Made by a program: the position numbers and the translations under genes
The notes under the pieces: model-generated
What the model was told of the DNA's origin: nothing
What the model saw: the letters and a program-made list of their open reading frames with translations, nothing else
Database searches by the model: none
Assembly: GCA_964552045.1 (NCBI GenBank)
Contig: CAZKFF010000004.1
Span: 20,368-84,367, forward strand
DNA from: an uncultured Candidatus Saccharibacteria bacterium
Lineage (GTDB): Bacteria; Patescibacteriota; Minisyncoccia; Phycocordibacterales; UBA918
Length of the DNA: 64,000 nt
Reading direction: 5' to 3'
Shown here: positions 1-64,000 of the stretch, one piece after another
Layout of the letters: each line of letters begins with the position of its first letter
Position numbering within the stretch: the stretch's first letter is position 1

Positions 1-2932
1 AAGACGGATATGATTCTCCTGAGTTGGTCTCAACGGGCAGGTCTGCATTAACGTCATAGAGCCTGAAGTAATATACGGTGTTCACGTGCACGGTTTTGGG
101 GATGATCGAGAACTCATACTCAGTTGCTGCACCGTTGCTATGCCTGAACCCGCTGTGCGGCAGCGGGCTTTCGTTGTGCGTGCCACACCCAACTCCTGCG
201 CCTGCGCTGCACGAATCCGCATCGGAAAGCACCGCCGTGGTGATCGTGGCATTGTCAACGCCTGCGCCATCGAAATAGCACCACACCGATGTATTTGTAC
301 AGGTGCTCGTGCTGCTGACGTCGGTAGAGGTCGCGAAGTTTATATCTTCAGAGAATTGGAGCTTGAAACGCGCATCGTCTTCCGGCATATTGGATATCTC
401 TTTGACGGTCACGCGCAGTTTCAGCGAATCATTTCGCGTCACATCTATGGGTGCAGTTACCTCTGAGGCAAGCGCCAGGCTTGGCGTTTCATTCTCTGCA
501 TCCCCGTAAAAACGCCAGTGCTGGCTCCGCGGATTGAAGCTTGCGGTACGCAATTGCGGATAATCCGTATACTCGCCCAAGAGCGTACCATTCTGTTCGA
601 CCATGCGGAAGCAGTAGAACGTCCCGGAGGGCGCATTGTTCTGCTGTATGAGCCAATCGAATTCCACATCGTCTCCCATGTCTACCGCATACGGGTTTAT
701 AGCGCTGCTATTCTCCTTTTCATACGTTCCTGCCGTATCTGATACGGTCAGATTGAGGTCACCGCTTGTCGGCGGTTCTGTGCTCAGAACCGTACCGTCG
801 GTAGTCGAGGCATTATAGCCTCTCCAAAGCGCACCAGAGCCGATCGCCCCGACGTCCGTCCAGTTCGCTTCACTGATAGCCCCGCAGGTACTTATTCGTT
901 CTCCATACTGGAGCTTGAAACTCTTGGAGTATTGCGGGAAGGTTGCGGTCTCAGCCGTAAGCGACATGCGGATGCGGATGCGCTCGCCATTCTGCAAGGG
1001 TTCGTCGGTTTCGGTCAAGACTGTGTTCTCTCCGAGATCGACAACACCTTCGGGCCATGGGTCGGTCGGATCAATCGCATTGTTGTCAACATAGAATCGG
1101 TAATCGTTCTGATCGAGCGACAACTTAGCCGTCGGCCATTCAACGACCTCAGTGCGGTAATCCATCTGCGTTCCCGTGTCACTTCTCCATATTTCGTAAT
1201 GGGTCGATGAAGCGATAAAAAAGCCAGCGATCGGCCGCGGATACGTCGTGCCGATGCCTACGCCGGATGTATTGGCGAAGATCGATGCGACAGAAATGTC
1301 CGTGAGGGTCTTTCCGATCGACACGCTCAGGGTTAAGGGCTCATCGCCCCCCGATGTATTTCCATTTGAGCGCGTCACCGCCATAGAGCCAAGACCAGTT
1401 TGTGTGTTCTCGATAACCCATGCCACGGAAGTCTGATCGCCCGGATTGTTCGCACCGTTTTGCAGGAGGAACGAGACTGCGCCGATGCTCGAGAGCCACA
1501 CTTCATGGCCGTATTCATCTGTTCCCGACAGTCCCGTCCCCGAACGCTTCTGCGTATGGATGAAACTCCGCACAAGGCTGTTCACCGGCGTGATGCTCTC
1601 CGTCTCAGTCACGCCTGCAGCTGCATAGGTATGCTCAACGCGCTCAATGTTCCAATTCGCCCCGGTAAATTCCACCACCGCGTAGCTCACTACTGCGGCA
1701 TCACCGCCTGTCTCGCCGCGGGTGAACACCGGCTCGTCTGTTGCATTTGCCCAGGCTGCCGTTGAAATGCCCGTATTATAATCGCTTGTGGTCGTGTCGG
1801 GCGTGCGCTGTCCGGTTATAAAGACAACCACATCATTGTCATCTGCAACAGATGCTGCTGTTCCGGTTGCAGAGAGTGCGGTCGTGCCGTATGTCAGCAC
1901 ATCCTGATCGCGTACGATAAACTCATTGTCTGATCCGGGAATGCCGACAAACTCAACGATCTCCCACGACACGCGCGAATTATTCAGCGCTGTGCCCGCC
2001 CGTGTGAATGTCACTGATGTGGCGATATTCTCAGGGTCAGCAATGGCAACGGTGACATCGTCTGCCGGCTGGGTTCCACCGATAACATTCTTTCCCGCCC
2101 CGGTGTAGTGCGAGTTCGTGATCCTGATGAATGCGGAGGAAGTCGCTGCCGGGGCGATGTAGTCCACTCCTGCAGTGATGGTCGCGGAGGTGCCGCTTAC
2201 CGTGACCGTGCCACGCTGCACAGTGAAATCGCGCTCCGACGCGGTGGTGAGTTCAGGATAGACACTGTATGCGTCGAGCGGCGATCCCGACGCACTCAGC
2301 CTGAAGCAGTACGTTGCGCCGTATGCTGCCTGCTGCGTCTGTATGATCGAAAACTCAGTTTCAATGAATTCTGTTGACGCCAAAGTAGTTGAGGCGACCA
2401 AAGGCGATGTATCCTTCAGTGCGGCATTTGCAGAGATGAAAGTTGTGTTCTCATCAGTGATGCCGCCAGCAGCTTCGCTGATGTTCGTCGTATTGCTGCC
2501 GTCGGTGATGTGTGACGAATCATACATCTCCCACGCAGCGTTTACTGCATTGACATTCACCCACGCAGCCACAGCGCTGCAGGAGGTGATCTTTGTCCCG
2601 TATTGCAACTGCAGAGCTGTTGACGACGATGTGACTACTCCTTCATTCGACACACCGATGCGCAACCGCACTGCTGTCTCGCGCGACACAGAATCGATCG
2701 CTGTATCCTCATTTCCCTGTGTCAGCGAGGCGGCGAGCGTCTCAGACCCGTCATCAGCACGCCAGTGATAGTGCACCTGTGTCAGGGCATCGTCTGCCCC
2801 ATGTACTTGCATTATTTTCAAAAGCGAACCGTCAATGCCGCTGCAGCTGAACGCAAGAAAGAGCAGCACGACGCATGCCAGGCATTTCTGCACAATCAAA
2901 AAGCAACGGTTTTGGTAACTCCGCCTGTTCAT
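1..2932 (-). CDS. Large secreted repeat protein, 5' part only (the gene runs off the window start). ATG at 2930-2932, N-terminal signal peptide MNRRSYQNRCFLIVQKCLACVVLLFLAFSCSG, then at least three copies of a ~200-aa domain (HY[RH]WR.DDG ... LQYG ... C ... YCFR[ML]) that also occurs in the giant protein.
   Basis: Hand translation of the minus strand from 2932 downwards shows an open frame with no stop through position 1. The six-frame track has no other long ORF covering 1-2930 because this ORF is unterminated. Signal peptide plus homology of the repeated domain to giant-protein residues ~1380-1505 (FKLQYG...YCFRMV.QDGT.L..Y..YPQ). A GAGGAAG Shine-Dalgarno-like motif lies ~20 nt upstream. 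Confidence 0.55.
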   Translation of the reverse strand, partial: MNRRSYQNRCFLIVQKCLACVVLLFLAFSCSGIDGSLLKIMQVHGADDALTQVHYHWRADDGSETLAASLTQGNEDTAIDSVSRETAVRLRIGVSNEGVVTSSSTALQLQYGTKITSCSAVAAWVNVNAVNAAWEMYDSSHITDGSNTTNISEAAGGITDENTTFISANAALKDTSPLVASTTLASTEFIETEFSIIQTQQAAYGATYCFRLSASGSPLDAYSVYPELTTASERDFTVQRGTVTVSGTSATITAGVDYIAPAATSSAFIRITNSHYTGAGKNVIGGTQPADDVTVAIADPENIATSVTFTRAGTALNNSRVSWEIVEFVGIPGSDNEFIVRDQDVLTYGTTALSATGTAASVADDNDVVVFITGQRTPDTTTSDYNTGISTAAWANATDEPVFTRGETGGDAAVVSYAVVEFTGANWNIERVEHTYAAAGVTETESITPVNSLVRSFIHTQKRSGTGLSGTDEYGHEVWLSSIGAVSFLLQNGANNPGDQTSVAWVIENTQTGLGSMAVTRSNGNTSGGDEPLTLSVSIGKTLTDISVASIFANTSGVGIGTTYPRPIAGFFIASSTHYEIWRSDTGTQMDYRTEVVEWPTAKLSLDQNDYRFYVDNNAIDPTDPWPEGVVDLGENTVLTETDEPLQNGERIRIRMSLTAETATFPQYSKSFKLQYGERISTCGAISEANWTDVGAIGSGALWRGYNASTTDGTVLSTEPPTSGDLNLTVSDTAGTYEKENSSAINPYAVDMGDDVEFDWLIQQNNAPSGTFYCFRMVEQNGTLLGEYTDYPQLRTASFNPRSQHWRFYGDAENETPSLALASEVTAPIDVTRNDSLKLRVTVKEISNMPEDDARFKLQFSEDINFATSTDVSSTSTCTNTSVWCYFDGAGVDNATITTAVLSDADSCSAGAGVGCGTHNESPLPHSGFRHSNGAATEYEFSIIPKTVHVNTVYYFRLYDVNADLPVETNSGESYPS

Positions 2933-2949
2933 ATTCTGTTCTCTGTATT

Positions 2950-4686
2950 CTATCCTACTTCCTCTGTGCTTGTGCTTAATGCAGGTGGAATAATAACGTC
3001 GGGAATATGGCTAACATCCTCGGTTTCTGCTGTTGTTGTCGCGGTTGAGACGATCAGATCAGCCACAGCAATGTCCGGTGTGGAGGTCGCTGGCGCTTCG
3101 AGCGTTGAGGAAGCCGTCAGATCAAGCGTGGAATCTGCAATGGGATCCGTACTTGTTCCCGTCCCCATCCCCTGCGGCAAGGGTTCCAATTCCTCGATCT
3201 CTCCGTTCTTTGGAGAGTTTTTGTTCTGAATAAGCGCGCGTGTTTCTCCGGTCTGATCGGGGTCAGGCAATTCATCGGGGAGGTCCGCCGGTATACTGTT
3301 GAGCATGAACGCTTGTCCGTTATCAAAATCATATCCCAGAGTCTGCACATCGCCCTCGTCGTTCGTGCTGTCATAGACGAGTACGAAACGAGGGTTCTCC
3401 ACTTTCGCATTGCCGTCTGATTTCACATATTCGATATGCTCTGTCTTCTGGTCATAGACAGCGACCTGCCATCCGTCTGCGAACTGGCTCTGCCACACGA
3501 TATACCCTCCTCGTATGCTCGGAGACACGTCCTGCTGCGTATTGTCGGTCAGCCTGCGCAGTTCGGTTCCGTCGTCATACATGATCTCCCAGTTGTTATC
3601 GATCCATGCCTGATACATGGTGATATCGCCGTACGCGACCGGTTCCATGTTGTTGTACCGGGTGTTGGTCAGACGCACCTCTTCATTGGTACGCATATTG
3701 TACGACATGATCTGATAACGATCATTATAATTCGCATGCCAGACGATACGATCCGAGAGCGCATCATAGTACGGTGCGTTGTCGTCTATGAGATTCGATG
3801 TCAGCTGCGTCTCTTCCCCGTTGAGTCGCACAAAGATCTCCATATCGCCGTCTGCATCGGGCGCCGCAAATACCCCGTCTTCGGTGAAGGCGGCCGCATT
3901 CTCTGTACTGCTGCAGTAGTAGGCTCCATCACCGACGCTTGCGCATTCCTTGGTATCAAACTCATACGCATTTGCATTATGCTCGACATGCACCGCTTCT
4001 GTTGTGGTTGCTTCTGTCGCAGCTTCTGTTTCCGTCTCGAAACTGTCATCTTCTTCAGCGGTCACTTCTTGATCTTCTTCGGTCGGAGTTTCGTCTGATG
4101 GAGCAGCCGGTGTTTCCTCCTGCTCCGCTTCAGAGACCCCTTCGGGTTCCTGGGCTTCTTCATCCGATGAACCACCGACCGTCTGTACTGTCGTGGTTGC
4201 AGCAGATTCTGAAACCGCAGGCATGGTGCTGGTGGATGCCGATCCCTGCTGATTGTCGGTTCCAGTCTGCAATTCGGTTTCTGTAGCAGAAACTTCCTCC
4301 AGCTCTGTGTTCGCTGTTACCTCCGACGGTTCCTTTGCGTCAGAAATTATGTCTGGCACCGGTTCTGCCGCTTCTTCATCCGCTGTCGCTTCCTCAACGT
4401 CATGCATCTCACCTTCCAGCGCTTCTTCACTTTCTGTTTCCAAAATCTGCTGTGGCTCTTCTGCTGTCACAATGGCAGCTTCCTGCTGCGGCGCTGCTTC
4501 AATGTCTGGTTCGCTTTCTTCGGGAGCGACTGTTTCGGTCACTTCAGCTGCAAACGCCAGCGATACCGGCTGCAGAAGCAAAAAACCGAAGAGCACACAG
4601 ACACCAATGCGAACTGCAGCACTTTCAAACACCACGCTATAGAGCGTTGTTGTATATTTTTTTTGTTGATTGAGTGATATGCCCAT
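2950..4686 (-). CDS. Secreted/membrane-anchored protein with a long acidic Glu/Thr/Ala-rich N-terminal region and a PD40/TolB-like beta-propeller repeat region (YNDRYQIMSYNMRTNEEVRLTNTRYNNMEPV ... YDDGTELRRLTDNTQQDVSPSIRGGYIVWQSQ).
   Basis: 578-aa ORF. N-terminal hydrophobic segment (RIGVCVLFGFLLLQPVSLAFA). Repeated ~40-aa D/N-rich motifs resemble WD40-like PD40 repeats of TolB-family propellers. Confidence 0.55.
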   Translation of the reverse strand: MGISLNQQKKYTTTLYSVVFESAAVRIGVCVLFGFLLLQPVSLAFAAEVTETVAPEESEPDIEAAPQQEAAIVTAEEPQQILETESEEALEGEMHDVEEATADEEAAEPVPDIISDAKEPSEVTANTELEEVSATETELQTGTDNQQGSASTSTMPAVSESAATTTVQTVGGSSDEEAQEPEGVSEAEQEETPAAPSDETPTEEDQEVTAEEDDSFETETEAATEATTTEAVHVEHNANAYEFDTKECASVGDGAYYCSSTENAAAFTEDGVFAAPDADGDMEIFVRLNGEETQLTSNLIDDNAPYYDALSDRIVWHANYNDRYQIMSYNMRTNEEVRLTNTRYNNMEPVAYGDITMYQAWIDNNWEIMYDDGTELRRLTDNTQQDVSPSIRGGYIVWQSQFADGWQVAVYDQKTEHIEYVKSDGNAKVENPRFVLVYDSTNDEGDVQTLGYDFDNGQAFMLNSIPADLPDELPDPDQTGETRALIQNKNSPKNGEIEELEPLPQGMGTGTSTDPIADSTLDLTASSTLEAPATSTPDIAVADLIVSTATTTAETEDVSHIPDVIIPPALSTSTEEVG

Positions 4687-4950
4687 ACGGAATTAAGGTG
4701 ACAAACTCATCACCTTATCCACTTTCCATGTACGAACAAACAGCCTGACAAAAACAAATATCAAGCGATACAAAGTATTGCGTACTATTCTTTTGTTCTG
4801 TTGTGCCCTACGTTGTTCGAGCATGCGTTTAAACTGTGGCATTTAAACTCTTCTCGAGCATCTTGAGACTAATCCCGACACCCGAGATTATTCCCATCAC
4901 TCCTTAATTTTACTCTTTATGTGTAAAGCAAGCTGAAGGTTATCAACAAC

Positions 4951-5721
4951 TCAGCGTATAAATGAATCAGCTAAAATGATCCCAAAATCCCTGAATGTCA
5001 TGCTACCGTCCCCGTTGAAGTCATACACCACGCTCCTGTTGCCCCATGCGGACATGAACCGGCTGATATCGGCTATGGTCACGTTTCCATCACCGTCGAT
5101 GTCAGTTACGATAATGATCGCAGCTGCACCCTGAAGATTGACACCGTTTGCGCCCTCTGACGCGAGATCCTGTCCATCAGTGATATAGAGCGTTGCGGAG
5201 TCTCCATTAGTACGCTCGACAGATACTTTTGAACCGCTTCCATCCCCAGCGAGCAATACCACATCCTCAACCGAGACCTGGGCCAGGCCGGTTTCAGTGG
5301 CGCGTGCATTGACCGTGGCGATAAGGTGATCGCCTTTGAATCCGCGTCGGAACGTTCCTCCCTGCAAAATAACCGTATTGTTCTCAACATATGGGTCTTG
5401 GGTCCAGAGCGTTATCACCGACTCTCCAGTATCAATGCCGAGCACTTCGATCTGATCCTTCGGAAATGACAGACTGATGTCCACTGCATTGACTGCAACA
5501 TGCGCATTGACATACACGCCAATTTGAAACGTATCCCCAGCATGAAGCGCCTGTTGGGATGATTCGATATGGATATAGGATGTGCCGCTGCTTATAACTG
5601 CAGCAACGCTCAGAAGAGCGGCAAATGCGAACACCAGCGGAAAAGCGTACCGCACGGTCGAACTCCTGTTTGGCAAGCAGGGCGCGCAAAAGTAGTAGAT
5701 GATTTTTCGTATCAGGTTCAT
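4951..5721 (-). CDS. Small secreted protein with an N-terminal cohesin-like beta-sandwich module and a C-terminal type I dockerin (two Ca-binding repeats: DIDGDGNVTIADISRFMSAW / DFNGDGSMTFRDFGIILADSF). Candidate adaptor.
   Basis: Signal peptide. The region HAGDTFQIGVYVNAHVAVNAVDISLSFPKDQIEVLGIDTGESVITLWTQ...VSVEDVVLLAGDGSG resembles the cohesin-like modules of 6400..8160 and 38454..40004. The C-terminus matches the dockerin EF-hand-like duplicated segment (D.D/N.DG.V...D... twice). Confidence 0.6.
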   Translation of the reverse strand: MNLIRKIIYYFCAPCLPNRSSTVRYAFPLVFAFAALLSVAAVISSGTSYIHIESSQQALHAGDTFQIGVYVNAHVAVNAVDISLSFPKDQIEVLGIDTGESVITLWTQDPYVENNTVILQGGTFRRGFKGDHLIATVNARATETGLAQVSVEDVVLLAGDGSGSKVSVERTNGDSATLYITDGQDLASEGANGVNLQGAAAIIIVTDIDGDGNVTIADISRFMSAWGNRSVVYDFNGDGSMTFRDFGIILADSFIR

Positions 5722-6389
5722 AGATCGAGAAGCTCCTGTCGCCTCTTGTCTATTTGTATGGAGAGAAGCTCGAGCGAATCTTTGGTCTCTTGGCCCTGTG
5801 CAAGAAGTGCTTGCATCTCATCTGAACCGATCGGCGACTGTGCCAAAAGCGCATCAATGATATCGCCCTGTATCTGTACAAGCTGCGTCGAGAGCCGGCT
5901 CCGCTCCTGTTCCATCTCAACAAGTTCTTTCCAGCCTGAAACATTGTAGGTGATTCCGTACGCCTTTTTGTCGAACAAAGCGAGTATGCCGATGAGATCC
6001 TCGTATACTTCAAACTCGCGGGAAAGCCGCGAGACCATGACTGCCTTGCGCTCCGCATAAAAATTACCGCATGCGCTGAAGAGCGACTCCACTTCGCGCA
6101 GCTCTGGCCTACCAAGCTGCGAGAGCGAACTCAGGAGTGTATCGAACCGCTCACGATTCTCCGGGGTGCAGTCCTTGATGATCTCTTCGACGACCGCATC
6201 GGCTCCGTCACGCGCAGTCAATTCAGCAATGGCAGCGAGCCTCGTCTCCTGCTCCGCTATAGTGAGCTGTGTCTTAAGTATGTATTCCGACTGTGCATCC
6301 TCTATGTATAGGGACGCAGCAAGAAATACGAGAAAAATAAAGAAGAACGCAAGCGCCAGGATCTTCTTATGGGAAAGCAATGCATGCAT
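5718..6389 (-). CDS. Membrane-anchored coiled-coil hypothetical protein (N-terminal TM, helical/charged ectodomain).
   Basis: 223-aa ORF overlapping both neighbours by 4 nt (operonic). N-terminal hydrophobic helix ILALAFFFIFLVFLAASLYI. Confidence 0.45.
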   Translation of the reverse strand: MHALLSHKKILALAFFFIFLVFLAASLYIEDAQSEYILKTQLTIAEQETRLAAIAELTARDGADAVVEEIIKDCTPENRERFDTLLSSLSQLGRPELREVESLFSACGNFYAERKAVMVSRLSREFEVYEDLIGILALFDKKAYGITYNVSGWKELVEMEQERSRLSTQLVQIQGDIIDALLAQSPIGSDEMQALLAQGQETKDSLELLSIQIDKRRQELLDL

Positions 6390-6399
6390 AGTATGTTCA

Positions 6400-8160
6400 T
6401 TAGTCTACCAAATCTTCCACATCTCCTATCTCCTTTTCTACGCGTTTCTGCGAGACTGCAAGCGCCTGTGTAAGTGACTCGAAGAGCGCCGCCTCTGCTT
6501 TCGTGAGCTTCTTCGTTTTGCGCGCGCCTTCAAGCTGCGCCTTCTGAGACCCCAGCTCCTTCTGGAGTTTTTGGAACTCCGACGCCAGCATGGACAGAGC
6601 TTCTTGTGCCTCTTTGCTGACGCCTTTCTTCAATGACCGTATCCGAGCCAAGAGAATGACGCCGCCGAGGAATAATACTGCACACAATGCGGCAAGCGGT
6701 ACGACAACCGACAGTACACTCACCAGAAATCCGCCGAGCCGTATGAATCCCGGCTGCTGTACCGCTATACGGATCGGATCGGAGACATCGCTCTGCGCGC
6801 CGTACTGGTCAATCGCCACCGCAGTGAGTTCATAGACACCGAGTGAGAGCCGTCCGTCAGGGATGAAAACGAACTCGCCGCTCTCCGAGCTTGTGACCTC
6901 GAATTCTCTCGCTGCGGAAGCTGTCGATACGCCGAGCCCGGTTTGCGTGAGGGTGACCTTCACCTTCGCATTTGGACGCGTAATACCCTTTATAACCGGT
7001 ATGACCTGTTCGTTGATCTCTGTTGGATATTCGGTGAACTGCGGCTTGTCGAATGCGAGAATGCCAAAGGAGAATGTACTGATGATGCTGTTGCCAGCCT
7101 CGTCGAACGCCTCAATGATCGCGGTATGGTGGCCAGGCTCCAGTGCGGGAAGCATCAGCGTGGAGCTGCCGGTCTCATCAATGAACTCATACGGCTCCTT
7201 CCCGTCAAGCTGCACGAGGAAACGCCGCACGAGCGAGGTCGCATCTTCAGTCTTCAGTACGAGTGTCTGCACCGGACTGGAAAGATCAGCAGCCTCAGGC
7301 AGTGCTATCTCGAACATCGCCGGTTTTTCTGTGTCCACTGCCAGACGGTAATGCGCGACCTTGCCCCAGCCTTCCGCGTTTTTGAACTGCATATGGAAAT
7401 ACGACACGCCTTCATCAAGGTCTTCAAGCGTGATGTCGCGGATCGGTGTGTCATAGACCTTCGTCGGTATCGATCCCGAATTCTCATCAAGAAGCGTGCG
7501 GACTGCGGTCACACCCTCAGGTACTGTCCAGCTCAATGAGGCGGTCTTCTGCGTATACCACGCAGCACTGTCCGGATGCGTTTCGGACTGTATCTGTGGC
7601 GCTCCGGGCGTGTTCGCAGGCGCAATGTACTCGATGGTTTCGGGCTCCGGCACGACATCAGCGGCACTTATGGTGTACGCACCGCCATTCATCGACGTGA
7701 GCACATTTGTCCCCTTTCCGTCAGCTGCAAGGACCGACCCGTTCGTAAACGATACTTTAGGACTGCCGGCGCTGTTTGCTTTGAACGTAACAGAAATAAC
7801 CGTGCCATTGCTTCCGGTGTACCCCGTAGGACTGCCGCCGCTGAACGTGATGGTACCGTTGGCATTGGAGTACGAAGGTTCTGCTGTCCATAGATTGAAA
7901 ATGCTCCCTTTGCTCACCCCGATGACGCTTATCTCCCTCGGATTGAATGAAAGCGTTCCGTCGGCGGCATTGATCGGTTCGCCGCTTGTGTTGACCACAA
8001 CGCGTGCGGTGAACGTCGATCCCGCGGTATAGACCCCTGTGCCGGGTGCAAGTGAAAGCGTTGCCGCATGAGCAGAAGCGCCGCAGAGCACAAACAGCGC
8101 GATGAGCGTGATTTTTATTGCGATGAGACTATGTGTATGGTACCGGTGCATGTTATTCAA
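6400..8160 (-). CDS. Cohesin-like domain surface protein anchored by a C-terminal TM helix followed by a cytoplasmic coiled-coil tail.
   Basis: 586 aa. Signal peptide (...CGASAHAATLSL). N-terminal module TGVYTAGSTFTARVVVNTSGEPINAADGTLSFNPREISVIGVSKGSIFNLWT...GTVISVTFKANSAGSPKVSFTNGSVLAADGKGTNVL. C-terminal LGGFLVSVLSVVVPLAALCAVLFLGGVILLA TM plus KKGVSKEAQEAL...QKELGSQKAQLEGARK coiled coil. Paralog of 38454..40004. Confidence 0.6.
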   Translation of the reverse strand: MNNMHRYHTHSLIAIKITLIALFVLCGASAHAATLSLAPGTGVYTAGSTFTARVVVNTSGEPINAADGTLSFNPREISVIGVSKGSIFNLWTAEPSYSNANGTITFSGGSPTGYTGSNGTVISVTFKANSAGSPKVSFTNGSVLAADGKGTNVLTSMNGGAYTISAADVVPEPETIEYIAPANTPGAPQIQSETHPDSAAWYTQKTASLSWTVPEGVTAVRTLLDENSGSIPTKVYDTPIRDITLEDLDEGVSYFHMQFKNAEGWGKVAHYRLAVDTEKPAMFEIALPEAADLSSPVQTLVLKTEDATSLVRRFLVQLDGKEPYEFIDETGSSTLMLPALEPGHHTAIIEAFDEAGNSIISTFSFGILAFDKPQFTEYPTEINEQVIPVIKGITRPNAKVKVTLTQTGLGVSTASAAREFEVTSSESGEFVFIPDGRLSLGVYELTAVAIDQYGAQSDVSDPIRIAVQQPGFIRLGGFLVSVLSVVVPLAALCAVLFLGGVILLARIRSLKKGVSKEAQEALSMLASEFQKLQKELGSQKAQLEGARKTKKLTKAEAALFESLTQALAVSQKRVEKEIGDVEDLVD

Positions 8161-9223
8161 TATCCTCCTCTGTCAACTCTGCTTTTCTTCTGGTGCGGCG
8201 TCTGAACAGGAACACAGCGATACCTGCACATACCCCAAGCAGTGCCACTATGGATGCTGCGAGCACGCCTATGATAAACAGATTGTCCTCGGAGAACGTC
8301 CGTTGACTTTCTTCTGGTACGAGCGTCGCGATGTATTCATTGCCTGCCTTATCTATTGCACGCACGCGGATGGTGCTGTTAAGCGACTGGTCATCAAGCA
8401 CATATGGGCTCTTTGCCTCTACCCATGGCGCGGTCTCCGCGCCCCAGCCAAAGAGGTTTTTCGAATCAAGCGGCTCTTCGATGACCTCGTAGTGATCGAC
8501 GCCAGATTGCTTGTCGGTAGTGTTGAAGGAGATGTGGTATTTTCCGAATTCATTGGGAATCCTACTAAGTGAAATGCTGAACTTCTCCGGCGGCAACTGG
8601 TCATTTGCGACCGCTTCCTGCCAGGGGTTCTGCACAGTTGCCCCCGCCTCCTTTGCCAGTAGAACTGAAGCACCAAACACCTGCGGTTCCACCCGTGTTC
8701 CAAAGCCGTCGTTGAGCAGCACGTGCGTCTGCGGATCGAAACCGATCGAGGCGACATTGCCGCTTTCGCTTTGACCGATCTGCAAACCCGGAGACTGGAA
8801 CAACAGATCGATAACATTGTTGGTCAGGCGCGGATCACCCGGGATACGTCCGCAGTAGCCATTGGGTATGCCTCCGGCGAAGGTGATCGTCCGATTCTCC
8901 TTGTTGATGACCGGCTCTTCTACCCAGAGGTTGAGAACGGAATTGCCCCGCGATGTATCAACCGGTTGGATGTTTTCGCTGTACGTAATAACCGCATCGA
9001 CGACGTTGACGCATTCACCTTCGTCTGTGTCGAGGCGCACCGAGATCACCATAGTGTCGCCGCGCTTAAGCTCAGCCTGATTAGGGTCCATGTACAAGCT
9101 GGCAGCATGAGCTTCGTGGGCAACACACAAGAGCAATACCTGTAGAGACAGCAGAAGCACACCTTTTTTCATGTAATTAAGTATACCGTGCACTTTTGCT
9201 TCAGGACTGGAATTGCTGTGCAT
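8153..9223 (-). CDS. Cohesin-like domain surface protein with a C-terminal TM anchor (LFIIGVLAASIVALLGVCAGIAVFLF-RRRTRRK).
   Basis: 356 aa. The likely start is the internal MKKGVLLL signal peptide. N-terminal module ASLYMDPNQAELKRGDTMVISVRLDTDEGECVNVVDAVITYSENIQPVDTSRGNSVLNLWVEEP follows the same pattern as the other cohesin-like modules. 8-nt overlap with the upstream gene. Confidence 0.5.
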   Translation of the reverse strand: MHSNSSPEAKVHGILNYMKKGVLLLSLQVLLLCVAHEAHAASLYMDPNQAELKRGDTMVISVRLDTDEGECVNVVDAVITYSENIQPVDTSRGNSVLNLWVEEPVINKENRTITFAGGIPNGYCGRIPGDPRLTNNVIDLLFQSPGLQIGQSESGNVASIGFDPQTHVLLNDGFGTRVEPQVFGASVLLAKEAGATVQNPWQEAVANDQLPPEKFSISLSRIPNEFGKYHISFNTTDKQSGVDHYEVIEEPLDSKNLFGWGAETAPWVEAKSPYVLDDQSLNSTIRVRAIDKAGNEYIATLVPEESQRTFSEDNLFIIGVLAASIVALLGVCAGIAVFLFRRRTRRKAELTEEDIE

Positions 9224-9255
9224 AGTCCTCTCTTCTGAGCTTTACCCAAACAAAA

Positions 9256-9286
9256 AACCTACTCGTGGTGGGAGATAGGTTTTTTG
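9256..9286 (-). terminator. Rho-independent terminator-like hairpin with A/T runs on both sides (aaaaaacctactcgtggtgggagataggtttttt), downstream of the 9422..10558 gene.
   Basis: GC-rich imperfect stem flanked by an A-run and a T-run. It lies in the 198-bp gap after a monocistronic minus-strand gene. Confidence 0.4.
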
Positions 9287-9421
9287 CAGCTCTTGCTATT
9301 GCAATTTTCGCACCAAACAAGTATTCATCATGCGGTGCACAACTATTCCTTCTTTGGTGTACAAGAGAAATAAATCGTTGCTGTTCAAGATACGCGAATA
9401 CTCGAACAGGTCATTATTTCC

Positions 9422-10558
9422 TTAAAAAGTAGGAGTTGCTATATAGGTAAGCGTAGTAGTGTAGTCGTCTCCCGCCTCCTGGAGGCTTGAGATCTCCACC
9501 TTGTAACCTACGCGTGCTGTACCTTCGCCAGTGCCGGCACCATTAGCTGGTCCGTTATGGCTCATCACGACGCGCGGAGTGGTACTCGCTGCGGCAAACT
9601 CGCCGGAGCCGAATTCATCTCCTGCATCGCGTGTTGTGTCTGAGTCATTCGAAGTGAAGCCCCAGTGACCATAGGTGTTCTCGCTGCCCATGACTTCAAC
9701 TGGTGAAGCCCACGCAGTTGGAGTATTGGTATCGGAACCTTCGACAAACCCGTCGATGTCAGCGCCAGTTGAAGACTGGAGCGCCTGGTCGAGCTGAACG
9801 GTTACAACGTATCCGTTGGCAGCGTTGGTGTTTACCGTAAGGTCCTGTGCAGTTGTAGTCGCATTCCCGTCAGTGAGTGCGCCGAATGGGATCGACGTCG
9901 TAGACGCCGCACCCGTAGTGGTTGCACCATTGACCGCCTGGTTTGCTCCTACCCCTGCAACAGTGAACGTGAAGATCGTATCCACAGCTGCAGTTACCTG
10001 CACACTGTTGATGATCGCCACCCGGGCTGTACCTGAATCGGCAGAACCTGCGGTTATGTCGATATCGTACGCGCCTTCCGCTGCAGGGTTCGAGATCTGC
10101 GTATCTCCTGCAGATCCGAATGTAGCGTTTGTACCAATTTCGATCGTCACTGTTGCGTTCGCGCCCAATGCGGCGTCAACGCTGGTGAGCGTGATGGATG
10201 ATGCTGTGGTAGCAACTCCCCACTGTTCACCGGACTGGTCTCCTTCGATGACCAATGTGTAATCGGACGTTGAGGCAAAGTCGATATCTTCAACCCCAAT
10301 GGACGAAGTATCAAAGTTGCCGTCAAAATCGATCACGATTGATTCACCCGATGCTATGCCTGTCGGCGTAGTAAAGGATATGGTGTGGTTTGATCCGGCG
10401 CTTGGCGCTGAATCAGTGAGCGTATCGCTGACATTGGTGAGGTTAGCGGCGCTCGCAAATTGGAGATTAGGAATCCCTAATGACCACAATGTGATCGCAA
10501 GACCCCCAATTATTGCAATAGTTTTGAGCAATGTAACGGTTTTTTCCGTTGTGTACAT
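9422..10558 (-). CDS. Secreted Thr/Ser/Gly/Ala-rich structural protein (paralog A). Conserved N-terminus (SDSAPSAGSNHTISF) and conserved C-terminal motif TTLTYIATPTF.
   Basis: 378 aa. SPI-type signal peptide (…LQFASAANLT). Paralogous along its full length to 45940..47058. Monocistronic and followed by a terminator. Confidence 0.6.
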   Translation of the reverse strand: MYTTEKTVTLLKTIAIIGGLAITLWSLGIPNLQFASAANLTNVSDTLTDSAPSAGSNHTISFTTPTGIASGESIVIDFDGNFDTSSIGVEDIDFASTSDYTLVIEGDQSGEQWGVATTASSITLTSVDAALGANATVTIEIGTNATFGSAGDTQISNPAAEGAYDIDITAGSADSGTARVAIINSVQVTAAVDTIFTFTVAGVGANQAVNGATTTGAASTTSIPFGALTDGNATTTAQDLTVNTNAANGYVVTVQLDQALQSSTGADIDGFVEGSDTNTPTAWASPVEVMGSENTYGHWGFTSNDSDTTRDAGDEFGSGEFAAASTTPRVVMSHNGPANGAGTGEGTARVGYKVEISSLQEAGDDYTTTLTYIATPTF

Positions 10559-10956
10559 AGCTCTTACGTTGTTTTAACTTACATTACTTCGCCATACCTC
10601 CTTTGTATGAAAAGGTATCCGAAGCGCAAGCCCGCTGTAATACGGCAGACTCAAATTGCGCATCAGGTCTCCACGCCTGCTGCGCAGAAACTAATGTAAG
10701 CACACTTGCCGCATAACATCCGGCTGCAGATGCCCGCACGGTACGCGAACCGTGCGCAGCGGTTCTAAAGGACCGCCTCTGCAACAAGTACATAATTATT
10801 GTAGCTCGCGTTGCAATGAATTGATGAGTTTCTCCTGTGCACAACCAGTCGGTGAACCTCGTGCACTGTCTATTCCAACAGGAGCAGTTCATGGATATAT
10901 GTCCCTCAGTATGATCTATCTCAAAAAACCTTCGGAAGCTCCACAGGTTCGCTTCC

Positions 10957-12102
10957 TCAGCCTGTCCAGTTAAACAACAATATGGAGAAATCCTCCAGGC
11001 CGACATTGCCGTTGCCGTTAATATCTGCTTTCGGATCGGAATCACCTCCCGAGGTCTGCCACCAGAATATGAGTATGGAAAAGTCAGTGAGGTTTACGGA
11101 ACCGTCACGGTTAAGGTCAGACGGAGTCGCGGCGGTGCCATTCACACCGACAAACAGCTGCACGGTGGTGCTGAAACTGCTTTCGGTAGTGAGCGTTCCG
11201 CTGCCGAGAATGAACCGCGCTCGTGCGGTGTGTTCGTCCGCAGAGAGGCCTGAGGTGGGGTAAGAAATGGTCCATGCGCCATTTGTTCCTGAGGTTGCAG
11301 AAAGCACCTCGTCACTGTCGTCGATATGCACCTCAACGCGTGTATTCGGGATCGTCTGTCCGGAAAAGACGACCGTATCGCCCGGGTTGATGGTCGCGTC
11401 ACTCACCGAGAGCGTCGGCGGAATGAGCACGCCAGACACATTCGTGATGGCACCCTGCGTGACATCGAAGGTCGTATTGTATGTCACTGACCGCACCCGG
11501 TTCAAATCAAACGACCAGAAGCCGAGCGAGACAGTGCCTGGAGACGCATTGGTAGCGAAATCGAACCGTCCAGAGCTGTCGGCGCGAACCGTACCCACTT
11601 CCTTGGCGTCGAGAAGCACATGCACTGTCTGATTGGGATAACCCCGACCGGTGATGCTTACCTGCGTATCGCCGAGCTCATCATCGCTTCCCCCGCTGCT
11701 TGAAGAGCCGCCGCCTGAAGAGCCGCCGCCGCCGCTCCCTGCTACTTCTACAGTACAATCCGCCGCACAAAAGTCACCGTCATCATTGTTGCCATCATCG
11801 CATTCTTCACCATGCAGGGTCTGCAGAATCGCGTCACCGCAGTATGGTCCGTAGTTGCAGTCAACGTCGCATTGTCTCCCGATGATCGTCGTGCTGTACA
11901 CGCCTGTCTCTCCCAGTACGTCGCACTCTTCTCCGTCGTCCACGAGCGCATTGCCGCAGATAGAGAGCGTCAGGGTTGTTGTCGCAATGAACCCGGGTGT
12001 GAGCTGTGCATATGCCACAGGAGTACACACTGCAATAGTGAGCGCAACGCCAAGAAGCAATAATGTCTTATGCATTAATCTCAACCGCGTGCGCATGCCC
12101 AT
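10957..12102 (-). CDS. Secreted dockerin protein: Myxococcus-type cysteine-rich repeats (CGNALVDDGEECD...CGDAILQTLHGEECDDGNNDDGDFCAADC), a Gly/Ser linker, an Ig-like middle region and a C-terminal type I dockerin (DLNRDGSVNLTDFSILIFWW / DINGNGNVGLEDFSILLFNW).
   Basis: 381 aa. Signal peptide. The Cys-rich repeat matches the CGDG..GEECDDGN pattern. The dockerin has a duplicated Ca-binding loop. Paralogous in middle and C-terminal parts to 40597..42507. Confidence 0.7.
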   Translation of the reverse strand: MGMRTRLRLMHKTLLLLGVALTIAVCTPVAYAQLTPGFIATTTLTLSICGNALVDDGEECDVLGETGVYSTTIIGRQCDVDCNYGPYCGDAILQTLHGEECDDGNNDDGDFCAADCTVEVAGSGGGGSSGGGSSSSGGSDDELGDTQVSITGRGYPNQTVHVLLDAKEVGTVRADSSGRFDFATNASPGTVSLGFWSFDLNRVRSVTYNTTFDVTQGAITNVSGVLIPPTLSVSDATINPGDTVVFSGQTIPNTRVEVHIDDSDEVLSATSGTNGAWTISYPTSGLSADEHTARARFILGSGTLTTESSFSTTVQLFVGVNGTAATPSDLNRDGSVNLTDFSILIFWWQTSGGDSDPKADINGNGNVGLEDFSILLFNWTG

Positions 12103-12105
12103 ACG

Positions 12106-13065
12106 TTATTGCATCCGCCGATTTACCTTTCTCTGGCGTGCGGTATGAACGCCGAAGAGTAGGAGAGCGAGCAATGCAAGTATCGGAAGTATGACCGAAA
12201 CCTGGTGTGCCAATGAAAGTCCGAGGAATCCGAATCCGGCAATCTGCAGTGTTCCATACGGAAGAATATTGAGGTTCACTTCTCCCTCTTGTTTCACTTC
12301 ATCATCATTGAATATCTGATAACGCGCAATATAGGTGCCTGCCGGCAGACGCGTCGGCAGTTCGGCCACGATCTCTTCGGTTGCGTACGGAGCTACCTTC
12401 TCTATTTTTCCTTTGTTCCGGACGTCTTCAAGAAGCACATTGCCCGTAGCATCATATATCTTGAATGCAACCTTTGACGGAGCAACATCAATGTTACCAG
12501 TATTCTCAAGGAGCATACCGAACCTGATCTTTCCAGGGAAATACAGCCACGCGAACTTATGTCCTTCATTGAGATCAGATATGTTTATCTTGCGGATGCG
12601 GAAATCCTTGATCTCCTTGTCGATGACGCTGAGGTCGATATCAACCTGTGCACCAAGTGAAATGTTGACTGCGCCGGCCGAAACCTCATCATCAACTGCT
12701 CCTGTTTTGATACGGATCGCACCCGTGTAATTTTTGAACTCAGCATCTTCCGGCACCTTCACACGAATAGTCATGGGAACCTTCTGCTCACCGCGTGGCA
12801 GTTCGAACTCTGTGCCTTCCACGATCTCGATCCAGTCCAGTATCTCAGGAGCATCGACGACTACAGTTGCTTTCAGCGGCACGTTCGGATCTCCGCGGAC
12901 AAGAAGTATCTGCTGTTCATAGGTCGAGTTGCGGGTGAGGCTCGTGTTGCGTACGTATGGCGGGGTCACACCAAAACCAGCGAGGGCTAAATCGGCTCCA
13001 AGTATCACAAAGAGAAGTATTGCTATGCAGAACGATTTAGCAAAGTTCATTATGTATCCCGACAA
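12106..13065 (-). CDS. Cell-surface protein with signal peptide and a C-terminal TM anchor. Its fold is like the DUF916/DUF3324 proteins of Gram-positive WxL-type surface loci.
   Basis: 319 aa. The likely start is the internal MNFAKSF. C-terminal hydrophobic helix plus basic tail (ILPILALLALLLFGVHTARQRKVNRR). Architecture parallels 44668..45741. Confidence 0.45.
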   Translation of the reverse strand: MSGYIMNFAKSFCIAILLFVILGADLALAGFGVTPPYVRNTSLTRNSTYEQQILLVRGDPNVPLKATVVVDAPEILDWIEIVEGTEFELPRGEQKVPMTIRVKVPEDAEFKNYTGAIRIKTGAVDDEVSAGAVNISLGAQVDIDLSVIDKEIKDFRIRKINISDLNEGHKFAWLYFPGKIRFGMLLENTGNIDVAPSKVAFKIYDATGNVLLEDVRNKGKIEKVAPYATEEIVAELPTRLPAGTYIARYQIFNDDEVKQEGEVNLNILPYGTLQIAGFGFLGLSLAHQVSVILPILALLALLLFGVHTARQRKVNRRMQ

Positions 13066-13108
13066 AAAATGTCTTACTAATTATCAGTAATAACTCAACA
13101 TAACGCAA

Positions 13109-13135
13109 GAACCACAGCTTGGATAACTGTGGTTC
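13109..13135 (-). terminator. Hairpin (gaaccacag-N9-ctgtggttc) downstream of 13169..15025. Weak terminator candidate.
   Basis: Perfect 9-bp inverted repeat in the intergenic gap. Only a weak T-run follows. Confidence 0.3.
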
Positions 13136-13168
13136 TGGCTTGCTCTTATCCTTTCGAAAATTTTACGG

Positions 13169-15025
13169 CTACCACTGATTTGGATTGCTTACCGCAGCGT
13201 AGAATGTGTTTTCACCGGTGTATGACCCCGCAAGTGTGAGCGTGATCGGAACATGGATACCCCAGTAGGTGGTTCCTGTTGCCTGAGTACTGGTTGCCGT
13301 TGACTTGAATACATTCAAGTCAAGCCGCTTGTTTGTAGTAGATGAGAGTGTGTTGCCAGTTGCAGTTGCCGTACCGTATGACACTGTCGAAGTTGCATAC
13401 ACTTGGAAGCTCTCCGCAATGGTTGAAGTAGAGGAATTAGGACAGGTCACAGAGGTACTGTAGTTGATACACATTGATTCTCCCGTAAGCAGTTCGTCAA
13501 TACCCACATTTCCAGTCGCCCGTATGTCTGTTGTGGCAGAGAGCGGATCAGTCTGTTGCCCAGGCTCGAGTGAACCATACGGGATAGCGAGCGTATCGAG
13601 AGCCATAGACAGGAAGGCATTGAGATCTTGTCCAATCGCACTTTGGGTGAATACACTCACCGCACTGTCATCATCTATGGCAGAAACTGCTGCTCTCCAA
13701 TCTTCGCCGGCATAAAGCGAAGTCGAAGCCTGGTCGGTCGGGTCTGCGATGTACCACAGTGGGAATGTACACTCCCATGTCTGTGTGGTGTCCGTTGCAC
13801 CTCCACAATCGGAAGGTGTCGTTGTTGCGGCACATGAAAGATTCCAGGTTGTTGTCGCGACGGTGCTCGTATAACAATTGTTTGCATTGTATTCGCCTGA
13901 TGCATCACAGGAGGTCGTGCCTACACCCGAACGGTACACTGACAGTGCGTAATCTACGATCTCATCAGTTGCGGATGAGTTCTCGCAGCTATTATTGTCT
14001 GTTGCAACAAAGCTGAGTGTGAATCCGGTCGTCTCACCCGATTCCTGTGTAAGCGTAATATCTCCTCCATTATTGAGTGTGATTTGCGCGGCGTTTATAG
14101 AAGGAGCGGCATTGTCAACGGTGAGAACAGAGTCTGTGCCTTGCGTAGCTCCTGATGCCTCATGCCCGTGATTGTCGACAATGAAGCCAAAGGCTGCGTA
14201 GTTCTGGTCCTGGGTCGGGATTGGTATGACGTAGGTGGCTGTCGGGTCAGATGCAGACAAGGTTGAAGTCGCTAATGTGAGATCATCACAGGTATCTGTC
14301 GATGTGCTGAAGTTTGATGATGAGCAGACGATGAGCTGCACCGTGTCATTGGTCGGTACTGTGTCAGGGTCAGATGATGTCGCAGTAAAGGTAACGGTCG
14401 CGCCCGGAAGCACTGGGGAATCGTCCCAGAACGCGGTGAAGGTCGGACGACGGTTTACGTTGAATGGAGATGATGTCGTACCTGTTCCCTGTTTGAATGA
14501 TGCGTTACAGCGCGGATTGACCAGCACGGAGTCGCAGACCCAGGCGAACCAGTCATTTTGCTCGTTGAACGGAGCGACTTCTGTGGTGGTCGTTGCGGCA
14601 GTTGCCTGCGTACCGCTGATCGTCAGAGAAGAAACAGCCCATTGCAGCGATCCTCCACCACAGGTCGGCGCAGCTCCCGGGTTCGCAGTTGGCGCAGTTG
14701 ACCCGTCACAGATAAGCAGATAGTAGCTCTCCGCGTTCGAGTCTGTTGCAGTTGCGATCCACTGCACCGGTGATCCTGAATTAGTCGGTGTTGTTGTTGA
14801 AGATTCGGTCAGCTCCTGCGCATCCACAGTCCATTGTGGCGGTGTGTTGAGCACGGTCACTGATGTGGTCGCCTGGCTTTGGGCTTCCGCATGGTTCAGT
14901 TCCTGTGCGCCTAAGTTGAGGAAAAATGCTACCGCGAACACAAACACGCCCAAAAGCGCTGTTATCACAGTTATTTTCCCTGCCGTGTTTATATAGTGTG
15001 GCAGCTCTTTCATGTTGTACGACAT
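13169..15025 (-). CDS. Secreted Thr/Ser-rich protein whose C-terminal ~300 aa (from ~14113 down) is a Cys-containing domain homologous to the extreme C-terminus of the giant protein.
   Basis: 618 aa. Signal/TM (ITVITALLGVFVFAVAFFLNLGA). Alignable blocks with giant-protein residues ~6090-6350: YRSGVG..C...NNCY, Y.ADATD....Y.GE.W.AAV, YWGI..P...NP. Confidence 0.55.
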   Translation of the reverse strand: MSYNMKELPHYINTAGKITVITALLGVFVFAVAFFLNLGAQELNHAEAQSQATTSVTVLNTPPQWTVDAQELTESSTTTPTNSGSPVQWIATATDSNAESYYLLICDGSTAPTANPGAAPTCGGGSLQWAVSSLTISGTQATAATTTTEVAPFNEQNDWFAWVCDSVLVNPRCNASFKQGTGTTSSPFNVNRRPTFTAFWDDSPVLPGATVTFTATSSDPDTVPTNDTVQLIVCSSSNFSTSTDTCDDLTLATSTLSASDPTATYVIPIPTQDQNYAAFGFIVDNHGHEASGATQGTDSVLTVDNAAPSINAAQITLNNGGDITLTQESGETTGFTLSFVATDNNSCENSSATDEIVDYALSVYRSGVGTTSCDASGEYNANNCYTSTVATTTWNLSCAATTTPSDCGGATDTTQTWECTFPLWYIADPTDQASTSLYAGEDWRAAVSAIDDDSAVSVFTQSAIGQDLNAFLSMALDTLAIPYGSLEPGQQTDPLSATTDIRATGNVGIDELLTGESMCINYSTSVTCPNSSTSTIAESFQVYATSTVSYGTATATGNTLSSTTNKRLDLNVFKSTATSTQATGTTYWGIHVPITLTLAGSYTGENTFYAAVSNPNQW

Positions 15026-15088
15026 AAATAATAATTACCTCTTACTATTTTAGCTAAAATGCTGAGGTAAATGGGCAGTTATACACAT

Positions 15089-16297
15089 TTATTCATAGCG
15101 GATAGCATCAAGCGGATTGAGCGATGCGGCACGCCGTGCGGGGAAAATTCCGGTGAGGTAGCCCACTCCGGCTGAGAAAAGGGCGATAAATACCAGGAAA
15201 TTGAGCGGAAATGAGAAGAGAGTCACCGCCTGCCCGCCAAATTGTCCGGCGGCAAGATTGAGCATGAGGTTTATGATGATCCCGAGCGCTACCCCCATGA
15301 CGATCCCGGATACACCTCCGAGAAAGCCTACAATGATGGACTCTGAAACGAACAGCCACTTGATGTCCGACGGCGATGCACCAATGGTGCGCATGATGCC
15401 GATCTCCTTGGTTCGCTCCAACAGTGTAACGGTCATCGTATTGAACATGCCGATGGCGGACACAAGGAGTGCGATCCCTCCGAATGTTGCAAGGACCACC
15501 TGGACTCCCTGGAAGATCTTTGACGCCTGTTCAACCGTCTTAGAAAGCGCCGTCACGCGGTATCCCTCCTCGATAAGCTGATCTTCCACGAGCTGCAGGA
15601 ACTCATTGCTCTCAACACGGACCTGCACCCGCTCGAACTCCTCAATGCCAATATGACTGCGAAGCTCCGGCAGCATCATGAGCGCATTGAGAACGCCCTC
15701 CTCTTTAGTGATGCCGCGAACCGTGTATTCTTTGTCAATGAAAACCTCGTCCACCTCATCGGTGCCGTCTTCTGCCGGTACGAGTATCCTGAACTTCACT
15801 TTCTCACCAACAAAGGAAGCCGGATCGTCGATCCCGAAGAGCTTGAGCACCGCCGGGGAGAGCATAACACTACTGGTATCACCTGCATCCGCATCAGTGA
15901 ACACTTCGCCCTCTGTTGCGGTCACGCCCGCATAGCGGAGGTACGGCGGTTCGGCGCCTTGAACGAACACATTGCCAGTAAGACCCTTGTACGTCACCAA
16001 TGCCGGGAACCGCGCAAGCGGTGCTGCGTCCAGTACATGATCCATAGCCTCAAATTGCGCCACCGTCTCTTCAGTCAGCCGCAGGTTCTGGGCGCCGGTT
16101 GCCGAGACCCCGAGTGACAGAAGTGTTTCTCCGAACACGATCTGCTCGAGGATGATCTGCTGCAGTCCGAACCCAAGCCCGACGAGCACCACCACCGCAC
16201 CAGTGCCCACTCCCATGCCCAGGATAGTGAGCCACGTACGCATTGGGTTCGTTTTGAATGCTCTCGTGGAGAGCTGTGCCAAGTCCTGTAAACGCAT
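15089..16297 (-). CDS. ABC transporter permease, FtsX/MacB-LolE family.
   Basis: 402 aa. N-terminal TM, large periplasmic loop, C-terminal 3-TM FtsX-like bundle (…IGIMRTIGASPSDIKWLFVSESIIVGFLGG…). 4-nt overlap (ATGA) with the upstream ATPase. Confidence 0.8.
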   Translation of the reverse strand: MRLQDLAQLSTRAFKTNPMRTWLTILGMGVGTGAVVVLVGLGFGLQQIILEQIVFGETLLSLGVSATGAQNLRLTEETVAQFEAMDHVLDAAPLARFPALVTYKGLTGNVFVQGAEPPYLRYAGVTATEGEVFTDADAGDTSSVMLSPAVLKLFGIDDPASFVGEKVKFRILVPAEDGTDEVDEVFIDKEYTVRGITKEEGVLNALMMLPELRSHIGIEEFERVQVRVESNEFLQLVEDQLIEEGYRVTALSKTVEQASKIFQGVQVVLATFGGIALLVSAIGMFNTMTVTLLERTKEIGIMRTIGASPSDIKWLFVSESIIVGFLGGVSGIVMGVALGIIINLMLNLAAGQFGGQAVTLFSFPLNFLVFIALFSAGVGYLTGIFPARRAASLNPLDAIRYE

Positions 16298-16299
16298 AT

Positions 16300-17622
16300 C
16301 TAACTCTTATAACTGACATCGACGCCTTGCGCGATGATCTTTTCGAAATAACGCGTGATATCCTCCGCTTCATCGTAGGTGAGACCGAGTCCGCCTGAAC
16401 TGACCCCGACGCTGAGCTTCTCAAGGAATTCCTGCTCGCCGCTGACTCCAACCACACGGTCGGCAATAAGCTCAACCAGGTTCTCGTCCTGCTTTTTCGA
16501 GAGCTTCATGTGGTGAATGCGGAGCAGATGATCGCGCAGACGTTCGGCGAGCTTGTGCTGATCAAAGAATGCATGCGCATTCTCAAACTGCTTGCGAAAT
16601 CTGCGAATATCATCTGCCTGCGAGAGCAGCTTGTCAGCCGTATGTACGATCCTTCGCGCATCCTTTTCAGGAATACCGACTCCGCCCCGGTCGTACGCAA
16701 GCACGAGCATCTTCGTGACAGCATCCTTCTCTACCCTTCCAGAGATAAAATATTGCATCGCTGTCTCAAGCCGCTCGAGCTGGCTGAAGGTGTAGTCCTG
16801 TGTCACATAGTTGACCAGACTCTTGACCCGGAGCGATTCAATGGAGTCATAGGGATAGAGACGTGCGAGCTGTTCGAGCTCGGTCACAATGGTCTCACCT
16901 TCTTTCACCGGCTTTATCTGCTTGCGCTGCGGATTGACCACTTCACGGACAATGCGCCCATCCTTGAGGTAATACACGCGGTGCGCATAGCTTAAGTGCG
17001 CTGCATTGTGCGACACCATGATGATGGTACGCTTGTCGAACGTATTGATCTCGTCAATCTTGTCCATAACCTGCTGTGTAGAAACAGAGTCAAGATTTCC
17101 GGTAGGTTCATCCGCGAGCAGGATTTTTGGATCATTGACCATGCTCCGCGCAACCGATACTCGCTGTTGCTGGCCTCCTGAAAGCATGGACGGAATCTTA
17201 TGGGATACGTGGCCGACGCCAAAACGTTCAAGCAGAGCCTGTGCACGCCGCTCGCGCGTCGGTCTGTCCGCATTGGCGAAGATCATGGGTAGCGCCACAT
17301 TATCAAGCACGGTAAGCGAACCGATGAGGTTGAACGATTGGAATATGATACCCATCACATACCGCTGGAAGTAGATACGGTCTTCAATAGGTATCTGGTA
17401 TATGTCCTCTCCGCCGATGAGCATTGTGCCGCCGCCAGGAGGGAGCGATCCCTGGATGGCATACATGAGTGTGGACTTGCCGGAACCGGACGCCCCGAAG
17501 AGGATGATGTACTCACCCTCATATATGTCGGTGCTTGCGTTAGAGAGCGCTTTGAATTCGTTCGATTTCCCTTTGTTGTAGGTGATATCGAGATTACGAC
17601 AAATAATAAGAGGCTTTGCCAT
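16300..17622 (-). CDS. ABC transporter ATP-binding protein (MacB/LolD-like) with an unusual ~200-aa C-terminal extension.
   Basis: Walker A GASGSGKSTLMYAI, ABC signature LSGGQQQRVSVARSM, Walker B ILLADEPTGNLD. The extra C-terminal helical domain has no obvious family. Confidence 0.85.
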   Translation of the reverse strand: MAKPLIICRNLDITYNKGKSNEFKALSNASTDIYEGEYIILFGASGSGKSTLMYAIQGSLPPGGGTMLIGGEDIYQIPIEDRIYFQRYVMGIIFQSFNLIGSLTVLDNVALPMIFANADRPTRERRAQALLERFGVGHVSHKIPSMLSGGQQQRVSVARSMVNDPKILLADEPTGNLDSVSTQQVMDKIDEINTFDKRTIIMVSHNAAHLSYAHRVYYLKDGRIVREVVNPQRKQIKPVKEGETIVTELEQLARLYPYDSIESLRVKSLVNYVTQDYTFSQLERLETAMQYFISGRVEKDAVTKMLVLAYDRGGVGIPEKDARRIVHTADKLLSQADDIRRFRKQFENAHAFFDQHKLAERLRDHLLRIHHMKLSKKQDENLVELIADRVVGVSGEQEFLEKLSVGVSSGGLGLTYDEAEDITRYFEKIIAQGVDVSYKS

Positions 17623-17796
17623 AGAAACGGGTTGCCTTAATTAGAACACGAAACAAGAAAAGAAATATAAGTAGTATCCACACATACGATTTCGCAGCAT
17701 ATGTCGTGCAATGGAACTGAGCCTCGCTTCCCTTGTGTAAAAGACATCTGAACATGTAGACTCCCATTCGACAGACAATAAGCGCTGCGGGGGCGC

Positions 17797-19314
17797 TTAT
17801 TGTCCTCTGATATTCTTGACCCAGCCGAATGTTGATTCAAAGTTCTCGAGGATGAGGTCAATGATGTTCTTTTCCTGGATCGGCGTGAATAAGACGAAGT
17901 TCTCTGACTGCACCTCATTGCCTGCCTCGTCCGCACAATTGAGCCAGAACTGATACACCGTCGCCGAGGCGAAGTCCACAATGACCTCAACATGGCGTTC
18001 GGAATAGCTTATGGTCTCAGGTTCTATGATGGTCGGCTCAACTCCCCCAGCCACACCCTCACGGTAAGTCATCGTACAGAATGCCGGCTCATCGGTCTTC
18101 CACTCAACAATGCTCTGCACGCGCGATTCTCCTCCCGGGAACAGCGTGGATTCATTGGTCACGTTGCTGATGATCGGCGGTGCCGTGTCTTTGACGGTGA
18201 TAAAGGTGATCGGCTGGCTCCTCACCCGGTCTCCGCCGCCGTTCTCTGCAATGACAAAGGCGACATACCGCGTACCGAGGGTAAGGTCGCTCAGCCGCAT
18301 CTGGTGCGTGGTGGCAAGCGTCGGCCGTCCTTTGGAGTTTTGTGCACCGGTAGTGAGGTCTTGGTATTCGATGAGTGCCTTGGAAGGCACGGTGGTGTCC
18401 CACGCGAGCGTGGCTGCATTCTCTTCGACCTTCACGATGCGAAGATTGCGGATCTCCGGAAGCGATGCCTTGGTCTTGAAGGTGTAATCACGGCTTTCGC
18501 CGGTGATGCCGAAGGAATCCGTTGAGACGACTTTGAAGTGGTATTCAGTGAACGATTCAAGTCCGATGATACGCACCTCATGGTCAGTGACGAGACCGTC
18601 GGTACTTGACTGGGAGTAGACGTAGCTTCCAGCGGTATATTCATCGGTCGGCGAGAAAAACACTGTTGAGTCTGACTCGCGGTCAGTGGTCCAGCGGACG
18701 ATCGCAGAGGTCGTTTCGGGAATGACGGTTGGAGGCCCGACAATAGTGAGGTCTTCGGTGATGCCCTGGATCGCCTTGACCACTTCATTGAGTATCTCCT
18801 GCAGCTGCTGCGGGTCGGTGATCTCCTGCACCTGCTGCTTTATCTCCTCGACAGTAGTCTCGCTTGACTGTCCTTCACCAGCCTGGGAACCCTGACCCTG
18901 ACCCTGCGCTTCCGCCTGGCCGGAACCCTCAGCACGCGGCGTGCCGGTTGTCTGCACTTTATAATCGGCGGAAATACCCTGGTTACCATCCTCATCTGCG
19001 GAAACAACGCGGAAATAGTACACGCGACCGGGATCGAGCTCGTCGAGTGTGATGCTGTGTACGGTCTTGTCGACCGCAGGGTCGCGGACGATGCCGTAGT
19101 CCTCCTGCAGACCGTAGTTGATGAGTGAATCCGATTCCTCATCGGTCTCCCAGGTGACCGTCACGGTTGTGTCAGAGACATCACCGATCTGGACATTGGA
19201 TATCTCTGGCGCATCAGTATCAGACTGGGCAAAAGCGGCCGGTACTGAGAGCAGCTGGAGCAAAAGCGCCAGGGAGAGAAGTAATGAGGAACTGCGCATG
19301 GTTCTGTTAATCAT
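17797..19314 (-). CDS. Secreted protein with three fibronectin type III-like domains, first gene of the ABC operon.
   Basis: 505 aa. Signal peptide (…LSVPAAFAQSD). FN3-like blocks such as ISNVQIGDVSDTTVTVTWETDEESDSLINYG...YYFRVVSADEDGN occur three times. Confidence 0.6.
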   Translation of the reverse strand: MINRTMRSSSLLLSLALLLQLLSVPAAFAQSDTDAPEISNVQIGDVSDTTVTVTWETDEESDSLINYGLQEDYGIVRDPAVDKTVHSITLDELDPGRVYYFRVVSADEDGNQGISADYKVQTTGTPRAEGSGQAEAQGQGQGSQAGEGQSSETTVEEIKQQVQEITDPQQLQEILNEVVKAIQGITEDLTIVGPPTVIPETTSAIVRWTTDRESDSTVFFSPTDEYTAGSYVYSQSSTDGLVTDHEVRIIGLESFTEYHFKVVSTDSFGITGESRDYTFKTKASLPEIRNLRIVKVEENAATLAWDTTVPSKALIEYQDLTTGAQNSKGRPTLATTHQMRLSDLTLGTRYVAFVIAENGGGDRVRSQPITFITVKDTAPPIISNVTNESTLFPGGESRVQSIVEWKTDEPAFCTMTYREGVAGGVEPTIIEPETISYSERHVEVIVDFASATVYQFWLNCADEAGNEVQSENFVLFTPIQEKNIIDLILENFESTFGWVKNIRGQ

Positions 19315-19322
19315 ACACTGTG

Positions 19323-22300
19323 TTAATCGCCTATTGCGTAGAAGATGTTAGTTCCCTGGTGCGGATTGCTTGCCACGCCGTACGGTATCTCGATGCCCCA
19401 GTAGACGACGTCAGTAACCGGGCTTGAGCTTGATGTCGGCTTAGTGAGATCAACCTCAAGGTCGGTAGCTGTGGTCGAGGATAGTGCGCTGCAAGATGTA
19501 CATGCAGTGTAGGTGAATGTCGAGGTTGCAAACAACTGTTCAGACGCGGGGATGAACGAGGATCCGCCGTCTGTGAGGTCGGTTCCCTCAAGTTCGATAT
19601 CGATCGGCACATTGCCGAGGTTCTGTACGGTCGTGGTCGGATTGTACGAACCGGTTGTCGAGGATACTGCAAGAGGCCCGTAATTGATCGCTGCGTCAAC
19701 ATCAAGCGCATGAAGTGTGAGGAGCTCGATCTGCGTAGTGGTCGGCGTTGAGCCGATGTCGATGCCTCCTCCCTGGTCGGAGACCTCGACCGCAGCAAGC
19801 CACTCTTCACCTTCATAGGCGCTGCCTGCGTCGGTTGCATCAGCATGGAAGTAGAAATCAGCGCTGCAGGAGATCGAACAGCTGTTTCCGGAACAGCCTG
19901 ACAGTTCACATAAAGGTGCAGCAGATACGTAACAGTTGTTATTGTCCGGCGTACATGCCGCACCCACGCCGCTGCGGTACATTGTTGCGGTTGCATGTGT
20001 GAGATCGTCAAAGCCGTTGAGGTCGGTTACCGTACCCGTGGTATATACCGTTGTGGTCGATCCCGGCACGAGAGCGATGGCGGCACCCCCATTGAGCGAC
20101 ACATTCGTGACGATCGGATCGAATCGGAGTTCGAGCTCTGCAACGCTCAGATATGTATCAAGCGGATCGCTTGCATCAGTCACCCGCAGACAGTATGAAG
20201 GCGCTGAGGCATTGATGGTCGGCGTGAGGGCATATTCCAGTTCGGTATATTCGTCCTGGTCAATGGTGAGTGCAGCAGTGGTGTTTGACGGATCTTCAAC
20301 GACCTTACCGGAAGTGAACTGTCCATCTACCTCAAAGAGGAGATCAGTGGTAGCTCCATTGTCGGTGAGATGGCTCGATGCCTGCATACACAAAGGCGAA
20401 CTGCCGCACGAGCTCTGTGGAGGCACAATCGCATAGCTTGCGCTGCTGACCGCCTCACAACTCGGTGCTGCGCCTTTTGTCGCATATTCAATGTCGAATG
20501 TCTGGCCGGTGATCTGCAGTCCGGAATTCTCGACAGCCACACGCAATCGGGCAATATCCCCGTGCGTGTAGGCATATGATTCGTCGAGGTCAGCAGCCCA
20601 GCTTGCTCCCCCGCTCACCTGTTTGTCGCCGAAGTAGACTGTCGGTTCGGTATCGACGTGCGGCCGCGCACTATAATTGTCCCATCCACCGTTCTGGAAC
20701 CAGAAGGTGAAGCCGATGCCGCCCGAGGTGTATGTATTGTCGCTTGCGGATGCCGTCGCTGCCGTAGCTCCATCTTTTGAGAGCGTCACATCCATGTCCC
20801 CGCCAGTCTGCCAGTCGATCTCAACCTCGTACCATCCCGAACCTAAGGTCGGGAAGTCAACCGTACTTGAGGCAAGAACGGTTCCCGACGAATCAGTGTT
20901 CTGTGCGTTCTCCACGATCGACATGCGATCGACGCCGAACTGTTCAAGACAGATGGCGTAGTTCTGATTGCTGGTTACGGGCGATTGCACACCGAAGAGT
21001 GTACAGACCTCATCGCCGTTGCCTGCGTCGGTATCTACATACTGCATATACCGGATGATCTGTCCCTGGCTCACCGTAAGTCCAGTGTCCGCAATACCGT
21101 CAGTGGCTTTATCGCTCTCATGTGCGGTCGCATCAAGTCCGAACGAGCCGCCATAGGCAAAGCTGCTGCCGACATTAAATAGGCTTGTATCGCCGCTGTA
21201 CTCGGTTATGTTTCCGTCCTCGAAGTCGTCTGCGGCGATGAATGCGTCTGCACTCGAGCTTGTGGACGAAGCAGTTGCATTGTCGAAGTACATGTAAAGC
21301 GTTGTTATATCTTCAGCAGCAAGGCTCGGCACCTGCACCCATATGTCCGCGTCGGCACTTGCGGTGTACCGCTCAATGAAGTGCGGGATGGTGGTTGTTC
21401 CGCTTGCATCAGTGAAGCGGAGATCATCAAAGTCTCCCTGCATCGCGGCATCATAGGCAACAGACAATTTGACTGCTGCATCGGTATAGGTTGCTGCGTC
21501 AGGATTCTCCAACCGGACCCGCTTGCGCGCACCCCATGATGCATTGAACCACTCGCTGTCCGGCACATCGACGCCGCCGTCATCGTGGCGCCAGCGGTAG
21601 TGCGTCTGCTGGGTGAGGAGACACGAACTGTCGTTCCATCTGATGGAACCGCAGGCGGTCGCGCCATCATCATCGTAATCCTCACCGGCAAGATTACCCG
21701 TGTGGCTGACGAACGCCCAGGCATTGGTCGTCGTGCCGATGAGCGTGACGTTCGTACCCGTGATCGCCGTGGTCGTTGCAAAACGGTTTCCAGAAATGAC
21801 CTTCGACGCATTCGCATCAAGGGTCGCGGATGACAGCGTGATAAGGCTTCCGCCGCTGACTGCAAGTTCAAAGTCTCCCTGCGACAACGAAGTAATGAAC
21901 GGTGTGCCGGAGAACAGCAGCCCTTCGGCATTGAGATCCCGGTACCGATAATAGAGTGCGTTGAATGTGCCGTCAGACACCGCGAACGCATAGGTACCGC
22001 TTCCCTGGTTCTGGACGGTTGTGCTGTTGCCGGAAGCGCCGATCATGTAAAGCGTGCCCCCATCCACGGTTGTGGTTGCATTGCCGGCAATAGAGACTGT
22101 CACTGCCCGCTCGATACCCGCCAGACTGGCGCCGTCAAAGTCGGTGGCATAACTCCAGTATTCAGTTGTCGTGCTGACATGGAAATCGCCGTATATGGTG
22201 AGCGCTCCGTCACTTCCTCCATGATCCTGCGAATACAGCGAAGCTGACGGTTGCACTGTAGTCGTATCCGCGCTTGAGTTCCATACGCGGATATCAGTAT

Positions 22301-25300
22301 CGTCACCCACGATCAACGTCCCGTACTGATCTCCGTCAGAAAGTTTCGTATTTATCGAATAGCCTGCCCCCGCATCAAGGATGAGTGTCGCTCCGCTCCA
22401 GGTAGTTGCACCGCCGCCGACATTGTTCGTAAAGACATTACCGACATAAAGACGGGTGCCGCTCTGCTGCGTGAACGATGACGCCAGTGACAGTGAGAAG
22501 TTGTGCGTAGCGGTCGCATTGCCAGTTATGGCCCATCCGCCGCCGGCGTTTGCCAGAACTACATTGTAGAAATTGCTGTTGCCCGGATCTATGGTCTCGC
22601 CGGCATCAGCTGAATTGAAGAGCACCGTGCCGGTCGCACTGTCGAACAATCCGCCTGACGCATCGAATGAGCCTCCGATCGCAAGCGTGCTCGAAGCGAA
22701 CAGAACTGATCCCTGCGCGATACGCAGATCGTCGAGAAGCGAGAGGCTCTCATCCTCCATAGTAAATGTGCCGGCGCCGCTGAATATGACTGCATACAGA
22801 TCAGAACTCGAAGCAAGCAGGGATGCGCCGGTGTCATTGGTGAAATACAGGTCTGCAGTATTGTGGACGATATCCCCTCCGGTATTTCTGAAGTCGCCAC
22901 CGACAGCGAACGCGCCTGACGGCAGCGTGAGCGTTCCCGCCTGGACCGTGACCGATCCGGTTGTGGTCGCATTGGCGTCAGTCATGGTCCATGCGCCGCC
23001 CACCCCGTTGAAGATGAGCTCCTCAAGATTCGAACCGCCGGCGCGGAGAATATTGCCGGTTGTTGCCGCGTCGAACACAAGCGTGCTGCCGTTGATCACA
23101 AATGAACCACCGTTGTTGCTGAACGAACCGCTCACGGTGGTTGTGCCGGTCGGGAACGTAAGCACGCCGTCTGTAATGAAGATGTTCTGTACATCGAACG
23201 TGGCATCGGTTATGCTCCAGCTGCCGCTTCCGCTGAAGACCGTGTTGTAGAACGATTCACTATTGGCGTCAATTGTGCGCGCAGCACCAGTTGTCGTGAA
23301 CGTTGTTGTCGACAAACCGGCATCGAAGGAGGCATTACTGCCGAGGATGAACGAACCGCCGATGCTGTGCTCCTGCGCTCCAGAGAAGCTGACTATTGCA
23401 TTGGCATAGGCTTCGAATGTCCCGTCGTATGCAGCGCCTGCGCCGCCTCCCTGAAGGGTAATATTCCCGTCAGGTTCGAATTCCTTTCCGCTCCACACGA
23501 TGAGCTTTCTGTTCGCAGGCAGCACAAGCGTATCAGGAGAACCGTCAATGGCCGTAAATGGGATATCAGCATCATCTGAAGAATCCCACACTGCCATGTC
23601 GGCAATGTTCAGCGGATCAGTGCCCTCGTGACGTACGATCACGCGGTTCTCATATATATGCATATTGCCGATGTTCGAGACCGGATCCTCAGTGACCGTC
23701 GCACCCTTCTGTGTTTCACCATCAATGTACGCGACAATGGAATCACCAGGACTATATGTGACCCCGCTGACGCTGTACGCGCCTGTTGTTGCATTACAGC
23801 TTGCAGCGTATGACGTCAGTCCGGCAACGCGTACGGTGATATTGTTTGTTGTTCCATCGCAGACTCCTGATACGGTCGTTCCCTCGTCACTGTACACATT
23901 TCCCGCGATCGTAATATTCGCCGCACTGTTATCCCATACGATATAACCGGGGTCACCGTCCGGGTCAACGTCATGCTCTTCGCCGTCGAGCGAGCCGGTA
24001 TGGTTCGTGAATCGCCACGAGCTCACCGACGTGCCGGTTGCGGTGACATTGAACGCGCTGATGCCGGTGGTGGTACTGAAGTTGTTGTTGGTGAACGTCT
24101 GCGCCGGATTGATATCAATGACCGTTCCCCCTACAGTGATACCACTGCCTCCTGCTTGTGCAATCTCGAAATCTCCGTGAGAAAGTGTCACCACGTGCGG
24201 TGCGCCGCTGAATGTAAGGCCTGCGCTGTTGATATCCTCTACGGCATAGTAACTCCAGGAGGTTGAGGCACTTCCTCCGATCAGAAGACTGTACGTTCCG
24301 CTTCCCTGGTTCTCGATGGACGTCGACGCTGAAGCGCTGCCGAGCACCTGCAACCCGCCGGAGAGAAGGTTCATACCTGCACCGCTTTCGAACCGCACAT
24401 GCGCCTGGCGCTCTGTTCCTCCACCGAGCACTGCACCGTCGAAGTCTGTCGCGTAGCTCCAGTGGTCAGTGCCGCCGTTGCCGCCGTAATTTCCATATAT
24501 AAAGAGGTCGCCGTCTACTCCTGCGTGATCCTGTGAATACAGCGATCCTGACGCATCGACAACGTACGCAGAAGCAGAGGAATTCCACATACGAATGTCG
24601 GTATTCGTCCCTACAGCGAAGTTCTCATACGTATCGCTGATGGTCTTTGCATTTATTTCATAATTGGTACCGCTTACAAAGCGGAGCGTGCTTCCTGTCC
24701 AGGTGGTTGCCGCTCCGCCGAGCGCATTGGTGAATGAGCCGCCGAGGGCAAGACTCTGTCCGCTTGCAAGCGTGAACGCTCCCGTGCTTGAAGCAAGCAT
24801 GAAGGCTCCTGTTGTTGTTGCATGTTCGCTTATAGTGAAGTTGCCGCCGCCATTGACGGTGAGGTTGCCGAAAGGAGAAGTTCCCGCAGCGATGTTTATT
24901 GCTCCTGAGCCGTTGAATGTCACTGTTCCATTGCTGCTCGTGTACGTACCGTCATTGTCCCAGCTGCCTGCAACAGTGAACAAACCGGAATTGCTGCCGA
25001 TGAGCGTACCGTTGCTGCGGATGACAACGTCTCCATTGACGCCAAGCGCAGTGTCATGAGTGTCAAAAGTTGCCGCGGTAGCGCTCTCTCCACCAACGGT
25101 AAGGTCATGGAGCACCAGAATACCCAGCCCGGTTGCGGTATAGGTCGGCGCACCCGCACCCGCATTGAGATCAAGATCGTAATACGTTGTGGAAAGGAGA
25201 TTGGTCGCGCTGCCCCCACTGTACCGCACAGTACTCTGGTCCTCGAGGAAGGTACCGTTCTCAACAAAGACCGTGCCGGTTCCCGACAGGTCGAAGCGTG

Positions 25301-28300
25301 AAGCTCCGGCATCGAGATAGTGCCCCACAGCGATGAAAAGCGTTCCGCCTATGGTTGTGGTGGCTGTACCCGCTGGCGTGGTGGTGCCAATTGTTGTTCC
25401 ATTGCCGAGCTGGAGGTTATACAGGGTCCATCCCTGCGATCCGCCGAGCGTATTCGACTGTTCGAGCGTGGTCGTGCCGCCCCCAAGCGAGACCAGCCCT
25501 TCGCCGAAGAACGAACCATTCGGTATGGATATGTCACCGGTGCCGGTTACCGTACCGGTCGCTACCTCGATGTCGTCAAGGGCTGCGATATCGCCGTTGA
25601 TGTTCCAGCCGCCGCCGATTCCGCTGAAGCGGAGCTGATTGAATGTTGCTGTCTCGCCCAAAGCGACATCGATCGCCTTGCCGGTTGTGGTTGCCGACAT
25701 GAGGACGCTCGAGGAGGCTGCACTGAATACTGCTCCGGCACTTTGCGTAAATGTGCCGCCGATGGTGTATGTGGTCGTGCCGTTGCCGATGAATGAAGCA
25801 CCGTTTGCAAGATAGAGCGATCCGTCATAGTCAGTGCCAGTTCCGCCGCTTTGGAGCGTCACAGTACCCCCGGGAGTGAATGTTGTTGAGGCCCATACGA
25901 AGAGCGCATTGTCCGGTGCAACAGTGAGGAGCGGTTCAGTTCCTGTCGCCACAGTGAAGATAATATCGCTGTCGAACGTGCTGTCGTGCACCATGTCAGC
26001 GATGGTCATAGACGCAGTATCCTCGTGCCGCGTGATAACGCGATGTGCATAGAGATCAAGGTCACCAATGTCCTCTGTAGGGGTCTTCGTCACCGTCACT
26101 GCCGTTTCTCCGCCCGATGCTCCATTGAGGAACACCGTGACCGTCGGATCGCCGACGATCGCCACTCCGCTCATACTCCACGAACCGTCAACATTGCTGC
26201 ACGAGGTGTCATAGGTGGATCCATCCTCAACTACGATGCGGACAGGCGTTGACACTCCATCGCACGTGCCACCGGTAAGCGGAGTGGCGCCATTGTCTGC
26301 ATATACCGTTCCTGAGAGCGTGAGCGCAACCGAACTGTCATCCCACCGGATCGAACCTGGATCACCGGTGTCATCATCGAATGCTTCACCGTCAAAATCT
26401 CCGGATGTCTGCCTGAACCACCAGTATGATGTCGGCGAGCCGCTTGCAGAAACGTTGTATGGTATGAACGCATTTACAGACTCTTCACTTCCCCATGTTC
26501 CGTGTGAAGGTTCTGTTGCAACGATCTTTCGTATGAGCGCGAAATCCCAGTCGTTTGAAACAGTTTCCGAAAGACCACCTGTATTGAGTGCGAAATATCC
26601 TGTACGTCCGGTGCGCGCCCACGAATTCCACGTTCCATCGTCAAACCGGCCCAAGACAGATGTGCCATCATGATAGATCTCTTCGGTATACCATGTGCCT
26701 AGAGTCCACGGTTCAGAATGTGTCGGTCCCCATGCGACAAGGTCGTCGAGGAATGCCCGCGGAGTGAAACTTGAGAAGTTATGGAGAAGATAGTTATACC
26801 CCTGCCCGTTTGCTGTACTTGTTTTGATGCTCAAGCCTACACGCTGATCGTTGTTCGCACCGACTCTTGGGCGGAAACGTGCCCGGAACGCAAGGTTATT
26901 CCCTGTCTCGCCGGAACCTCCTTCAGACGCAATGATCTTTGCAGGATCTTTGGCAGTTGTCGTGGCAGTCAGTATGCCATTCGATTGAGAGTAACTGTCA
27001 ATGTTGAATGTCTGCCACTTGCTCGTGTCGAGTGAAGCACCCGAAAAGTCATCAAAGAACGTAAATGTCGCCTCACCGTCACTTTGGCTGCTTGCACTGT
27101 TGTTGCCATAGTACACATAAATGGTCGCATCAGAGCTCGAAAGATCTGCCGATACGTTAACCCACACAACAGCCTGATCGCCGTCGGTCTGGCTTTCAAT
27201 CCAATACGGAAGCAGCGTCTGTCCATCATCGGAAGTGAACCGCAGATCGCTGAAATCAGCACTGCCCTTGCTGCCAAGATACACATCATCACCGCTGTCT
27301 GTGCCAGAACCATAGTGTATGGTCATCATGATCGGGTAATCAGTTCCTGCTCCGCTTGCGCTCTGTACAACATGGCTTTTACGGTAATCCCAAGGGTCAA
27401 GCCAAGGAGATGACGAAGCTGCTGAACCGAAACGCACATTGAGTATCTGCAGTGCAGGATTAGCATCAATAACGCTCGCCGCAACACTTATAGAGCTTGC
27501 CGGCACAGTGAGATCAAAGTCACCATTTGCCAGAGAAGTGATCGAAGGAGTCCCCAAAAAGGCAAAGCCCGAAGCATCCGTATTCCGAACCTGATAATGA
27601 TCCGCATTGACTGTGCCTCCGGAAACGGTCAGTGCATAGGAGCCGCTTCCCTGGTTGTGTATGGTGGTTGTCGCGCTTGCTGTGCCGAGTATGTTAAGTG
27701 AGCCTCCACTGAACGTCGCACTTGAACCCGCTGCAAAAGCAATATCCGCCTGGCGTTCAGACCCCCCAGCGAGTGATGTTCCGTCGAAATCAGTGGCATA
27801 GCTCCAATGCTCAGTACCGGATGCCCGTTCATACGATCCCCAAATGTAAAGATCGCCATCAACGCCGCTATGGTCCTGCGAATACAGTGATCCGTCAACC
27901 GTATAGGCCGTTGATGAAGAGTTCCACATGCTCACGTGAGTTGTTGAAGCCACACGGAGAGTGCCATAGCCATCAGCACCTGCAGTTTTTGTATTGAGCG
28001 CAAAACTTCCGCCGCCAAGCGCGAGTGTGCTTCCCGTCCAGGTGGTCGCGCTTCCTCCTGCACTATTAGTGAACGTACCGCTAACAGAGAGCGTCTGGCC
28101 CGAAGCAAGTGTGAATACTCCCGCCGATGCGAGTGTAAAATCGTTCGTCGTGGTGGCGTTGCCGTTGATGCTCCAGCCGCCTGTGCCGCTATTGAATGTC
28201 ACGTTGTAGAGCGGAGATGACCCGAGCACAATGGTTTCGCCAGCATCATTCGAATTGAAGAGGACCGTGCCGCTGTTATGCACAAGCGTTGCGCTGTTGG

Positions 28301-31300
28301 AGAGCGAACCCCCCAGGGTCAAAGTACCGCTCGGCAGAGTGACCGTACCCGCAGTTACCGTGAGACTGCCCTGCGCTGTCACCGATGCGTCGACAAACGA
28401 CCAGCTGCCGCTTCCCGTAAAGGCAAGACTGTTGAATGGAGCATTCGTATCAATGGAATGAGTGCCGCTCCCGGTAAGGCGGACCGTACCGTTATTGTGA
28501 GCGAACGTACCGCCGGTATTGAGGAAAGAACCGCCGACTGCAAGAGAAGCGCTCGGCAGCGTCACCGTCCCCTGCACAATGCGGAACTCGTTTGATGTCG
28601 TGGCATGAGCTTCAGTGAACGACCATGAACCGCTCCCCTGGAATCGGACGTCGTACAGCGCATTGGTGAAGGTACCCCCATTGAACGTCAGCGTTTCGGC
28701 GGTGCTCGAATTAAAGAGTACCGATCCGTTATTATGCGCAAAGCTTCCCCCTGAGTTGGTGAATGAGCCGGCAATCGTCGTTGTACCGGTCGGGAACGTG
28801 ACCGTACCTGTTGCTATAGAAAGGTCGTTGTTGATGCCGAGTGTACTTTCGGTGAACGACCATGAACCGCCAGAACCGTTGAAGATAAGGTTATAGAAAT
28901 TATCGCCGCCTGCGGTGACGATCTGTCCGGGCTGCGTGCCTGAAAACGTTACATCACCGTTGCGCGGATTGAAGGTGTTGTTGTTGACCCAGTTACCATA
29001 CACCACAATATCGCGGTTGGATGTCGAAAGATCGAATGTGTCATCGCTACCAATGGTTACAGAAGACGCTTCAACATTACTTCCGAGCTGTACCACCTTA
29101 CTGACGCCATTGACAACCGCATAGCCGATATTCTGTTTTGGCGTGCTGTTGTCACTCCATGTTGCGATGCCAGTGCCGTCAAAAGTGGTCGTTCCAACAC
29201 CTGTCCAGAGACCGTTCGCCTGTGTGGTCACATTGCCCGCGACAGTGATCGTTTCGCTTCCGCGCGCAAGCGTGCCGTATGCGACAGTGAGCGCATTATC
29301 AACGTCAAGGCTGTCTGCGATCTCCCATTCTGATGTACCGCTTCCCTCACCAAACGTAACAGTGTAGAAATCGAGCGTACCGTCAGCGTCAGTAAGCGTG
29401 TACGGCAATCCGGAAGTGGAAGACGCAAAGGATTCACTGGCGCTTACCGCATAGAATGTACCCGGACTTGAGATGTTGCGGTACTCCGCATCAAGCCAGT
29501 CAGCGGTACGTGAGACGCTCGAAAGTCGCACCTCATCCATTGTACCGTCGAACGAACGCGCAACCCCGAAGGAATCCCATCCGAAGTCAAGATTGTTGAT
29601 GGTCGAGAGCGTATGCGTCTGGACATTGCTGCCTGAGGTCACTCCGCCTTGTGCATGTGCATACAACGTCGCCTGCGTCGGTTCGACCACGAGCGATGCC
29701 ATGTACCATTCATTGGTTGGATAGACCGCGCCTCCGGCAAAGTCCCACGCCGTCGCCGCAAGGTTCTCCCAGTGGTAGCCGATGCGGCTGGTATCCGTAC
29801 ACGCACCCGCGTTCATACCGTTCACACCGGTGCCGCGGGAGAACATGACGCCATCGCAGGCACCCTGCGTGCCGTCGGCGTCAAGGAAGATCGACCAGGT
29901 CGAATTCAAAAGCGACTGGCTGAAATTGGTCTCAATGCGTTCATCAACTCCGTCAACCTCGGCTGCGCCTCCTGCGATGCCGGCAACCCGGTCGCCTGCT
30001 TCCATGTTCACTGCCGTACCAGATGAATTGCCGGTACTATCGGCATATTGCGGCGCGCTGGCGCTCGGGCTCTCATCGAAGTGATAGACCGCCTCATAGT
30101 CGTTGTTCCATACATTCTCTGAGCCGTTGGTGGCATTGGAAGCATAATCGCTTGCACTGCTGTTGCCGTAATAGATATAAAATGTGGTGTCGCCTGCAGA
30201 AGAAAGGCTGTCGGCCTGGAAGTATATCTCGCCGGTCTGCGCGCCGGTATCAATGGACACGATCTCGCGCGGCAGTTCGGTCTGTCCATCTGCGGTAGTA
30301 ATGCGTATGTCTCCCCCGTTGGTATTGACATTACTAAAGAACGTGCTGTCGAGGTCAGACAGATCAACGTACACAGGAAAATCGGTCACCGATGTATCTA
30401 TCTGCGAGGACTGTATTGTCAGCGGCAGGCGGTGCGACCATTGTGCATCATACCAGGGGACCGAACTCTGCGTGCTCGTTGCGGTAAAGATGACCGTCGA
30501 TGTAGCCATATTCGTGGTTGCATTGTTCTCCCACGAACCACCCACACGCAGTGTGTTGCCGTTGGCCGAAACTGTTCCGTTGTTCTCAAAACTGAAGGTA
30601 GTTGCATTGCCACCGGTGCCAGGCTGGTAGGTATTGCCTGCCTTGATATACAGCTCAGTTTCGGCGCATCCGGAAGAGGCGCAGACGCTGAGGTCGTTGC
30701 TCGCATTCACGTCGAAGAAGAGGTCTTCGTCATTGGTAAGGTCATAGAGACCCAGAGATGCGTTACTCACCGTTGCTGCGTCATCCGAGCCAACAACCAG
30801 ATGTCCGGCATACAGATCGAGGCCGCTCATATTGCCGACCCCGTCATACGCGGTTACCGCAACCGCTTCCGAGCTGTCGGATGCGCCGTCAATGAAGACT
30901 GTGACAACATCACCCTGTGCGACATTCACATTGGCGATGGACCACGTTCCATTCGATATCGTTCCCGTTTTCCCTGTTTGGAGGACGCCATTAACGGCGA
31001 TCGCAACATTTCCTGAAGCGACATTGGTCGCTTCATCGTACTGCAGCGCGGTTCCCGACACGGTGATCCCCGCAGCCCAGGTGATGGTCCAGTCTGAGAA
31101 TACCGGACAGGTGCCGATATTGCAGATGAGGTTCGCTACCGGCCGGATCTGGCCGTATGTGGATGCCGGCAGCACACCGGAGAGATCGATCGGACCGGTG
31201 CTTGTCCCGCTGGAATTGCCCGGGAGGAGCGAATCAGGGACAAGCTCCCATGAATCGCCGTCGTAGTATTCGATCTGGTAGAGAATATCAGAGCCATCAA

Positions 31301-34300
31301 GAGTGGTGTCCGTCCACGACATCTGCTGCCAGTACGGTCCTGAGCCTTCATTGAAATCAATGAGCGGCTGCCCAATGATCGTTCCGGAACTGCCCGGGTT
31401 CTGTACCGCGATCATGAACGGCTCCTTAAATGGCGCTGCTCCGACCGAACCATTGGACTCAAGCGTCTGCCGCGTTGTCCATGATGTTCCATTCCAGCCT
31501 GAATAATCGTAGCGGTCATTGACATCATCGTATGCCAGAAGCTGTATAAGCTGTGCGCCCGTGCGCTGCAGCTGCACGGTTGACGCATCAGAGATCGCGG
31601 CAATAGTCGCCTCGCCGGACCATCCACCATCATAGGTACGATAGCGGACTGCAGTAGTGTCGCTGTACGCGAGCATGATCTCACCGTCATTGGCGCCGCC
31701 GACCTCGAACATACAATCGACCGCACGCGACGTCTTAGAATTGCCCGCCGTATCAAGTTCAGTCCGCCCTGTCCAGCCGGAACCGGTCCATGGCACCACG
31801 CCGATGTCATTGTCGTTATCGATATAACACAAAGCCATGTCGTCTGATCCGACATCGGCAGCGATGCTTCCCCATTCGAAATCGTCTCCAAGTGCAACAC
31901 TCGCTGCACCTGTCCATGAGGAACCGTTCCACGCTCTCCACGAGAAGGATGCTGCACCGCCGTTGGAAACAGCAACAACAGCCTGGTCGCCGCTTTCTTC
32001 GTACGAAGCTGCTATACCTTCATTGATATCTTCAGACATAGCGCCCCAAGTGACAAAGTTTCCCCACGAAGATCCGTCCCACACCATCGCTTCATAATCT
32101 GATCCGAGGATATCGCGCACAATGGCAATGATCTCGTCAGAATCAGGATCGGATATGAGGCGGACCCATCCGCAGGCGTTCGTACCCGTGCGGTCAATGT
32201 CACCTTCATCAGACCAGGAGGTGCCATTCCAGATATGGTAGGAAGGATCTGCATTTCCGTCGCAGGCGACCGCAACGGCATCCCCCGAATTCGTTTCATA
32301 GGCTATATCAAAACCGCGCATGTCGACGTTCGAAATAGACGTGCTTATCTCTTCTAGGTTGCCCCATGCCCCGTTCTTGAACACCTGCAAATTGACATCC
32401 CCGTCGCTCCCGAGCGTTCCGGTGATGTATTCATTCTCTATCGGAGAGGACCGGGTCACGATCCAGTTGATGGTCGCTCCCACATTGAGCGCGCTCGATT
32501 CTGTGCTCCATGCAGTGCCTGACCAGCGCCGGTAGCGCGGCGTGGTGACGGTTCCTTCCGCGTACACGACGATTGATTCATCAGAGGTGGTTGCAACCGT
32601 AACAGTATCCCCCGACTGGGTATAGAGCCCGGAGAGAAGGTTATTGTCGAACTGCGACTGCGTTGTCTGGAACCAGGTAGAGACCGTAACCGACGTATCC
32701 ACCGTGAAGCTGCGCGGTGTTGTGTAGAACGAATAGGTATTCGAACCAAGCGGATCGCGCGCGCGAACCCTCCACCAGTAGGTAGTGCCATTGCTGAGCG
32801 CATCGCCTGCCTGCACTTCAAAGCGGATACTGTCGCCCGATGAGAACGGACTCGTGTCCGCGCCGCTGTCGACATTGGTGAATCCTGTATTCGTATCGGA
32901 TGTGCGCGTGGTCGGAGCCGAGAAGTCATAGCTTGTCGACCATTGGAGCTGATAGATGAGGTCGTTATCCTGCGGATCGGTGGTGGTGAATTCGAACGTC
33001 GGGGTGGTTGTGCTCACTTTTTCGTTCGCAAACGGCTCGCTGATGGTCGGTGTCTCGATGAGATAATCCCAGTCGACGCTCCAGCTTTGGATCGACGGCG
33101 ATGCGCCTGAATCAGTCAGATCAGCAGCGATACGGATCTCCGCATAGACGGTCTTATCAACCCCAAGGAGACTCACCGGCGATGTATCGAAGCCGGTGCT
33201 GTTGCCGGGGAGATCAGCATCAGGGATATCAGTCCAGGTATCATTGTCGTTGTACTGGATCGAATACTTCACATCACTCGATGTCTCCGTGTCTGCAAAG
33301 ACGAAATCGCCCCATGCAGTACCGAGTTCGCCTTCTTCGAAGGTGATCGGATCGCTGTAGACCGTACCAGTAGCGAACGGCGAGAGTATTTGCATCTGAT
33401 CGGACACGGCCGCCTCGACATTGAGGAGCGTGTTCGTTTCAAACTGCTCTTGGGTCGTCTGGAACCAGGTAGAGACCGTAACAGACGTGTCCACCGTGAA
33501 GCTCTGGATGGTCGCCCATGAACCCCATGTATTAGAGCCGTTCGGATCACGCGCGCGGACCCGCCAGTAGTATGTGGTGCCGTTGTTCAATGCAGTCGCT
33601 GAGTTATATCGTATGAGCTCACCATTGGTGAACGGATCCTTATCAGCGGGAGTGGCGAGGTTCTGGAACAGTGTTGCGTTTGAAACTGTGTTGTGATCGA
33701 CAACCGCGGAGCTGAAATCATAATCGTTGTCGATCTGTATCTGGTACTCAAGGTCATCAGTCTCTTCGTCAGCGGCACTGAATTCGAAGTTCGGCGTGGT
33801 GGTACCGATCTTTTCATTATCGAAAAGCTTGAACAGATCAGGAGCGTTCGGAGCCTGGTTGGTCATTACCTGCGGGTATTCGCTGTATGCAAATAACGGA
33901 GTACCATCCTGCTGTACCATGCGGAAGCAATATATCGTACCGGCCTCTGCATTGTTTTGCTGTACAACGAAATCCCATTCACCGTAGTCATCAACCCCGA
34001 TCGGGTTTGGCACGCTCGCAGTCGGATTGTTCTCCTCATAGGTGGCGAGCACGGTGGTGCTTGCGAGCGTTGCCGATGCAAGCGTGTCACCATCGTTTAC
34101 CCCGGCATTTTCATACCCTCGCCACGCCGCTGAAGAGGTTGCGCTGCCCACATCGGACCACACGGAGATATCCGTGCACAAAGCGGTCGTCGTTCCATAC
34201 TGCAACTTGAAGGAATCCGCAGTCGAGGTGGAATTGGTCACCTGAAGCTGCATGCGTATGCGCAGCGCATCTCCGCTTGCTAGCGGCTCGTCTTCGGATG

Positions 34301-37300
34301 TGATCGGCTCATTCTCCAGAAGGTCTGCGGCTCCGGCAGGATACGGGTCACTTGGCGTATTGGCATTCTCGTTCGCATAAAAAAGGTATCCCGTTTGCGT
34401 ATACACCGGAACAGCACCGAGCTTCTTTCCATAGATCACCGTGAGATACGGCGGAAGGTTGTTCGCAGTCGAGAAATTCGTGACATCAACCAGGTGCGTG
34501 TGCGCACCACTGTTACCCGATGAGCCTGAGCGTGCATTATCGGTGATCGTCGCGTCACTACTTACGATACCAAAGATATCAGCGTGCGTATGCGTAGCCG
34601 ACCCGCCGGTGGTTCCGTAACTCGTAGCTCCTTTGACGAATCTGCCATTGAACGGGTCAGACGGCGATGACGACCGGTCGATCCACTGTGCAGGCGGCTC
34701 ATCCGACCACATTGCGATGGCGCCCTGAGGTGTGGATGTGGCGATCCCAGCGGTCGCAAAGATCACTTCGATGAATGGTGGTTCGCTGTTGATGCTTGCA
34801 GTATTGGACGACACGCTGTGCGCATGGTTGTCGGCAGCACCGGTTACCTGAGAGCCTCCAAAACGCGAGTTGAGCGTCGAGACGTTGGAAGCCGCGGTGG
34901 TGTTTCCGGTGATGTTGTGCGTGTGTGTATTGCTTCCGCCGTTGGCAATACTGTTTTCGCCGCGCGGATAACGGCCATCAAGCGCTGAGAGCCGTGTCCA
35001 ACCGGTTGGCAGTGACGCGTCATCGAACATCATGATCGCACCAGCAGGAATGGTCGCGGGATCTCCCGCGCTGTTGCTCTGGATGACGCGGAACTGGCGA
35101 TATGCCGGCAGGTTTGAGACCGTGGAGATATTCGGGGTATACAAGTGCGAGTGCGTAGGGATACTGATCTCGCCTGAGCCGTTGTTCTCCGTATTGGTGG
35201 TATTGCTCGAGTTGACCACACCCGTTGCCGTGTGCGTGTGCGTGGTCGCGCCTCCAGTGGTGTTATAGGTATCGCCGCCCATAGGGAACCGCTGGTAGAA
35301 CGTGCCTGATCCGCAGGACAGACAGGTCCAGCCAGCAGGGATCGCAGCGCCGCTGTTCCAGAAGACGATCAGGTTCCCGGTCGCGTCAGACGCGATCTGC
35401 CACTGCCGGTGTTCTTCGAAGACCACACTGTTCATGTTCGTTGCTGCAACGCTCTCCATCGGCTGCGGTTCAGACAATACCGGAGCAGGTATTGCTCCTG
35501 ATCCAATTTCTGGAGCCGTTGTTGCCGATTGCTCTGCCTCCGGCTCCGTAAGTGCATCGGATGTTTCCGGTACTTCTTCCCCTTGTGTGTCCTGCGGCAT
35601 GCCCGCAGCCGGCACTTCCTCCGTACCCTGCTCCGTATCCTGTGGTGTTTCAACAACAGGCAGCGGCGCTGAAGTTGTTGCACCCGCTTCAAACAGGTCC
35701 GGCAGTTCTGAAGGCGTCGTGGTGCTTTCGCCTGCCGGCATCGGTGATGATGCCGGAGTGGTTGTAGCAGTCGATGATGCAGTTTCGTCGGCCGTACGCA
35801 TTGACTCGGGCAGTTCACCCTCAAGTCGTGCCGAACCGACCGTGTACAGATACGGCGAAATGTCAGGTGCATCAAAAGTGTATGCAAAACTCTGGCTCAC
35901 ACCGGCTTCCAGGGAAACGTCCCATGAGAGTTCCTGCACATCATGCTTCGTGCTGATTGCTGCGTCAGTTTTTGTGATGACAAACGACGAGGGGACCTGT
36001 TCAATGAGGGTTCCTTCCCAGGCTTCCTGTGCAGTAAGCGTTATTTCCATCGGATACTGCTCCAGTGGATATACGCGGCTCGGGCCTTTGCGCTCCAATA
36101 CAAACGGCAGGTTCTCTTCCACCATAAAGGTGTCTATGGTATGCGCCGCGATAGTGCCGTCTGCGTCAATACGCTCGAGGTACATTTCATGTTCACCTGC
36201 AACTTCAGGGGTGAATACCGCAGCGTAATCAGGCACATCAACGACATTGTTTCCATTGCAGAGACCCGATGCCTGAACCGGCACCTTTGAAAGAACTTCC
36301 TGCGGATCAATGATATACAGCGACAGTGCGGCATCGCAGATAGTATTGCCGTTCTGAGAAAGCGCTCCCATCGATATCTCGACCGTATCGCCAAGTTCGT
36401 AGGCTGTCTGATTTGAGTTTATGGAAAGAAGCCCCCACTGGAATGAGAACGTATCAGTGTATGTTGCACCGCCTTCATTGATCGTTATCTCAACAAGGTA
36501 TTCTCCCGGACGCAGGCGTTCACGATCCTCCTCTTCCAATTGAATGTTGATGATTCCTTCATCAGTGATACTGACCTCCGGAGTTATCCCTACATCGCCA
36601 ATGTCCTTATGGACGAAGGAGACTGCTTCTACCTCGGCGAGCTTACGACCGAACAGATCGCGGAAGAACCGTACTGCGAGGTTGCGTTGCGACGTATACT
36701 TCAGGCTGAAATGCGGCAGCTCTTCACGGGTGAAGTCTATGTCTTCGCTCATGAGCGTATGCATCGACGGATCAGACAGACGCCGCAAGAGATCCCGCAC
36801 CAATCGTGCATGGAGCAGTTCTTTGTCGAGATGTTCAACTTCGATCTGCAGCCATGCGGTGTCGATGTACACTCCACCGAGTTGCTCCGTATCACCTTTG
36901 TATACAACTTCGACTTCAACATCATTGAGCTCGGCAATGCTTGCTATCTGCGGCAGCGCAAACAGGAAATAACCGCCGTTGAGTGCATTGGATACCTCAC
37001 CGTCTATAACGATCGTGCCCACCTGCTGTGTGGACGAGGGCGTTTTGTAATTGATCTCCAGCACAGGCGCTGAGGATGACGCTTTTGGTTCATACTGCGC
37101 CGCCAGAGACATGCGCAGCTGCATGCCCGTTATGAACTCACCGCGCTTGAGCTCCGGAGCACTGAAGTCCGACAGGGTAAATACGTACTGCGAAGGCGGC
37201 TCTGCTGGAGCTTCAGATTCCTCAAGTACGTCGCCAGTTGTCGTTGCCTGATCCTGCGAAATGGTTTCTTCCGTTGATGTTGCCTGCAAAGTATTCGGTG

Positions 37301-38375
37301 TCTTCTCTATGGGTTCCTCAGGCGAAGTCAGCGCCTCCTCGGTCTGAAGCGGTACCTCTTCCATAGATGGCTCAACAGATTCCGGCTCTTGCAGCATAGG
37401 GTCAGAAGCCGGAATTTCAGACGCCGCTTCACTCTCTGGTTCAGGTTCAGGTTCCTGCGCAGGTTCAGGTTCCTGCGTCTGTTCAACTGTTGGTTCCAGT
37501 TCTGCTTCGGGCTGTGCTTCCGCTTGCACGACTGCTGCTACCTCTTCTACCTCCGCATCATTCATGAATGGGAAAAATTCCGTTACCGTTCCGAGGAATG
37601 CAAACAGCGTCTCTGTTGCTTTTTTCAGCACTACGGGCTGCGACGTTTCATCAGCAGGAGCGGGAGTTTCTTCAGTCTCTGGTTCAGGTTCAGGTTCCTG
37701 CGCAGGTTCCGGCGTCTGTTCAACTGTTGGTTCCAGTTCTGCTTCGGGCTGTGCTTCCAGCTCTAGTGCCGCCGGTTCTTCTATCTGCACAGGCGAGTTC
37801 GTCGCCGCAGGCTCAGAAACCGGTTCCACAGTTGGAGTTGCTGTCTCGGCTGATGTGGTTGCAGTTGTCGTTGCGGTCGATTCTCCGGATGAGGATGCGC
37901 CGTTCGGAGGAGTCATCTCGGACTGTGCATCCTTCTGTGCCGCTTCGTCGGAAGGTAGCGGCACATGCGCGGAATTGTGCCGGGTGAATTCTTGGTACAG
38001 CGCCTCTTCATCAAGATCAGGAGAAAGCACCTGCTCGACATCGGTCCAAGTGCTGTTTGTCACTGAACCCGGATAGATATGCAGGGTGTTTTTAACGCCG
38101 AGCTGCGTGTCTCTGTCCTCCGCCTGAGAATATGCGCGATCAATGCTTAGACCACCGATTGCGATAACAAGCAAGAGGAGAAGTGCGCGAGATATGACCG
38201 TCTTCCACACTGATGAGAGATGTAGTTTTGTCGTTCCATGAGAAGGCTTCCCATTCTGAGAAACAACAAAACGCCCTGCAAAAGATTCCAGCGCTCTAAA
38301 TATGAATATATTAAATTCCCTCCTTGTTTTTTTTGAGAAAAATCTCATCGAGAACAAGCAGCAAAACACCCCCAA
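19323..38375 (-). CDS. Giant (6,350 aa) membrane-anchored modular surface protein. Residue numbers and approximate coordinates follow.
- N-terminal TM anchor: aa 61-78.
- Acidic Pro/Glu tandem linker.
- Phage tail-collar-like HxH repeat region: aa ~990-1320 (34416..35408).
- LQYG/YCFRMV domain: aa ~1380-1505.
- Two tandem FN3-like units: aa 1506-1906.
- WxGxxW 8-repeat propeller-like region: aa ~1940-2330.
- DUF2341-like modules: aa ~2640-2745, ~3660-3765, ~5596-5705.
- LamG/concanavalin-like modules.
- Three copies of a ~550-aa parallel beta-helix module: aa ~3140-3660, ~4180-4790, ~5040-5560.
- C-terminal ~260-aa Cys-containing shared domain: aa ~6085-6350 (19323..20123).
   Basis: Single uninterrupted ORF; residue count verified at 6350. 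The listed start is TTG (an in-frame ATG lies at 38348). Motif evidence:
- DUF2341 signatures (W..R.P.TI......T.FPV.V.L......DIR.T..DG.T.LP.EI.......A.IYF......S...TFYIYYGN) occur three times.
- LamG signature (...W.IFLDADG...FDG.MDEVRLS).
- Tail-collar-like HTHTATG...THSHLY, SNTHTHNITG, DNHAHSVS, SATHTHADIFG, GAHTHLVD...PPYLTVIY. Confidence 0.8.
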   Translation of the reverse strand: MGVFCCLFSMRFFSKKTRREFNIFIFRALESFAGRFVVSQNGKPSHGTTKLHLSSVWKTVISRALLLLLVIAIGGLSIDRAYSQAEDRDTQLGVKNTLHIYPGSVTNSTWTDVEQVLSPDLDEEALYQEFTRHNSAHVPLPSDEAAQKDAQSEMTPPNGASSSGESTATTTATTSAETATPTVEPVSEPAATNSPVQIEEPAALELEAQPEAELEPTVEQTPEPAQEPEPEPETEETPAPADETSQPVVLKKATETLFAFLGTVTEFFPFMNDAEVEEVAAVVQAEAQPEAELEPTVEQTQEPEPAQEPEPEPESEAASEIPASDPMLQEPESVEPSMEEVPLQTEEALTSPEEPIEKTPNTLQATSTEETISQDQATTTGDVLEESEAPAEPPSQYVFTLSDFSAPELKRGEFITGMQLRMSLAAQYEPKASSSAPVLEINYKTPSSTQQVGTIVIDGEVSNALNGGYFLFALPQIASIAELNDVEVEVVYKGDTEQLGGVYIDTAWLQIEVEHLDKELLHARLVRDLLRRLSDPSMHTLMSEDIDFTREELPHFSLKYTSQRNLAVRFFRDLFGRKLAEVEAVSFVHKDIGDVGITPEVSITDEGIINIQLEEEDRERLRPGEYLVEITINEGGATYTDTFSFQWGLLSINSNQTAYELGDTVEISMGALSQNGNTICDAALSLYIIDPQEVLSKVPVQASGLCNGNNVVDVPDYAAVFTPEVAGEHEMYLERIDADGTIAAHTIDTFMVEENLPFVLERKGPSRVYPLEQYPMEITLTAQEAWEGTLIEQVPSSFVITKTDAAISTKHDVQELSWDVSLEAGVSQSFAYTFDAPDISPYLYTVGSARLEGELPESMRTADETASSTATTTPASSPMPAGESTTTPSELPDLFEAGATTSAPLPVVETPQDTEQGTEEVPAAGMPQDTQGEEVPETSDALTEPEAEQSATTAPEIGSGAIPAPVLSEPQPMESVAATNMNSVVFEEHRQWQIASDATGNLIVFWNSGAAIPAGWTCLSCGSGTFYQRFPMGGDTYNTTGGATTHTHTATGVVNSSNTTNTENNGSGEISIPTHSHLYTPNISTVSNLPAYRQFRVIQSNSAGDPATIPAGAIMMFDDASLPTGWTRLSALDGRYPRGENSIANGGSNTHTHNITGNTTAASNVSTLNSRFGGSQVTGAADNHAHSVSSNTASINSEPPFIEVIFATAGIATSTPQGAIAMWSDEPPAQWIDRSSSPSDPFNGRFVKGATSYGTTGGSATHTHADIFGIVSSDATITDNARSGSSGNSGAHTHLVDVTNFSTANNLPPYLTVIYGKKLGAVPVYTQTGYLFYANENANTPSDPYPAGAADLLENEPITSEDEPLASGDALRIRMQLQVTNSTSTADSFKLQYGTTTALCTDISVWSDVGSATSSAAWRGYENAGVNDGDTLASATLASTTVLATYEENNPTASVPNPIGVDDYGEWDFVVQQNNAEAGTIYCFRMVQQDGTPLFAYSEYPQVMTNQAPNAPDLFKLFDNEKIGTTTPNFEFSAADEETDDLEYQIQIDNDYDFSSAVVDHNTVSNATLFQNLATPADKDPFTNGELIRYNSATALNNGTTYYWRVRARDPNGSNTWGSWATIQSFTVDTSVTVSTWFQTTQEQFETNTLLNVEAAVSDQMQILSPFATGTVYSDPITFEEGELGTAWGDFVFADTETSSDVKYSIQYNDNDTWTDIPDADLPGNSTGFDTSPVSLLGVDKTVYAEIRIAADLTDSGASPSIQSWSVDWDYLIETPTISEPFANEKVSTTTPTFEFTTTDPQDNDLIYQLQWSTSYDFSAPTTRTSDTNTGFTNVDSGADTSPFSSGDSIRFEVQAGDALSNGTTYWWRVRARDPLGSNTYSFYTTPRSFTVDTSVTVSTWFQTTQSQFDNNLLSGLYTQSGDTVTVATTSDESIVVYAEGTVTTPRYRRWSGTAWSTESSALNVGATINWIVTRSSPIENEYITGTLGSDGDVNLQVFKNGAWGNLEEISTSISNVDMRGFDIAYETNSGDAVAVACDGNADPSYHIWNGTSWSDEGDIDRTGTNACGWVRLISDPDSDEIIAIVRDILGSDYEAMVWDGSSWGNFVTWGAMSEDINEGIAASYEESGDQAVVAVSNGGAASFSWRAWNGSSWTGAASVALGDDFEWGSIAADVGSDDMALCYIDNDNDIGVVPWTGSGWTGRTELDTAGNSKTSRAVDCMFEVGGANDGEIMLAYSDTTAVRYRTYDGGWSGEATIAAISDASTVQLQRTGAQLIQLLAYDDVNDRYDYSGWNGTSWTTRQTLESNGSVGAAPFKEPFMIAVQNPGSSGTIIGQPLIDFNEGSGPYWQQMSWTDTTLDGSDILYQIEYYDGDSWELVPDSLLPGNSSGTSTGPIDLSGVLPASTYGQIRPVANLICNIGTCPVFSDWTITWAAGITVSGTALQYDEATNVASGNVAIAVNGVLQTGKTGTISNGTWSIANVNVAQGDVVTVFIDGASDSSEAVAVTAYDGVGNMSGLDLYAGHLVVGSDDAATVSNASLGLYDLTNDEDLFFDVNASNDLSVCASSGCAETELYIKAGNTYQPGTGGNATTFSFENNGTVSANGNTLRVGGSWENNATTNMATSTVIFTATSTQSSVPWYDAQWSHRLPLTIQSSQIDTSVTDFPVYVDLSDLDSTFFSNVNTNGGDIRITTADGQTELPREIVSIDTGAQTGEIYFQADSLSSAGDTTFYIYYGNSSASDYASNATNGSENVWNNDYEAVYHFDESPSASAPQYADSTGNSSGTAVNMEAGDRVAGIAGGAAEVDGVDERIETNFSQSLLNSTWSIFLDADGTQGACDGVMFSRGTGVNGMNAGACTDTSRIGYHWENLAATAWDFAGGAVYPTNEWYMASLVVEPTQATLYAHAQGGVTSGSNVQTHTLSTINNLDFGWDSFGVARSFDGTMDEVRLSSVSRTADWLDAEYRNISSPGTFYAVSASESFASSTSGLPYTLTDADGTLDFYTVTFGEGSGTSEWEIADSLDVDNALTVAYGTLARGSETITVAGNVTTQANGLWTGVGTTTFDGTGIATWSDNSTPKQNIGYAVVNGVSKVVQLGSNVEASSVTIGSDDTFDLSTSNRDIVVYGNWVNNNTFNPRNGDVTFSGTQPGQIVTAGGDNFYNLIFNGSGGSWSFTESTLGINNDLSIATGTVTFPTGTTTIAGSFTNSGGSFAHNNGSVLFNSSTAETLTFNGGTFTNALYDVRFQGSGSWSFTEAHATTSNEFRIVQGTVTLPSASLAVGGSFLNTGGTFAHNNGTVRLTGSGTHSIDTNAPFNSLAFTGSGSWSFVDASVTAQGSLTVTAGTVTLPSGTLTLGGSLSNSATLVHNSGTVLFNSNDAGETIVLGSSPLYNVTFNSGTGGWSINGNATTTNDFTLASAGVFTLASGQTLSVSGTFTNSAGGSATTWTGSTLALGGGSFALNTKTAGADGYGTLRVASTTHVSMWNSSSTAYTVDGSLYSQDHSGVDGDLYIWGSYERASGTEHWSYATDFDGTSLAGGSERQADIAFAAGSSATFSGGSLNILGTASATTTIHNQGSGSYALTVSGGTVNADHYQVRNTDASGFAFLGTPSITSLANGDFDLTVPASSISVAASVIDANPALQILNVRFGSAASSSPWLDPWDYRKSHVVQSASGAGTDYPIMMTIHYGSGTDSGDDVYLGSKGSADFSDLRFTSDDGQTLLPYWIESQTDGDQAVVWVNVSADLSSSDATIYVYYGNNSASSQSDGEATFTFFDDFSGASLDTSKWQTFNIDSYSQSNGILTATTTAKDPAKIIASEGGSGETGNNLAFRARFRPRVGANNDQRVGLSIKTSTANGQGYNYLLHNFSSFTPRAFLDDLVAWGPTHSEPWTLGTWYTEEIYHDGTSVLGRFDDGTWNSWARTGRTGYFALNTGGLSETVSNDWDFALIRKIVATEPSHGTWGSEESVNAFIPYNVSASGSPTSYWWFRQTSGDFDGEAFDDDTGDPGSIRWDDSSVALTLSGTVYADNGATPLTGGTCDGVSTPVRIVVEDGSTYDTSCSNVDGSWSMSGVAIVGDPTVTVFLNGASGGETAVTVTKTPTEDIGDLDLYAHRVITRHEDTASMTIADMVHDSTFDSDIIFTVATGTEPLLTVAPDNALFVWASTTFTPGGTVTLQSGGTGTDYDGSLYLANGASFIGNGTTTYTIGGTFTQSAGAVFSAASSSVLMSATTTGKAIDVALGETATFNQLRFSGIGGGWNINGDIAALDDIEVATGTVTGTGDISIPNGSFFGEGLVSLGGGTTTLEQSNTLGGSQGWTLYNLQLGNGTTIGTTTPAGTATTTIGGTLFIAVGHYLDAGASRFDLSGTGTVFVENGTFLEDQSTVRYSGGSATNLLSTTYYDLDLNAGAGAPTYTATGLGILVLHDLTVGGESATAATFDTHDTALGVNGDVVIRSNGTLIGSNSGLFTVAGSWDNDGTYTSSNGTVTFNGSGAINIAAGTSPFGNLTVNGGGNFTISEHATTTGAFMLASSTGAFTLASGQSLALGGSFTNALGGAATTWTGSTLRFVSGTNYEINAKTISDTYENFAVGTNTDIRMWNSSASAYVVDASGSLYSQDHAGVDGDLFIYGNYGGNGGTDHWSYATDFDGAVLGGGTERQAHVRFESGAGMNLLSGGLQVLGSASASTSIENQGSGTYSLLIGGSASTSWSYYAVEDINSAGLTFSGAPHVVTLSHGDFEIAQAGGSGITVGGTVIDINPAQTFTNNNFSTTTGISAFNVTATGTSVSSWRFTNHTGSLDGEEHDVDPDGDPGYIVWDNSAANITIAGNVYSDEGTTVSGVCDGTTNNITVRVAGLTSYAASCNATTGAYSVSGVTYSPGDSIVAYIDGETQKGATVTEDPVSNIGNMHIYENRVIVRHEGTDPLNIADMAVWDSSDDADIPFTAIDGSPDTLVLPANRKLIVWSGKEFEPDGNITLQGGGAGAAYDGTFEAYANAIVSFSGAQEHSIGGSFILGSNASFDAGLSTTTFTTTGAARTIDANSESFYNTVFSGSGSWSITDATFDVQNIFITDGVLTFPTGTTTVSGSFSNNGGSFVINGSTLVFDAATTGNILRAGGSNLEELIFNGVGGAWTMTDANATTTGSVTVQAGTLTLPSGAFAVGGDFRNTGGDIVHNTADLYFTNDTGASLLASSSDLYAVIFSGAGTFTMEDESLSLLDDLRIAQGSVLFASSTLAIGGSFDASGGLFDSATGTVLFNSADAGETIDPGNSNFYNVVLANAGGGWAITGNATATHNFSLSLASSFTQQSGTRLYVGNVFTNNVGGGATTWSGATLILDAGAGYSINTKLSDGDQYGTLIVGDDTDIRVWNSSADTTTVQPSASLYSQDHGGSDGALTIYGDFHVSTTTEYWSYATDFDGASLAGIERAVTVSIAGNATTTVDGGTLYMIGASGNSTTVQNQGSGTYAFAVSDGTFNALYYRYRDLNAEGLLFSGTPFITSLSQGDFELAVSGGSLITLSSATLDANASKVISGNRFATTTAITGTNVTLIGTTTNAWAFVSHTGNLAGEDYDDDGATACGSIRWNDSSCLLTQQTHYRWRHDDGGVDVPDSEWFNASWGARKRVRLENPDAATYTDAAVKLSVAYDAAMQGDFDDLRFTDASGTTTIPHFIERYTASADADIWVQVPSLAAEDITTLYMYFDNATASSTSSSADAFIAADDFEDGNITEYSGDTSLFNVGSSFAYGGSFGLDATAHESDKATDGIADTGLTVSQGQIIRYMQYVDTDAGNGDEVCTLFGVQSPVTSNQNYAICLEQFGVDRMSIVENAQNTDSSGTVLASSTVDFPTLGSGWYEVEIDWQTGGDMDVTLSKDGATAATASASDNTYTSGGIGFTFWFQNGGWDNYSARPHVDTEPTVYFGDKQVSGGASWAADLDESYAYTHGDIARLRVAVENSGLQITGQTFDIEYATKGAAPSCEAVSSASYAIVPPQSSCGSSPLCMQASSHLTDNGATTDLLFEVDGQFTSGKVVEDPSNTTAALTIDQDEYTELEYALTPTINASAPSYCLRVTDASDPLDTYLSVAELELRFDPIVTNVSLNGGAAIALVPGSTTTVYTTGTVTDLNGFDDLTHATATMYRSGVGAACTPDNNNCYVSAAPLCELSGCSGNSCSISCSADFYFHADATDAGSAYEGEEWLAAVEVSDQGGGIDIGSTPTTTQIELLTLHALDVDAAINYGPLAVSSTTGSYNPTTTVQNLGNVPIDIELEGTDLTDGGSSFIPASEQLFATSTFTYTACTSCSALSSTTATDLEVDLTKPTSSSSPVTDVVYWGIEIPYGVASNPHQGTNIFYAIGD
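32658..33859 (-). repeat. Internal tandem duplication (~810-bp period, two units) encoding FN3-like/ending-in-SFTVDTSVTVSTWFQTTQ modules of the giant protein.
   Basis: Protein residues 1506-1646 and 1776-1906 align. The DNA blocks ...gtctggaaccaggtagagaccgtaac.gacgt.tccaccgtgaagct... recur at ~32650-32710 and ~33440-33500. Confidence 0.65.
37437..37760 (-). repeat. Two ~80-bp copies (37437..37523 and 37680..37760) of an imperfect tandem DNA duplication with ~240-bp period, encoding the acidic linker AQPEAELEPTVEQT[PQ]EP..AQEPEPEPE inside the giant gene.
   Basis: Near-identical DNA blocks ggttcaggttcaggttcctgcgcaggttc...tgttcaactgttggttccagttctgcttcgggctgtgcttcc at ~37437-37523 and ~37680-37760. 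Confidence 0.7.
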
Positions 38376-38386
38376 TGAGCGTGCAT

Positions 38387-38433
38387 CGCTATAACAAATT
38401 ATAGCGCGTTAAACCTTGGTTTAACGCGCTATA
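38387..38433. promoter_or_regulatory. Palindromic array in the 78-bp gap upstream of the giant gene: cgctata-acaaat-tatagcg (7-bp stem hairpin) overlapping a 34-bp near-perfect palindrome tatagcgcgttaaacc-tt-ggtttaacgcgctata. Three TATAGCG/CGCTATA half-sites. Candidate operator and/or bidirectional terminator for 38454..40004.
   Basis: Read directly from the sequence at 38387-38433. Position between the stop of the cohesin gene and the start of the giant gene. Confidence 0.35.
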
Positions 38434-38453
38434 CTGTGGATTCAAATCCTCTT

Positions 38454-40004
38454 CTATTTCAATATTTTCTTCACATCATTGATCTCCTTTTCGATGAGTG
38501 TTTCAGAGACCTCGAGCGCCTGATTGAGTCCCTCGACAGCCTCCTTTTCCTTGGCAGAAAGACGCGGCCGTTTGGTGATGTTATTCACCTGATCGTAGAT
38601 CTCATCGCGCAGCGCAGAGAATATTTTTTCCATCTGATCCTGTATCTCGCGGGTCTCTTTGCGGAGCCGTTCCTCCTTCTTACTGAACTGCTTACGTTCA
38701 AAGATGAGGTAACCGAACTGCAGAAGTATGGTAAGGATAAGCAGTCCTATCAGAATGTTCGTACCAGTGAGAAATGACCAGAAGCTCACTTCTTCAACAG
38801 TCTCCGCTGGCTTGACCCATCCTGCGGTGATCAGAACCGGCGATGAGCTCTCTGTCTTATTGCCCGCCTTATCGAAAGCGATCACCTTCACTGTGTATGT
38901 GCCGTCCTCAAGCTCCTTGAGCATGTAGCCGAGTTTTGCTTCGTCCGGCGTGACAACTACCGGTTCTTTGTCCGCAACAGTGAGCTCGTAATGATCAATG
39001 CCCGAAGTCACATCTTTTGCTTCAAATACCAGAAGTGGGAATGAGGAAGGCGAGGTGCCTGCCTGAATATGAATGGCAAACGGTTCAGGTGCTGTCGTGT
39101 CGATCTGGATCTTGCGGTTGGTAATTGCGCCCCAGCCTACCTGATTCTTGAATTGCACGCTGAGATACTGAACGCCGTCTGCAAGATTCTCAGCACTGAC
39201 AACAAACTCCTCTACAGGCGGGTCGATGATCGTGCTCGGTTCGTTTTCCGAAGATGTCGCGATCTCGGCGGCGAGCGCATTGACATCGAACGGCAGTTCC
39301 CAGGTGAACACTCCGTCAACTTTGTTGTACCACAGTTCGGGGTCAAGGAAGGTGACCGATCCAACCTCAGGAGCACGAGGAGGATCGCCGAATGCCAATG
39401 CAGCATTATTGTCTTCGTCGGACGTCTCCGGTTCCGCAGTCTCTTCAGGCTCTTCCGCTGGTGTTGGTGTCTGCGTGGTTGCGGCCGCTACAGTAAAGCT
39501 CGCTCCATTCTTTCCTTCGAGCACATCGGTGCCGCGGCCGTCAGCTGCAAGTGCGGAAGCAGTGCCGAATGCTATAGCTCCCGTACCGTTTGACAGTGTT
39601 CTGAACGTTACAGTGAGCAGATTGGAGCGCGATGAGAACGGCGTCGGGCTACCGCCGCCGAATGAAATGGTTCCTGCAGTATTCGAAAATGTGGGTTCAG
39701 TGGTCCAGAGCGAAAAGACCGATCCGGTTTTGGACACGTTGACCACAGAAAGAACCGACTTATCGAAGGTCAGCTCTGCTTCAACCGCATTGACACTGTC
39801 GCCAGACGGATCAATCTGAATGGTCGTTGTGAACGTCTGCCCCACTGAGTAGGAGCCTGACGCGGGTGATATCTGCAGATTTGCAGCAAAAGCAGTACGC
39901 GTGAAAAGAAGCAGCAGTACGAGAAAAAGCGCCGCCTTGAGAGTAAGCAACAGCAATGGTATTCGATTTTCAAAAAATGAACTCTGGGTTGAAAGAACGC
40001 TCAT
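38454..40004 (-). CDS. Cohesin-like domain surface protein with a C-terminal TM anchor plus cytoplasmic coiled-coil tail (paralog of 6400..8160).
   Basis: 516 aa. Signal peptide (…FAANLQISP). Module SGSYSVGQTFTTTIQIDPSGDSVNAVEAELTFDKSVLSVVNVSKTGSVFSLWTTEPTFSNTAGTISFGGGSPT...GTGAIAFGTASALAADGRGTDVL. TM ILIGLLILTILLQFGYLIF, then KQFSKKEERLRKETREIQDQMEKI... coiled coil. Confidence 0.6.
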   Translation of the reverse strand: MSVLSTQSSFFENRIPLLLLTLKAALFLVLLLLFTRTAFAANLQISPASGSYSVGQTFTTTIQIDPSGDSVNAVEAELTFDKSVLSVVNVSKTGSVFSLWTTEPTFSNTAGTISFGGGSPTPFSSRSNLLTVTFRTLSNGTGAIAFGTASALAADGRGTDVLEGKNGASFTVAAATTQTPTPAEEPEETAEPETSDEDNNAALAFGDPPRAPEVGSVTFLDPELWYNKVDGVFTWELPFDVNALAAEIATSSENEPSTIIDPPVEEFVVSAENLADGVQYLSVQFKNQVGWGAITNRKIQIDTTAPEPFAIHIQAGTSPSSFPLLVFEAKDVTSGIDHYELTVADKEPVVVTPDEAKLGYMLKELEDGTYTVKVIAFDKAGNKTESSSPVLITAGWVKPAETVEEVSFWSFLTGTNILIGLLILTILLQFGYLIFERKQFSKKEERLRKETREIQDQMEKIFSALRDEIYDQVNNITKRPRLSAKEKEAVEGLNQALEVSETLIEKEINDVKKILK

Positions 40005-40030
40005 ACTCTCCTTTGCCTTACCACCTATTA

Positions 40031-40495
40031 TTACACACGCTGTGCTCCTTTCGCCTTCGTTATCTTCAGTTTGACCTTTTCTTTCTCCTCCGGTTTCAAA
40101 AGCGGAAGCACGAGGATCAGCACGCCGTTCTTTATCTTTGCGTCAGCATGCTCGATGTCGACGCTCTCAGGCAGAATTATCCTGCGGTAGAAATCACCCC
40201 ACACGCATTCTTCCGTGAAGAATGCACCGTCGGGTTTCTTCTTGGGAAAAGCGATGTGTTCAGGTCGCAGGCGGCGGCCTTCAATAAGCACAATATCGGC
40301 ATCACCTTCGATCGAGACCTGAATATCCGACATATCGGCACCGGCTGCATGTGCATACACGACGATGAGGTTGTCAGTCTGAAATACATCGACATCAAGC
40401 TGCACTATTTTGTTGAGCGCAGTTTCCTCATCGCTTGAGAGCAATTTTTCTTCTGAGCGGACACCTCTGCCTTTGAGTCGTTGCAAGAAGGACAT
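40031..40495 (-). CDS. Small heat-shock protein, Hsp20/alpha-crystallin family.
   Basis: Alpha-crystallin domain pattern DVFQTDNLIVVYAHAAG...DIQVSIEGDADIVLIEGRR...YRRIILPESVDIEHADAKIKNGVLILVLP. The track ORF extends to 40537, but the start is probably the MSFLQRLKG Met at 40495. Confidence 0.75.
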   Translation of the reverse strand: MSFLQRLKGRGVRSEEKLLSSDEETALNKIVQLDVDVFQTDNLIVVYAHAAGADMSDIQVSIEGDADIVLIEGRRLRPEHIAFPKKKPDGAFFTEECVWGDFYRRIILPESVDIEHADAKIKNGVLILVLPLLKPEEKEKVKLKITKAKGAQRV

Positions 40496-40596
40496 ATAAC
40501 AAATTATATAGCGTGCGTGAGCTTTATTATGTATCACTTACCCACAGCCACACCGATCCTGTCCGCAGGTATTCGAGCATGAGTCGGTCACGACCC

Positions 40597-42507
40597 TTAG
40601 CCCGTCCAGTTGAACAGCATGATCGAAAAGTCAGTCAGACTTACTGTTCCATCTCTGTTGATGTCTGCGGGCGGATTGGAATCTCCTCCATTGCCGCCCC
40701 ACCAGAACAGCAGTATGGAGAAGTCGGTGAGATTGATCTTGCCGTCGGTATTGAGGTCAGCACTGAGAGGCACATCGGCATTCTGTCCAACCCCGTAGAA
40801 GGTATAGCCGGAGAAGTTCGTCTCGAGGCCAAGTCCGGATTGCTGTTTCGCTTTTGCGCGCGCTTTGTAGGTACCGGTTGAAAAGCCATTGGTATCGACG
40901 GCCACCGACCATGCGCCGCTACTGTTTGAAGTTGTGGTAAAGGTCTTCCGCGAGGCGGCGCTTTTGTCGTTCTGATTCTCCAGGGTTATCTCCGCATTTG
41001 GAATTGAGTAGCCACTGAGCGTCAACGTTTCGCCGGGCGTCACTGGATCAGGTGATGCCTTGACCGACGGCATGATATTGATGTTCGACAGATTGGAAGT
41101 TCGTCCTCCGGTAACCGTAAACGACGTGCTGAAGGTTGATGATTTCACTTTGTCGCTTCCCATTGCGTAGACCCCGAATGTGTAGACACCGCGCGCGATC
41201 TCTTCGAGCGTCACTGAGTAGCTTCCGTCATTGCCGGCCCGAGTCGATTCAGCCTCTGAGCCGTCAACAAGTACATAGACGGTACTTCCAGGGAACGCAT
41301 ACCCGCGAATGATGACCTCAGCATCGCCGCTCCGATATGGACCGTCTTCATTTTCGAATCCGCCGCCGCTTTGGTCCTCATCATCTTCTCCCCTGCTGCC
41401 TCCCGAGCCGCCGCCCGAGCCGCCACTTCCCGAACTGCTGCCGCCGGATCCGCTCCCGCCGGAGTTGCTGCCGCCGCCGGTGCCTGAGGAACCGCTTCCG
41501 GTACCCTCATTTCCTGATCCCGTTCCCTCACCCTCTGTGTCTCCTTCTGTATTGGGAATTCCTTCCGGCGGTTCGAGCGAAGTGAACACGATCTCGTAGT
41601 CGTCAATGTTGAAGTTGCCTTCATCGTCAATACAGCGGACGTAGTATGCGTTGACCGTACCGGTAGCAACCGCTTTTTCCTCCGCGTGCACGAGGAGACC
41701 GGTGCTTGAAAATACATCGGTCATATCATGAAAATCAACGCCTGGAGTCCGGCTCATGCGGCACACAGCAAGCTCGTCGGTTTCAAGCGAAAGTTCAACA
41801 TTGAGCACGGTACCGCTGACCTCCCCCGTTGGAGCGCCGTTGAAACGGAATGGCGGAACCTCCTCGGTTGTATCTGCAGGGCCGACACCCACGGCATCGA
41901 CAACTGCGATATTGAATTGGGCATAGGCTGGCTCTGCACCGCCGCCCACGGTAACGGCAAACCGGTATGTCCCCGGAGTACCGCTGTTTTTGATCGGCTC
42001 GACATCACCAGCTATAGTCGTGGTTCCGGTTGTGGTGCTGTATGAAACGCTCTCCTGAAGAGCACCAGACGTATGGTTGCCGATACGCATCTCGATAGCG
42101 GAACCGGATGGTATGCCGGTTGTCGGATTGAGATTGTACCGTATTGCCCCCGGCGATCCCGGAGTTATGACAACCTCATCGACGTTCGGAGCAAGAACCG
42201 CCCCTGCCGAGCGAAGTGCTCCGTTGACGTACAGTTCCACATTCCGCTCCGCAAATGTAGAGGTCGCAAGGATTTCGAATCCGGACGCCGGCTCTACCTC
42301 AATATAACCGCCGGGCGATATGTCGGTTCCGAGTTTGAACTCAAGCGTGTGATTCGCATACCCCGATGGCCGCGAGTCAGAAATAGTATCTTTATAGGAA
42401 AGAATATTGAGCGCCTTGCTTTCAAACGGAAAAGCGGCAAACAGACACGACCCCAGCACAAGCAACGCAAGTGCACAGGCAGCTTTGCGCACCAAGGAAA
42501 CTTTCAT
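40597..42507 (-). CDS. Secreted dockerin protein: N-terminal Ig-like domains, a Gly/Ser-rich linker (GGSNSGGSGSGGSSSGSGGSGGGSGGS), Ig-like domains, and a C-terminal type I dockerin (DLNTDGKINLTDFSILLFWW / DINRDGTVSLTDFSIMLFNW).
   Basis: 636 aa. Signal peptide (…LFAAFPFESKALN). Duplicated dockerin repeat nearly identical in pattern to 10957..12102. The middle region is paralogous. Confidence 0.7.
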   Translation of the reverse strand: MKVSLVRKAACALALLVLGSCLFAAFPFESKALNILSYKDTISDSRPSGYANHTLEFKLGTDISPGGYIEVEPASGFEILATSTFAERNVELYVNGALRSAGAVLAPNVDEVVITPGSPGAIRYNLNPTTGIPSGSAIEMRIGNHTSGALQESVSYSTTTGTTTIAGDVEPIKNSGTPGTYRFAVTVGGGAEPAYAQFNIAVVDAVGVGPADTTEEVPPFRFNGAPTGEVSGTVLNVELSLETDELAVCRMSRTPGVDFHDMTDVFSSTGLLVHAEEKAVATGTVNAYYVRCIDDEGNFNIDDYEIVFTSLEPPEGIPNTEGDTEGEGTGSGNEGTGSGSSGTGGGSNSGGSGSGGSSSGSGGSGGGSGGSRGEDDEDQSGGGFENEDGPYRSGDAEVIIRGYAFPGSTVYVLVDGSEAESTRAGNDGSYSVTLEEIARGVYTFGVYAMGSDKVKSSTFSTSFTVTGGRTSNLSNINIMPSVKASPDPVTPGETLTLSGYSIPNAEITLENQNDKSAASRKTFTTTSNSSGAWSVAVDTNGFSTGTYKARAKAKQQSGLGLETNFSGYTFYGVGQNADVPLSADLNTDGKINLTDFSILLFWWGGNGGDSNPPADINRDGTVSLTDFSIMLFNWTG

Positions 42508-42561
42508 ACATAGTATTGTAGCCTGCTGTGGTCATACAGCAGCGCCTGCTGTACACATGTG

Positions 42562-43368
42562 TCACAAAACGCACCTGAATCCGATTGCGACTCCGGAAGC
42601 GGTCGGGAGCGTCTGAGCATGCACTGCATAGATGCCGGCATCGAGTCCGCTGCCGTAGAATCCACCGCGAAGCACGCCGAACGCTCCATCATTTGATGAC
42701 CACAGATAATCCTGATAGAACAATTCCGACGGAGAGCTACCGGTAAGGACTGCCATGCCAGAAGCATCGACCTGGGTGACATAGCCTGAGTGTGGCAACT
42801 CTCTTCCTGCATACATGCCCTGGAGCACGTCATCCGTAGTCCACTCCCACACATTTCCAATGCTGTCATATGCACCCACAGCTGAAATACATTCCTCATG
42901 GGTGCCGGTTGGTGAGGCGCCGCTTGCATCGATGTTACATGTGTGCGCATCATCAGGAGTGCCTACCGAAGAGAGATACCACTCATCGCTGCGAGGCAGC
43001 CGCTTCCCTGCGCGCATGCAGGCGGTCAGAGCTTGCTCACGGGTTATATACCGCCACGCGTCGGCGTCCGGCTTCGACTCCGCCTCGCATTGTGCGGTAT
43101 CCATATTCTCTCTGGTCTGCAACTCGTTTTGGGGATTCTTCTGCGGACACGAAGCCGCAGCGGACGCCTCGTACATGTCAACACACCGGTATGTGATTGC
43201 CATGGGCACTTCGACCATACCAGCAGGGCATGCACTGTCGTCTCCGGCTTTGATCACCTGACCCAACAGCGTCGAACGTGAACCCTGCAGCGTGTCGGCC
43301 GCATCGATCCCGAGCGCGGTTATGAGAACAGCGCCACAGATAACCGCCCCGACTTTGAGCAATTTCAT
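42562..43368 (-). CDS. Secreted FGE-sulfatase (SUMF1/formylglycine-generating-enzyme-like) domain protein, copy 1.
   Basis: 268 aa. Signal peptide. C-terminal family signature GVLRGGFYGSGLDAGIYAVH...GFRCVL plus conserved Cys/Trp-rich core (…CPQ.PQNE..T.EN...A.CE......W..I....A...C..AGKRLP...EWY...G). Confidence 0.7.
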   Translation of the reverse strand: MKLLKVGAVICGAVLITALGIDAADTLQGSRSTLLGQVIKAGDDSACPAGMVEVPMAITYRCVDMYEASAAASCPQKNPQNELQTRENMDTAQCEAESKPDADAWRYITREQALTACMRAGKRLPRSDEWYLSSVGTPDDAHTCNIDASGASPTGTHEECISAVGAYDSIGNVWEWTTDDVLQGMYAGRELPHSGYVTQVDASGMAVLTGSSPSELFYQDYLWSSNDGAFGVLRGGFYGSGLDAGIYAVHAQTLPTASGVAIGFRCVL

Positions 43369-43465
43369 GCTCTAAGTATACACGCATGTGCGCTGTAGCT
43401 TACATATTTATCCAAAACGTGTGCGGAGTCACACGCACATTTTCTCGCGGTACGTGCAAAGTTCT

Positions 43466-44269
43466 TTACATATCCTTCACGCAGCGAAAACCGATTCCCG
43501 AGGTCTTGAAGTCGAGCGGCACAGACATGTTCTGCGCAAATATACCTGCGTCTTCGCCGCCTCCATAAAAGCCGCCGCGTATGACGCCGCGAACCCCATC
43601 AGAACTCGTCCACGCGTAGTCCTTCCCGAATTCAGCAACAGCCTCCGGTGCAGTCTGAAGCACCACGCCATTGGTATCGACAAGTGAGACATACCCGCTC
43701 GCAGGAAGCGTGCGGTCTGCGTAGCTGCCGTCAACAACTTCTTCATCGATCCACTCCCATACATTGCCGATCATGTCATGCACTCCAGAAGGAGTGACGC
43801 ATGCGGCTTTGCCTGTTGGCGCCGCAGAAGACTCGTGCATCACGCATGAGGTAGCGTCGCCGAATCCGCTTGCGGTCTTATACCATTCCTCGTTCGTCGG
43901 CAGGCGCTTGCCTGCGCGCGCACACAGCTGCTGCGCCTGCGTCAGCGAGACGAACCTCCAGGGCATTGCGTCTTCCTTTGACTCCGGGTGACAATCTGCA
44001 GCATTGGCATTGTCCTGCGTTTCGATCTCATTCTGGGGATCCTGATGCGGACACTCAGAAGACGGCGACGCTTCGTATACATCCACGCACAGGCTGTGGC
44101 TTCCGAACAAAAGCTGCACCGCACCATCTCCGCACACTGAGGCACTTTCAAGCACCAGGCCTGATAAGTTGCCTTCCACACCACGCAGCACGTCGCTTGC
44201 CTGTATGGCAGCTGTAGAAAGTATCACCGCCGCGAGTCCAACAAGCGCTGACTTTTGGAATGTGTTCAT
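43466..44269 (-). CDS. Secreted FGE-sulfatase (SUMF1-like) domain protein, copy 2. Tandem paralog of 42562..43368.
   Basis: 267 aa. Signal peptide. GVIRGGFYGGGEDAGIF...GIGFRCVKDM. Collinear with copy 1. A terminator-like hairpin (gtgtgcggagtcacacgcac + T-run on the minus reading) separates the two genes at ~43418-43438. Confidence 0.7.
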   Translation of the reverse strand: MNTFQKSALVGLAAVILSTAAIQASDVLRGVEGNLSGLVLESASVCGDGAVQLLFGSHSLCVDVYEASPSSECPHQDPQNEIETQDNANAADCHPESKEDAMPWRFVSLTQAQQLCARAGKRLPTNEEWYKTASGFGDATSCVMHESSAAPTGKAACVTPSGVHDMIGNVWEWIDEEVVDGSYADRTLPASGYVSLVDTNGVVLQTAPEAVAEFGKDYAWTSSDGVRGVIRGGFYGGGEDAGIFAQNMSVPLDFKTSGIGFRCVKDM

Positions 44270-44658
44270 GCGGCCTTTGTATCGCTTAGGAGCCTTCTGC
44301 CCCGTGTGAAATCGAGGACATAATTGAGCACGATCAGTACAAGAATGATGAAGAGGATAATACTGAGTATGAACGTTGACGTATCGCCGCTGTGCGCTGA
44401 TGACTCCTTCAGTGAGACCTCGATCTCACGCGCATCAAGCTCCTGCTGGCGCTGTACGAGCTGGGCTGAGAGCGTATTGACATCGGTCGGAAGCACAGAC
44501 GCATTGATACCGATCGCTGTAGCAAGATAACTGCCGGTATTGAGTGAAAGCTCATGAGTGACTGGAGAGAACAGACCGCTCACAAACAGAAGCACGAGTG
44601 CAAGCGAGAGCGCAGATACCCGCAGAAATTTATGGTAGAGGGAATCAGACATATACAT
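44266..44658 (-). CDS. Small two-TM membrane protein (hypothetical).
   Basis: 130 aa. Hydrophobic helices at both ends. 4-nt overlap with the downstream FGE gene. Confidence 0.4.
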   Translation of the reverse strand: MYMSDSLYHKFLRVSALSLALVLLFVSGLFSPVTHELSLNTGSYLATAIGINASVLPTDVNTLSAQLVQRQQELDAREIEVSLKESSAHSGDTSTFILSIILFIILVLIVLNYVLDFTRGRRLLSDTKAA

Positions 44659-44667
44659 ATTTTAACA

Positions 44668-45741
44668 CTATGCGAACAGAGCGAGAAGAACGATGAGGAA
44701 AAGTGCTGTGACAGCAAGCATGACCGCCACCACAAGAAGCAACGCTGACACGCCTCCCCCTCGGCGGCGTCGCGCAATACGGCGCGCACCAGCATATCCC
44801 CGGATGGCCCTGCGTATATAGAGCTTCACGGATACATATGCGACAAGAAGCAGAAACGCGAGTACGCCGGCAGCAGGAAGTATGATGTTCATCGGAAGAA
44901 TCCAGAATGAAGCAGTGCTTGAAATGGTTGCCTGTCTTCCCTGATCTCCATAGACCATGCTTAAGATAGCCTCGTACCTGCCGAAACCGGGACCCTCATG
45001 TTCCCAGACGATCTCGAATGTGCGCTCCGCATTCGGAAATACTCCCGCCTTCTTTTCGTTCATGGTAAGCATCGCTACACGCTTGCCGAACATGTTGTAT
45101 ACCTCAAGCGGACCGACAGGCCGGACCAGAACATTACCCTTGTTCTCGATGCGTGCGGAAAAATCGATCTCCGGCTTGCCATAGATGAAATTACCGGTTG
45201 AGAACGAACGTATCTGTGCATTCTCCACTGCGTCCCCGGCAACACGGATGCTGATGATGTTGGCAACCTCATAACCGACCGATGCACCGGTTGAACGCAG
45301 GCGGGGCGGATCCATCGAGACGAACACACCGCCGAAGTGGCTGCCCGGCGTCGCATTGTCCGGAACAGAAAGGGTTACTGTTATTTCTTTCTCTTCTCCC
45401 GGGTTAAGGGTGAGCTCGGTCGTATCGAGCGTGATCCATTCGGTGAGCTCATAGCCGGTTTTCTCTGCGTTCTCCTCGGCAAAGATCGGCACTCCGGCGC
45501 CTTCAACCCCGACAATATCGCGGGTAAACAGATAATACGTCTGCGTGGTGCCGCTGAGGTTGGTGATACCGACCTTGTGCTCCTGAACTTCGCCGGGATT
45601 TGCCGGACCTTCAATGGTCGCCGGTCTGATACCGATACCCGTGCCCGTTGACTGTGCCTGCGCATACAGCGGAAACAAGGAACCGATGCTGAACAATATC
45701 AAGAAAAAAAGAGAACGCTTGAAGGTGAGTGAAAACGCCAT
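44668..45741 (-). CDS. Cell-surface protein with signal peptide, two beta-rich domains and a C-terminal TM anchor plus Arg-rich tail (DUF916/DUF3324-like architecture).
   Basis: 357 aa. Signal peptide (…LYAQAQSTG). C-terminal ILPAAGVLAFLLLVAYVSVKLYIRRAIRG...RRRRGG. Architecture parallels 12106..13065. Confidence 0.5.
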   Translation of the reverse strand: MAFSLTFKRSLFFLILFSIGSLFPLYAQAQSTGTGIGIRPATIEGPANPGEVQEHKVGITNLSGTTQTYYLFTRDIVGVEGAGVPIFAEENAEKTGYELTEWITLDTTELTLNPGEEKEITVTLSVPDNATPGSHFGGVFVSMDPPRLRSTGASVGYEVANIISIRVAGDAVENAQIRSFSTGNFIYGKPEIDFSARIENKGNVLVRPVGPLEVYNMFGKRVAMLTMNEKKAGVFPNAERTFEIVWEHEGPGFGRYEAILSMVYGDQGRQATISSTASFWILPMNIILPAAGVLAFLLLVAYVSVKLYIRRAIRGYAGARRIARRRRGGGVSALLLVVAVMLAVTALFLIVLLALFA

Positions 45742-45888
45742 AAGTTCGTAACGTGAATAACAGATTCATTCTAGCACTCGTTGCTCTGCTTCCTAACGAA
45801 TTCATGTACATAACCCGTCATATATATATGTCGAACAGGTATACCGACCGTGACGGTCAAAAACATGTTTGGCCTTGCGTAAAAGAAA

Positions 45889-45907
45889 AGACCCCCTTGA
45901 GGGGATC
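45889..45907 (-). terminator. Rho-independent terminator (gacccccttgaggggatc flanked by A- and T-runs) after 45940..47058.
   Basis: On the minus reading: gatcccctcaagggggtc followed by ttttctttt. Confidence 0.5.
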
Positions 45908-45939
45908 TCTTCTTTCTACGTTGTACGTTCGTTTTGTGA

Positions 45940-47058
45940 TTAGAACGTTGGAGTAGCGATGTACGTAAGCGTCGTGCTGTAGTCATCAGCAGCTTCCTGC
46001 AGCGGACTGATCTCGACTTGGAATCCGATTGATGTCGAACCCTCGCCTGCTGTTGTACCGTCAGCTGGGCCATCATGGCTAAACACTACTTGTGGCGTTG
46101 TTGAAACTCCAGCCCATGTGTTCGAACCAAACTCGTTTGTACGGGTGGTATCAGTATCTTCTGAAGTGATACCCCAGTGGCCCCACGTGTTCTCATTAGC
46201 GATGTTGTCCTGTGGTGATGCCCATGCCGCCGGTGTGTCAGAGGTGACCGAATCGACAAAGTTATCGATGTCAGCACCCGTTGACGAAAGAAGGTGCTGG
46301 TCCTCTTCAATAGTAACTACGAAGCCCTGAATAGCGTTTGTGGTTACCGCAAGATCTTGTGCAAGCGTTTCTATCTCACCGGCAGACAGCGTTCCAAATG
46401 GAATCGTCGTCGACGAACTTGTAATAGTGGTCGAGGTTCCATTGATCGCTGTTGAGGTCGCAACTCCAGCAACTGTGAAGCTGAATGTTGTCTGGACGTT
46501 TGCCGTAACCTCAACCGTATCAAGGATGACCACGCGCGTGTGTCCACTGTCCGAAGTCCCCGCTGAGATATCGATCTCATATGACTGATTTCCACCTGCT
46601 GGAGCAGGGTTGACTATCTGTGTATCAGGCGTACCTTCATTGGTCGCGTGATCACCGATCAGGATCGTTGTTGTTGCATCAGCAGCGATAGAACCTGTGT
46701 TGATAGTGATCGTGATATCATCAGCTCCGGTCACTACTGACCAGTCTGCAGCCTGTACGTTTGCACCATTTACGAGGAGATCAATATCTTCTTGTCCGAT
46801 CCCAGTAAGATCGAATGTGCCTGTTTCGAATGCTATTACAATGTCCTCACCGTTTCCCACTCCGGTTGGAGAGACAAATTCAATAGTGTGATTTGATGCC
46901 GCGCTCGGAGCTGAGTCCGAAAGCAGATCATACACATTTGTAATGTTTGCTGCCTGAGCGAAATGTGATGCACCCATTGCCCACATAAGAAGCGCAGTTG
47001 CCACGAGTGTCGCGATCACTCTGTAGCTTGCAGAAACATTTCGTGATAATACGAACAT
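45940..47058 (-). CDS. Secreted structural protein (paralog B of 9422..10558). Conserved N-terminus (SDSAPSAASNHTIEF) and C-terminal TTLTYIATPTF.
   Basis: The track ORF extends to 47325, but the signal-peptide Met (MFVLSRNVSASYRVIATLVATALLMWAMGASHFAQA) is at 47058, giving ~373 aa, which matches the paralog length. Monocistronic, with a strong terminator downstream. Confidence 0.6.
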   Translation of the reverse strand: MFVLSRNVSASYRVIATLVATALLMWAMGASHFAQAANITNVYDLLSDSAPSAASNHTIEFVSPTGVGNGEDIVIAFETGTFDLTGIGQEDIDLLVNGANVQAADWSVVTGADDITITINTGSIAADATTTILIGDHATNEGTPDTQIVNPAPAGGNQSYEIDISAGTSDSGHTRVVILDTVEVTANVQTTFSFTVAGVATSTAINGTSTTITSSSTTIPFGTLSAGEIETLAQDLAVTTNAIQGFVVTIEEDQHLLSSTGADIDNFVDSVTSDTPAAWASPQDNIANENTWGHWGITSEDTDTTRTNEFGSNTWAGVSTTPQVVFSHDGPADGTTAGEGSTSIGFQVEISPLQEAADDYSTTLTYIATPTF

Positions 47059-47392
47059 GTTCTTTGGTATTAAATTATTTTTAAATAACTGTTGTGACGA
47101 TGTCTCACAAAAAACATCATCAGTCCCGGCAGAGATCATATGTGGAGAATAGAACGGACGCTTTATAAAAGGTGTAGCCTTAAACGCCCTATCTATCTTT
47201 TTGATCCCTATCGGTCTACATATAATGATACAAGGACATTGCCAGCCTGTCTTAAATGTTGTGTTGATAAGTATGTCCTGTATGCCGCGCGCGTATCCTT
47301 TCTTTTCTCTATGCTTCACACTCAAAAGGTCTGAGGCATTTCTTAATTATTTAAAGTCATAAAGTACACGTGTCCTTTTGACCGTTAGCGGC

Positions 47393-48631
47393 TCATTTCG
47401 CCTTCACAGTGGGGATATCTTTCCACCGTGTCGTATATTCCTGCGAGCGAAGTTTTGCGCTTGTCCGCGTCGGGTTTCCCCGTATGACTGCGTGCTTGAG
47501 CACATTGTGCCCAAACCGTTCGTTGATGCTGTCAGCAAGATCATCGAGCAGTCTGTCCTGCACAGATGTGGGCGAGAACAGGTCGCCGGTTACATACGAC
47601 TCCGGCATCAACCCGGAGAGGACAACACCTGCCTTCTTGTACGGAACCCGCTTCACATACAGCCTTTCCACTTCCGCAAGGGCAGCCTGGAGGAGCTTTT
47701 GCGTATGTGCGGTCGGTTCATCAAGAATCACTTCCCCCATGCCGCTCTGCAACAGGAAATCACCATGGCGGCTTGTAAGGATTGCCACATGCAGGCGGGA
47801 GGCAACCAGTTTCTTCTCCCGCAGCTTCTGCGCGGCAAAGCTTACATGGTACGCAACAGCGCTCTGAAGATGTTCCAGCTCAGAGGTGGTCTTTTCAAAG
47901 GACCGGGTGCTCATGATGCTCTGCTGGATATCTTCGCTCGTTGTACCCACGCCATGGACCTGTGTCCCGTGCAGTTCGTCGTACAAACGCTCTCCGGAAA
48001 CGCCGAAATGCCGGCGCACCACTGCCCGGTCAAGCACAAGGAATTGCGCCACTGTGGCTATCCCCATGCCGCTGAGCTTCGCGGAGGTTGCCCGTCCGAG
48101 ACCCCACACTGAGGAGCAGGGAGCCCGCTTCTGTTCCTCTTCCCAGAGCTCCTGCGTCAGGATACAGGCACCACCGGCTTTTTTAGCGAGTGCGCTTGCC
48201 TGTTTTGCAAGAGTCTTGGTGGATGCTATCCCGATGGAGACCGGGACACCGACCTTCTTCATGATCTGTGCGCGGATACGGAGTACTTCTTCTTGCGATA
48301 CATCATCAGCTATGGCAAAGAAAGCCTCGTCGATGGAATATATCTCGCAGACACCGACCTCGGCAGCAAGCGCCTGCATGACCCGCGCAGATATGTCCCG
48401 GTAGAGGGTGAAATTCGAGGAAAAAAGTGTCACTCCCTCCTTTTGGCAGATATCCTTCACCTTGAAATACGGAATGCCCATGGGAATACCCAGATCCTTC
48501 ACTTCCTGGCTGCGCGCGACAATACAGCCGTCGTTGGAAGACAGCACCGCAACCGGTCTTTTCAGCAGGTCGGGCCGAAAAAGCCGCTCACAGGAGGCAA
48601 AAAAGTTGTTGCAGTCCATGAGGCCGATCAT
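47393..48631 (-). CDS. umuC: Y-family translesion DNA polymerase, Pol V subunit UmuC.
   Basis: 412 aa. Near-collinear with E. coli UmuC from the N-terminus (DCNNFFASCERLFRPDL..PVAVLSSNDGCIVARS, SIDEAF) to the C-terminus (SPxYTTRW.DIP.VK). Confidence 0.9.
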   Translation of the reverse strand: MIGLMDCNNFFASCERLFRPDLLKRPVAVLSSNDGCIVARSQEVKDLGIPMGIPYFKVKDICQKEGVTLFSSNFTLYRDISARVMQALAAEVGVCEIYSIDEAFFAIADDVSQEEVLRIRAQIMKKVGVPVSIGIASTKTLAKQASALAKKAGGACILTQELWEEEQKRAPCSSVWGLGRATSAKLSGMGIATVAQFLVLDRAVVRRHFGVSGERLYDELHGTQVHGVGTTSEDIQQSIMSTRSFEKTTSELEHLQSAVAYHVSFAAQKLREKKLVASRLHVAILTSRHGDFLLQSGMGEVILDEPTAHTQKLLQAALAEVERLYVKRVPYKKAGVVLSGLMPESYVTGDLFSPTSVQDRLLDDLADSINERFGHNVLKHAVIRGNPTRTSAKLRSQEYTTRWKDIPTVKAK

Positions 48632-48669
48632 GGCAATAGTATATCAATCTTATGATATCGACATATCCT

Positions 48670-49116
48670 TCAAAAAGTTCTTACACTGCCGACGACAACA
48701 CCCCAAATAAAGCACTCTTCCCCATCTCCGACTGCAATAGGCGCATACTGTTCATTTTCAGACATGAGCAGCGCGGTTCTGTCTTCTATTGAGAGACGCT
48801 TGACCAGAAGTTCGCCATTGACGGCGGCAACGACGATAACGCCGTCTTCCGGGTCTTTCGAGCGATCAACCACAAGCACATCGCCGCTGAAAATGCCCGC
48901 ACCAACCATAGAATCGCCTTCAACGCGCACAAAGAAAGTCGAAGCCGGGTTCTTGACCACCAGATCATTAATATCGAGCACATTCTCCACCTGATCATCG
49001 CCCGGGGCGGGAAAACCGGCCGCAGGACGCGACGCATACAACGGCGCAGGAACGGAACGTGGCGCGTCCTTCGGACGCGCCACCTCTTTCGCCCGCAACT
49101 CTGTTGTGTGTTTCAT
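48670..49116 (-). CDS. umuD: UmuD-like S24 peptidase (LexA-type autoprotease; Pol V accessory subunit).
   Basis: 148 aa. FPAPGDD...LDINDLVVKNPASTFFVRVEGDSMVGAGIFSGDVLVVDRS...GVIVVAAVNGELLVKRL matches UmuD, including the catalytic Ser (GDSM) and Lys (VKRL). Located immediately upstream of umuC. Confidence 0.85.
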   Translation of the reverse strand: MKHTTELRAKEVARPKDAPRSVPAPLYASRPAAGFPAPGDDQVENVLDINDLVVKNPASTFFVRVEGDSMVGAGIFSGDVLVVDRSKDPEDGVIVVAAVNGELLVKRLSIEDRTALLMSENEQYAPIAVGDGEECFIWGVVVGSVRTF

Positions 49117-49718
49117 CAGGCCATTTTACCATTTCCACAGCAAAAGGCTGCCCCGAAGGACAGCCTTGTCAAGATTTACGCCACCATCGCCGTGTGCGCC
49201 TCTTCTTCCTCGTTGCCGGCTGCCGGCGCGGCAGACGCCTGCAGCGCACGGGAGAGCATCAACGGAGAGGTTTCGAAGTACTTCGGGAGCCGCAGTTCAC
49301 GCACATTGCCCGAGATCGGCTCGAGTGTAAACCGGACATGGCGATCATCCTGCTCCACGACATGGAGCGTGAAAGTCCGGTCTCCGATATCGCGTGCGAC
49401 TGCTTCGCTGACCTTCCTGCTGAGGTGATCAAGAAGCGACCTGCTCCCATTGGTTGCCCCGAGATCGACCCGCAGCGTGGATGTGTCGAGCACTGCTGTG
49501 CCGTAGTCGGTCATGATGCGGAAATCACCGCACATGACCGCCAGTTCCATTTCGTTGCACGGTACCCACCGATGCGGCACAAGCCGCACGGTAAGAATCC
49601 CGCTGCAGTGAAATTCCGCCTGATTTTTCTGTTTCACCTGAAGTACCCCGCTGTTGATGATATGGAAAAACGTTCTGCCAGCACTCTAGCATACGAGCAA
49701 CGAAGCCGGCAATAGGAC

Positions 49719-50942
49719 TCAGACAATGAGCGCGCCGCTGGTGATAAGCATGTGCATGTAATAGAGCATGCCAATAATGGCAAGAAGTCCTGCGCCGTAC
49801 GCAATCTGGACCGGCTGCTGATATCGCACCTCAATGAAGATCGACAGCAAAAGCGACGCGAGCACAAAGCATCCTATGGTGATGTAGATGATCTCGAGGA
49901 CCACATGCGGCTGGGTGGCGAGCTTCAGGTAGAACGGAACCTGCGCTTCGTTTGGATGCGCCTCTTGTGCAACAGGCGCTGCAATCGCATTGGTCGAGGT
50001 CGAAATATGGTCTGAGTAGAGTACGACACCGTAGGCGTCGCTCGTCATATCTGTGATGATAACCGGTGCATGTTCCTGTCTTGGCACAGTATTCTCTGCG
50101 GATGCAGGTATTTCTTCATTCTGTGCAGTTTTCTCTGCAACAGAAGTCCCCTCTTCAACCGGGGCTGTTTCTTCCACAGCCGGAGCAGATTCCTCACCTG
50201 CAGGGACAGTCTCTTCAGCGACCGCAACCGGCACCGGCTCCGCTTCATGTACTACCACCTCTTCGGTAAGCGACACAGACTCGGCAGCGACCTCCTGCAA
50301 CGCTTCGTTCGTCACAGGAACTGATGGCGCCTGTGCTACAGCAATCGGAGCTGCCGGCTCCGGGACATGTGCTGCAACTGCAGCCGGCGTACCAAAAAGC
50401 TGCACCACATAGACAGTCGGATAGCCCTGATATGTGCCTTCTGCGGTACCCACGCCTATCTCAGAGTAATTGCCGTTCATGATATTGGCGCGATGGCTCG
50501 GCGACTCCATCCACGCGTCGACCACATCGCCCGAGTCAGTAAAGTGAATAGCGAGATTCTCGCCTGCGTGCACGAAATTATATGAGACTTCTCCGAACCA
50601 GTGCCAGGGAGAGACACCGTCGGGACTGTAGTGTGCAAAGTATTCGTGCGCTGCCATATCCTCTGCCTTCAAGCGCGCAGCCTCGTCGAGTACGCTGCTG
50701 CGGCGCAGCGTACCGAGTGCGCCCTCTGCGCGCTCCTCATTGGTCAGATCAACAATGACCGCCGGAAGAATGGTCGATATCATCCACTGCGAACTGATCC
50801 AAATGAGCGAATGCACATTCGCCATGGTGAAGGACAGCATGACCATGATCGCCATGCCGAATAGTGCGGCTTTCTGGAGGATATGTGGCGCGTAACCGTT
50901 CGTTCTGCTGGGGATGAAGTATTCTTTGAGGTTTTTCTTCAT
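49719..50942 (-). CDS. CAP/SCP (PR-1-like, YkwD-type) domain protein. N-terminal TM, Ala/Pro/Glu-rich linker and two C-terminal TM helices.
   Basis: CAP core EAARLKAEDMAAHEYFAHYSPDGVSPWHWFGEVSYNFVHAGENLAIHF...AWMESPSHRANIMNGNYSEIGVG. The track ORF extends to 51038, but that would run through a terminator. The probable start is MKKNLKEYF at 50942. Confidence 0.7.
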   Translation of the reverse strand: MKKNLKEYFIPSRTNGYAPHILQKAALFGMAIMVMLSFTMANVHSLIWISSQWMISTILPAVIVDLTNEERAEGALGTLRRSSVLDEAARLKAEDMAAHEYFAHYSPDGVSPWHWFGEVSYNFVHAGENLAIHFTDSGDVVDAWMESPSHRANIMNGNYSEIGVGTAEGTYQGYPTVYVVQLFGTPAAVAAHVPEPAAPIAVAQAPSVPVTNEALQEVAAESVSLTEEVVVHEAEPVPVAVAEETVPAGEESAPAVEETAPVEEGTSVAEKTAQNEEIPASAENTVPRQEHAPVIITDMTSDAYGVVLYSDHISTSTNAIAAPVAQEAHPNEAQVPFYLKLATQPHVVLEIIYITIGCFVLASLLLSIFIEVRYQQPVQIAYGAGLLAIIGMLYYMHMLITSGALIV

Positions 50943-51002
50943 GTGCCTACAGTATAGCAAATGCCCAAACCGGACCGTGCCAGCTTCTGCGTATATACCA
51001 AA

Positions 51003-51031
51003 AAGCCCCGCAGTATGCGGGGCTTTTTGGT
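51003..51031 (-). terminator. Strong rho-independent terminator (aaaaagccccgcagtatgcggggctttttgg) downstream of 51044..52978.
   Basis: 8-bp GC stem, 3-nt loop, with T-runs on both strands. Confidence 0.6.
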
Positions 51032-51043
51032 ATTGCATTCTCT

Positions 51044-52978
51044 TTACTGAGCGTTGAGCGCATCAAGCTGTGCCTGAAGTGCTGCAACCTGTGCAAGCAG
51101 ATCAGCGATCTTCAGTGCGAGAGGGTCTGCAACCACCGGTTCGGTATTGAGCTGTGAGCGTGTGAGCGGACCAACGAATCCTGTTGCCGGGATCCCGTGC
51201 GCCGCCTGGTACTGCGTGAGTGCAGCGAATGTGAGCGGACCGAAGAATCCAGTCGGAGCATCGATATCAAGATATCCTGCCGCGATAAGAATGGTCTGGA
51301 GGTTCGTCACATCGGTATTCTCTGTACCCATGCCGAAATCAACAAGGAATGAGTAATACACTACTGGGGTTGAGGTTGCTTCACCGAGCACCTGTCCTTC
51401 AGGAGTCTCTGTTTCTTCTTCCCCAGTCTCCTCTTCTTCCGCTTCCTCATCGTCAGTGAGCGAAACACGGCTTCCGTTTCCGCCTCCTCCGCCGCCGTTT
51501 GATGGTGTCGGGGTCGGCTGATTAAGTGATGAATCAAGTACCACATTGTCAAAGAGGAAACCTTTGCCTGCAAGCTCTGCATGATTATCAGACGATCCGT
51601 TGCCTCGAGCCTGGATGATCATTCCACGAATAACCTGAGGAACATGGTTTGTCACTTCACCGCTTATATCAGTCCAATAATAATTCTCCCAGCTTGTGCC
51701 TGTGTGGACGTTTGATCCGTCAATATACACATGCACGATGTCATTCGACATTCCGTCCACTACATCTAGGGTAATCTTGATTGTGTGCTCTTCAGTCCGT
51801 GACAAAGTGGCAATATCTGTTTCATCCCAAGTTATTGGGGTTGTCGTTGACGGGACGTCATCGAAGAATACATGGATCCCATCAGATTGATCCTCAAAAC
51901 GAAGATAGCTCATTCGTCCGCCATTTCCATTGTCAGGCGCTACAGAGACCTGCAGTCCTGATTGTTCGTCTGGCTGTACGGTCGCAATATTGAACTCCAC
52001 TTCAAAGTGATCATCCAATGCATCCACGCTAGAACTCGCTTCACCAACTCCTTCTGGAAGCAGTGGAGTGAAGATCCAGTCACCAAACGAACCGCTGGTT
52101 ACAGCGTTGGACACACGTAGTGATTGGCAGCCGAATGAATCAAAACCATAGATATTGCTTACTACTTCCTGATCATATGGACCAGTTGCACTCCAATCCC
52201 CCTGTCCATTCACCGATCCTGTTGTAAAGGTGTCGAAAGTTGAGGTGTCACATGCAGGCAGCGGCTCCGGATCGAAGTCTGTAACTACAATGCCGTCTGT
52301 TCTAGTTACCACAACATTATCGAGGTAACCGCTTACTCCTGTGTCTGAATCCGTAGTATCACCCACATTAATGGCGATAACTCGAATGGTGGCACCAGTG
52401 CTTGATGCTGTATCCATATCTGCTGGAACAGCAGGACAAGCCTCGGGCGATGTTCCGTGAGTAGCCACCGTATATGCCTGTGAAGGATCGAATGTCACCG
52501 TTGTGAAGTTTGCTGAAGAACCTGTTGTTGGTATTACATTGTACCGACAATCATAAAACTTAGTCGGACTTGACGTTCCAAAGTTTGCATAGACACTCAT
52601 ATAGAACTGCCCTGCATCTGCTTCATCAAGCGTCAGGAAATCGTATGAGATGCTTTGGATATTAGCAATCGGTGCAAGAAGGAAATCCTCTGCAATGAAC
52701 TTATCCTTACCTCCATTTGCTGAAGTATTTGTGATTGCTGGGACAAATAAGCTCCCGTCACCTATACTCTTCTGGTCAAAGTTGAATTCAAATGGTGATT
52801 GTGTCTCTGTATCACGATTGAATAGCCATCCAGTCTGGTTTTCACCGGCTGAAGTATCCGCTGAAACCACTTCTGTTGCTGCAAAAGCTTGGGTGCTAAT
52901 AAAAAGAAACGCTGCAGCCGCAAAAAGCGCTGAAGCGAAGAAACGCGCCAAAACACGCGATGAATTGGTTGTCGTCAT
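51044..52978 (-). CDS. Secreted protein with a large N-terminal beta-rich domain, a Gly-rich/acidic linker, a peptidoglycan-binding domain (PG_binding_1-like) and a C-terminal coiled coil.
   Basis: 644 aa. Signal peptide (…FISTQAFAATEV). PG-binding signature VTNLQTILIAAGYLDIDAPTGFFGPLTFAALTQYQAAHGIPATGFVGPLTRSQL. Terminal heptads ALKIADLLAQVAALQAQLDALNAQ. Confidence 0.65.
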   Translation of the reverse strand: MTTTNSSRVLARFFASALFAAAAFLFISTQAFAATEVVSADTSAGENQTGWLFNRDTETQSPFEFNFDQKSIGDGSLFVPAITNTSANGGKDKFIAEDFLLAPIANIQSISYDFLTLDEADAGQFYMSVYANFGTSSPTKFYDCRYNVIPTTGSSANFTTVTFDPSQAYTVATHGTSPEACPAVPADMDTASSTGATIRVIAINVGDTTDSDTGVSGYLDNVVVTRTDGIVVTDFDPEPLPACDTSTFDTFTTGSVNGQGDWSATGPYDQEVVSNIYGFDSFGCQSLRVSNAVTSGSFGDWIFTPLLPEGVGEASSSVDALDDHFEVEFNIATVQPDEQSGLQVSVAPDNGNGGRMSYLRFEDQSDGIHVFFDDVPSTTTPITWDETDIATLSRTEEHTIKITLDVVDGMSNDIVHVYIDGSNVHTGTSWENYYWTDISGEVTNHVPQVIRGMIIQARGNGSSDNHAELAGKGFLFDNVVLDSSLNQPTPTPSNGGGGGGNGSRVSLTDDEEAEEEETGEEETETPEGQVLGEATSTPVVYYSFLVDFGMGTENTDVTNLQTILIAAGYLDIDAPTGFFGPLTFAALTQYQAAHGIPATGFVGPLTRSQLNTEPVVADPLALKIADLLAQVAALQAQLDALNAQ

Positions 52979-53049
52979 AAATAAAACTGGTTATTTATAA
53001 GGCTTATAAAGCTCAACTAAGCCGAACAGTACTCTCATTGACGAGTTTG

Positions 53050-53709
53050 TCAAGAAGTTTTTTGAGCTGGTTCCTTGAGCTTCGCATAGACAACAAGATT
53101 GTGGGAATATCGCTGTGTCCCGTGGTTGTATGTACCGGTACAGGTGATGAGGCGCAGGGATGGGTAATCAGTGCGTTCGTACACCTCTTCGGCCGGGAAT
53201 GCGTCCTGATCGTACATCTCCGTGTGTGTCACTTCGAATACGGCTGTGGTCCCGTCCTCACGCTCTATCTCGATTGCATCCCCCTCTTTCACATACTGCA
53301 GTGGCCAGAACACCGCAGGGCCGAGGTATGAGTCGACGTGACCCAGAACAGTAGCAGTCCCCACTTCACCCGGAGTTGCACCATGCACATACCACCCCAC
53401 GTTCGTGTAAGTATCAGGCACCTCAATCGTATGATCCTCATTGAGTCCGAGCGGCCCTTCGAAATCGGCTTCCAGCTTGATCCGCGGGATGCTCAGATGC
53501 ACAGGAGCTGAACGGGCATACAGTCCTGTAGAAGTCGCGCTCTGCGTATATGCTTCAGATAATGCTGTGTCTGAAGGCGTATACCGATAATAGAACAGCG
53601 CGGCATTTCCTACCGCCAGTCCCAAAAGCACGCCGAACACGCATGCACCACACAGCCTTACCAGTCTGTGTTTGTCAGTGAATAAAAGTGAGCGGGGAGT
53701 CCCTTCCAT
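53050..53709 (-). CDS. Sortase (class E/F-like transpeptidase).
   Basis: 219 aa. N-terminal TM anchor. Catalytic His in LGHVDSY, Cys in the TLxTC-type motif LRLITCTG, and a downstream conserved Arg (TQRYSHNLVVYA). Confidence 0.8.
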   Translation of the reverse strand: MEGTPRSLLFTDKHRLVRLCGACVFGVLLGLAVGNAALFYYRYTPSDTALSEAYTQSATSTGLYARSAPVHLSIPRIKLEADFEGPLGLNEDHTIEVPDTYTNVGWYVHGATPGEVGTATVLGHVDSYLGPAVFWPLQYVKEGDAIEIEREDGTTAVFEVTHTEMYDQDAFPAEEVYERTDYPSLRLITCTGTYNHGTQRYSHNLVVYAKLKEPAQKTS

Positions 53710-53780
53710 GAAAATAAGGTGGTTACTGTAGCACGCACACGTGAAGACCGGATGAATTGCTCACACGGGCCGCTTTTTTG

Positions 53781-54920
53781 CTACGAACCCTGATTCCGTG
53801 TGTTTTTTCGCCCTGAAAAGAGTGCTCCCGCCTGAAGATCGAACATGCTTCGAGAAGCACCGCCTTTTCCGGTGCCCGGAGCCCCCTGTGGAATGTCTGT
53901 CGACTCGCCGAGAACCTGTGGAGCTGGCGCACCGGTCTGATCATCGTCATCATCGCCATCTCCTCCTCCGTCGCGGAGCTCTATCCTTCGGCCATTGCCA
54001 TCGCTATACGACCCTTGCGAATATCCGCCTGCGCCGTATGAGCCCTGCGCGTAATTGCCTCCATACGAGCCTTGTGCGTAATTGCCGCCGTATGAGCCCT
54101 GCGTGTAGTAGCCCGACTGTGAATATCCAGGATTGTACGAACCCTGCGTGTAGTATGAGCTTTGCGAGTATACCGGCTGCGTGATCCATGTATTGGTAAT
54201 GGTGCAAGTCTCGCTTCCGCCCTGGTTGATGGTTCCTTCACAGCCTGAAGAGTAGGTCGTCGTGTACGCTGCATATGTATCTTCCTCCACTTTGTAGTCC
54301 CCCGAAGCGAGCGTGATATCATCATTGACCCCATCAGCGTCGAACGGCCCATCAAACTGGAGCAGATTTCCCTGGGTGACCATGAACTCAAAGTCCTCCG
54401 GCGGGGTTGTCGTCCCCACCACTTCCTTTATCACAGTGAGATTCCCCGGCCGCCACTGGTTATCCGCCCGGCAGACATTCGCTGTCTGGTCGTCTGTCAC
54501 CGTAAGCGTTGAAGCTGCTATCGGTCCGTTGTAATTATCGCAGCCGAAACCAGACCACTGCACGGTCCATTCGCCCGCGACGAAATCATTCGGGCCGTCT
54601 TCCGATATGGTGTAATCACCCATGGGCAGATTGATGATCTTGTTGGCTGTGTCATTGGTGAAATGGTCCAAAGACACTGTTCGATTGACCGGCGTTCCGC
54701 TTGCGGAGGTTCCCACAATGGTGAATGTAAACTGGTCTGCCGTATAGGGATCAGGCACCCGATTGTCGCTGATGTTCTTTTCCAGGCTTACCGGATAGAC
54801 CGGTTCCGCCACCTGCGCCTGTGCAACGTGGGCAAAAACAACCGCAAATACGAATGATGTGCATACTCCGGCAACAAATGCTGCAATACGGCGCTGTTTC
54901 GATGTGAGATTGATGATCAT
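53781..54920 (-). CDS. Pilin/adhesin-like sortase substrate: signal peptide, two prealbumin-like/Cna-type beta-sandwich modules with paired Cys, a Tyr/Gln/Gly/Ser-rich repeat tract (YSQSGYYTQGSY, GNYAQGSY x n), an acidic Gly/Asp tract, and a C-terminal ...QVLGESTDIPQGAPGTG motif with a weak hydrophobic tail.
   Basis: 379 aa. Its C-terminal region aligns with that of 60709..62022 (APxxQVLGE.T....GAP.TG.GGAS), but the hydrophobic anchor is short or degenerate. Lies immediately upstream of the sortase. Confidence 0.55.
   Translation of the reverse strand: MIINLTSKQRRIAAFVAGVCTSFVFAVVFAHVAQAQVAEPVYPVSLEKNISDNRVPDPYTADQFTFTIVGTSASGTPVNRTVSLDHFTNDTANKIINLPMGDYTISEDGPNDFVAGEWTVQWSGFGCDNYNGPIAASTLTVTDDQTANVCRADNQWRPGNLTVIKEVVGTTTPPEDFEFMVTQGNLLQFDGPFDADGVNDDITLASGDYKVEEDTYAAYTTTYSSGCEGTINQGGSETCTITNTWITQPVYSQSSYYTQGSYNPGYSQSGYYTQGSYGGNYAQGSYGGNYAQGSYGAGGYSQGSYSDGNGRRIELRDGGGDGDDDDDQTGAPAPQVLGESTDIPQGAPGTGKGGASRSMFDLQAGALFSGRKNTRNQGS
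54003..54185 (-). repeat. Tandem ~24-bp repeats encoding (G)NYAQGSY / SGYYTQGSY Tyr-rich units inside 53781..54920.
   Basis: Recurring DNA units ccgtatgagccctgcgcgtaattgcc / ccatacgagccttgtgcgtaattgcc seen directly at ~54040-54130. Confidence 0.55.
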
Positions 54921-54964
54921 ATGCTTTTAATAGTTACATTTTTATAAGCGTCTTGAAGCCTTCC

Positions 54965-57900
54965 CTACCGGAAGAATCCGAAGACATTCTTCACGAACCC
55001 GACGACGCCTCCCTCCTGCTTTGGTTTTTCAGGCTCGGGCACCTGCGGTGCGGTCTGCGGTGGTGGAGGTGTTGTAACCGCAGGCGCTACAGGAGGCTTC
55101 GGCGCAGGCGGCACATACGCAGCGGCAGCAGGCGCAACCGCTGTAGTTGCTGCGCCTGCAACCTGCGAGACCGGATTGGTCGGGAACGCCAATGTCAGGC
55201 GCGGTACGTATGCCGGCACGGTAAATGTGTACTCACGGCTGGTGGCGATGTACTTGCTTGTCTGCGCATGGATGCGATACGCATGCGTACGGCCTGGATA
55301 CAGATCATTGATGATCATTGCGTGCTTGGTCTTCTCTGTCGGGAATTTGAAACTTGCATGCTGGTATCCATAATTTGCCACGTTTGGATTGTATGGAGAA
55401 ACCGGCTGCGCCGTGCCGTAGAAGACTTGGCTCTGCGACGGCTTGGAAGTTTCCCATCCAAGGAGCGCTGAAGTCATGCCGTGGAGTCCCGGGAAATATG
55501 CGAGCACAACCACGTTGCCGATCGCCAGGTCTAGCCCTTTGATCTGTATGGTGTACTCTGCATCCTCAACCTTCAGCGGATCGTCACCATTCTCCTTCAT
55601 GCTGTCTTCGAGGTAGGCAACTACCCGCGCCGTATTGGTGTACTTTCCGCTCGGAGTGGTCGGGTCATATTCAGTGGTGTACGTGAGCTCAATCTCTTCG
55701 CCCGGGAGAATGGTGCCGAGCTCCCACGACTGCTGTGTGACCACCGATCCGATCGGGTTGGTGAGCACATCAAACACCTCCGCATCGTACGCATTGCCGC
55801 CTTTGTTGGTGACGGTGATCTTGTAGTCAACACTGTCGCCTGCGGTCACTATCTCGTCTTCGTCAATATTCTCTGCCTCTTTGGTGATGATAAGGAGCGG
55901 CGCTTTGTTCGGATCGATGGCTTCCACCTCCTCGCGGTCGATCTTTTTCTTCTTTGAAGAGCTGCCGCCGCATACGCCGCATACGCCGCTGCTGTACGAG
56001 CCCTGCGCATAATAACCGCTCTGGGAATATGTCGGTGTCGTCGTGCTGTTGTTCTCCTCGTCATCAGACGGCGTGGTCGTTCCGGTTGTCGTTCCCGTAT
56101 CACTGTCTGGATCTGGATTCTCAGCTGTTGCACTGAGCATAAGGAGATTGTCGGAGAAATGCATGTCTCCCTGATCGCTCGATACGGTCGCGTATGCGGT
56201 CACCGGCGTTGAAGTTCCTTCTGCGATATTGTCGTCAACGTATGCGGTGAACGATACCTCTGTGCTTGCTCCCGGAGCGAGATCACCGATCGAATCGCTT
56301 TGCGTGGTCACGCCGGTGCTTGTGTGTGCGTTCTGGAGCGTCTGGTCGAGCACGATATTGGTCGCGGTACTGTTGCTGTGGTTCGTGACTGTATACGCGT
56401 AGGTGAGAACTCCGCCCGGACCAAGCGGGTCTGCGGGAGTCACCGTACCTGCAAGCGCGATATCGGTCGGGGCAAAGGAGATATTACCTTCAAAATCACC
56501 GAGAATGTTGACGATGGCCATCGTCCAGTTGGTGCCAATCACATTCGTATTGGCGATGTTCATCACGTTTGCGCTCGCAAACGCGTCTCCGGTACGGATG
56601 CTTCCCACAAGCCCGTCTATGTCATTCTCTCCTGACACCGCATTGAGCGTGATGTTGTTCTCAAGCGCAACGGTATTATTGTTGGTGAAATTGGCAGTAT
56701 AGGAATCCTGGTCGTATCCCAGGAACGCCGACGGTGCGATCTCCGCATCGACGTTGTAGATGATAATGCCGTCAGGCGTCCAGTCCCAGGTGAGACCTTC
56801 GGGCAGTCCGACCACCTCGCCGTTCCAGTAGCCGTGAATACGGATAAGAAGATACAGGGAATCCCCGCCGTAAGTGTTCTCATTGATCTTATTGAGCACA
56901 TTCGATTCAGATTCGCCTTCGCCAGTTACGATGCTCGAATCAAAATCGGTTGTGGAATCGTTATTTCCCGTTTGTGCGTATGCCTCAAGCTGATTGTCAA
57001 CATCGGCATCATTGAGGTTGTCTGCGTTCACATGGACGTCCTCAGGGCGTTCCACCTGGTTGGTGCCGTTCGGCCGGCTGAAGAATGTGTCGAACAACTC
57101 GCCTGTCGGCAGTACGAGGTCACCGTCGAGGTCACCAATGGCATTGTAGGTCAAGAGACGGTAATTGGAGTCGATGATATTGCTGTTGACCACATTGAGC
57201 ACATTCGCTGCTGCATACGCGTCCCCCGTTACGATCTCGACGCCTAAGCCTCCGTCTGCATCATTGTAGCCGGTTTCCGCTTCCACAAGCGCGCTGTTGG
57301 TGATGGTCGCATGATTCATCTGAGAGACGTTGTAGATCACATCCTCTGAGGTACATGACAAAAGCGAACAGGTGTCAGACATCGCCTCCTCGAGCGCCAC
57401 ATCCGGGAAGAACGTATCGGTGAGGTTCAATGATTCCCCATCTTCGAGTATCCGGTTTGCCAGATAGATGAAACCGTCGGAGTTAATGACGTTGGAGTTG
57501 ACGACATTTGCGATATTAAATGCGGCCACCGCGTCTCCGGTGTGAATCTTTGCTGTGGTATTGCCCTGGGCCAGGTTGTCGCCGGATGTGGCACGCGCAA
57601 GGCCATCATTGGTCACTACTGCGTCATTGGTGCCGGTTGCAGTGAAGGTGTAGGTGTCGTAATCGGATTGATTGACGTCTTCAAGTTCGCTCCGCACATC
57701 GTTTGAATTCGCATCGGTTGAAAGTTCGCCCTGAGCGGTTGCGATCCCGGTTTCTATATACGTATTGGTCTGCCCCGTCTTAAAGACATCGCCGGTGTTC
57801 TCCTCTTCTTCAGGAGTGTCAGTATCTCCCAGAAGCTCGTCGGAGATGACCGTAACAGGAGTCACCTCATCATCCGGCGTTGCACCTGCGGTGCCTTCCC

Positions 57901-58351
57901 CGCCTTCGCTTCCATCAAGACCGTCTGTACCAGTATCGCCTTCATCCCCCTGGCTTGGCGTTGTGCTTGCGGTTGAGGTCGCCGTGGTTGTAGCCGTTTG
58001 GCCATTCTCTGTGCCGCCAGCGCCATCTGTGCCATCCGCTCCATCGCCGTCGCCGCCCTGTGTACCATCGTCTGTTGAGCTCGCAGTTCCGCCGTCTTGG
58101 GGAGTAGAGGTCGCTGTTGTCGAAGCAGTCTGATCGGTGGATGACGCGGATGTCTGCGGCGATGATGTTGCCTGAGTTCCTCCGCCCGCGCCGTTGTCGG
58201 TCGAGCTCGCCTGTGTCTGACCGCCCGTTCCCTCGGGAACATCCTCCGCGAACACACTGACCGGGATGAGCGACAATAGTATGGAAACGATGATCAGCAC
58301 CGCCATGAAACGGTGCGGTCCCTCCATCACCCTAGAATAATACGCTGACAT
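54965..58351 (-). CDS. Large secreted surface protein (1,128 aa): Gly/Thr/Asp-rich N-terminal tract, four copies of a TGDA.A.ANV.NVVNSN.I repeat, DUF11-like (conserved repeat domain) modules, a Tyr-rich YSQSGYYAQGSY tract, a Lys-rich segment and a Pro/Ala-rich C-terminus.
   Basis: Signal peptide (…IPVSVFAEDV). DUF11-like blocks GGVLTYAYTVTNHSNSTATNIVLDQTL...APGASTEVSFTAYV and ...DYKITVTNKGGNAYDAEVFDVL... The real start is probably an internal Met (MAVLIIV...), which would remove the 20-nt overlap with 58332..58802. Confidence 0.6.
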   Translation of the reverse strand: MSAYYSRVMEGPHRFMAVLIIVSILLSLIPVSVFAEDVPEGTGGQTQASSTDNGAGGGTQATSSPQTSASSTDQTASTTATSTPQDGGTASSTDDGTQGGDGDGADGTDGAGGTENGQTATTTATSTASTTPSQGDEGDTGTDGLDGSEGGEGTAGATPDDEVTPVTVISDELLGDTDTPEEEENTGDVFKTGQTNTYIETGIATAQGELSTDANSNDVRSELEDVNQSDYDTYTFTATGTNDAVVTNDGLARATSGDNLAQGNTTAKIHTGDAVAAFNIANVVNSNVINSDGFIYLANRILEDGESLNLTDTFFPDVALEEAMSDTCSLLSCTSEDVIYNVSQMNHATITNSALVEAETGYNDADGGLGVEIVTGDAYAAANVLNVVNSNIIDSNYRLLTYNAIGDLDGDLVLPTGELFDTFFSRPNGTNQVERPEDVHVNADNLNDADVDNQLEAYAQTGNNDSTTDFDSSIVTGEGESESNVLNKINENTYGGDSLYLLIRIHGYWNGEVVGLPEGLTWDWTPDGIIIYNVDAEIAPSAFLGYDQDSYTANFTNNNTVALENNITLNAVSGENDIDGLVGSIRTGDAFASANVMNIANTNVIGTNWTMAIVNILGDFEGNISFAPTDIALAGTVTPADPLGPGGVLTYAYTVTNHSNSTATNIVLDQTLQNAHTSTGVTTQSDSIGDLAPGASTEVSFTAYVDDNIAEGTSTPVTAYATVSSDQGDMHFSDNLLMLSATAENPDPDSDTGTTTGTTTPSDDEENNSTTTPTYSQSGYYAQGSYSSGVCGVCGGSSSKKKKIDREEVEAIDPNKAPLLIITKEAENIDEDEIVTAGDSVDYKITVTNKGGNAYDAEVFDVLTNPIGSVVTQQSWELGTILPGEEIELTYTTEYDPTTPSGKYTNTARVVAYLEDSMKENGDDPLKVEDAEYTIQIKGLDLAIGNVVVLAYFPGLHGMTSALLGWETSKPSQSQVFYGTAQPVSPYNPNVANYGYQHASFKFPTEKTKHAMIINDLYPGRTHAYRIHAQTSKYIATSREYTFTVPAYVPRLTLAFPTNPVSQVAGAATTAVAPAAAAYVPPAPKPPVAPAVTTPPPPQTAPQVPEPEKPKQEGGVVGFVKNVFGFFR

Positions 58352-58802
58352 ACTTTACTAACATTAACTGCAATGAAAAAAGTGCTTCCTGGAGTGCCAA
58401 CAGCGCACTCTGATCTGAAGCGGTACTGCTTGAGCTTGCTGAGGCGGCTTTCACCTCTACTGTAGAACTGGTCGCAAAACCAAATGACGGCGCGGTCTTT
58501 TGGGCAGAGATGACTTCCTGACCGTTGTTCATGGTCGATTCGATGCGGACCGAAGCGCCGCTGTCCCTATCGACATTGATTACGCTTCTTCCTGAAACGC
58601 CCGGAGCGCCATCCTGACCATCTTTGCCATCTTCACCGTCTTTCCCGTCGGTGGTTATCCCGCCGGTTTGCTGGCTTGAATACACCACATTGGTGACGAA
58701 TGGCACAGTTTGCGCCTGTGCATATGCTGTCGCAACTGTACTAGAAACAGCAGTGATTGCAAGAAATGCGAATATTCGGTTGTATAGCCCCTTCATAGTC
58801 AT
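58332..58802 (-). CDS. Small secreted protein with a short collagen-like Gly-X-Y tract (GKDGEDGKDGQDGAPGVSG).
   Basis: 156 aa. Signal peptide (…ATAYAQAQTV). Seven consecutive G-X-Y triplets. Confidence 0.4.
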   Translation of the reverse strand: MTMKGLYNRIFAFLAITAVSSTVATAYAQAQTVPFVTNVVYSSQQTGGITTDGKDGEDGKDGQDGAPGVSGRSVINVDRDSGASVRIESTMNNGQEVISAQKTAPSFGFATSSTVEVKAASASSSSTASDQSALLALQEALFSLQLMLVKYVSVLF

Positions 58803-58886
58803 ATCCCTCTATAAAGCCGGAAGTGCTTCTGGCTTTAAGAGAGGGCCTCTCTGCATGAAGCAGAGAGGAACCCTCACCAGGTCGAA

Positions 58887-59981
58887 TTAACGACGTACAA
58901 CTCGTGTAACGTTTCGGTTGACCGTATTGGTAACCGTGCTCCATGAGTCTGCGCGTCCGGTTCGGACAATTCCACCCTGTCCGCCGTTGCCGCCGTTGCC
59001 TCCTGAAGCACCGACACCTGTGTTGCCACCTGTGCCTCCAGCTGCACTGTCGCCGCCGTCGCCTCCAGCTCCGGTAGTACCGCCGTTGCCGCCAACGCCG
59101 CCGTTGCCGCCTTCCTGCGTGCCGTCAACTTCGTCGGTTCCGAGAGAATCAGCGTCGCCGCCGTTTCCTCCCTCTTCACCGTCTCCAGCACCCTGTGTGT
59201 CTCCACCAGGAGCAACATTGAGGCTTGTTCCACCGTCTCCGGCTGTTGATCCGCCGTTGCCGCCGTTGCCGCCGTTGCCAGCGTCATCTCCAGTAGACGT
59301 GTTAGCTCCTGAGTCAGAAGCCGCAACACCTACATTGAGAAGTCCAACGTTATTTGTGCTGCTTGTGGTCGCTGCTGTCTCGTCGAGATCAGCTGCACTG
59401 CCGTCACGGATGATCTCGGTGTCGTTGCTGTTCACATCATTGAGAATATCTGAAGTTGAGATGGCATTTCCAGTCTCAATGAGACCGCCGTTGCCACCAT
59501 CACCTCCGTCTCCGCCGTGTCCGCCAGCGCCAGTGTTGCCGCCGTTGCCGCCGATTCCACTGTCGCCTCCAGCTCCACCTTCTCCGGTGTTACCGCCGTC
59601 GCCTCCAGCGCCGCCGTTGCCAGCTGTCTGAGTAGCCGCTGTGCCGTCAACATCACCGTTGGCATCACCGCCGTTGCCACCTTCATCACCATCTCCAGCG
59701 CCCTGTGTTGAACCGCCAGGTGCCACATTGATGCTTGATCCGCCGTCGCCAGCGTTGTTGCCGCCGTTGCCTCCGTCTCCGCCACGTCCACCGCGTCCAC
59801 CACGTGAAGTATTTCCGCCAGTGTTTGATGAAGAGATAGAGACATTAGCAATGGTAGCTGTGTTGTTGTTTGTTACAACCACGCTGTCATCCTCGTACGC
59901 CTGTGCAGGCAGAACGAAGAGACTGAGTGTCAGTGCCGCAGCTCCGAACACTGCTGTTGCTTGTTTTACTGCTAGTGTCAT
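58887..59981 (-). CDS. Secreted Gly/Asn/Asp-rich repeat protein (GGNGGxGG tracts) with an internal ~190-aa duplication. It carries the same TG.A...LN.VNSN..I motif as the 1,128-aa protein.
   Basis: 364 aa. Signal peptide (…LFVLPAQAYED). Duplicated blocks ...SINVAPGGSTQGAGDGDEGGNGGDA / ...SLNVAPGGDTQGAGDGEEGGNGGDA. Motifs IETGNAISTSDILNDVNSNDTEII and IVRTGRADSWSTVTNTVNRNV. Confidence 0.5.
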   Translation of the reverse strand: MTLAVKQATAVFGAAALTLSLFVLPAQAYEDDSVVVTNNNTATIANVSISSSNTGGNTSRGGRGGRGGDGGNGGNNAGDGGSSINVAPGGSTQGAGDGDEGGNGGDANGDVDGTAATQTAGNGGAGGDGGNTGEGGAGGDSGIGGNGGNTGAGGHGGDGGDGGNGGLIETGNAISTSDILNDVNSNDTEIIRDGSAADLDETAATTSSTNNVGLLNVGVAASDSGANTSTGDDAGNGGNGGNGGSTAGDGGTSLNVAPGGDTQGAGDGEEGGNGGDADSLGTDEVDGTQEGGNGGVGGNGGTTGAGGDGGDSAAGGTGGNTGVGASGGNGGNGGQGGIVRTGRADSWSTVTNTVNRNVTRVVRR

Positions 59982-60094
59982 AAATAATTGTGTAACTTAA
60001 GATTAATTGCTTGTTAATAAAGAAACTTTCCCTCTCTCCCGTAACCCGAAAGAAAGGAGAGCTGTTTCGACCACATGGGCATGTAAACACATAC

Positions 60095-60135
60095 CCATAC
60101 AATGAAACCTGGAAACTAAGATTTCATTGTATGGA
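60095..60135. promoter_or_regulatory. 13-bp perfect inverted repeat ccatacaatgaaa-N15-tttcattgtatgg in the long non-coding spacer.
   Basis: Read directly from the sequence. Lies ~110-150 bp upstream of the 58887..59981 start. Confidence 0.3.
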
Positions 60136-60472
60136 TATGCATGTATTAACACACACAATGGATGATGAACTGATGAAGAAGGACCGTGCGGCAATGCACA
60201 ACAAAAAAGCTCTTTGCCGAACGCAGCAAAAAGCTTTTTGGAAGTGACGCAATGATGTAACCGCAAGTAATACTTGGGCTGGGAACCAATTCATATATAC
60301 CTCCGCCACGACTCTGGTTCCCACGCCATGTCAGTGGATTGAGTGAACACATTTTATGCTCACCAGCACAACAGTCAAATGAATGATCCACTGCGATACA
60401 TCTCGCACCGATGTCAATACAGTGCTCTCATCTGTTCTTCATAAAAATGTAAAGAGGATTGGTATAATGTAA

Positions 60473-60562
60473 AAAATAAGCCCTGTGATGAACCGGCGTA
60501 TCCGTGGGAACAACTTCCCCGCAAGGGGAAATCGGGATAGCCGGTTCATCACAGGGCTTATT
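60473..60562. ncRNA. ~90-nt highly structured element: 23-bp perfect outer stem (aataagccctgtgatgaaccggc / gccggttcatcacagggcttatt) enclosing an inner stem (tatccg/cgggata) and a ttcccc-GCAA-ggggaa GNRA-tetraloop hairpin with an asymmetric bulge. Candidate small RNA, attenuator or MITE-like element.
   Basis: Seen directly in the sequence. No credible ORF overlaps it. It sits in a 727-bp non-coding region in an otherwise gene-dense window. Confidence 0.3.
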
Positions 60563-60650
60563 GCTGTGCTTGCGCAGCAATATAGTGTAGAACTCATGTA
60601 TACGCAATCTGTACAAACGGCGTTTTAGTTTCATTGCAGGTATACTACAG

Positions 60651-60683
60651 CAAAAAACCGCCAAGAATGGCGGTTTTTTGCTG
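60651..60683 (-). terminator. Bidirectional rho-independent terminator (aaaaaaccgccaagaatggcggttttttgc) downstream of 60709..62022.
   Basis: 8-bp GC-rich stem, 4-nt loop, A-run upstream and T-run downstream. Confidence 0.6.
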
Positions 60684-60708
60684 TATTCTGTCTCATTAAC
60701 AATGCAAC

Positions 60709-62022
60709 TTACACAGCCGTACTGTTTCTGCGACTGATCTGTGCGGCGGCGAATCCGAGCGCGAGCACAAGCACGGTGATCATAAACGGTACAGAAGTAG
60801 TTCCGCCGCTTGCACCACCAAAGCCGGTATTTGGTGCCCCAACAGGATAGATTGATGTCTGCTCGCCGAGTACCTGTCCTCCAGGCGCTCCGCCAGTGAA
60901 GTCGTCTTCATCATCGTCGATGGTTCCGGCTCCACCTCCGTCGTTGTCGTCATCATCGTCATTATCATTACTGTCATTGTCATCGTTGTCACGAAGCTCA
61001 ATGCGCACCCCATTGCCGCTGCTGCCTCCTCCATTCGAGGTATCGCGGTCATTGCCGAAGTTGTAGTCGCCGAGCGGTATGGTGCTCGTGGCCGTGCCGG
61101 TTGCATTCACCGTGTGCGTGTTGCCCGACGGGAATGTCTGATCCCAGTTGTTCTGCGTGGTCTGCGACACCACCCACTGCCCGTCTGTCACCAGCAATGT
61201 ATAGCGACCGTTTGCATCCGTCATGTCAGTACGGGTTATCTCTCCGGTCTGCGAAGCAGAGACGATCCAGTCCTGGAGACCGCTCTCTCCTGAATCAAAC
61301 ACTCCGTCCTCATCTTCGTCATTCCAGACCACACCCGTTATTTCGTAGAGCTGTCCTCCGCCAACATTGAAATTGTTGGTTATCGTACAGGTGGTGGTAG
61401 CGCCGACATCAATGACCACATTGCTACAGTTGCTGTACGTCGGCGTATAGTTTGCCGCTGGCGTTTCGGTGATCGAATACGTTCCCGTGGCAAGTTCGAC
61501 CAGGTTCGAGCCATCCGCTTCAAAGGCGGAGGCTGTTCCTCCGTTGACCGCAAAGCTGAACGATGAGGTCGCCGCTGGACCGCCGTTCACGATCTTATTG
61601 ACCATGAGCATCCCGGTTGTGGTGGTCGGCGTCGATGTGCCGCTTCCTGTCGTGGTTGCAGTGTTCGTAATGGTGCACACCGGCGTATTGGTTGCCGTGA
61701 GCATGATATCGTCGCAGCCAAAGTAGATGGTTGTATATCCTGCTACCTGAGCTTCAGTGATATCGTACGTTCCCGTTGCCAAGGTAAGATCATTGCTTCC
61801 ATCGGCTTCAAACGGCGTTGAAGAGGCGCCGTTTATAAGAAAACTGAAGTCGCTGGCTGTGACTGTTGTCGTGCCGACGATCTGTTTCTCTACGGTAATA
61901 GTTCCTTGCGGGGGTACTGCCTGTGCTTTGACCTCCGCAAGCGGAGCAAGGATCATCGCGCACAACGCAAACAGTGCAAATGCGATTTGCACTTTCCCTA
62001 CCGCAAAAAATGAAGAATTCAT
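60709..62022 (-). CDS. Pilin/adhesin-like sortase substrate: signal peptide, two prealbumin-like beta-sandwich modules (…FSFLINGASSTPFEADGSNDLTLATGTYDITE…C…CTITN), an SdrD-B/Cna-B-like module (GVVWNDEDEDGVFDSGESGLQDWIVSASQTGEITRTDMTDANGRYTLLVTDGQWVV), a poly-Asp/Asn tract, and a C-terminal sorting signal GAPNTG-FGGASGGTTSVPFMITVLVLALGFAAAQI-SRRNS.
   Basis: 437 aa. The C-terminus has the classic tripartite cell-wall sorting signal (motif, hydrophobic helix, basic tail), but with APNTG in place of LPxTG. Confidence 0.65.
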   Translation of the reverse strand: MNSSFFAVGKVQIAFALFALCAMILAPLAEVKAQAVPPQGTITVEKQIVGTTTVTASDFSFLINGASSTPFEADGSNDLTLATGTYDITEAQVAGYTTIYFGCDDIMLTATNTPVCTITNTATTTGSGTSTPTTTTGMLMVNKIVNGGPAATSSFSFAVNGGTASAFEADGSNLVELATGTYSITETPAANYTPTYSNCSNVVIDVGATTTCTITNNFNVGGGQLYEITGVVWNDEDEDGVFDSGESGLQDWIVSASQTGEITRTDMTDANGRYTLLVTDGQWVVSQTTQNNWDQTFPSGNTHTVNATGTATSTIPLGDYNFGNDRDTSNGGGSSGNGVRIELRDNDDNDSNDNDDDDDNDGGGAGTIDDDEDDFTGGAPGGQVLGEQTSIYPVGAPNTGFGGASGGTTSVPFMITVLVLALGFAAAQISRRNSTAV

Positions 62023-62174
62023 ATTAGTTACGTTTATTACTACGTCTGATAATCGTCAAAGTCCCGTTAAAGTGAACTTTGCTATATACGGTACTGTGTA
62101 GGTATGAAACAGCTATGAAGAAAAGCTCTGTTTGCACACAGGCACACAGAGCTCCTTCTTCCATCGGCAGATGC

Positions 62175-63101
62175 TTACGGCATCTGGAATTCCCCGCGCA
62201 GCTTCAGGAATGCCCCGCTGTGCGCACACACCATCGGATGGTCCGCCGGTACGGTATTGGTCGCCTGCTGCAGCTCCAGGAATACCCGTTCGTGATGCGC
62301 TTCCATGCGCCTGATGAAATCGAGACGGTCGTGCTGCATATCCTGCAGCGTGAATTCATGCTGGATAGGCCCGGGGAACACGGCACATCCGTGGAAATAA
62401 CGGTCGCTTGACGTTGCGAGCACACCCATGATCCGTACTTCGTCGCCGGTAAAAAGATTCACTTTGTCTATAGGATTCAGTTCCGCAGTATCGAGTGTCC
62501 ATGTTCCGCCGCGCTTATCGCGAAACTGCACGGTGTATGAATCGTCGCCTTCTCGCTCGTACATGCCCACCAAGCGCCCCTCCTCAGGAGCAAGCCACAT
62601 CTTGGTCTCCAGTTTTTCGACGTTCATAAACAGCGGTATCCGTCCTGCCTGCGCATCAATAAGCAGACCTATGCCTGCGGAATGGAGCACTGCTCCACCG
62701 ATGAGGCTCAGTACAAAACTGCTGAGGACGATCTGCCACAGCGGATAGGTGTACCCGCGTTTGGTATGACGCAGATTGTAATGCGCGAGCACGGCCATCA
62801 GAATAAACAGAAGTGCCCATGCATACGGGAGCACCTCGATAGTGAACTCCAGCATATCCTGCTGCAGGCCTTCTTTGAAGGCGAAACCGGCATGCATGAA
62901 TATGAGAAGCATCGCTGAGAACGAGATTGCACCAATAACCACGGAAAGCGCCCATAAAACCCACATGCCATATTCAAACAGAAGGAATTTCCATCGCGGC
63001 GTCTGCATGACGTTTTCTTTTTCAATGCGGCTGAGGACAGAAACCGACAACGGTGAGTGTTCACTGTGTTCCTGAGGCTGCTGTGTGTGTGGTGTTGTCA
63101 T
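62175..63101 (-). CDS. Multi-pass membrane protein with an extracytoplasmic C-terminal domain. Putative anti-sigma factor, by position and by the 4-nt overlap with the ECF sigma gene.
   Basis: 308 aa with four predicted TM helices. Translationally coupled (ATGA overlap) to 63098..63679. Confidence 0.4.
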   Translation of the reverse strand: MTTPHTQQPQEHSEHSPLSVSVLSRIEKENVMQTPRWKFLLFEYGMWVLWALSVVIGAISFSAMLLIFMHAGFAFKEGLQQDMLEFTIEVLPYAWALLFILMAVLAHYNLRHTKRGYTYPLWQIVLSSFVLSLIGGAVLHSAGIGLLIDAQAGRIPLFMNVEKLETKMWLAPEEGRLVGMYEREGDDSYTVQFRDKRGGTWTLDTAELNPIDKVNLFTGDEVRIMGVLATSSDRYFHGCAVFPGPIQHEFTLQDMQHDRLDFIRRMEAHHERVFLELQQATNTVPADHPMVCAHSGAFLKLRGEFQMP

Positions 63102-63679
63102 AGATGTAAATGTGTATCCCGTAACTGTGCCTTGAGTTCCTTCTTTCCGCGATGGATGAGCGTTCCAACCGTGCCCGGGGGTATTTTCAAAATGTCGGAT
63201 ATCTCTTCGTATTCCTTGTGTTCAAAGAAGCGGAGAATGAGTGCATCACGGTACTTCTGGTCAATGCGCCCGAATGCCCTGCTTACCTCCTGTGCATTTA
63301 TCCTGATATCAAAATGCTTTTCTGCGGTCTCTTCGGGCGAGGATATGAGCCCGAGGATGTCCTCCTGCGCATCCACCAGATGCCCTTCGGGGCGCACGCG
63401 TTTTCTGCGGTAGAAACTGATCGCCTCATTGTGGGCGATGCGGTAGATCCAGGAAGAAAATGAAAGTTCGGTATCAAATCCGTAGAGATTCTTGTAGACC
63501 TTTATAAAAATATTCTGAAGAACATCGGCGCGGTCATCCTCATTGTGAATGCCGAGCCGGCGGACATAGCGAGAAAGCTTGTCCTCGTACCGCAGAACAA
63601 TGTGCTCGAAAAACGCTGTGTCACCGAGCGTCTTTGCAACGATCTCCTCATCGGTCATAGAAGAAACATTTTCGTGCAT
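63098..63679 (-). CDS. ECF-type RNA polymerase sigma factor (sigma-70 family, regions 2 and 4).
   Basis: 193 aa. Region 2 (...DRADVLQNIFIKVYKNLYGFD...FSSWIYRIAHNEAISFYRRK) and region 4 (YRDALILRFFEHKEYEEISDILKIPPGTVGTLIHRGKKELK). Confidence 0.8.
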   Translation of the reverse strand: MHENVSSMTDEEIVAKTLGDTAFFEHIVLRYEDKLSRYVRRLGIHNEDDRADVLQNIFIKVYKNLYGFDTELSFSSWIYRIAHNEAISFYRRKRVRPEGHLVDAQEDILGLISSPEETAEKHFDIRINAQEVSRAFGRIDQKYRDALILRFFEHKEYEEISDILKIPPGTVGTLIHRGKKELKAQLRDTHLHL

Positions 63680-63753
63680 TGTTACATCCTACGCGAGTAT
63701 GGATACCTCCGCACGGATTTTGCACATTATCGGCGCTACGCTAAAATATACGC

Positions 63754-64000
63754 ATGAGCATACAATATATTTCAGGCGGCCTCCTGGCGCTTTTTCTTCT
63801 GATGTGCATCCCGAACAGCGCAGAAGCATACTTCACCACCGCACAGTCCGGGGTGAAACTCTCGGGATCTGCAGCGTTGTATACAATCTCGTACGCATTC
63901 GGCCTTGAAGACCATGACATCTATATGCCGGTTTTGGCCGTGCGGAATCTTTCAGAAGAGAATAGCCGAAACAAGGTCGGCTATACCATCCGGGAGGAAA
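63754..64000 (+). CDS. 5' end of a plus-strand gene that runs off the window. The predicted product begins with a signal peptide (MSIQYISGGLLALFLLMCIPNSAEAYFTT...).
   Basis: ATG at 63754. Open frame with no stop to the window end. Hydrophobic signal-like N-terminus. It is the only credible plus-strand gene in the window. Confidence 0.35.
   Translation, partial: MSIQYISGGLLALFLLMCIPNSAEAYFTTAQSGVKLSGSAALYTISYAFGLEDHDIYMPVLAVRNLSEENSRNKVGYTIREE

Follow-up and report, generated by a model that had tools for sequence, protein, structure and literature searches.

The 64,000-nucleotide stretch of DNA analyzed here (the window), from an uncultured Candidatus Saccharibacteria bacterium, begins with a truncated gene, gene 1, and encodes a giant protein further along, which raises the question of whether the two products share a domain and what such a domain would do. 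Patescibacteria account for a large part of bacterial diversity. They live attached to other cells, and their attachment proteins are mostly unannotated. A first-pass annotation had proposed that a repeat of ~200 amino acids is common to both proteins and had named internal stop codons in 1..2932 as one finding that would overturn the proposal. Re-translation gave a single stop-free frame of 977 codons on the minus strand (2..2932), starting from an ATG at 2932. The complete gene 1 has about 1,155 codons, of which the captured 5' part comprises 977, and its 3' end lies beyond window position 1. The protein P0001 (100% identical) represents the full-length product, and P0002 is a homolog with 74% identity. 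Conservation of the N terminus in P0002 supports the ATG at 2932 as the start codon.

That N terminus, as read from the sequence, carries a hydrophobic segment (MNRRSYQNRCFLIVQKCLACVVLLFLAFSC; 2843..2932, minus strand) that is also conserved in P0002 and is probably a signal-like segment or membrane anchor. That gene 1 encodes a secreted multidomain surface protein is supported by inference. The same grade of support applies to the extracellular location proposed in the first-pass annotation, given the signal-like segment, the strict covariation of the repeat's cysteines, and a locus rich in surface-protein genes (cohesin, dockerin, Big_13, fn3, and WxLIP-like).

Three copies of the repeat are present in gene 1, the minimum number first proposed, although the measured unit is ~180 rather than ~200 amino acids. 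Copy 1 (amino acids 50 to 232; 2237..2785, minus strand) is of subtype I (HYHWRADDG...RLRIGVSNEG...LQLQYG...YCFRL...YPELT), with an HMM E value of 1e-57, and appears as a beta-sandwich within the predicted model of the full-length protein. Copy 2 (amino acids 605 to 798; 539..1120, minus strand) is of subtype II (DYRFYVDNNAIDPTDPWP...RIRIRM...FKLQYGER...YCFRMV...YPQLR), and the peptides quoted for it were found in place, with FKLQYGER at residue 672, YCFRMVEQ at 773, and YPQLR at 791. Copy 3 (amino acids 800 to 977; 2..535, minus strand) is of subtype III (QHWRFYGD...LKLRVTV...FKLQFSE...four Cys...YYFRLYD...SYPS), carries an alternative four-cysteine pattern, and ends essentially at the window edge.

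Gene 1 is not made up almost wholly of the repeat, as had been thought, since amino acids 233 to 604 (1121..2236, minus strand) form a different module of 372 residues, or 38% of the captured gene. This central module is all-beta and weakly 3-fold repetitive, and no other part of the protein family is so well conserved. A weak jackhmmer hint that it might be a diverged copy of the repeat was rejected at an hhalign probability of 0.8%. The three repeat copies frame this highly conserved module, which is probably the functional head of the protein and a better candidate for the function proper, be it binding or catalysis. The copies of gene 1 do not form a long array. One precedes the central module and two follow it, and they may instead contribute to binding or pack against it.

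The giant protein (19323..38375) contains one intact and one split copy. The intact copy (amino acids 1324 to 1508; 33852..34406, minus strand) is of subtype II and holds the peptides FKLQYGTT at residue 1389, YCFRMVQQ at 1482, and YPQVM at 1500, all where they had been quoted; it is directly followed by an Ig_Rha78A_N domain (Pfam) at amino acids 1522 to 1626. A further copy had been placed near residue 5590. Its two motifs do exist, THYRWRHDDG at 5591 and YCLRVTDA at 6061, but they lie 470 residues apart and probably belong to a single split unit. Its detached first strand (amino acids 5586 to 5602, LLTQQTHYRWRHDDGGV; 21570..21620, minus strand) matches the subtype I N-terminal consensus, and its body (amino acids 5911 to 6083; 20127..20645, minus strand), ending in YCLRVTDA...VAELEL, lacks a first strand, because the HMM match spans profile positions 19 to 178 only. 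The strand HYRWRHDDGG (residue 5591) lies 310 amino acids upstream of this body, and joining the two gains 14.5 bits of HMM score, versus 0.8 for random 17-mers. Between them lies an insert (amino acids 5603 to 5910; 20646..21569, minus strand) with DUF2341 (PF10102) at insert residues 47 to 122, scoring 62.4 bits, above the Pfam threshold of 23.4 bits. The region that follows appears LamG-like on inspection of its sequence and by analogy with the DUF2341 plus Laminin_G_3 inserts of P0211 and P0184. The giant protein has three copies of DUF2341 in all, and the strand motif was not found before the other two.

The five copies are homologous, and the repeat is real. BLASTP of gene 1 residues 608 to 869 against giant residues 1327 to 1557 gave 37% identity with an E value of 1e-40. 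An independent profile, built from the copy 2-type domains of 101 proteins, all from other organisms, scored all five copies at 26 to 199 bits (giant copy 1, 199; gene 1 copy 1, 66; gene 1 copy 3, 33; giant copy 2, through its body, 26.5), far above the best of 900 composition-matched shuffles (11.8 bits). A chance or compositional likeness between Thr/Ser/Asn-rich surface proteins would be in keeping with the biased composition of both products, and with gene 1 copy 3 and giant copy 2 being only 15 to 21% identical to copy 2. It is nevertheless refuted by the E value of the best pair and by the fact that every one of the 900 shuffles scored below all five copies; the motifs RLR, LQY, YCFR, and YP.L, which the copies have in common and in register, also speak against it, and its probability is close to nil. 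Within the window, the repeat was found in these two proteins only.

The repeat is a previously unannotated domain of ~180 residues that is not represented in the domain and structure databases searched. Its initial description as conserved and unannotated is borne out. Gene 1 matched no family in Pfam-A 2025 at an E value of ≤1 and none in NCBIfam 20.0, and when 38 diverse copies were compared with Pfam at an E value of ≤10, no family was matched by more than one copy. The repeat is not a member, by sequence, of the Pfam families Big (Big_1 to Big_13), CARDB, fn3, or pilin. For Big, CARDB, and fn3, the only matches among the 38 copies were isolated and subthreshold, in one copy each, to Big_3_2 (E = 0.042) and CARDB (E = 0.11). 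A sequence-profile search of the PDB with the repeat gave no match, the repeat belongs to no CAZy carbohydrate-binding module (CBM) family by sequence or close structure, and the literature searched for its motif strings held nothing relevant.

The fold is confidently predicted to be an Ig-like beta-sandwich. AlphaFold2 modeled copy 2 of gene 1 with a pLDDT of 93.2, a pTM of 0.90, and seven main strands, the first of which sits in place with a pLDDT of about 96; the model has the two-sheet, roughly seven-stranded arrangement of the Ig-like/E-set class and superposes on known Ig-like domains. In the model, about half of the residues (about 90 of 194) lie in a well-ordered cap built from long loops. 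Foldseek with this model found nothing in the PDB at an E value of <1e-3. The best match, also the best among small proteins, was TTHA1873 from Thermus thermophilus (PDB 7wrk; TM 0.43), a likeness at the level of the fold only, with 10 to 12% identity, E values of 0.01 to 0.02, and no profile match, and TTHA1873 is a single-domain protein and not a repeat. In the matched structures about 100 residues align, whereas the loop cap has no counterpart.

The cysteines corresponding to gene 1 residues 683 and 774 occur together in 433 of 436 copies and are mutually exclusive with an alternative four-cysteine class, and most copies appear to be pinned by a disulfide. By sequence, the copies fall into three subtypes that have alternative patterns of cysteines. 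The best-conserved residues are mostly core-strand positions and the predicted disulfide, and the loop cap has a conserved Trp and Asp-Gly. The conserved cap residues W703, D712-G713, and E635 could form a ligand site.

The repeat was first taken to define a giant-protein family of this organism, which proved too narrow: thousands of proteins carry it, across many uncultured lineages. A profile search of a metagenome-wide library retrieved 5,238 clusters at an E value of ≤1e-3 and 3,040 at ≤1e-10. A single protein can carry as many as 21 copies, and lengths reach up to 7,591 amino acids, although many of the carriers are of ordinary size. This exhaustive search of representatives was the informative one, as a word-indexed search of proteins with the profile of the repeat gave six short matches and a search for loci related to the whole of gene 1 gave five close ones. 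Close homologs come from metagenome-assembled genomes of Kaiserbacteria, Paceibacterota, and Saccharibacteria; labels beyond Patescibacteria (Chloroflexota and Nitrospirota) derive from metagenome bins and may be wrong. The proteins P0121, P0122, and P0123 carry 13, 12, and 10 copies, respectively, separated by linkers of about 5 residues and covering 82 to 86% of the protein, and P0124 carries 21. Each of the first three has a type IV pilin-like N terminus, although the N_methyl Pfam match in P0121 is marginal (21.1 bits versus a cutoff of 21.2). The repeat is therefore found, like the stalk domains of fibrillar adhesins, in tandem head-to-tail copies with short linkers that make up most of a long secreted protein. 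Candidate tips are a discoidin-like domain (P0121), LamG, BNR propellers, and the central module of gene 1, and candidate anchors are the pilin-like N terminus and a shared C-terminal domain that adjoins WxLIP-like genes.

Split copies such as that of the giant protein recur. Nineteen of 20 orphan first-strand motifs are followed, 170 to 690 amino acids downstream, by a match that starts at profile positions 12 to 25, against a background in which 43 of 1,000 matches (4.3%) start at positions 12 to 30; this pairing points to a recurrent site of nested insertion. Joining strand and body gains 16.9 bits on average across the split copies, a figure that is partly circular because the orphan-strand motif was derived from the repeat itself, and the noncircular part of the evidence is the lack of a first strand in the downstream bodies. 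The inserts include a BNR propeller, propeller-like repeats, and DUF2341 plus Laminin_G_3. Judged from these sequences, strand and body would physically rejoin, and the repeat may be more than a bead of a shaft, namely a dedicated display scaffold in which an evolutionarily exploited hot spot right after strand A (after ...WRNDDGGE) takes up whole folded domains (beta-propellers, DUF2341 plus LamG, and others) while the sandwich still closes around its own first strand. The probability of this reading falls a little short of even.

Two other accounts of the split copies are far less probable. The type IV pilin-like N termini of some family members would suit a first strand that is exchanged as a donor strand between molecules or neighboring domains, the repeat then being a polymerizing unit of the pilus type. 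However, about 95% of the copies have a first strand of their own that runs directly into the body, modeled in place as described above for copy 2. Orphan strands and strandless bodies, moreover, always come as pairs within one polypeptide, one strand per body and correctly ordered, as fits insertion in cis. Donor-strand exchange is very unlikely. Equally hard to credit, and if anything slightly more so, is that the split copies are decaying remnants in which a truncated copy has a leftover strand upstream of it by chance and without structural meaning. Giant repetitive genes readily recombine and decay, and 24 of the 43 N-terminally truncated matches lack a strict upstream motif. Against decay stand the excess of the 19-of-20 association over the 4.3% background, a break point that is constantly at profile positions 12 to 25, inserts that are complete, recognizable domains rather than junk, and the recurrence of the DUF2341 plus LamG cargo in unrelated proteins.

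As for its role, the architecture of these proteins makes it reasonably probable that the repeat is a rigid stalk or scaffold and display module of Patescibacteria surface proteins, stabilized by the predicted disulfide. Repeats chained head to tail would build the shaft of large or even giant proteins at the cell surface or associated with pili, and the permissive loop just after the first strand would carry whole folded domains (beta-propellers and DUF2341 plus LamG) as side-mounted cargo. Head-to-tail arrays with short linkers are typical of stalk modules and not of lectins. The possible carbohydrate binding raised in the first-pass annotation is not supported. As a CBM, each copy would bind a glycan of the host cell or matrix, with avidity arising from multiple copies; this would accord with the beta-sandwich fold, common to many CBMs, with the co-occurrence of LamG, BNR, and discoidin-type domains, and with the conserved Trp and Asp-Gly of the cap. 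Yet none of the 38 copies matched a Pfam CBM or lectin family even at an E value of ≤10, conservation is highest at the core strands and the disulfide, and arrays of 10 to 21 copies with 5-residue linkers are unlike the use of CBMs. Nor does the repeat have a sequence match to, or an identified binding-site signature of, the C-terminal carbohydrate-binding domain of Wzt (2r5o, 5hno, and 6o14). Carbohydrate binding is an unlikely role, though a good deal less so than donor-strand exchange or decay.

With the stalk and display role preferred, the nearest parallels are the stalk domains of fibrillar adhesins. Like them, the repeat is probably extracellular, is chained with short linkers into long surface proteins, and has an intradomain cross-link, here the predicted disulfide. 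It differs from them in its loop cap, in its three subtypes, in the lack of a Big, CARDB, fn3, or pilin family match by sequence, and in the insertion site that recurs after strand A. Among Patescibacteria, the giant exoproteins of Patescibacterium danicum exceed 4,000 amino acids, are mostly unannotated, contain DUF2341 or FhaB, and were inferred to act in adhesion or host interaction (PMC11809585). Only the FhaB and DUF2341 pieces are named in those proteins, and the repeat is not described (PMC11809585). They are proteins of a similar kind and give a phylum-level context for the giant protein with its three DUF2341 copies, in which the new repeat flanks, and once appears to enclose, a DUF2341 plus LamG unit.

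A profile for this domain of ~180 amino acids would provide annotation for a sizable portion of at least 5,000 protein clusters, with proteins of up to 7,591 amino acids, and would delimit remaining dark regions such as the 372-residue central module of gene 1. Knowledge of the insertion site aids domain parsing; without it, orphan strands and copies that seem "truncated" would be mistaken for fragments of their own. If the display scaffold holds true, it would be a plug-in system that diversifies the giant adhesins of ultrasmall episymbionts and of some other uncultured lineages, and a natural insertion-tolerant chassis for protein engineering. The repeat is a useful domain-family discovery and not a new biological principle.

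The surroundings of gene 1 bring to mind the WxL/Csc complexes of Gram-positive bacteria, an analogy that concerns the anchoring of the whole protein and not the repeat. The C-terminal domain of gene 1 was rejected as a WxL domain, with no WxL Pfam match in five such C-terminal domains at an E value of ≤10; it also had no match among PDB sequences, and literature on WxL together with Patescibacteria yielded nothing relevant. The likeness would lie in the neighboring WxLIP-like genes. Two conserved genes downstream of gene 1 encode membrane-anchored proteins with weak, below-threshold similarity to WxLIP_PGBD (E = 7e-4 and 0.12). Their paralog in the window, encoded at 44668..45741 and 24 to 32% identical to them, matches WxLIP_PGBD with 32.4 bits against a cutoff of 27.3 bits, and its gene adjoins that for a protein with the C-terminal domain of gene 1.

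Gene 1 is read from a single stop-free frame on the minus strand of positions 1 to 3000, starting at a conserved ATG at 2932 and leaving the window at its left edge after 977 codons (2..2932). Translation and a check of peptide positions bore out the frame and the peptides quoted in the first-pass annotation, and the minus-strand frame of 1..2932 contains no internal stop. The N terminus of the product, MNRRSYQNRCFLIVQKCLACVVLLFLAFSC, resembles a signal or anchor segment and is conserved in P0002, a homolog of 74% identity. The 3′ end that was to be sought by extending the contig was also recovered, since the full-length gene 1 protein, P0001, was found on two Logan contigs; beyond the captured part, it gains a C-terminal domain of about 180 amino acids ending in YIAVPVF. 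The database entry of P0001 starts 21 codons further in, at an internal GTG (2869). The ATG at 2932 is favored because the longer N terminus is conserved in P0002, and the deposited start probably truncates the signal peptide.

Gene 1 shares a domain with the giant protein, the 6,350-amino-acid product of 19323..38375 (minus strand). BLASTP aligned amino acids 608 to 869 of gene 1 with amino acids 1327 to 1557 of the giant protein (37% identity across 267 aligned columns; E = 1e-40); a second match fell on the same copy (E = 1.5e-12) and a third on amino acids 5943 to 6081 (E = 1.5e-8). An independent profile, made from copy-2-type domains of 101 homologous proteins of other organisms only, with no window sequences, gave 199 bits for giant copy 1, 66 bits for gene 1 copy 1, 33 bits for gene 1 copy 3, and 26.5 bits for giant copy 2, versus 11.8 bits for the best of 900 shuffles. 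Chance similarity between the copies of the two proteins is refuted. Verified copies span amino acids 50 to 232, 605 to 798, and 800 to 977 in gene 1 and 1324 to 1508 and 5911 to 6083 in the giant protein, and scanning the window in all six frames placed the domain in these two products only. The repeat proposed in the first-pass annotation is thus a recurring unit, with a length, judged from the copy limits, of about 180 rather than 200 amino acids. Apart from one Ig_Rha78A_N domain and three of DUF2341, Pfam recognizes nothing in the giant protein; its two repeat copies account for about 6% more, and over 85% is still without annotation.

The description of the domain as unannotated holds for the curated families and structures searched: Pfam and NCBIfam returned no family for gene 1 at an E value of ≤1, Pfam gave no consistent match to 38 diverse copies at ≤10, and a PDB sequence-profile search with the repeat gave no match at ≤10. 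Its motif strings were not found in the literature searched. AlphaFold2 confidently modeled gene 1 copy 2, with a pLDDT of 93.2 and a pTM of 0.90 (38-sequence alignment), showing seven main strands and about half of the residues in long, well-ordered loops, from which the repeat is predicted to be an Ig-like core with a large cap peculiar to the family. The most conserved positions, R655 (99%), R776 (98%), Y773, F775, L674, and E757, lie in the strands RLR, LQY, E.E, and YCFR. Cysteines at gene 1 positions 683 and 774 are present in 62% of 704 full copies, with co-occurrence in 433 of 436, while 19% of the copies carry four other cysteine columns, never alongside this pair. Such strict covariation is what would be expected of a secreted domain with alternative disulfide patterns.

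The giant copy reported near residue 5590 is present but not in a single piece. Its first strand (amino acids 5586 to 5601, LLTQQTHYRWRHDDGG) is followed directly by a DUF2341 domain (62 bits) and a LamG-like region, and the remainder of the domain begins about 310 amino acids farther on. In 310 family proteins, which have 1,048 domain matches, 20 occurrences of a strict first-strand motif have no domain next to them. For 19 of these, the next match lies 170 to 690 residues downstream and starts at profile positions 12 to 25, so that the downstream body lacks exactly the first strand; as background, 43 of 1,000 C-terminally complete matches start at positions 12 to 30. When strand and body are joined, the profile score rises by a mean of 16.9 bits, versus about 1 bit with random 17-mers, a gain that is partly circular because the first strand is defined by the motif. 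The inserts are complete domains, namely, a BNR propeller, DUF2341 with Laminin_G_3, and other propeller-like six- to sevenfold repeats, and the second copy of the giant protein belongs among these cases. This arrangement would be most simply read as nested insertion in the loop that follows strand A. As explanations of the split copies, donor-strand exchange and "decayed remnants" are both less likely.

When 1.84 billion representative proteins were searched exhaustively with the domain profile, 5,238 proteins were retrieved at an E value of ≤1e-3 and 3,040 at ≤1e-10, with up to 21 copies per protein and carriers of up to 7,591 amino acids. Close gene 1 homologs (44 to 74% identity), all "hypothetical," are labeled Kaiserbacteria, Paceibacterota, Parcubacteria, or Saccharibacteria, and remoter carriers are labeled Nealsonbacteria, Patescibacteria group, Chloroflexota, and Nitrospirota; these are bin labels and call for caution. 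In the tandem-array proteins P0121, P0122, and P0123, 10 to 13 copies joined by linkers of about 5 residues make up 82 to 86% of the protein. In these proteins (2,050 to 2,536 amino acids), the array follows an N-terminal methylation motif like that of type IV pilins (e.g., G-VTLLE and G-LTLIE), which in P0121 is a marginal N_methyl match (21.1 bits against a 21.2-bit cutoff); they appear to be giant pilin- or pseudopilin-like proteins. P0121 ends in a discoidin-like domain. Pfam domains found alongside the repeat include DUF2341, Laminin_G_3, discoidin-like, IPT/TIG, Kelch, and FG-GAP/VCBS domains and C25, M14, and S8 peptidases. Such arrays and partner domains match the way in which large surface proteins employ stalk modules.

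The repeat falls in with the Ig-like repeats known from giant bacterial surface proteins but belongs to no described family; its distinctive features are the cap, the alternative cysteine patterns, and the recurrent insertion site. We lean toward a role as an extracellular, disulfide-stabilized stalk and scaffold module, which would set other domains apart along a surface protein and display them through the loop after strand A. The carbohydrate binding considered in the first-pass annotation appears unlikely. In gene 1, three copies frame a conserved central module, amino acids 233 to 604, and the claim that the gene consists almost entirely of the repeat does not hold. This central region is a separate all-beta module with weak threefold similarity within itself and is unrelated to the repeat (profile-profile probability of 0.8%). 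Nearly all invariant residues of the gene 1 family alignment fall within it, and it is the likelier functional head.

The C-terminal domain of gene 1 (P0001 amino acids 945 to 1134, beyond the left edge of the window; terminal motif YIA[V/T]P[V/T]F) is a second unannotated domain, with no WxL or other Pfam match and no PDB sequence match. It also ends two smaller proteins, the products of 9422..10558 and 45940..47325 (both minus strand; E = 1e-23 and 2e-21). Downstream of gene 1 are two genes, conserved neighbors in three other metagenome-assembled genomes, that encode membrane-anchored proteins with weak WxLIP_PGBD similarity, and their window paralog at 44668..45741 (minus strand), adjoining 45940..47325, exceeds the Pfam WxLIP_PGBD threshold. 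The other members of this set of membrane-anchored WxLIP_PGBD-like paralogs (12106..13065, minus strand, and 8702..9730 and 9690..10505 of L001) are 24 to 32% identical to it, and these genes adjoin or lie near genes with the shared C-terminal domain. By analogy only, this pairing recalls the WxL/Csc surface complexes of Gram-positive bacteria, here in a Patescibacteria genome; the top-ranked papers of the Patescibacteria literature searched contained no mention of WxL. Elsewhere in the locus are genes for cohesin proteins (6400..8160 and 38454..40004, minus strand), for type I dockerin proteins (4951..5721, 10957..12102, and 40597..42507, minus strand), for proteins with Big_13 and fn3 domains, and for an ABC exporter of the MacB type. 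Several of the secreted cohesin or dockerin proteins also bear Big_13, fn3, or CarboxypepD_reg domains, which points to a possible cohesin-dockerin assembly at the cell surface, encoded alongside the giant protein. Among the surface-protein genes lie two genes in tandem (42562..43368 and 43466..44269, minus strand) whose products carry FGE-sulfatase (formylglycine-generating enzyme-like) domains.

Follow-up and report, generated by a model that had tools for sequence, protein, structure and literature searches.

The window, that is, the whole 64-kb stretch of DNA analysed, contains a collinear 12-gene array at 2950-19314 (cluster A), and upstream of it lie a giant gene (19323..38375) and a paralogous set at 38454-47325 (cluster B). 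The array runs in the order L (FN3), K and J (MacB-type ABC pair), I, H, G, F, E, D, C, B, and A. The original prediction had singled out five of these genes (B, C, D, E, and G) as a non-cellulosomal cohesin-dockerin surface-display locus. Their ORFs are present at the predicted coordinates, all on the minus strand; the locus is not self-contained, being the 3' half of an array that also encodes a pilin, an ABC transporter, and a membrane-anchored chaperone-like protein. The features are the following:

L, 17797..19314, minus strand: 505 aa, secreted, several FN3 domains, conserved at the first position of the array
K, 16300-17622, minus strand: ABC ATPase (ABC_tran), core
J, 15089-16297, minus strand: permease with MacB_PCD and FtsX, core
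I, 13169..15025, minus strand: 618 aa, ectodomain rich in Thr/Ser/Cys after an N-terminal hydrophobic segment, core
H, 12106..13065, minus strand: 319 aa, beta-rich ectodomain between signal peptide and C-terminal TM helix, core, paralogue of H'
G, 10957..12102, minus strand: 381 aa, signal peptide, Cys-rich head, Gly/Ser tether, two Ig domains, dockerin, core
G head, nt 11743-11985, minus strand: near-invariant Cys-rich module, TIGR02232/DUF4215
G dockerin, aa 326-381, nt 10960-11127, minus strand: type I, 84% mean identity across genomes
F, 9422..10558, minus strand: 378 aa, candidate Pam-type pilin with an N-terminal domain and a conserved strand (aa 186-203), accessory in cluster A
E, 8153..9223, minus strand: 356 aa with signal peptide; aa 40-195 (nt 8639-9106) form the cohesin-fold module; core
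E FnIII-like domain, nt 8309-8611, minus strand
E TM helix, aa 315-333, nt 8225-8281, minus strand: hydrophobic C-terminal helix
D, 6400..8160, minus strand: 586 aa with signal peptide, a Pfam Cohesin match at nt 7645-8064, and Ig-like domains (FnIII/Big_13), core
D TM helix, aa 485-503, nt 6652-6708, minus strand: hydrophobic C-terminal helix
D cytoplasmic tail, nt 6403-6651, minus strand: charged, conserved SRKTKKLTKAE motif
C, 5718..6389, minus strand: 223 aa, TM helix at the N-terminus (aa 10-28), no annotation over the rest, two conserved Cys, accessory
B, 4951..5721, minus strand: 256 aa, hydrophobic helix aa 26-44 (nt 5590-5646) after a conserved N-terminal tail
B cohesin-fold module, aa 48-165, nt 5227-5580, minus strand
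B dockerin-type module, aa 203-256, nt 4954-5115, minus strand: duplicated Ca loop
A, 2950..4686, minus strand: 578 aa, acidic, beta-propeller repeats, usual array end (61/74 loci)
Giant surface protein, 19323..38375, minus strand: 6350 aa, three DUF2341 domains, Ig_Rha78A_N
D', 38454..40004, minus strand: 516 aa D paralogue, Pfam Cohesin (nt 39531-39875), FnIII/Ig, TM helix, cytoplasmic tail
G', 40597..42507, minus strand: 636 aa, chimeric; aa 11-211 (nt 41875-42477) are a pilin N-terminal domain, followed by an Ig-like domain
G' remainder, minus strand: two Ig domains and a type I dockerin (nt 40600-40767) after a long Gly/Ser tether
H', 44668..45741, minus strand: 357 aa chaperone-like H paralogue, WxLIP_PGBD 32.4 vs 27.3 bits, C-terminal TM helices
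F', 45940..47325, minus strand: second Pam-type pilin, residues 90-461 align to F

At the module level, the cohesin-like modules predicted for D, E, and B were confirmed, for D by Pfam and for E and B by profile homology and the predicted fold. D scored above the Pfam Cohesin gathering score (39.2 vs 24.1 bits, aa 45-153); for its predicted cytoplasmic coiled coil, the domain searches gave weak ArlX/FlaX matches only, at aa 479-585. Searched alone, the modules of E and B had no match in Pfam or among PDB sequences, and the E profile found no cohesin in the PDB by sequence. Against the D module, BLASTP returned E-values of 9e-14 for E and 2e-11 for B, and the three modules were interrelated both by profile HMM (E-values 1e-12 to 1e-22) and by hhalign (99.9, 99.0, and 97.4%). 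With Foldseek, the top 50 matches of the predicted E structure were all cohesins (E-value 2e-11 to 2e-5, TM ~0.7-0.76), and the best was the cohesin+FnIII pair of C. perfringens GH84C (PDB 2w1n), a tandem mirrored by E. The cohesin matches of the predicted B structure were weaker (E-value 1e-4 to 1e-2), and 12/46 B orthologues matched Pfam Cohesin unaided. The C-terminal membrane anchors expected for D and E were also found.

The dockerin assignments held as well. G ends in a type I dockerin and carries Cys-rich repeats as predicted, passing both Dockerin_1 (29.5 vs 22.9) and TIGR02232 (37.2 vs 20.8), and the G' dockerin, the third in the window, passed the Dockerin_1 threshold. The B module scored 19.7 bits in this copy, under the Dockerin_1 cut-off; 41 of its 46 orthologues matched the model, and its C-terminus was homologous to the G dockerin (hhalign 95.7%). 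The Ca-coordinating pattern on which the prediction depended is kept across ~60 orthologues: positions 1, 3, 5, and 12 are D/N, invariant or near-invariant, in both repeats of the B and G families, with invariant Ca-loop residues in 49/56 G and 56/65 B orthologues. Loop spacing is 27 residues in B vs 31 in G.

B had been proposed to be a secreted adaptor scaffoldin. It does carry a cohesin and a duplicated dockerin, as adaptor scaffoldins do; however, its conserved 25-residue N-terminal tail is followed by the hydrophobic helix, which favours a membrane anchor, so B is probably membrane-anchored rather than secreted. Moreover, a divergent sublineage (L071, L075, L076) lacks B, C, and pilin F and retains I-H-G-E-D and the ABC pair. 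Thus, B looks accessory to the system, and the system does not invariably yield a pilus. The predicted membrane segment of C is its N-terminal helix, and C is the least conserved member of the array (34% mean identity).

The remaining genes point to a larger apparatus. The C-terminal domain of F spanned the full NCBIfam model CPR_Pam_pilin_C at 24.7 bits, under the 55-bit cut-off, and 30/40 members of the F family matched this model and nothing else. The predicted donor strand and C-terminal strand rank among the most conserved segments of the family, as reported for Pam pilins. Over 383 aligned positions, F' and F share 52% identity; since the alignment begins at F' residue 90, the listed TTG probably lies ~90 codons upstream of the true start. 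G' joins a pilin N-terminal domain (E-value 2e-13) to a G-type Ig and dockerin tail (E-value 2e-60), without the conserved FTFTV donor strand and the C-terminal domain of the pilin; the G' family is widespread and of constant length. H matched nothing in Pfam or PDB and did not reach the WxLIP_PGBD model; by its paralogy to H' and its architecture, it may be a membrane-anchored chaperone-like protein of the PamC/D type. The Cys-rich C-terminal domain of I (~290 aa) is common to the giant protein, whose last ~260 aa are homologous to it (E-value 5e-37), and no pilin relationship was detectable for this domain. By their domains, J and K are a type VII / MacB-type ABC transporter. Every component has an N-terminal hydrophobic segment, joined in D, E, and H by C-terminal TM helices.

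Among the Patescibacteria, 74 species genomes carry the array, most of them from Parcubacteria, and conservation on this scale excludes chance. Gene order is rigid and protein lengths are near-constant over these genomes, the ABC pair, I, and H included. The place of the giant between both clusters is conserved in other genomes, and a complete Nomurabacteria chromosome and a Kaiserbacteria-type contig keep the entire cluster B-giant-cluster A superlocus. Exactly three dockerins and four cohesins were counted in the 64 kb, none outside the two clusters: cluster A holds three cohesins and two dockerins, and in cluster B a pilin, a chaperone-like protein, a dockerin protein, and a membrane cohesin occur once each, a set duplicated as one unit.

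We favour, at a probability of about one half, that the cohesin-dockerin modules are fixed connectors of a conserved Parcubacteria surface-fibre apparatus and not a platform for interchangeable cargo. Mean identity across genomes was 0.84 for the G dockerin, 0.83 for the ABC permease, 0.74 for the G head, 0.69 for H, and 0.65 for the D cohesin. Conservation near the level of the permease suggests machine-like evolution, and it speaks against the partners, which had been read as adhesins, being variable ones. Fixed, slow-evolving modules beside a pilin-type subunit, an ABC motor, and the giant most likely hold an attachment organelle together. The single cohesin and single dockerin of cluster B support the pairing logic, and the pilin domain on the dockerin tail of G' links the dockerin system to a pilus. 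Weighing against this reading are the sub-threshold pilin score of F, the lack of a Pfam or PDB match for H, the loss of F from cluster A in the divergent sublineage, the missing donor strand of G', the C-terminal domain of I and the giant with its lack of any detectable pilin relationship, and a published Pam operon in which cohesin, dockerin, and ABC transporter go unmentioned. Rate covariation between dockerins and cohesins gave no discrimination (best r 0.32-0.56).

We infer mutual cohesin-dockerin binding, the choice of pairs, and the fibre composition as follows. D, E, and D' would sit in the cytoplasmic membrane via their C-terminal helix, each presenting one cohesin on FnIII/Ig spacers. 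Depending on Ca, the near-invariant duplicated dockerin of G and G' would plug into one such cohesin and so tether, through two Ig domains and the Gly/Ser linker, a head domain: the Cys-rich module in G, the pilin N-terminal domain in G'. In most lineages, B may be a further link, with its N-terminal anchor, one cohesin, and one dockerin. Assembly would involve cooperation with the F/F' pilin, H/H', I and the giant with their common Cys-rich domain, and the J/K transporter, which could provide export or mechanical work. The end product would be a surface fibre or attachment organelle.

A reading closer to the original prediction seems unlikely: D and E as membrane cohesins, with B as adaptor, would autonomously display the dockerin adhesins G and G', and the pilin, chaperone-like, and ABC genes would be co-regulated neighbours in an island. 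The modules are genuine, the build of G (Cys-rich repeats, Ig domains, flexible tether) is adhesin-like, and the core set survives without pilin F in the divergent sublineage. Non-cellulosomal cohesin-dockerin pairs are described in all three domains of life in the review of Peer et al. 2009. However, the two or three dockerin proteins of the window all lie within the clusters, a fixed set rather than a cargo repertoire, and the head and dockerin of G rank with the slowest parts to evolve, unlike host-facing adhesins. The pilin domain on G', the duplication of the gene set as a unit, and the rigidity of the array argue in the same direction. Of the predicted surface attachment complex, a surface or attachment role is plausible, and the locus belongs to a larger array; overall, the prediction was partly supported.

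Still less probable is that the modules do not bind each other, the cohesin folds acting, for example, as a platform for strand exchange, in carbohydrate or host-envelope binding, or in homo-oligomerisation, and the Ca loops as EF-hand-type Ca-dependent stabilisers or Ca sensors. In its favour, E and B fall short of Pfam Cohesin alone, the motifs GGIPNGYCGRIxGDPRL and NDGFG and a Cys pair, all invariant in E, are missing in its paralogue D, suggesting a specialised function, the short-spaced B C-terminus reaches scores against EF-hand models and proteins that equal or exceed its dockerin scores, and cluster A is imbalanced. Against it, D, D', G, and G' pass curated Pfam thresholds, the B C-terminus is homologous to the G dockerin, and co-occurrence is strict, including the 1:1 pair. 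The near-identical G repeats (DFSILIFWW / DFSILLFNW) are reminiscent of symmetric, dual-binding type I dockerins.

With cellulosomal and non-cellulosomal systems (Clostridia scaffoldins; Archaeoglobus fulgidus cohesin 2xdh), the locus shares the cohesin beta-sandwich, the duplicated 12-residue Ca-loop dockerin, and a cohesin bearer anchored to the membrane or cell surface. It differs in that it has no carbohydrate-active enzymes (domain searches of the locus proteins confirmed the predicted absence of glycoside hydrolases) and no multi-cohesin scaffoldin, with one cohesin per protein. A C-terminal TM helix takes the place of SLH or sortase as anchor, the modules form a fixed, slow-evolving set, and the same operon encodes a pilin, a MacB-type ABC transporter, and a chaperone-like protein; the host is an ultra-small CPR bacterium.

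The closest pilus is Pam of Ca. Mycosynbacter amalyticus (Troman et al. 2026, bioRxiv 10.64898/2026.03.03.709456). Both have a pilin with N-terminal beta-sandwich, conserved connecting strand, and C-terminal domain, next to it a beta-rich protein that is exported by Sec and bears a C-terminal TM helix (PamC/D), and no dedicated trans-envelope secretin or usher; the TM-anchored, FnIII-containing E and D recall the tether PamR. The comparison uses the published description and the NCBIfam model, with a pilin match under the curated cut-off. Pam was reported mainly from Saccharimonadia and Microgenomatia, whereas the lineage here is Parcubacteria; the published operon description names neither cohesin nor dockerin, and neither a MacB-type ABC nor a giant protein (Troman et al. 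2026), and here the pilin is dispensable in some lineages.

H' also resembles CscA-type proteins of the WxL/Csc loci of Firmicutes (DUF916 / WxLIP_PGBD) in its signal peptide, beta domains, C-terminal TM helices, and surface-protein gene cluster; no WxL-domain protein was detected, and the pilin family had no Pfam WxL match. Type VII ABC transporters (MacB/FtsEX/LolCDE-type) pass ATP-driven motion to extracytoplasmic partners. J and K have the domains of this family, and K differs by a conserved 200-aa C-terminal extension without recognisable relative. The literature searched contained no report of cohesin, dockerin, or pilin partners for this family, and no description of the apparatus proposed here.

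At the genomic level, the five ORFs of the original prediction were all found on the minus strand at the expected coordinates (4951-5721, 5718-6389, 6400-8160, 8153-9223, and 10957-12102), in a window with a G+C content of ~53 %. The gene order is collinear across the loci of other genomes, with near-constant protein lengths, and the gaps in the table of loci are mostly contig ends. Thus, the predicted interval is the 3' half of a 12-gene array (cluster A, window 2950-19314).

Genes of cluster A, minus strand, listed from upstream to downstream, with protein length across loci and, where calculated, mean pairwise identity in the 34 genomes that hold every module
L: FN3 protein; ~500 aa
K: ABC ATPase; 440 aa; identity of the ATPase 0.92
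J: MacB-type permease; 402 aa; identity 0.83
I: protein with a Cys-rich C-terminal domain; ~620 aa
H: chaperone-like protein; ~318 aa; identity 0.69
10957-12102, minus strand: G, dockerin protein; ~375 aa; identity of the dockerin 0.84, of the head 0.74
9422-10558, minus strand: F, pilin candidate; ~382 aa; identity of the C-terminal domain 0.62
8153-9223, minus strand: E, membrane cohesin protein; ~350 aa; identity of the cohesin 0.57
6400-8160, minus strand: D, membrane cohesin protein; ~585 aa; identity of the cohesin 0.65
5718-6389, minus strand: C, protein with an N-terminal TM helix; ~225 aa; identity 0.34
4951-5721, minus strand: B, cohesin plus dockerin protein; ~250 aa; identity of the dockerin 0.60, of the cohesin 0.52
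A: beta-propeller protein; 500-690 aa

A scan of species-representative genomes retrieved 74 loci, nearly all labelled as Patescibacteria lineages. The labels include the Parcubacteria group names Kaiserbacteria, Nomurabacteria, and Paceibacteria, many "uncultured Saccharibacteria", and a few "bacterium" or non-CPR names. Two contigs with the array are labelled "Acidimicrobiales bacterium" (L010, JBLIMJ010000001.1) and "Candidatus Azotimanducaceae bacterium" (L052, JBLHGD010000004.1). Since the array is CPR-specific, mis-binning or mislabelling of these MAG contigs is probable.

Three divergent loci (L071, L075, and L076) presented I-H-G-E-D intact, lacked F between G and E, and contained unrelated ORFs after D, at the expected place of C, B, and A. 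Upstream, L071 and L075 harbor L-K-J and the C-terminus of a giant protein, and the L076 contig begins at I. Thus, the invariant core consists of I, H, G, E, and D, together with the ABC pair and L where the contig is long enough.

Some further observations concern the layout of the array. An open frame of >1000 codons (2-3010, minus strand) lies 3' of gene A and extends beyond the left edge of the window; its equivalent in locus L003 exceeds 2063 aa, and thus the array probably has a second giant protein as its neighbour. A 398-bp gap (10559-10956) precedes the pilin gene F, and in GCA_043719295.1 (L003, 6718-7128) a Trp-repressor-like gene is inserted upstream of F on the opposite strand. 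The scan for consensus promoters and terminators that could define sub-operons retrieved nothing beyond the shuffled expectation.

For the cohesins, D and its counterpart D' in a second gene set passed the Pfam Cohesin gathering score (PF00963, 24.1) with 39.2 and 30.6 bits. The N-terminal modules of E and B were without Pfam match in their window copies. When compared to PDB sequences, single-sequence searches retrieved no cohesin for either, and neither did the family profile of E; the B profile matched dockerins and, very weakly, one cohesin. Homology within the locus was clear: BLASTP linked D to E (E 9e-14) and D to B (2e-11), family HMMs built from orthologues connected B, D, E, and D' (E 1e-12 to 1e-22), and hhalign gave 99.9 % for D-E, 99.0 % for B-D, and 97.4 % for B-E. 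Moreover, 12/46 B orthologues matched Pfam Cohesin independently (E <= 0.01).

Predicted structures pointed the same way. In the AlphaFold2 model of E (pLDDT 73.7, with low confidence in the loop of aa 129-133), residues 41-193 form a beta-sandwich and residues 215-301 another beta domain, accompanied by a long TM helix. Its best 50 matches in Foldseek PDB were all cohesins (E 2e-11 to 2e-5, TM ~0.7-0.76), the closest being the cohesin plus FnIII double module of C. perfringens GH84C. The B model was weaker (pLDDT 65.7, core 79-90), and its top Foldseek matches were mostly cohesins (E 1e-4 to 1e-2), with a CipA cohesin plus dockerin fragment among them. By homology and predicted fold, the modules of E and B are cohesins. 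The cohesin match on which the original prediction hinged was therefore found, by Pfam for D and by profile homology and predicted fold for E and B.

The E family is a large one, with 1453 database clusters, and shows strong conservation, including the invariant motifs GGIPNGYCGRIxGDPRL, NDGFG, FNTTDKQSG, and DKAGNEY, plus two invariant cysteines. The first two motifs and the Cys pair of this module (window 8639-9106, minus strand) are unusual among cohesins. They suggest a specialised binding site, perhaps for something other than a dockerin.

For the dockerins, G and G' (its counterpart in the second set) both passed Pfam Dockerin_1 with 29.5 bits (PF00404, gathering score 22.9). The window copy of B stayed just under the cut-off with 19.7 bits and matched EF-hand models too, and 41/46 of its orthologues matched Dockerin_1 (E <= 0.01). 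With the B profile, EF-hand proteins score slightly above solved dockerins. The C-terminus of B is homologous to the G dockerin (hhalign 95.7 %). G also passed TIGR02232 (37.2 vs. 20.8) and contains DUF4215 and two Ig-like domains, which bears out the type I dockerin with Myxococcus-type Cys-rich repeats proposed for it.

Two 12-residue Ca loops were found in 56/65 B and 49/56 G orthologues. Asp occupies positions 1, 5, and 12 in all or nearly all cases (Asn at position 5 in the second loop of G), position 3 is Asp or Asn with a minority of Ser, position 6 is Gly, and position 8 is hydrophobic. The Ca-coordinating Asp/Asn pattern expected of true dockerins is thus conserved in both repeats of both families. 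The B model places one helix after each loop (216-228 and 243-255), and the two G repeats are near-identical (NL[IT]DFSILIFWW vs. [GS]LEDFSILLFNW). The loops lie 31 aa apart in G; in B the spacing is 27 aa, which is short. Across the whole window, the HMMs built in this analysis retrieved three dockerins (B, G, and G') and four cohesins (B, D, E, and D'), and no others.

B had been proposed as a small secreted adaptor scaffoldin. Its cohesin plus dockerin build stands, but the gene is accessory, being absent from L071, L075, and L076. Besides, B starts with a conserved 25-residue tail (S-x-TVRY-x-FP) followed by a hydrophobic helix. A membrane anchor is more likely than secretion, and B is probably membrane-anchored.

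The window also contains a duplicated set (cluster B), which comprises a single dockerin and a single cohesin and is separated from cluster A by a giant ORF.

Genes of cluster B (window 38454-47325) and the giant ORF, all on the minus strand
F': pilin candidate, 52 % identical to F
44668-45741, minus strand: H', passes Pfam WxLIP_PGBD
43466-44269 and 42562-43368, minus strand: tandem pair of FGE-sulfatase-like (formylglycine-generating-enzyme-like) genes between H' and G'; also in L081 and L082
G': dockerin protein
40031-40537, minus strand: small Hsp20-family gene between G' and D'; same insertion in L079, L081, and L082
D': cohesin protein with a TM helix
19323-38375, minus strand: giant ORF of 6350 aa

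The order of pilin, WxLIP protein, G', Hsp20, D', and giant is kept in Nomurabacteria CP060229.1 and in a Kaiserbacteria-type contig. On the complete chromosome CP060229.1, the 12-gene array (906-928 kb) has the second set (943-965 kb) immediately upstream of it. The giant is rich in Thr, Ser, and Gly, with 38 Cys, three DUF2341 domains, and Ig_Rha78A_N. Over its final ~260 aa it shares homology with the C-terminal domain of I (E 5e-37), likewise in other genomes, and orthologues with a length of 6700-7800 aa are found at the equivalent place in genomes of Nomurabacteria and of Kaiserbacteria type.

G' belongs to a widespread family of constant length, and it is a chimera: residues 11-211 resemble the N-terminal domain of the pilin family (E 2e-13), and residues 361-636 resemble the Ig plus dockerin tail of G (E 2e-60). 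The pilin C-terminal domain is absent from G', and so is the conserved FTFTV strand; without this strand, a role as chain-terminating pilin that donates its linker strand is unsupported.

The FGE-sulfatase pair might modify a surface protein; in the Pam pilus, Ser356 of PamA bears an unidentified modification (Troman et al. 2026, bioRxiv 10.64898/2026.03.03.709456). Directly upstream of cluster B lies a UmuC/Y-family polymerase gene (47393-48631, minus strand). An IMS-family neighbour is also present in L079, L081, and L082, and L079 has a Peptidase_S24 (LexA/UmuD-like) gene nearby.

Pam pilins combine a beta-sandwich at the N-terminus with a linker strand that they donate and a C-terminal domain of truncated Ig-like type; their PapD-like chaperones carry C-terminal TM helices, and PamR is an FnIII-containing membrane tether (Troman et al. 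2026, bioRxiv 10.64898/2026.03.03.709456). The pilins were reported chiefly in Saccharimonadia and Microgenomatia, and cohesin, dockerin, and ABC transporter are never named in that paper. Here, NF058581 (CPR_Pam_pilin_C) matched F with 24.7 bits and F' with 19.4 bits, over the full model (2-148/148) but below its curated cut-off of 55. It matched 30/40 F orthologues (best E 1e-7), and no other family did. Residues 186-203 of F (VQVTAAVDTIFTFTVAGV) have a conservation of 0.80, among the top five stretches, and they sit where a donor strand would be expected.

H and H' present the topology of Pam chaperones, with a C-terminal TM helix. H had no match in Pfam or PDB; its candidate chaperone role rests on this topology and on paralogy to the WxLIP protein. 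Against PDB, neither single sequences nor profiles of E, B, F, H, H', and the K extension retrieved a cohesin, pilin, or chaperone relative, the B profile excepted. The C-terminal domain that I and the giant have in common was considered as a Pam pilin acceptor (tip subunits) and rejected: NF058581 matched 0/44 members, hhalign against the F family gave 1-5 %, and the domain and the pilin share only a short IP[FY]GxLxxG motif. Overall, the locus fits the Pam definition only in part.

A WxL/Csc locus needs WxLIP (DUF916) and WxL-domain proteins, whereas here WxLIP_PGBD was found on H' only, and no Pfam WxL domain matched the pilin family F or any other protein; the locus is thus not of this type. 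The H' match is to the WxL-interacting protein known from Csc/WxL loci in Firmicutes, which hints at a relationship between WxL loci and the membrane-anchored chaperones of Pam type. The locus is not a cellulosome, which combines a multi-cohesin scaffoldin with dockerin-bearing carbohydrate-active enzymes, whereas here the cohesins come one per protein, none of the three dockerin proteins bears an enzyme domain, and, as originally predicted, no glycoside hydrolase was found in 2950-47325.

For the ABC pair, J scored 66.5 bits for both MacB_PCD and FtsX, and K scored 112.3 bits for ABC_tran. J/K thus have the make-up of a type VII ABC transporter (MacB/FtsEX type), in which the FtsX-type permease bears a MacB periplasmic core domain and the ATPase is a separate protein. 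The C-terminal 200 aa of K (window 16303-16902, minus strand) are a conserved extension (69 % identity) with no relative in Pfam, NCBIfam, or PDB.

At the evolutionary level, mean identities range from 0.92 (K ATPase) to 0.34 (C). The extracellular modules evolve like machine parts, unlike host-specific adhesins. Residual rate covariation singled out no specific dockerin-cohesin pairs.

Altogether, in the reading with the best support, D, E, and D' would be membrane sockets, into which G and G' would dock by their dockerins, tethering a conserved head (G) or a pilin domain (G'). The second set, with its single dockerin and single cohesin, would suggest that G or G' pairs with D or D'. B would be an extra link in most lineages. 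Sockets, G/G', and B, together with the Pam-type pilin, H, I, the giant, and the transporter, would build or anchor a surface fibre. The analysis itself establishes the identity of the domains, their conservation and synteny, the duplicated set, and the pilin-dockerin chimera; the binding, its partners, the kind of fibre, and the part played by the transporter are inferred from these. More tentatively, with a probability of about 0.3, these ~18 genes would encode a hitherto undescribed Parcubacteria attachment organelle. Cohesin-dockerin pairs, known until now for gluing extracellular enzyme complexes together, would provide membrane sockets for a donor-strand pilus and/or a giant adhesin of 6000-7800 aa; the MacB-type ABC transporter would perform a mechanical or export step, and G' would be the adaptor between filament and socket. 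The organelle region takes up 45 kb here; in a complete Nomurabacteria genome its size is estimated at 55-60 kb, ~6 % of the chromosome.

Apart from this region, the window harbors a class F sortase (53050-53709, minus strand; 171.6 bits, above the cut-off) beside unannotated ORFs of 379 and 1128 aa (53781-58351), which may be its substrates. We consider it a separate surface-anchoring system.

Non-cellulosomal cohesin-dockerin modules are known (Peer et al. 2009). Isolated dockerins occur in SEML1_0315, an essential protein of a Saccharibacterium, and in a giant ORF of Omnitrophota. Our literature search found no paper tying cohesin or dockerin to a CPR pilus or reporting this array, whose proteins, if named at the source, are almost always called "hypothetical protein", with an occasional dockerin-domain label.

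Finally, the array bears on how thousands of uncultured Parcubacteria species attach to hosts. The Pam pilus, reported in 2026, is the sole structurally defined CPR-specific filament, and its anchoring is a prediction-based model. The array suggests a concrete mechanism by which CPR surface fibres could be anchored, and one open to testing: both the near-invariant dockerin and the cohesin modules, which are small, are easily expressed, so the central claim can be tested in vitro with no culture needed. It would extend the Pam-type system to Parcubacteria, another major CPR class, and give an example in which cohesin-dockerin modules are built into a cell-envelope machine as fixed structural components rather than serving as enzyme scaffolds.

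What the first reader, a model, noticed from the sequence alone, without database searches (positions are those of the whole stretch)
9422..10558. Paralogous monocistronic secreted proteins with conserved termini and strong terminators: candidate abundant structural (S-layer or fibre) subunits
9422..10558 and 45940..47058 share a conserved post-signal N-terminus (...SDSAPSA[GA]SNHTI[SE]F...P TG...GE.IVI.F) and an identical C-terminal TTLTYIATPTF. They are Thr/Ser/Gly/Ala-rich and acidic. Each is followed by a strong rho-independent terminator (9256..9286 and 45889..45907) and is preceded by a ~100-200-bp non-coding leader.

Stand-alone, terminator-flanked, low-complexity secreted proteins are characteristic of very highly expressed envelope structural proteins. 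The conserved terminal beta-strand motif suggests strand-complementation assembly.
Basis: inference. Interest (0 to 1): 0.55.

Follow-up and report, generated by a model that had tools for sequence, protein, structure and literature searches.

The report
Pam-like pilus subunits of Paceibacteria
The two paralogous secreted proteins are most likely the main building blocks of a thin surface filament recently found in ultra-small CPR bacteria (the Pam pilus), here as a divergent, unannotated branch that is widespread in a different CPR class and comes with its own chaperone-like genes and two conserved RNA elements.

Summary
9422..10558(-) and 45940..47058(-) are 52% identical secreted paralogs of about 34 kDa mature size, pI 4.05, Thr/Ser/Gly/Ala-rich, with a shared N-terminal motif and an identical C-terminus.

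They belong to a large Patescibacteria-only family: 1,419 clusters at 50% identity and 401 loci in species-representative genomes. Pfam does not cover it.

The C-terminal domain gives a full-length but sub-threshold match to NCBIfam CPR_Pam_pilin_C. The AlphaFold model (pLDDT 91.7) shows the Pam pilin layout: signal peptide, beta-sandwich N-domain, conserved unpaired linker, Ig-like C-domain.

Each paralog sits in a rigidly conserved cluster that encodes a membrane-anchored two-Ig protein. Its predicted fold matches WxLIP and the chaperone-usher chaperones CfaA, CsuC and FimC.

Best reading: divergent Paceibacteria Pam-like pilins assembled by donor-strand exchange. The fibre and strand-complementation idea is supported; the S-layer alternative is not, and the genes are not stand-alone.

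New here:
- cohesin/dockerin partner genes;
- a roughly 230-nt 5' leader with strong covariation;
- a 3' hairpin whose invariant 16-mer follows pilin genes in 40 of 41 independent contigs.

Polymerisation itself is inferred, not shown.

The parts
9422..10558 (-). Paralog 1 (PAR1), 378 aa: candidate major Pam-like pilin
   Evidence: ORF. Family searches. NF058581 hit at E 2.1e-5 covering profile positions 2-148 of 148. AF2 model with pLDDT 91.7.
10448..10558 (-). Sec-type signal peptide, residues 1-37, with cleavage predicted after FASA
   Evidence: Hydrophobic helix at residues 5-26 in the AF2 model. A37, A38 and N39 are invariant or nearly invariant in the family. No signal-peptide predictor was available.
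10013..10447 (-). N-terminal beta-sandwich domain, residues 38-182. The N-terminal motif SDTLSDSAPSA.SNHTI.F is conserved; the core and surface vary.
   Evidence: About 10 strands in the model. Conservation profile. The same domain occurs in 40597..42507.
9974..10012 (-). Inter-domain linker, residues 183-195 (NSVQVTAAVDTIF): candidate donor strand
   Evidence: No secondary-structure partner in the monomer model, and a pLDDT dip to 82. V186, V188, A190, V192 and T194 are at least 90% conserved, in an alternating pattern. The donor role is inferred by analogy with PamA/PamB.
9425..9973 (-). C-terminal Ig-like domain, residues 196-378: candidate strand-accepting domain, ending in the invariant TYIATPTF
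   Evidence: NF058581 CPR_Pam_pilin_C matches residues 219-378. 72 of 118 diverse relatives also match, best E 1.5e-10. This is the most conserved part of the protein.
10559..10803 (-). -10-like box TACAAT (10803..10798) and a roughly 230-nt structured 5' leader. Elements: P1 10791-10780 paired with 10713-10702; P2 10778-10758; P4 10734-10715; invariant GTGGAGAC 10674-10667; invariant ACAACGTA.GAG just before the ATG.
   Evidence: Alignment of 53 loci: 22 of 24 pairs show compensatory changes, 93.2% of cells are paired against 30-47% for slid controls, covariation score 0.683 against 0.10-0.15. No Rfam match.
9256..9286 (-). 3' terminator hairpin with the invariant core TATCTCCCACCACGAG (loop CCACCAC)
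   Evidence: In independent metagenome contigs, 40 of 41 hairpin-context copies lie directly after a pilin gene.
45940..47058 (-). Paralog 2 (PAR2), 372 aa: second Pam-like pilin
   Evidence: NF058581 hit at E 5.8e-4.
45882..45904 (-). Intrinsic terminator of PAR2 (CCCCTcaaGGGGG plus T-run)
44668..45741 (-). Candidate membrane-anchored chaperone: signal peptide, two Ig-like domains, two C-terminal TM helices. WxLIP/PapD-like.
12106..13065 (-). Paralog of 44668..45741 in the PAR1 cluster (true start probably the ATG at 13050): second candidate chaperone
   Evidence: BLASTP 1.6e-5. hhalign 98%, E 2e-13 over 244 columns. Position conserved in 46-48 loci.
8153..9223 (-). Cohesin-like domain plus Ig domain plus C-terminal TM helix, directly downstream of PAR1
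   Evidence: Homologous to the Pfam-Cohesin proteins 6400..8160 and 38454..40004. Present downstream of the pilin in 55 of 80 loci.
40597..42507 (-). Pilin N-domain fused to a Gly/Ser spacer, an Ig domain and a dockerin: candidate pilus-associated adaptor
   Evidence: HMM E 1.6e-16 to pilin positions 21-196 only. hhalign 98.7%. Dockerin_1 at 8.4e-7. Its C-terminal 380 aa are homologous to 10957..12102.
10957..12102 (-). Secreted Ig/dockerin protein directly upstream of PAR1
   Evidence: Pfam Big_6, Big_13, Dockerin_1. Conserved position.

Best explanation
PAR1 and PAR2 are the major subunits of a Pam-type pilus in a Paceibacteria (Parcubacteria) bacterium. The Pam pilus is the donor-strand-exchange filament recently described in CPR bacteria.

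Proposed steps:
1. Each pilin is exported by Sec and its signal peptide is cleaved after A-x-A. The export signal is visible in the sequence; cleavage is inferred.
2. The Ig-like C-terminal domain, whose edge is the invariant C-terminal strand ...TLTYIATPTF, is first held by a membrane-anchored two-Ig chaperone. These are 12106..13065 for PAR1 and 44668..45741 for PAR2. The chaperone fold and the gene linkage are shown; the interaction is inferred.
3. The chaperone strand is then replaced by the conserved inter-domain linker (residues 183-195) of the next pilin. This gives a linear, non-covalent filament whose variable N-domains face outward. This step is inferred from PamA/PamB.
4. Family members with LVIVD, lectin or Flg_new N-terminal extensions would be adhesin-carrying subunits.
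5. The cohesin-plus-TM and dockerin proteins of the same clusters may tether the fibre or accessory proteins to the membrane. This is speculative.

The pilin gene has its own promoter, a structured 5' leader whose first helix starts at the inferred 5' end, and a conserved terminator. That layout fits high, separately set expression of the major subunit relative to its neighbours.
For: - **Family.** At least 1,723 related clusters at 90% identity. 1,419 clusters at 50% identity, 214 of them at E<=1e-30. 401 loci in species-representative genomes; all 80 retrieved loci are Patescibacteria or unclassified MAGs, many labelled Paceibacteria, Kaiserbacteria, Nomurabacteria or Parcubacteria, and several contigs carry two copies.
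- **Homology to Pam pilins.** NCBIfam NF058581 CPR_Pam_pilin_C matches PAR1 residues 219-378 across profile positions 2-148 of 148 (E 2.1e-5), and PAR2 at 5.8e-4. 72 of 118 diverse relatives match, best E 1.5e-10.
- **Architecture.** The AF2 model (pLDDT 91.7) shows an N-terminal helix, a beta-sandwich at residues 40-182, an unpaired linker at 183-195 and a beta domain at 196-378. This is the layout described for PamA/PamB. The mature size of about 34 kDa is close to PamB at 38.7 kDa.
- **Conservation.** It is highest in the C-terminal strand, other C-domain motifs, the linker and the N-terminal motif, and lowest in the N-domain core. The Pam preprint also reports the donated linker and the C-domain binding site as the most conserved parts.
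- **Linkage.** Gene order is fixed across dozens of species.
- **Module position.** The module always ends at the protein's C-terminus. Longer relatives carry adhesin-type N-terminal domains.
Against: - The NF058581 scores (20-25 bits) are far below the curated cut-off of 55 bits, also in distant relatives. Under NCBI's cut-off these proteins would not be named Pam pilins.
- PamA/PamB sequences and structures could not be compared directly. No sequence match exists in the PDB, Foldseek on the PDB up to April 2026 returned none, and no supplements are held.
- PAR1 and PAR2 have no cysteines, whereas PamA/B have 2-3 cysteine pairs.
- No PamT-, PamE- or PamR-like neighbour was detected by HMM or hhalign.
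- The chaperone's best structural match is WxLIP, whose WxL clients are not known to polymerise.
- No multimer prediction, coordinates, expression or proteome data were available, so polymerisation is entirely inferred.
Confidence: 0.65

Rival explanations
1. A non-polymerising surface complex of the WxL/Csc type. The protein is displayed as a monomer or small oligomer on the cell surface. It is held by strand insertion from the membrane-anchored WxLIP-like partner, possibly together with cohesin-dockerin contacts, and acts as an adhesin or coat protein without forming a filament.
For: [quoted passage not shown]
- As in WxL proteins, the conserved domain is C-terminal and the N-terminal parts vary.
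Against: - No WxL domain (PF13731) is detected in PAR1, PAR2 or 118 relatives.
- The only family-level match is to the Pam pilin C-domain.
- The strongly conserved alternating linker is what a donor strand would look like.
- The partner aligns just as fully to genuine pilus chaperones.
Confidence: 0.17
2. An S-layer protein that forms a two-dimensional lattice over the cell, as seen by cryo-EM on some ultra-small bacteria.
For: - The protein is acidic, Thr/Ser-rich, secreted and probably abundant. It has its own promoter, a long 5' leader and a terminator, as many S-layer genes do.
- The neighbour 12106..13065 gives a weak hit to PACE-CTERM 'putative S-layer protein' (1.1e-4 against a cut-off of 110 bits).
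Against: - No SLH or other wall-anchoring module is present.
- It is a small two-Ig protein whose C-domain matches a pilin model.
- A dedicated chaperone-like partner is linked to it.
- Adhesin-fused relatives keep the module at the C-terminus, which is typical of pilus tip subunits rather than lattice proteins.
Confidence: 0.07
3. A soluble or wall-associated Ig-fold protein with another role, for example a BslA-like hydrophobic coat or a YcnI-like metal-binding protein, with no assembly by strand exchange.
Against: These hits cover a single Ig domain at 11-16% identity. They do not explain the two-domain layout, the invariant free C-terminus or the linked chaperone-like gene.
Confidence: 0.05

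Closest known systems
Pam pili of Ca. Mycosynbacter amalyticus (PamA/PamB pilins, PamC/PamD chaperones; Troman et al. 2026, bioRxiv 10.64898/2026.03.03.709456; NCBIfam NF058581)
   Same: - Found only in CPR bacteria.
- Sec signal peptide, beta-sandwich N-domain, conserved linker and Ig-like C-domain.
- The C-domain is detectably homologous.
- PapD/FimC-like chaperone genes with C-terminal TM helices lie in the same cluster.
- Two pilin paralogs per genome.
   Different: - The class is Paceibacteria rather than Saccharimonadia or Microgenomatia; the preprint's text names no Paceibacteria.
- Scores lie below the curated family cut-off.
- No cysteines.
- The two pilins sit in two separate clusters about 35 kb apart, not in one pam operon.
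- No recognisable PamT, PamE or PamR.
- The clusters contain cohesin- and dockerin-bearing proteins, a MacB-type ABC/FtsX pair and FGE-sulfatase-like genes, rather than ATP-synthase or CorB neighbours.
- The pilin mRNA has a conserved structured 5' leader and a specific 3' hairpin.
Chaperone-usher pili (Pap, Fim, CFA/I, Csu)
   Same: - The chaperone candidate has the two-domain PapD-like fold.
- The pilin has an invariant free C-terminal strand, as chaperone-usher pilins do, where that strand lines the groove.
- Assembly by donor-strand exchange is inferred.
   Different: - No outer membrane and no usher.
- The chaperone is membrane-anchored.
- The pilin has two domains, and the donor is probably an internal linker rather than an N-terminal extension.
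WxL / WxLIP (Csc) surface-protein clusters of Lactobacillales (PMC10599100; PDB 9i1y)
   Same: - The partner protein has the WxLIP layout: DUF916-like Ig domain, second Ig domain and TM anchor, about 320-360 aa.
- The WxLIP partner is predicted to insert a strand into its WxL client.
- Clusters typically pair one such partner with two client proteins.
   Different: - The client proteins here have no WxL domain or W-x-L motifs.
- WxL proteins are described as peptidoglycan-bound and non-filamentous.
- Different phylum.
Other donor-strand-exchange fibres: TasA, archaeal bundling pili, TLP-1 fibrils from pond water (PMC11494351; PDB 9ikk)
   Different: - Those are single-domain subunits that donate an N-terminal strand.
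- No sequence relationship.
- TLP-1's closest predicted-structure matches are bacterial proteins, the top one from a Flavobacteriales bacterium.
Cellulosome-type cohesin-dockerin scaffolds
   Same: Pfam Cohesin and Dockerin_1 domains occur in neighbouring genes, some with TM anchors.
   Different: No glycoside hydrolases are present. Here the modules accompany pilin and chaperone genes, and any role in anchoring the fibre is speculative.

Membership tests
Pam pilus pilins (NF058581; Troman et al. 2026) | N-terminal Sec signal peptide | tested here: met
   Basic n-region, 17-residue hydrophobic core and A-S-A before a conserved A-N. Helix at residues 5-26 in the model. No dedicated predictor was run.
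Pam pilus pilins (NF058581; Troman et al. 2026) | Beta-sandwich N-domain, single linker strand, Ig-like C-domain | tested here: met
   AF2 pLDDT 91.7, with strands at 41-182, an unpaired segment at 183-195 and strands at 196-376. This rests on a prediction only.
Pam pilus pilins (NF058581; Troman et al. 2026) | C-domain scores above the curated cut-off of NF058581 (55 bits) | tested here: not met
   24.7 and 20.0 bits, and 19.6-24.7 bits in distant relatives. Homology is nevertheless supported: full profile coverage, and 72 of 118 relatives at E<=0.01 with a best of 1.5e-10.
Pam pilus pilins (NF058581; Troman et al. 2026) | Linker strand of one subunit inserted into the C-domain of the next (donor-strand exchange) | not testable with these tools
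   No multimer prediction or model coordinates were available. The only support is indirect: conservation of the linker and of the C-terminal strand.
Pam pilus pilins (NF058581; Troman et al. 2026) | PapD/FimC-like chaperone with a C-terminal TM helix encoded in the same cluster | tested here: met
   For 44668..45741. Its paralog 12106..13065 lies in the PAR1 cluster. Synteny.
Pam pilus pilins (NF058581; Troman et al. 2026) | Restricted to CPR/Patescibacteria | tested here: met
   All 80 retrieved loci, out of 401, come from Patescibacteria or unclassified MAGs.
Pam pilus pilins (NF058581; Troman et al. 2026) | Paired cysteines (disulfides) and very high abundance | tested here: not met
   PAR1 and PAR2 have no cysteines; some relatives have a Cys pair in the N-domain. 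Abundance was not tested. Neither feature is strictly defining.
WxL surface proteins (PF13731) with WxLIP partner | C-terminal WxL domain with two Trp-x-Leu motifs | tested here: not met
   No PF13731 hit in PAR1, PAR2 (E<=1) or in 118 relatives.
WxL surface proteins (PF13731) with WxLIP partner | Adjacent WxLIP (DUF916 + DUF3324 + TM helix) | tested here: met
S-layer proteins | Cell-wall anchoring module (SLH or similar) and a lattice-forming protein | tested here: not met
   No such Pfam or NCBIfam domain. Lattice formation is not testable here.
Sortase-dependent Gram-positive pilins | C-terminal LPXTG-type sorting signal with a hydrophobic tail | tested here: not met
   The protein ends ...TYIATPTF, with no sorting motif or TM segment. 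Fold similarity is only at the Ig-domain level.
Chaperone-usher pili | Outer-membrane usher and a periplasmic soluble chaperone | tested here: not met
   No usher-like protein among the window ORFs scanned. The chaperone candidate carries TM helices.

The most novel reading that the evidence does not exclude
Paceibacteria, the largest CPR class, carry a distinct lineage of Pam-type pili.

- The fibre or its accessory proteins would be tethered to the cytoplasmic membrane through cohesin-dockerin pairs. The candidates are a protein that fuses the pilin N-domain to a dockerin (40597..42507) and cohesin proteins with a TM anchor (8153..9223, 6400..8160, 38454..40004).
- The major pilin mRNA would be governed by a previously undescribed structured 5' leader RNA and by a pilin-specific 3' hairpin with an invariant CCACCAC loop. 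These could act as stabilisers or as binding sites for a trans-acting regulator.
- If so, many 'pili-like structures' of Patescibacteria now ascribed to type IV pili could be this system.
Probability: 0.25. Interest if true: 0.75.

Novelty: new variant of a known kind. Interest (0 to 1): 0.6.

Why it matters
CPR/Patescibacteria are thought to live attached to host cells, but their surface structures are almost entirely unannotated. A recent review ascribes their pili-like structures to type IV pili (PMC13293708).

The Pam pilus was identified only in 2026, in one cultured Saccharimonadia species, and was reported mainly from Saccharimonadia and Microgenomatia. This window points to a large, divergent sister family in Paceibacteria. 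The family has 1,419 clusters at 50% identity and 401 loci in species-representative genomes, and the curated model does not capture it.

The work also provides:
- a conserved gene-cluster blueprint of pilin, membrane-anchored chaperone and cohesin/dockerin proteins;
- two conserved RNA elements that could serve as markers and as entry points to regulation.

It also links the Firmicutes WxLIP proteins, pilus chaperones and the CPR proteins by fold. That raises the testable idea that WxLIP-type proteins are chaperones for strand-complemented surface assemblies.

Tried and rejected
- **Pfam** on both paralogs gave nothing usable.
- **PDB sequence search** with the family profile gave nothing relevant.
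- **Foldseek on the PDB** gave only generic two-Ig adhesins and integrin legs at TM about 0.2.
- **The afdb50 fold library** was unavailable.
- **Exact-protein contig look-up** for the NCBI version of PAR2 found nothing.
- **WxL idea.** I first thought the C-terminal ...TLTYIATPTF might be a degenerate WxL motif, because the downstream gene hits WxLIP_PGBD. No WxL domain is detectable in 118 relatives, so I dropped membership and kept the partner resemblance.
- **Further pilin-like neighbours.** HMM and hhalign searches for tip, terminator or anchor subunits found only the N-domain of 40597..42507. The protein 13169..15025, whose C-terminus looks vaguely similar (…TFYAAVSNPNQW), showed no detectable relationship.
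- **The two downstream partners** 8153..9223 and 44668..45741 are not related to each other. The true counterpart of 44668..45741 in the PAR1 cluster is 12106..13065.
- **Rfam** gave no family for either RNA element.
- **The PAR2-type 5' leader** has conserved sequence blocks but too little variation to support a structure: 3 of 18 pairs are compensatory.
- **The tiny ORF** MAK* after an AGGAGG in the PAR1 leader is not conserved.
Full report
**Observation**

The window holds two full-length paralogs on the minus strand: 9422..10558 (378 aa) and 45940..47058 (372 aa). BLASTP gives 52% identity end to end, E 1e-121.

Each starts with a basic and hydrophobic segment followed by A-x-A. The mature proteins are 34.2 and 34.6 kDa, pI 4.05, and have no Cys. 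Thr+Ser+Gly+Ala makes up 45-51%, against 34.5% in the other proteins of the window.

The terminator of paralog 2 is found by the scanner at 45904..45892. The hairpin of paralog 1 at 9286..9256 is not, because its outer stem is A/U-rich, but it proves to be conserved (see the RNA section).

Two corrections apply. The public record annotates paralog 2 with an N-terminal extension (459 aa) that its 355-391-aa homologs do not support.

**Family**

Both paralogs have very many relatives, at least 1,723 clusters at 90% identity among the scored candidates. None carries a Pfam domain or a meaningful name. An exhaustive HMMER search of 1.84 billion representatives finds 1,419 clusters at E<=0.001 and 214 at E<=1e-30. 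The match nearly always runs to the last residue of the target, and some targets of 570-1,022 aa have N-terminal extensions.

In one genome per species, 401 loci encode a relative. The 80 loci retrieved are all Patescibacteria or unclassified MAGs. Many are labelled Paceibacteria, Kaiserbacteria, Nomurabacteria or Parcubacteria, and several contigs carry two copies.

In the window itself there are exactly two full-length copies. One further protein, 40597..42507, shares only the N-terminal domain.

**What it is**

Pfam and a PDB sequence search give nothing. NCBIfam gives one hit: NF058581 'CPR_Pam_pilin_C, Pam pilus system pilin subunit'.
- It covers PAR1 residues 219-378 against profile positions 2-148 of 148, at E 2.1e-5 and 24.7 bits (cut-off 55).
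- PAR2 scores E 5.8e-4.
- Of 118 diverse relatives, 72 hit the same model at E<=0.01, best 1.5e-10.
- Distant relatives also stay near 20-25 bits.

So this is a sister group of the curated family rather than part of it.

The model stems from a 2026 preprint (bioRxiv 10.64898/2026.03.03.709456). In Ca. Mycosynbacter amalyticus, cryo-EM identified two pilins, PamA (55 kDa) and PamB (38.7 kDa).
- Each has a signal peptide, a nine-strand beta-sandwich N-domain, a single linker strand and a truncated Ig-like C-domain.
- That C-domain accepts the linker of the next subunit (donor-strand exchange).
- PapD/FimC-like chaperones with a C-terminal TM helix (PamC, PamD) are encoded alongside.
- The pilins were the 2nd and 9th most abundant proteins.
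- Homologs were reported mainly in Saccharimonadia and Microgenomatia. Paceibacteria are not named in the text.

**Structure prediction**

With a 141-sequence alignment, AlphaFold2 gives pLDDT 91.7 and pTM 0.60. The model has a helix at residues 5-26, about ten strands between 41 and 182, a segment at 183-195 with no secondary-structure partner (pLDDT dips to 82), and a second beta domain at 196-376.

Across 118 diverse members, conservation is highest in these regions:
- the C-terminal strand;
- the motifs TNA.NGF, GH.G, H.GP.DG and LQEA..DY of the C-domain;
- the linker (V.VTA.V.T.F.F.V, with alternating hydrophobic residues);
- the mature N-terminus.

It is lowest in the core of the N-domain. 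The Pam preprint likewise reports the donated linker and the C-domain binding site as the most conserved regions.

**Partners and synteny**

The gene directly downstream of PAR2, 44668..45741, hits Pfam WxLIP_PGBD (DUF916) at 1.1e-7. Its AF2 model has pLDDT 89.3 and pTM 0.76, with a signal helix, two beta-sandwiches and two C-terminal TM helices.

A paralog, 12106..13065, lies two genes upstream of PAR1 (BLASTP 1.6e-5; hhalign 98%, E 2e-13 over 244 columns).

Gene order is fixed across species:
- **Type 1:** ABC ATPase – FtsX/MacB permease – 13169..15025 – chaperone-like – Ig/dockerin protein – PILIN – cohesin-like+TM (8153..9223) – cohesin+TM (6400..8160) – 5718..6389 – cohesin+dockerin – beta-propeller protein. 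29 loci show the full order from FtsX to the last gene; many more show parts of it.
- **Type 2:** CAP – Y-family polymerase – PILIN – chaperone-like – two FGE-sulfatase-like genes – pilin-N-domain+dockerin (40597..42507) – cohesin+TM (38454..40004).

So the genes are not stand-alone, although each pilin has its own transcription signals.

Longer family members carry LVIVD, Laminin_G_3 or Flg_new domains in front of the pilin module, as adhesin-tipped subunits would.

**Mechanism**

Shown:
- the export signal;
- the two-domain predicted fold;
- homology of the C-domain to the Pam pilin model;
- the chaperone-like fold and tight linkage of a membrane-anchored partner;
- restriction to CPR bacteria.

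Inferred:
- the chaperone caps the C-domain groove, which is bordered by the invariant C-terminal strand with its free carboxylate, as in chaperone-usher pilins;
- the linker of the incoming subunit displaces the chaperone strand, giving a linear filament;
- the variable N-domains are exposed.

Which strand is donated remains uncertain. The conserved mature N-terminus is an alternative donor.

Tethering through cohesin-dockerin pairs is speculative. The one concrete hint is the fusion of a pilin N-domain to a dockerin, located next to a TM-anchored cohesin protein.

**RNA elements (side findings)**

*5' leader.* PAR1-type genes share a -10-like TACAAT (window 10803..10798) and a leader of about 230 nt.
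- In 53 loci, RNAalifold predicts a long-range helix P1 that starts at the inferred 5' end (10791-10780 paired with 10713-10702).
- It also predicts two hairpins, P2 (10778-10758) and P4 (10734-10715, loop CAGCC).
- An invariant GTGGAGAC follows, and an invariant ACAACGTAGAG lies just before the ATG. There is no canonical Shine-Dalgarno sequence.
- 22 of 24 pairs show compensatory changes. 93.2% of cells are paired against 30-47% with slid partners, and the covariation score is 0.683 against 0.10-0.15.
- Rfam has no match.

*3' hairpin.* It has a nearly invariant core TATCTCCCACCACGAG, with loop CCACCAC and a covarying inner stem (UCUC/GAGA or CCCC/GGGG).
- The 9-mer CCCACCACG occurs in 59 of 80 loci, in 54 of them only once. 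In 58 it lies on the coding strand just after the pilin stop.
- 43 of those rows are in hairpin context. Of the 41 with upstream DNA, 40 follow a gene ending ...TY[IV]ATP[TIM]F.
- The other 77 rows are context-free chance hits in unrelated DNA.

PAR2-type genes have ordinary tetraloop terminators and a leader with conserved blocks but little covariation.

**Comparison and novelty**

Functionally the system most resembles Pam pili, and beyond them chaperone-usher pili without an usher. By membership it fails the curated NF058581 cut-off and differs in five ways:
- taxon;
- absence of cysteines;
- split gene organisation;
- accessory genes;
- the RNA elements.

I file it as a new variant of a known, very recently described kind. 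The partner protein ties the Firmicutes WxLIP family (PMC10599100) to pilus chaperones by fold, which is itself a lead.

**Verdict**

Its fibre and strand-complementation reading is supported, the S-layer reading is not, and 'stand-alone' is wrong. Confidence that these are donor-strand-exchange pilins of the Pam type is 0.65. The main residual alternative is a non-polymerising WxL/WxLIP-like surface complex.

Noticed in passing
window 10559..10803 (- strand): Conserved, structured 5' leader of about 230 nt upstream of PAR1-type pilin genes.

Its parts are a long-range helix at the inferred 5' end, two hairpins, an invariant GTGGAGAC and an invariant ACAACGTAGAG before the ATG.

22 of 24 pairs are compensatory across 53 species-level loci. 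There is no Rfam match. It is a candidate new cis-regulatory or stabilising RNA.
   Followed up: partly
window 9256..9286 (- strand); L001-L080 just 3' of the pilin stop; L081-L200: Terminator hairpin with an invariant 16-mer TATCTCCCACCACGAG (loop CCACCAC), specific to this pilin gene. 40 of 41 hairpin-context copies in independent metagenome contigs follow a pilin gene.

Why a terminator loop is invariant across proteins only about 50% identical is unexplained. The same CTCCCACCAC string also occurs inside the 5' leader of L003/4/5/8/13, whose 3' hairpins have the variant stem.
   Followed up: partly
window 10667..10674 and 9262..9270; PAR2-type leaders in L022-L076: The invariant GUGGAGA of the PAR1 leader is complementary to UCUCC(C)AC in the PAR1 3' hairpin, with one bulged C. 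It is perfectly complementary to the invariant CUCUCCAC of PAR2-type leaders.

This could be chance for a 7-mer, or it could reflect 5'-3' pairing or cross-talk between the two mRNAs.
   Followed up: no
window 40597..42507 (-): A 636-aa secreted protein fuses the pilin N-terminal domain (residues 34-202, hhalign 98.7%) to a Gly/Ser spacer, an Ig domain and a dockerin.

Its C-terminal 380 aa are homologous to 10957..12102, the gene upstream of PAR1. The next large gene, 38454..40004, is a cohesin protein with a TM anchor.
   Followed up: partly
window 4951..5721, 6400..8160, 8153..9223, 38454..40004 (-): Four paralogous proteins have a cohesin-like N-domain. Three carry a C-terminal TM helix, and two of those also have a cytoplasmic coiled-coil tail. 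One carries a dockerin.

This is a cohesin-dockerin network in a non-cellulolytic CPR genome, conserved next to the pilin genes.
   Followed up: partly
window 19323..38375 (-): A single 6,350-aa ORF lies between the two pilin clusters. It was not analysed.
   Followed up: no
window 53050..58351 (-): A sortase gene sits next to a SpaA/DUF7601-like protein and a 1,128-aa DUF11/DUF7507 protein. This is a separate candidate cluster for a sortase-dependent surface protein or pilus in the same window.
   Followed up: no
window 42562..44269 (-): Two paralogous FGE-sulfatase-like proteins are conserved in the PAR2-type cluster between the chaperone-like gene and the dockerin protein. They may modify surface proteins.
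   Followed up: no
window 15089..17622 (-): A MacB-type ABC ATPase and FtsX permease pair is conserved at the head of the PAR1-type cluster in many loci. Its role is unknown.
   Followed up: no
window 47059..47325 (-): The public NCBI record annotates PAR2 as 459 aa from an upstream start (P0121). Its homologs are 355-391 aa, and the signal peptide starts at the ATG at 47058. The upstream part overlaps the conserved leader, so this is probably a mis-called start.
   Followed up: partly
L085, L096, L104 and many other loci, between the pilin stop and the terminator: A short perfect palindrome, CTCCAAGCTTGGAG, recurs between the pilin stop codon and the terminator hairpin in many relatives. It is absent from this window.
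   Followed up: no
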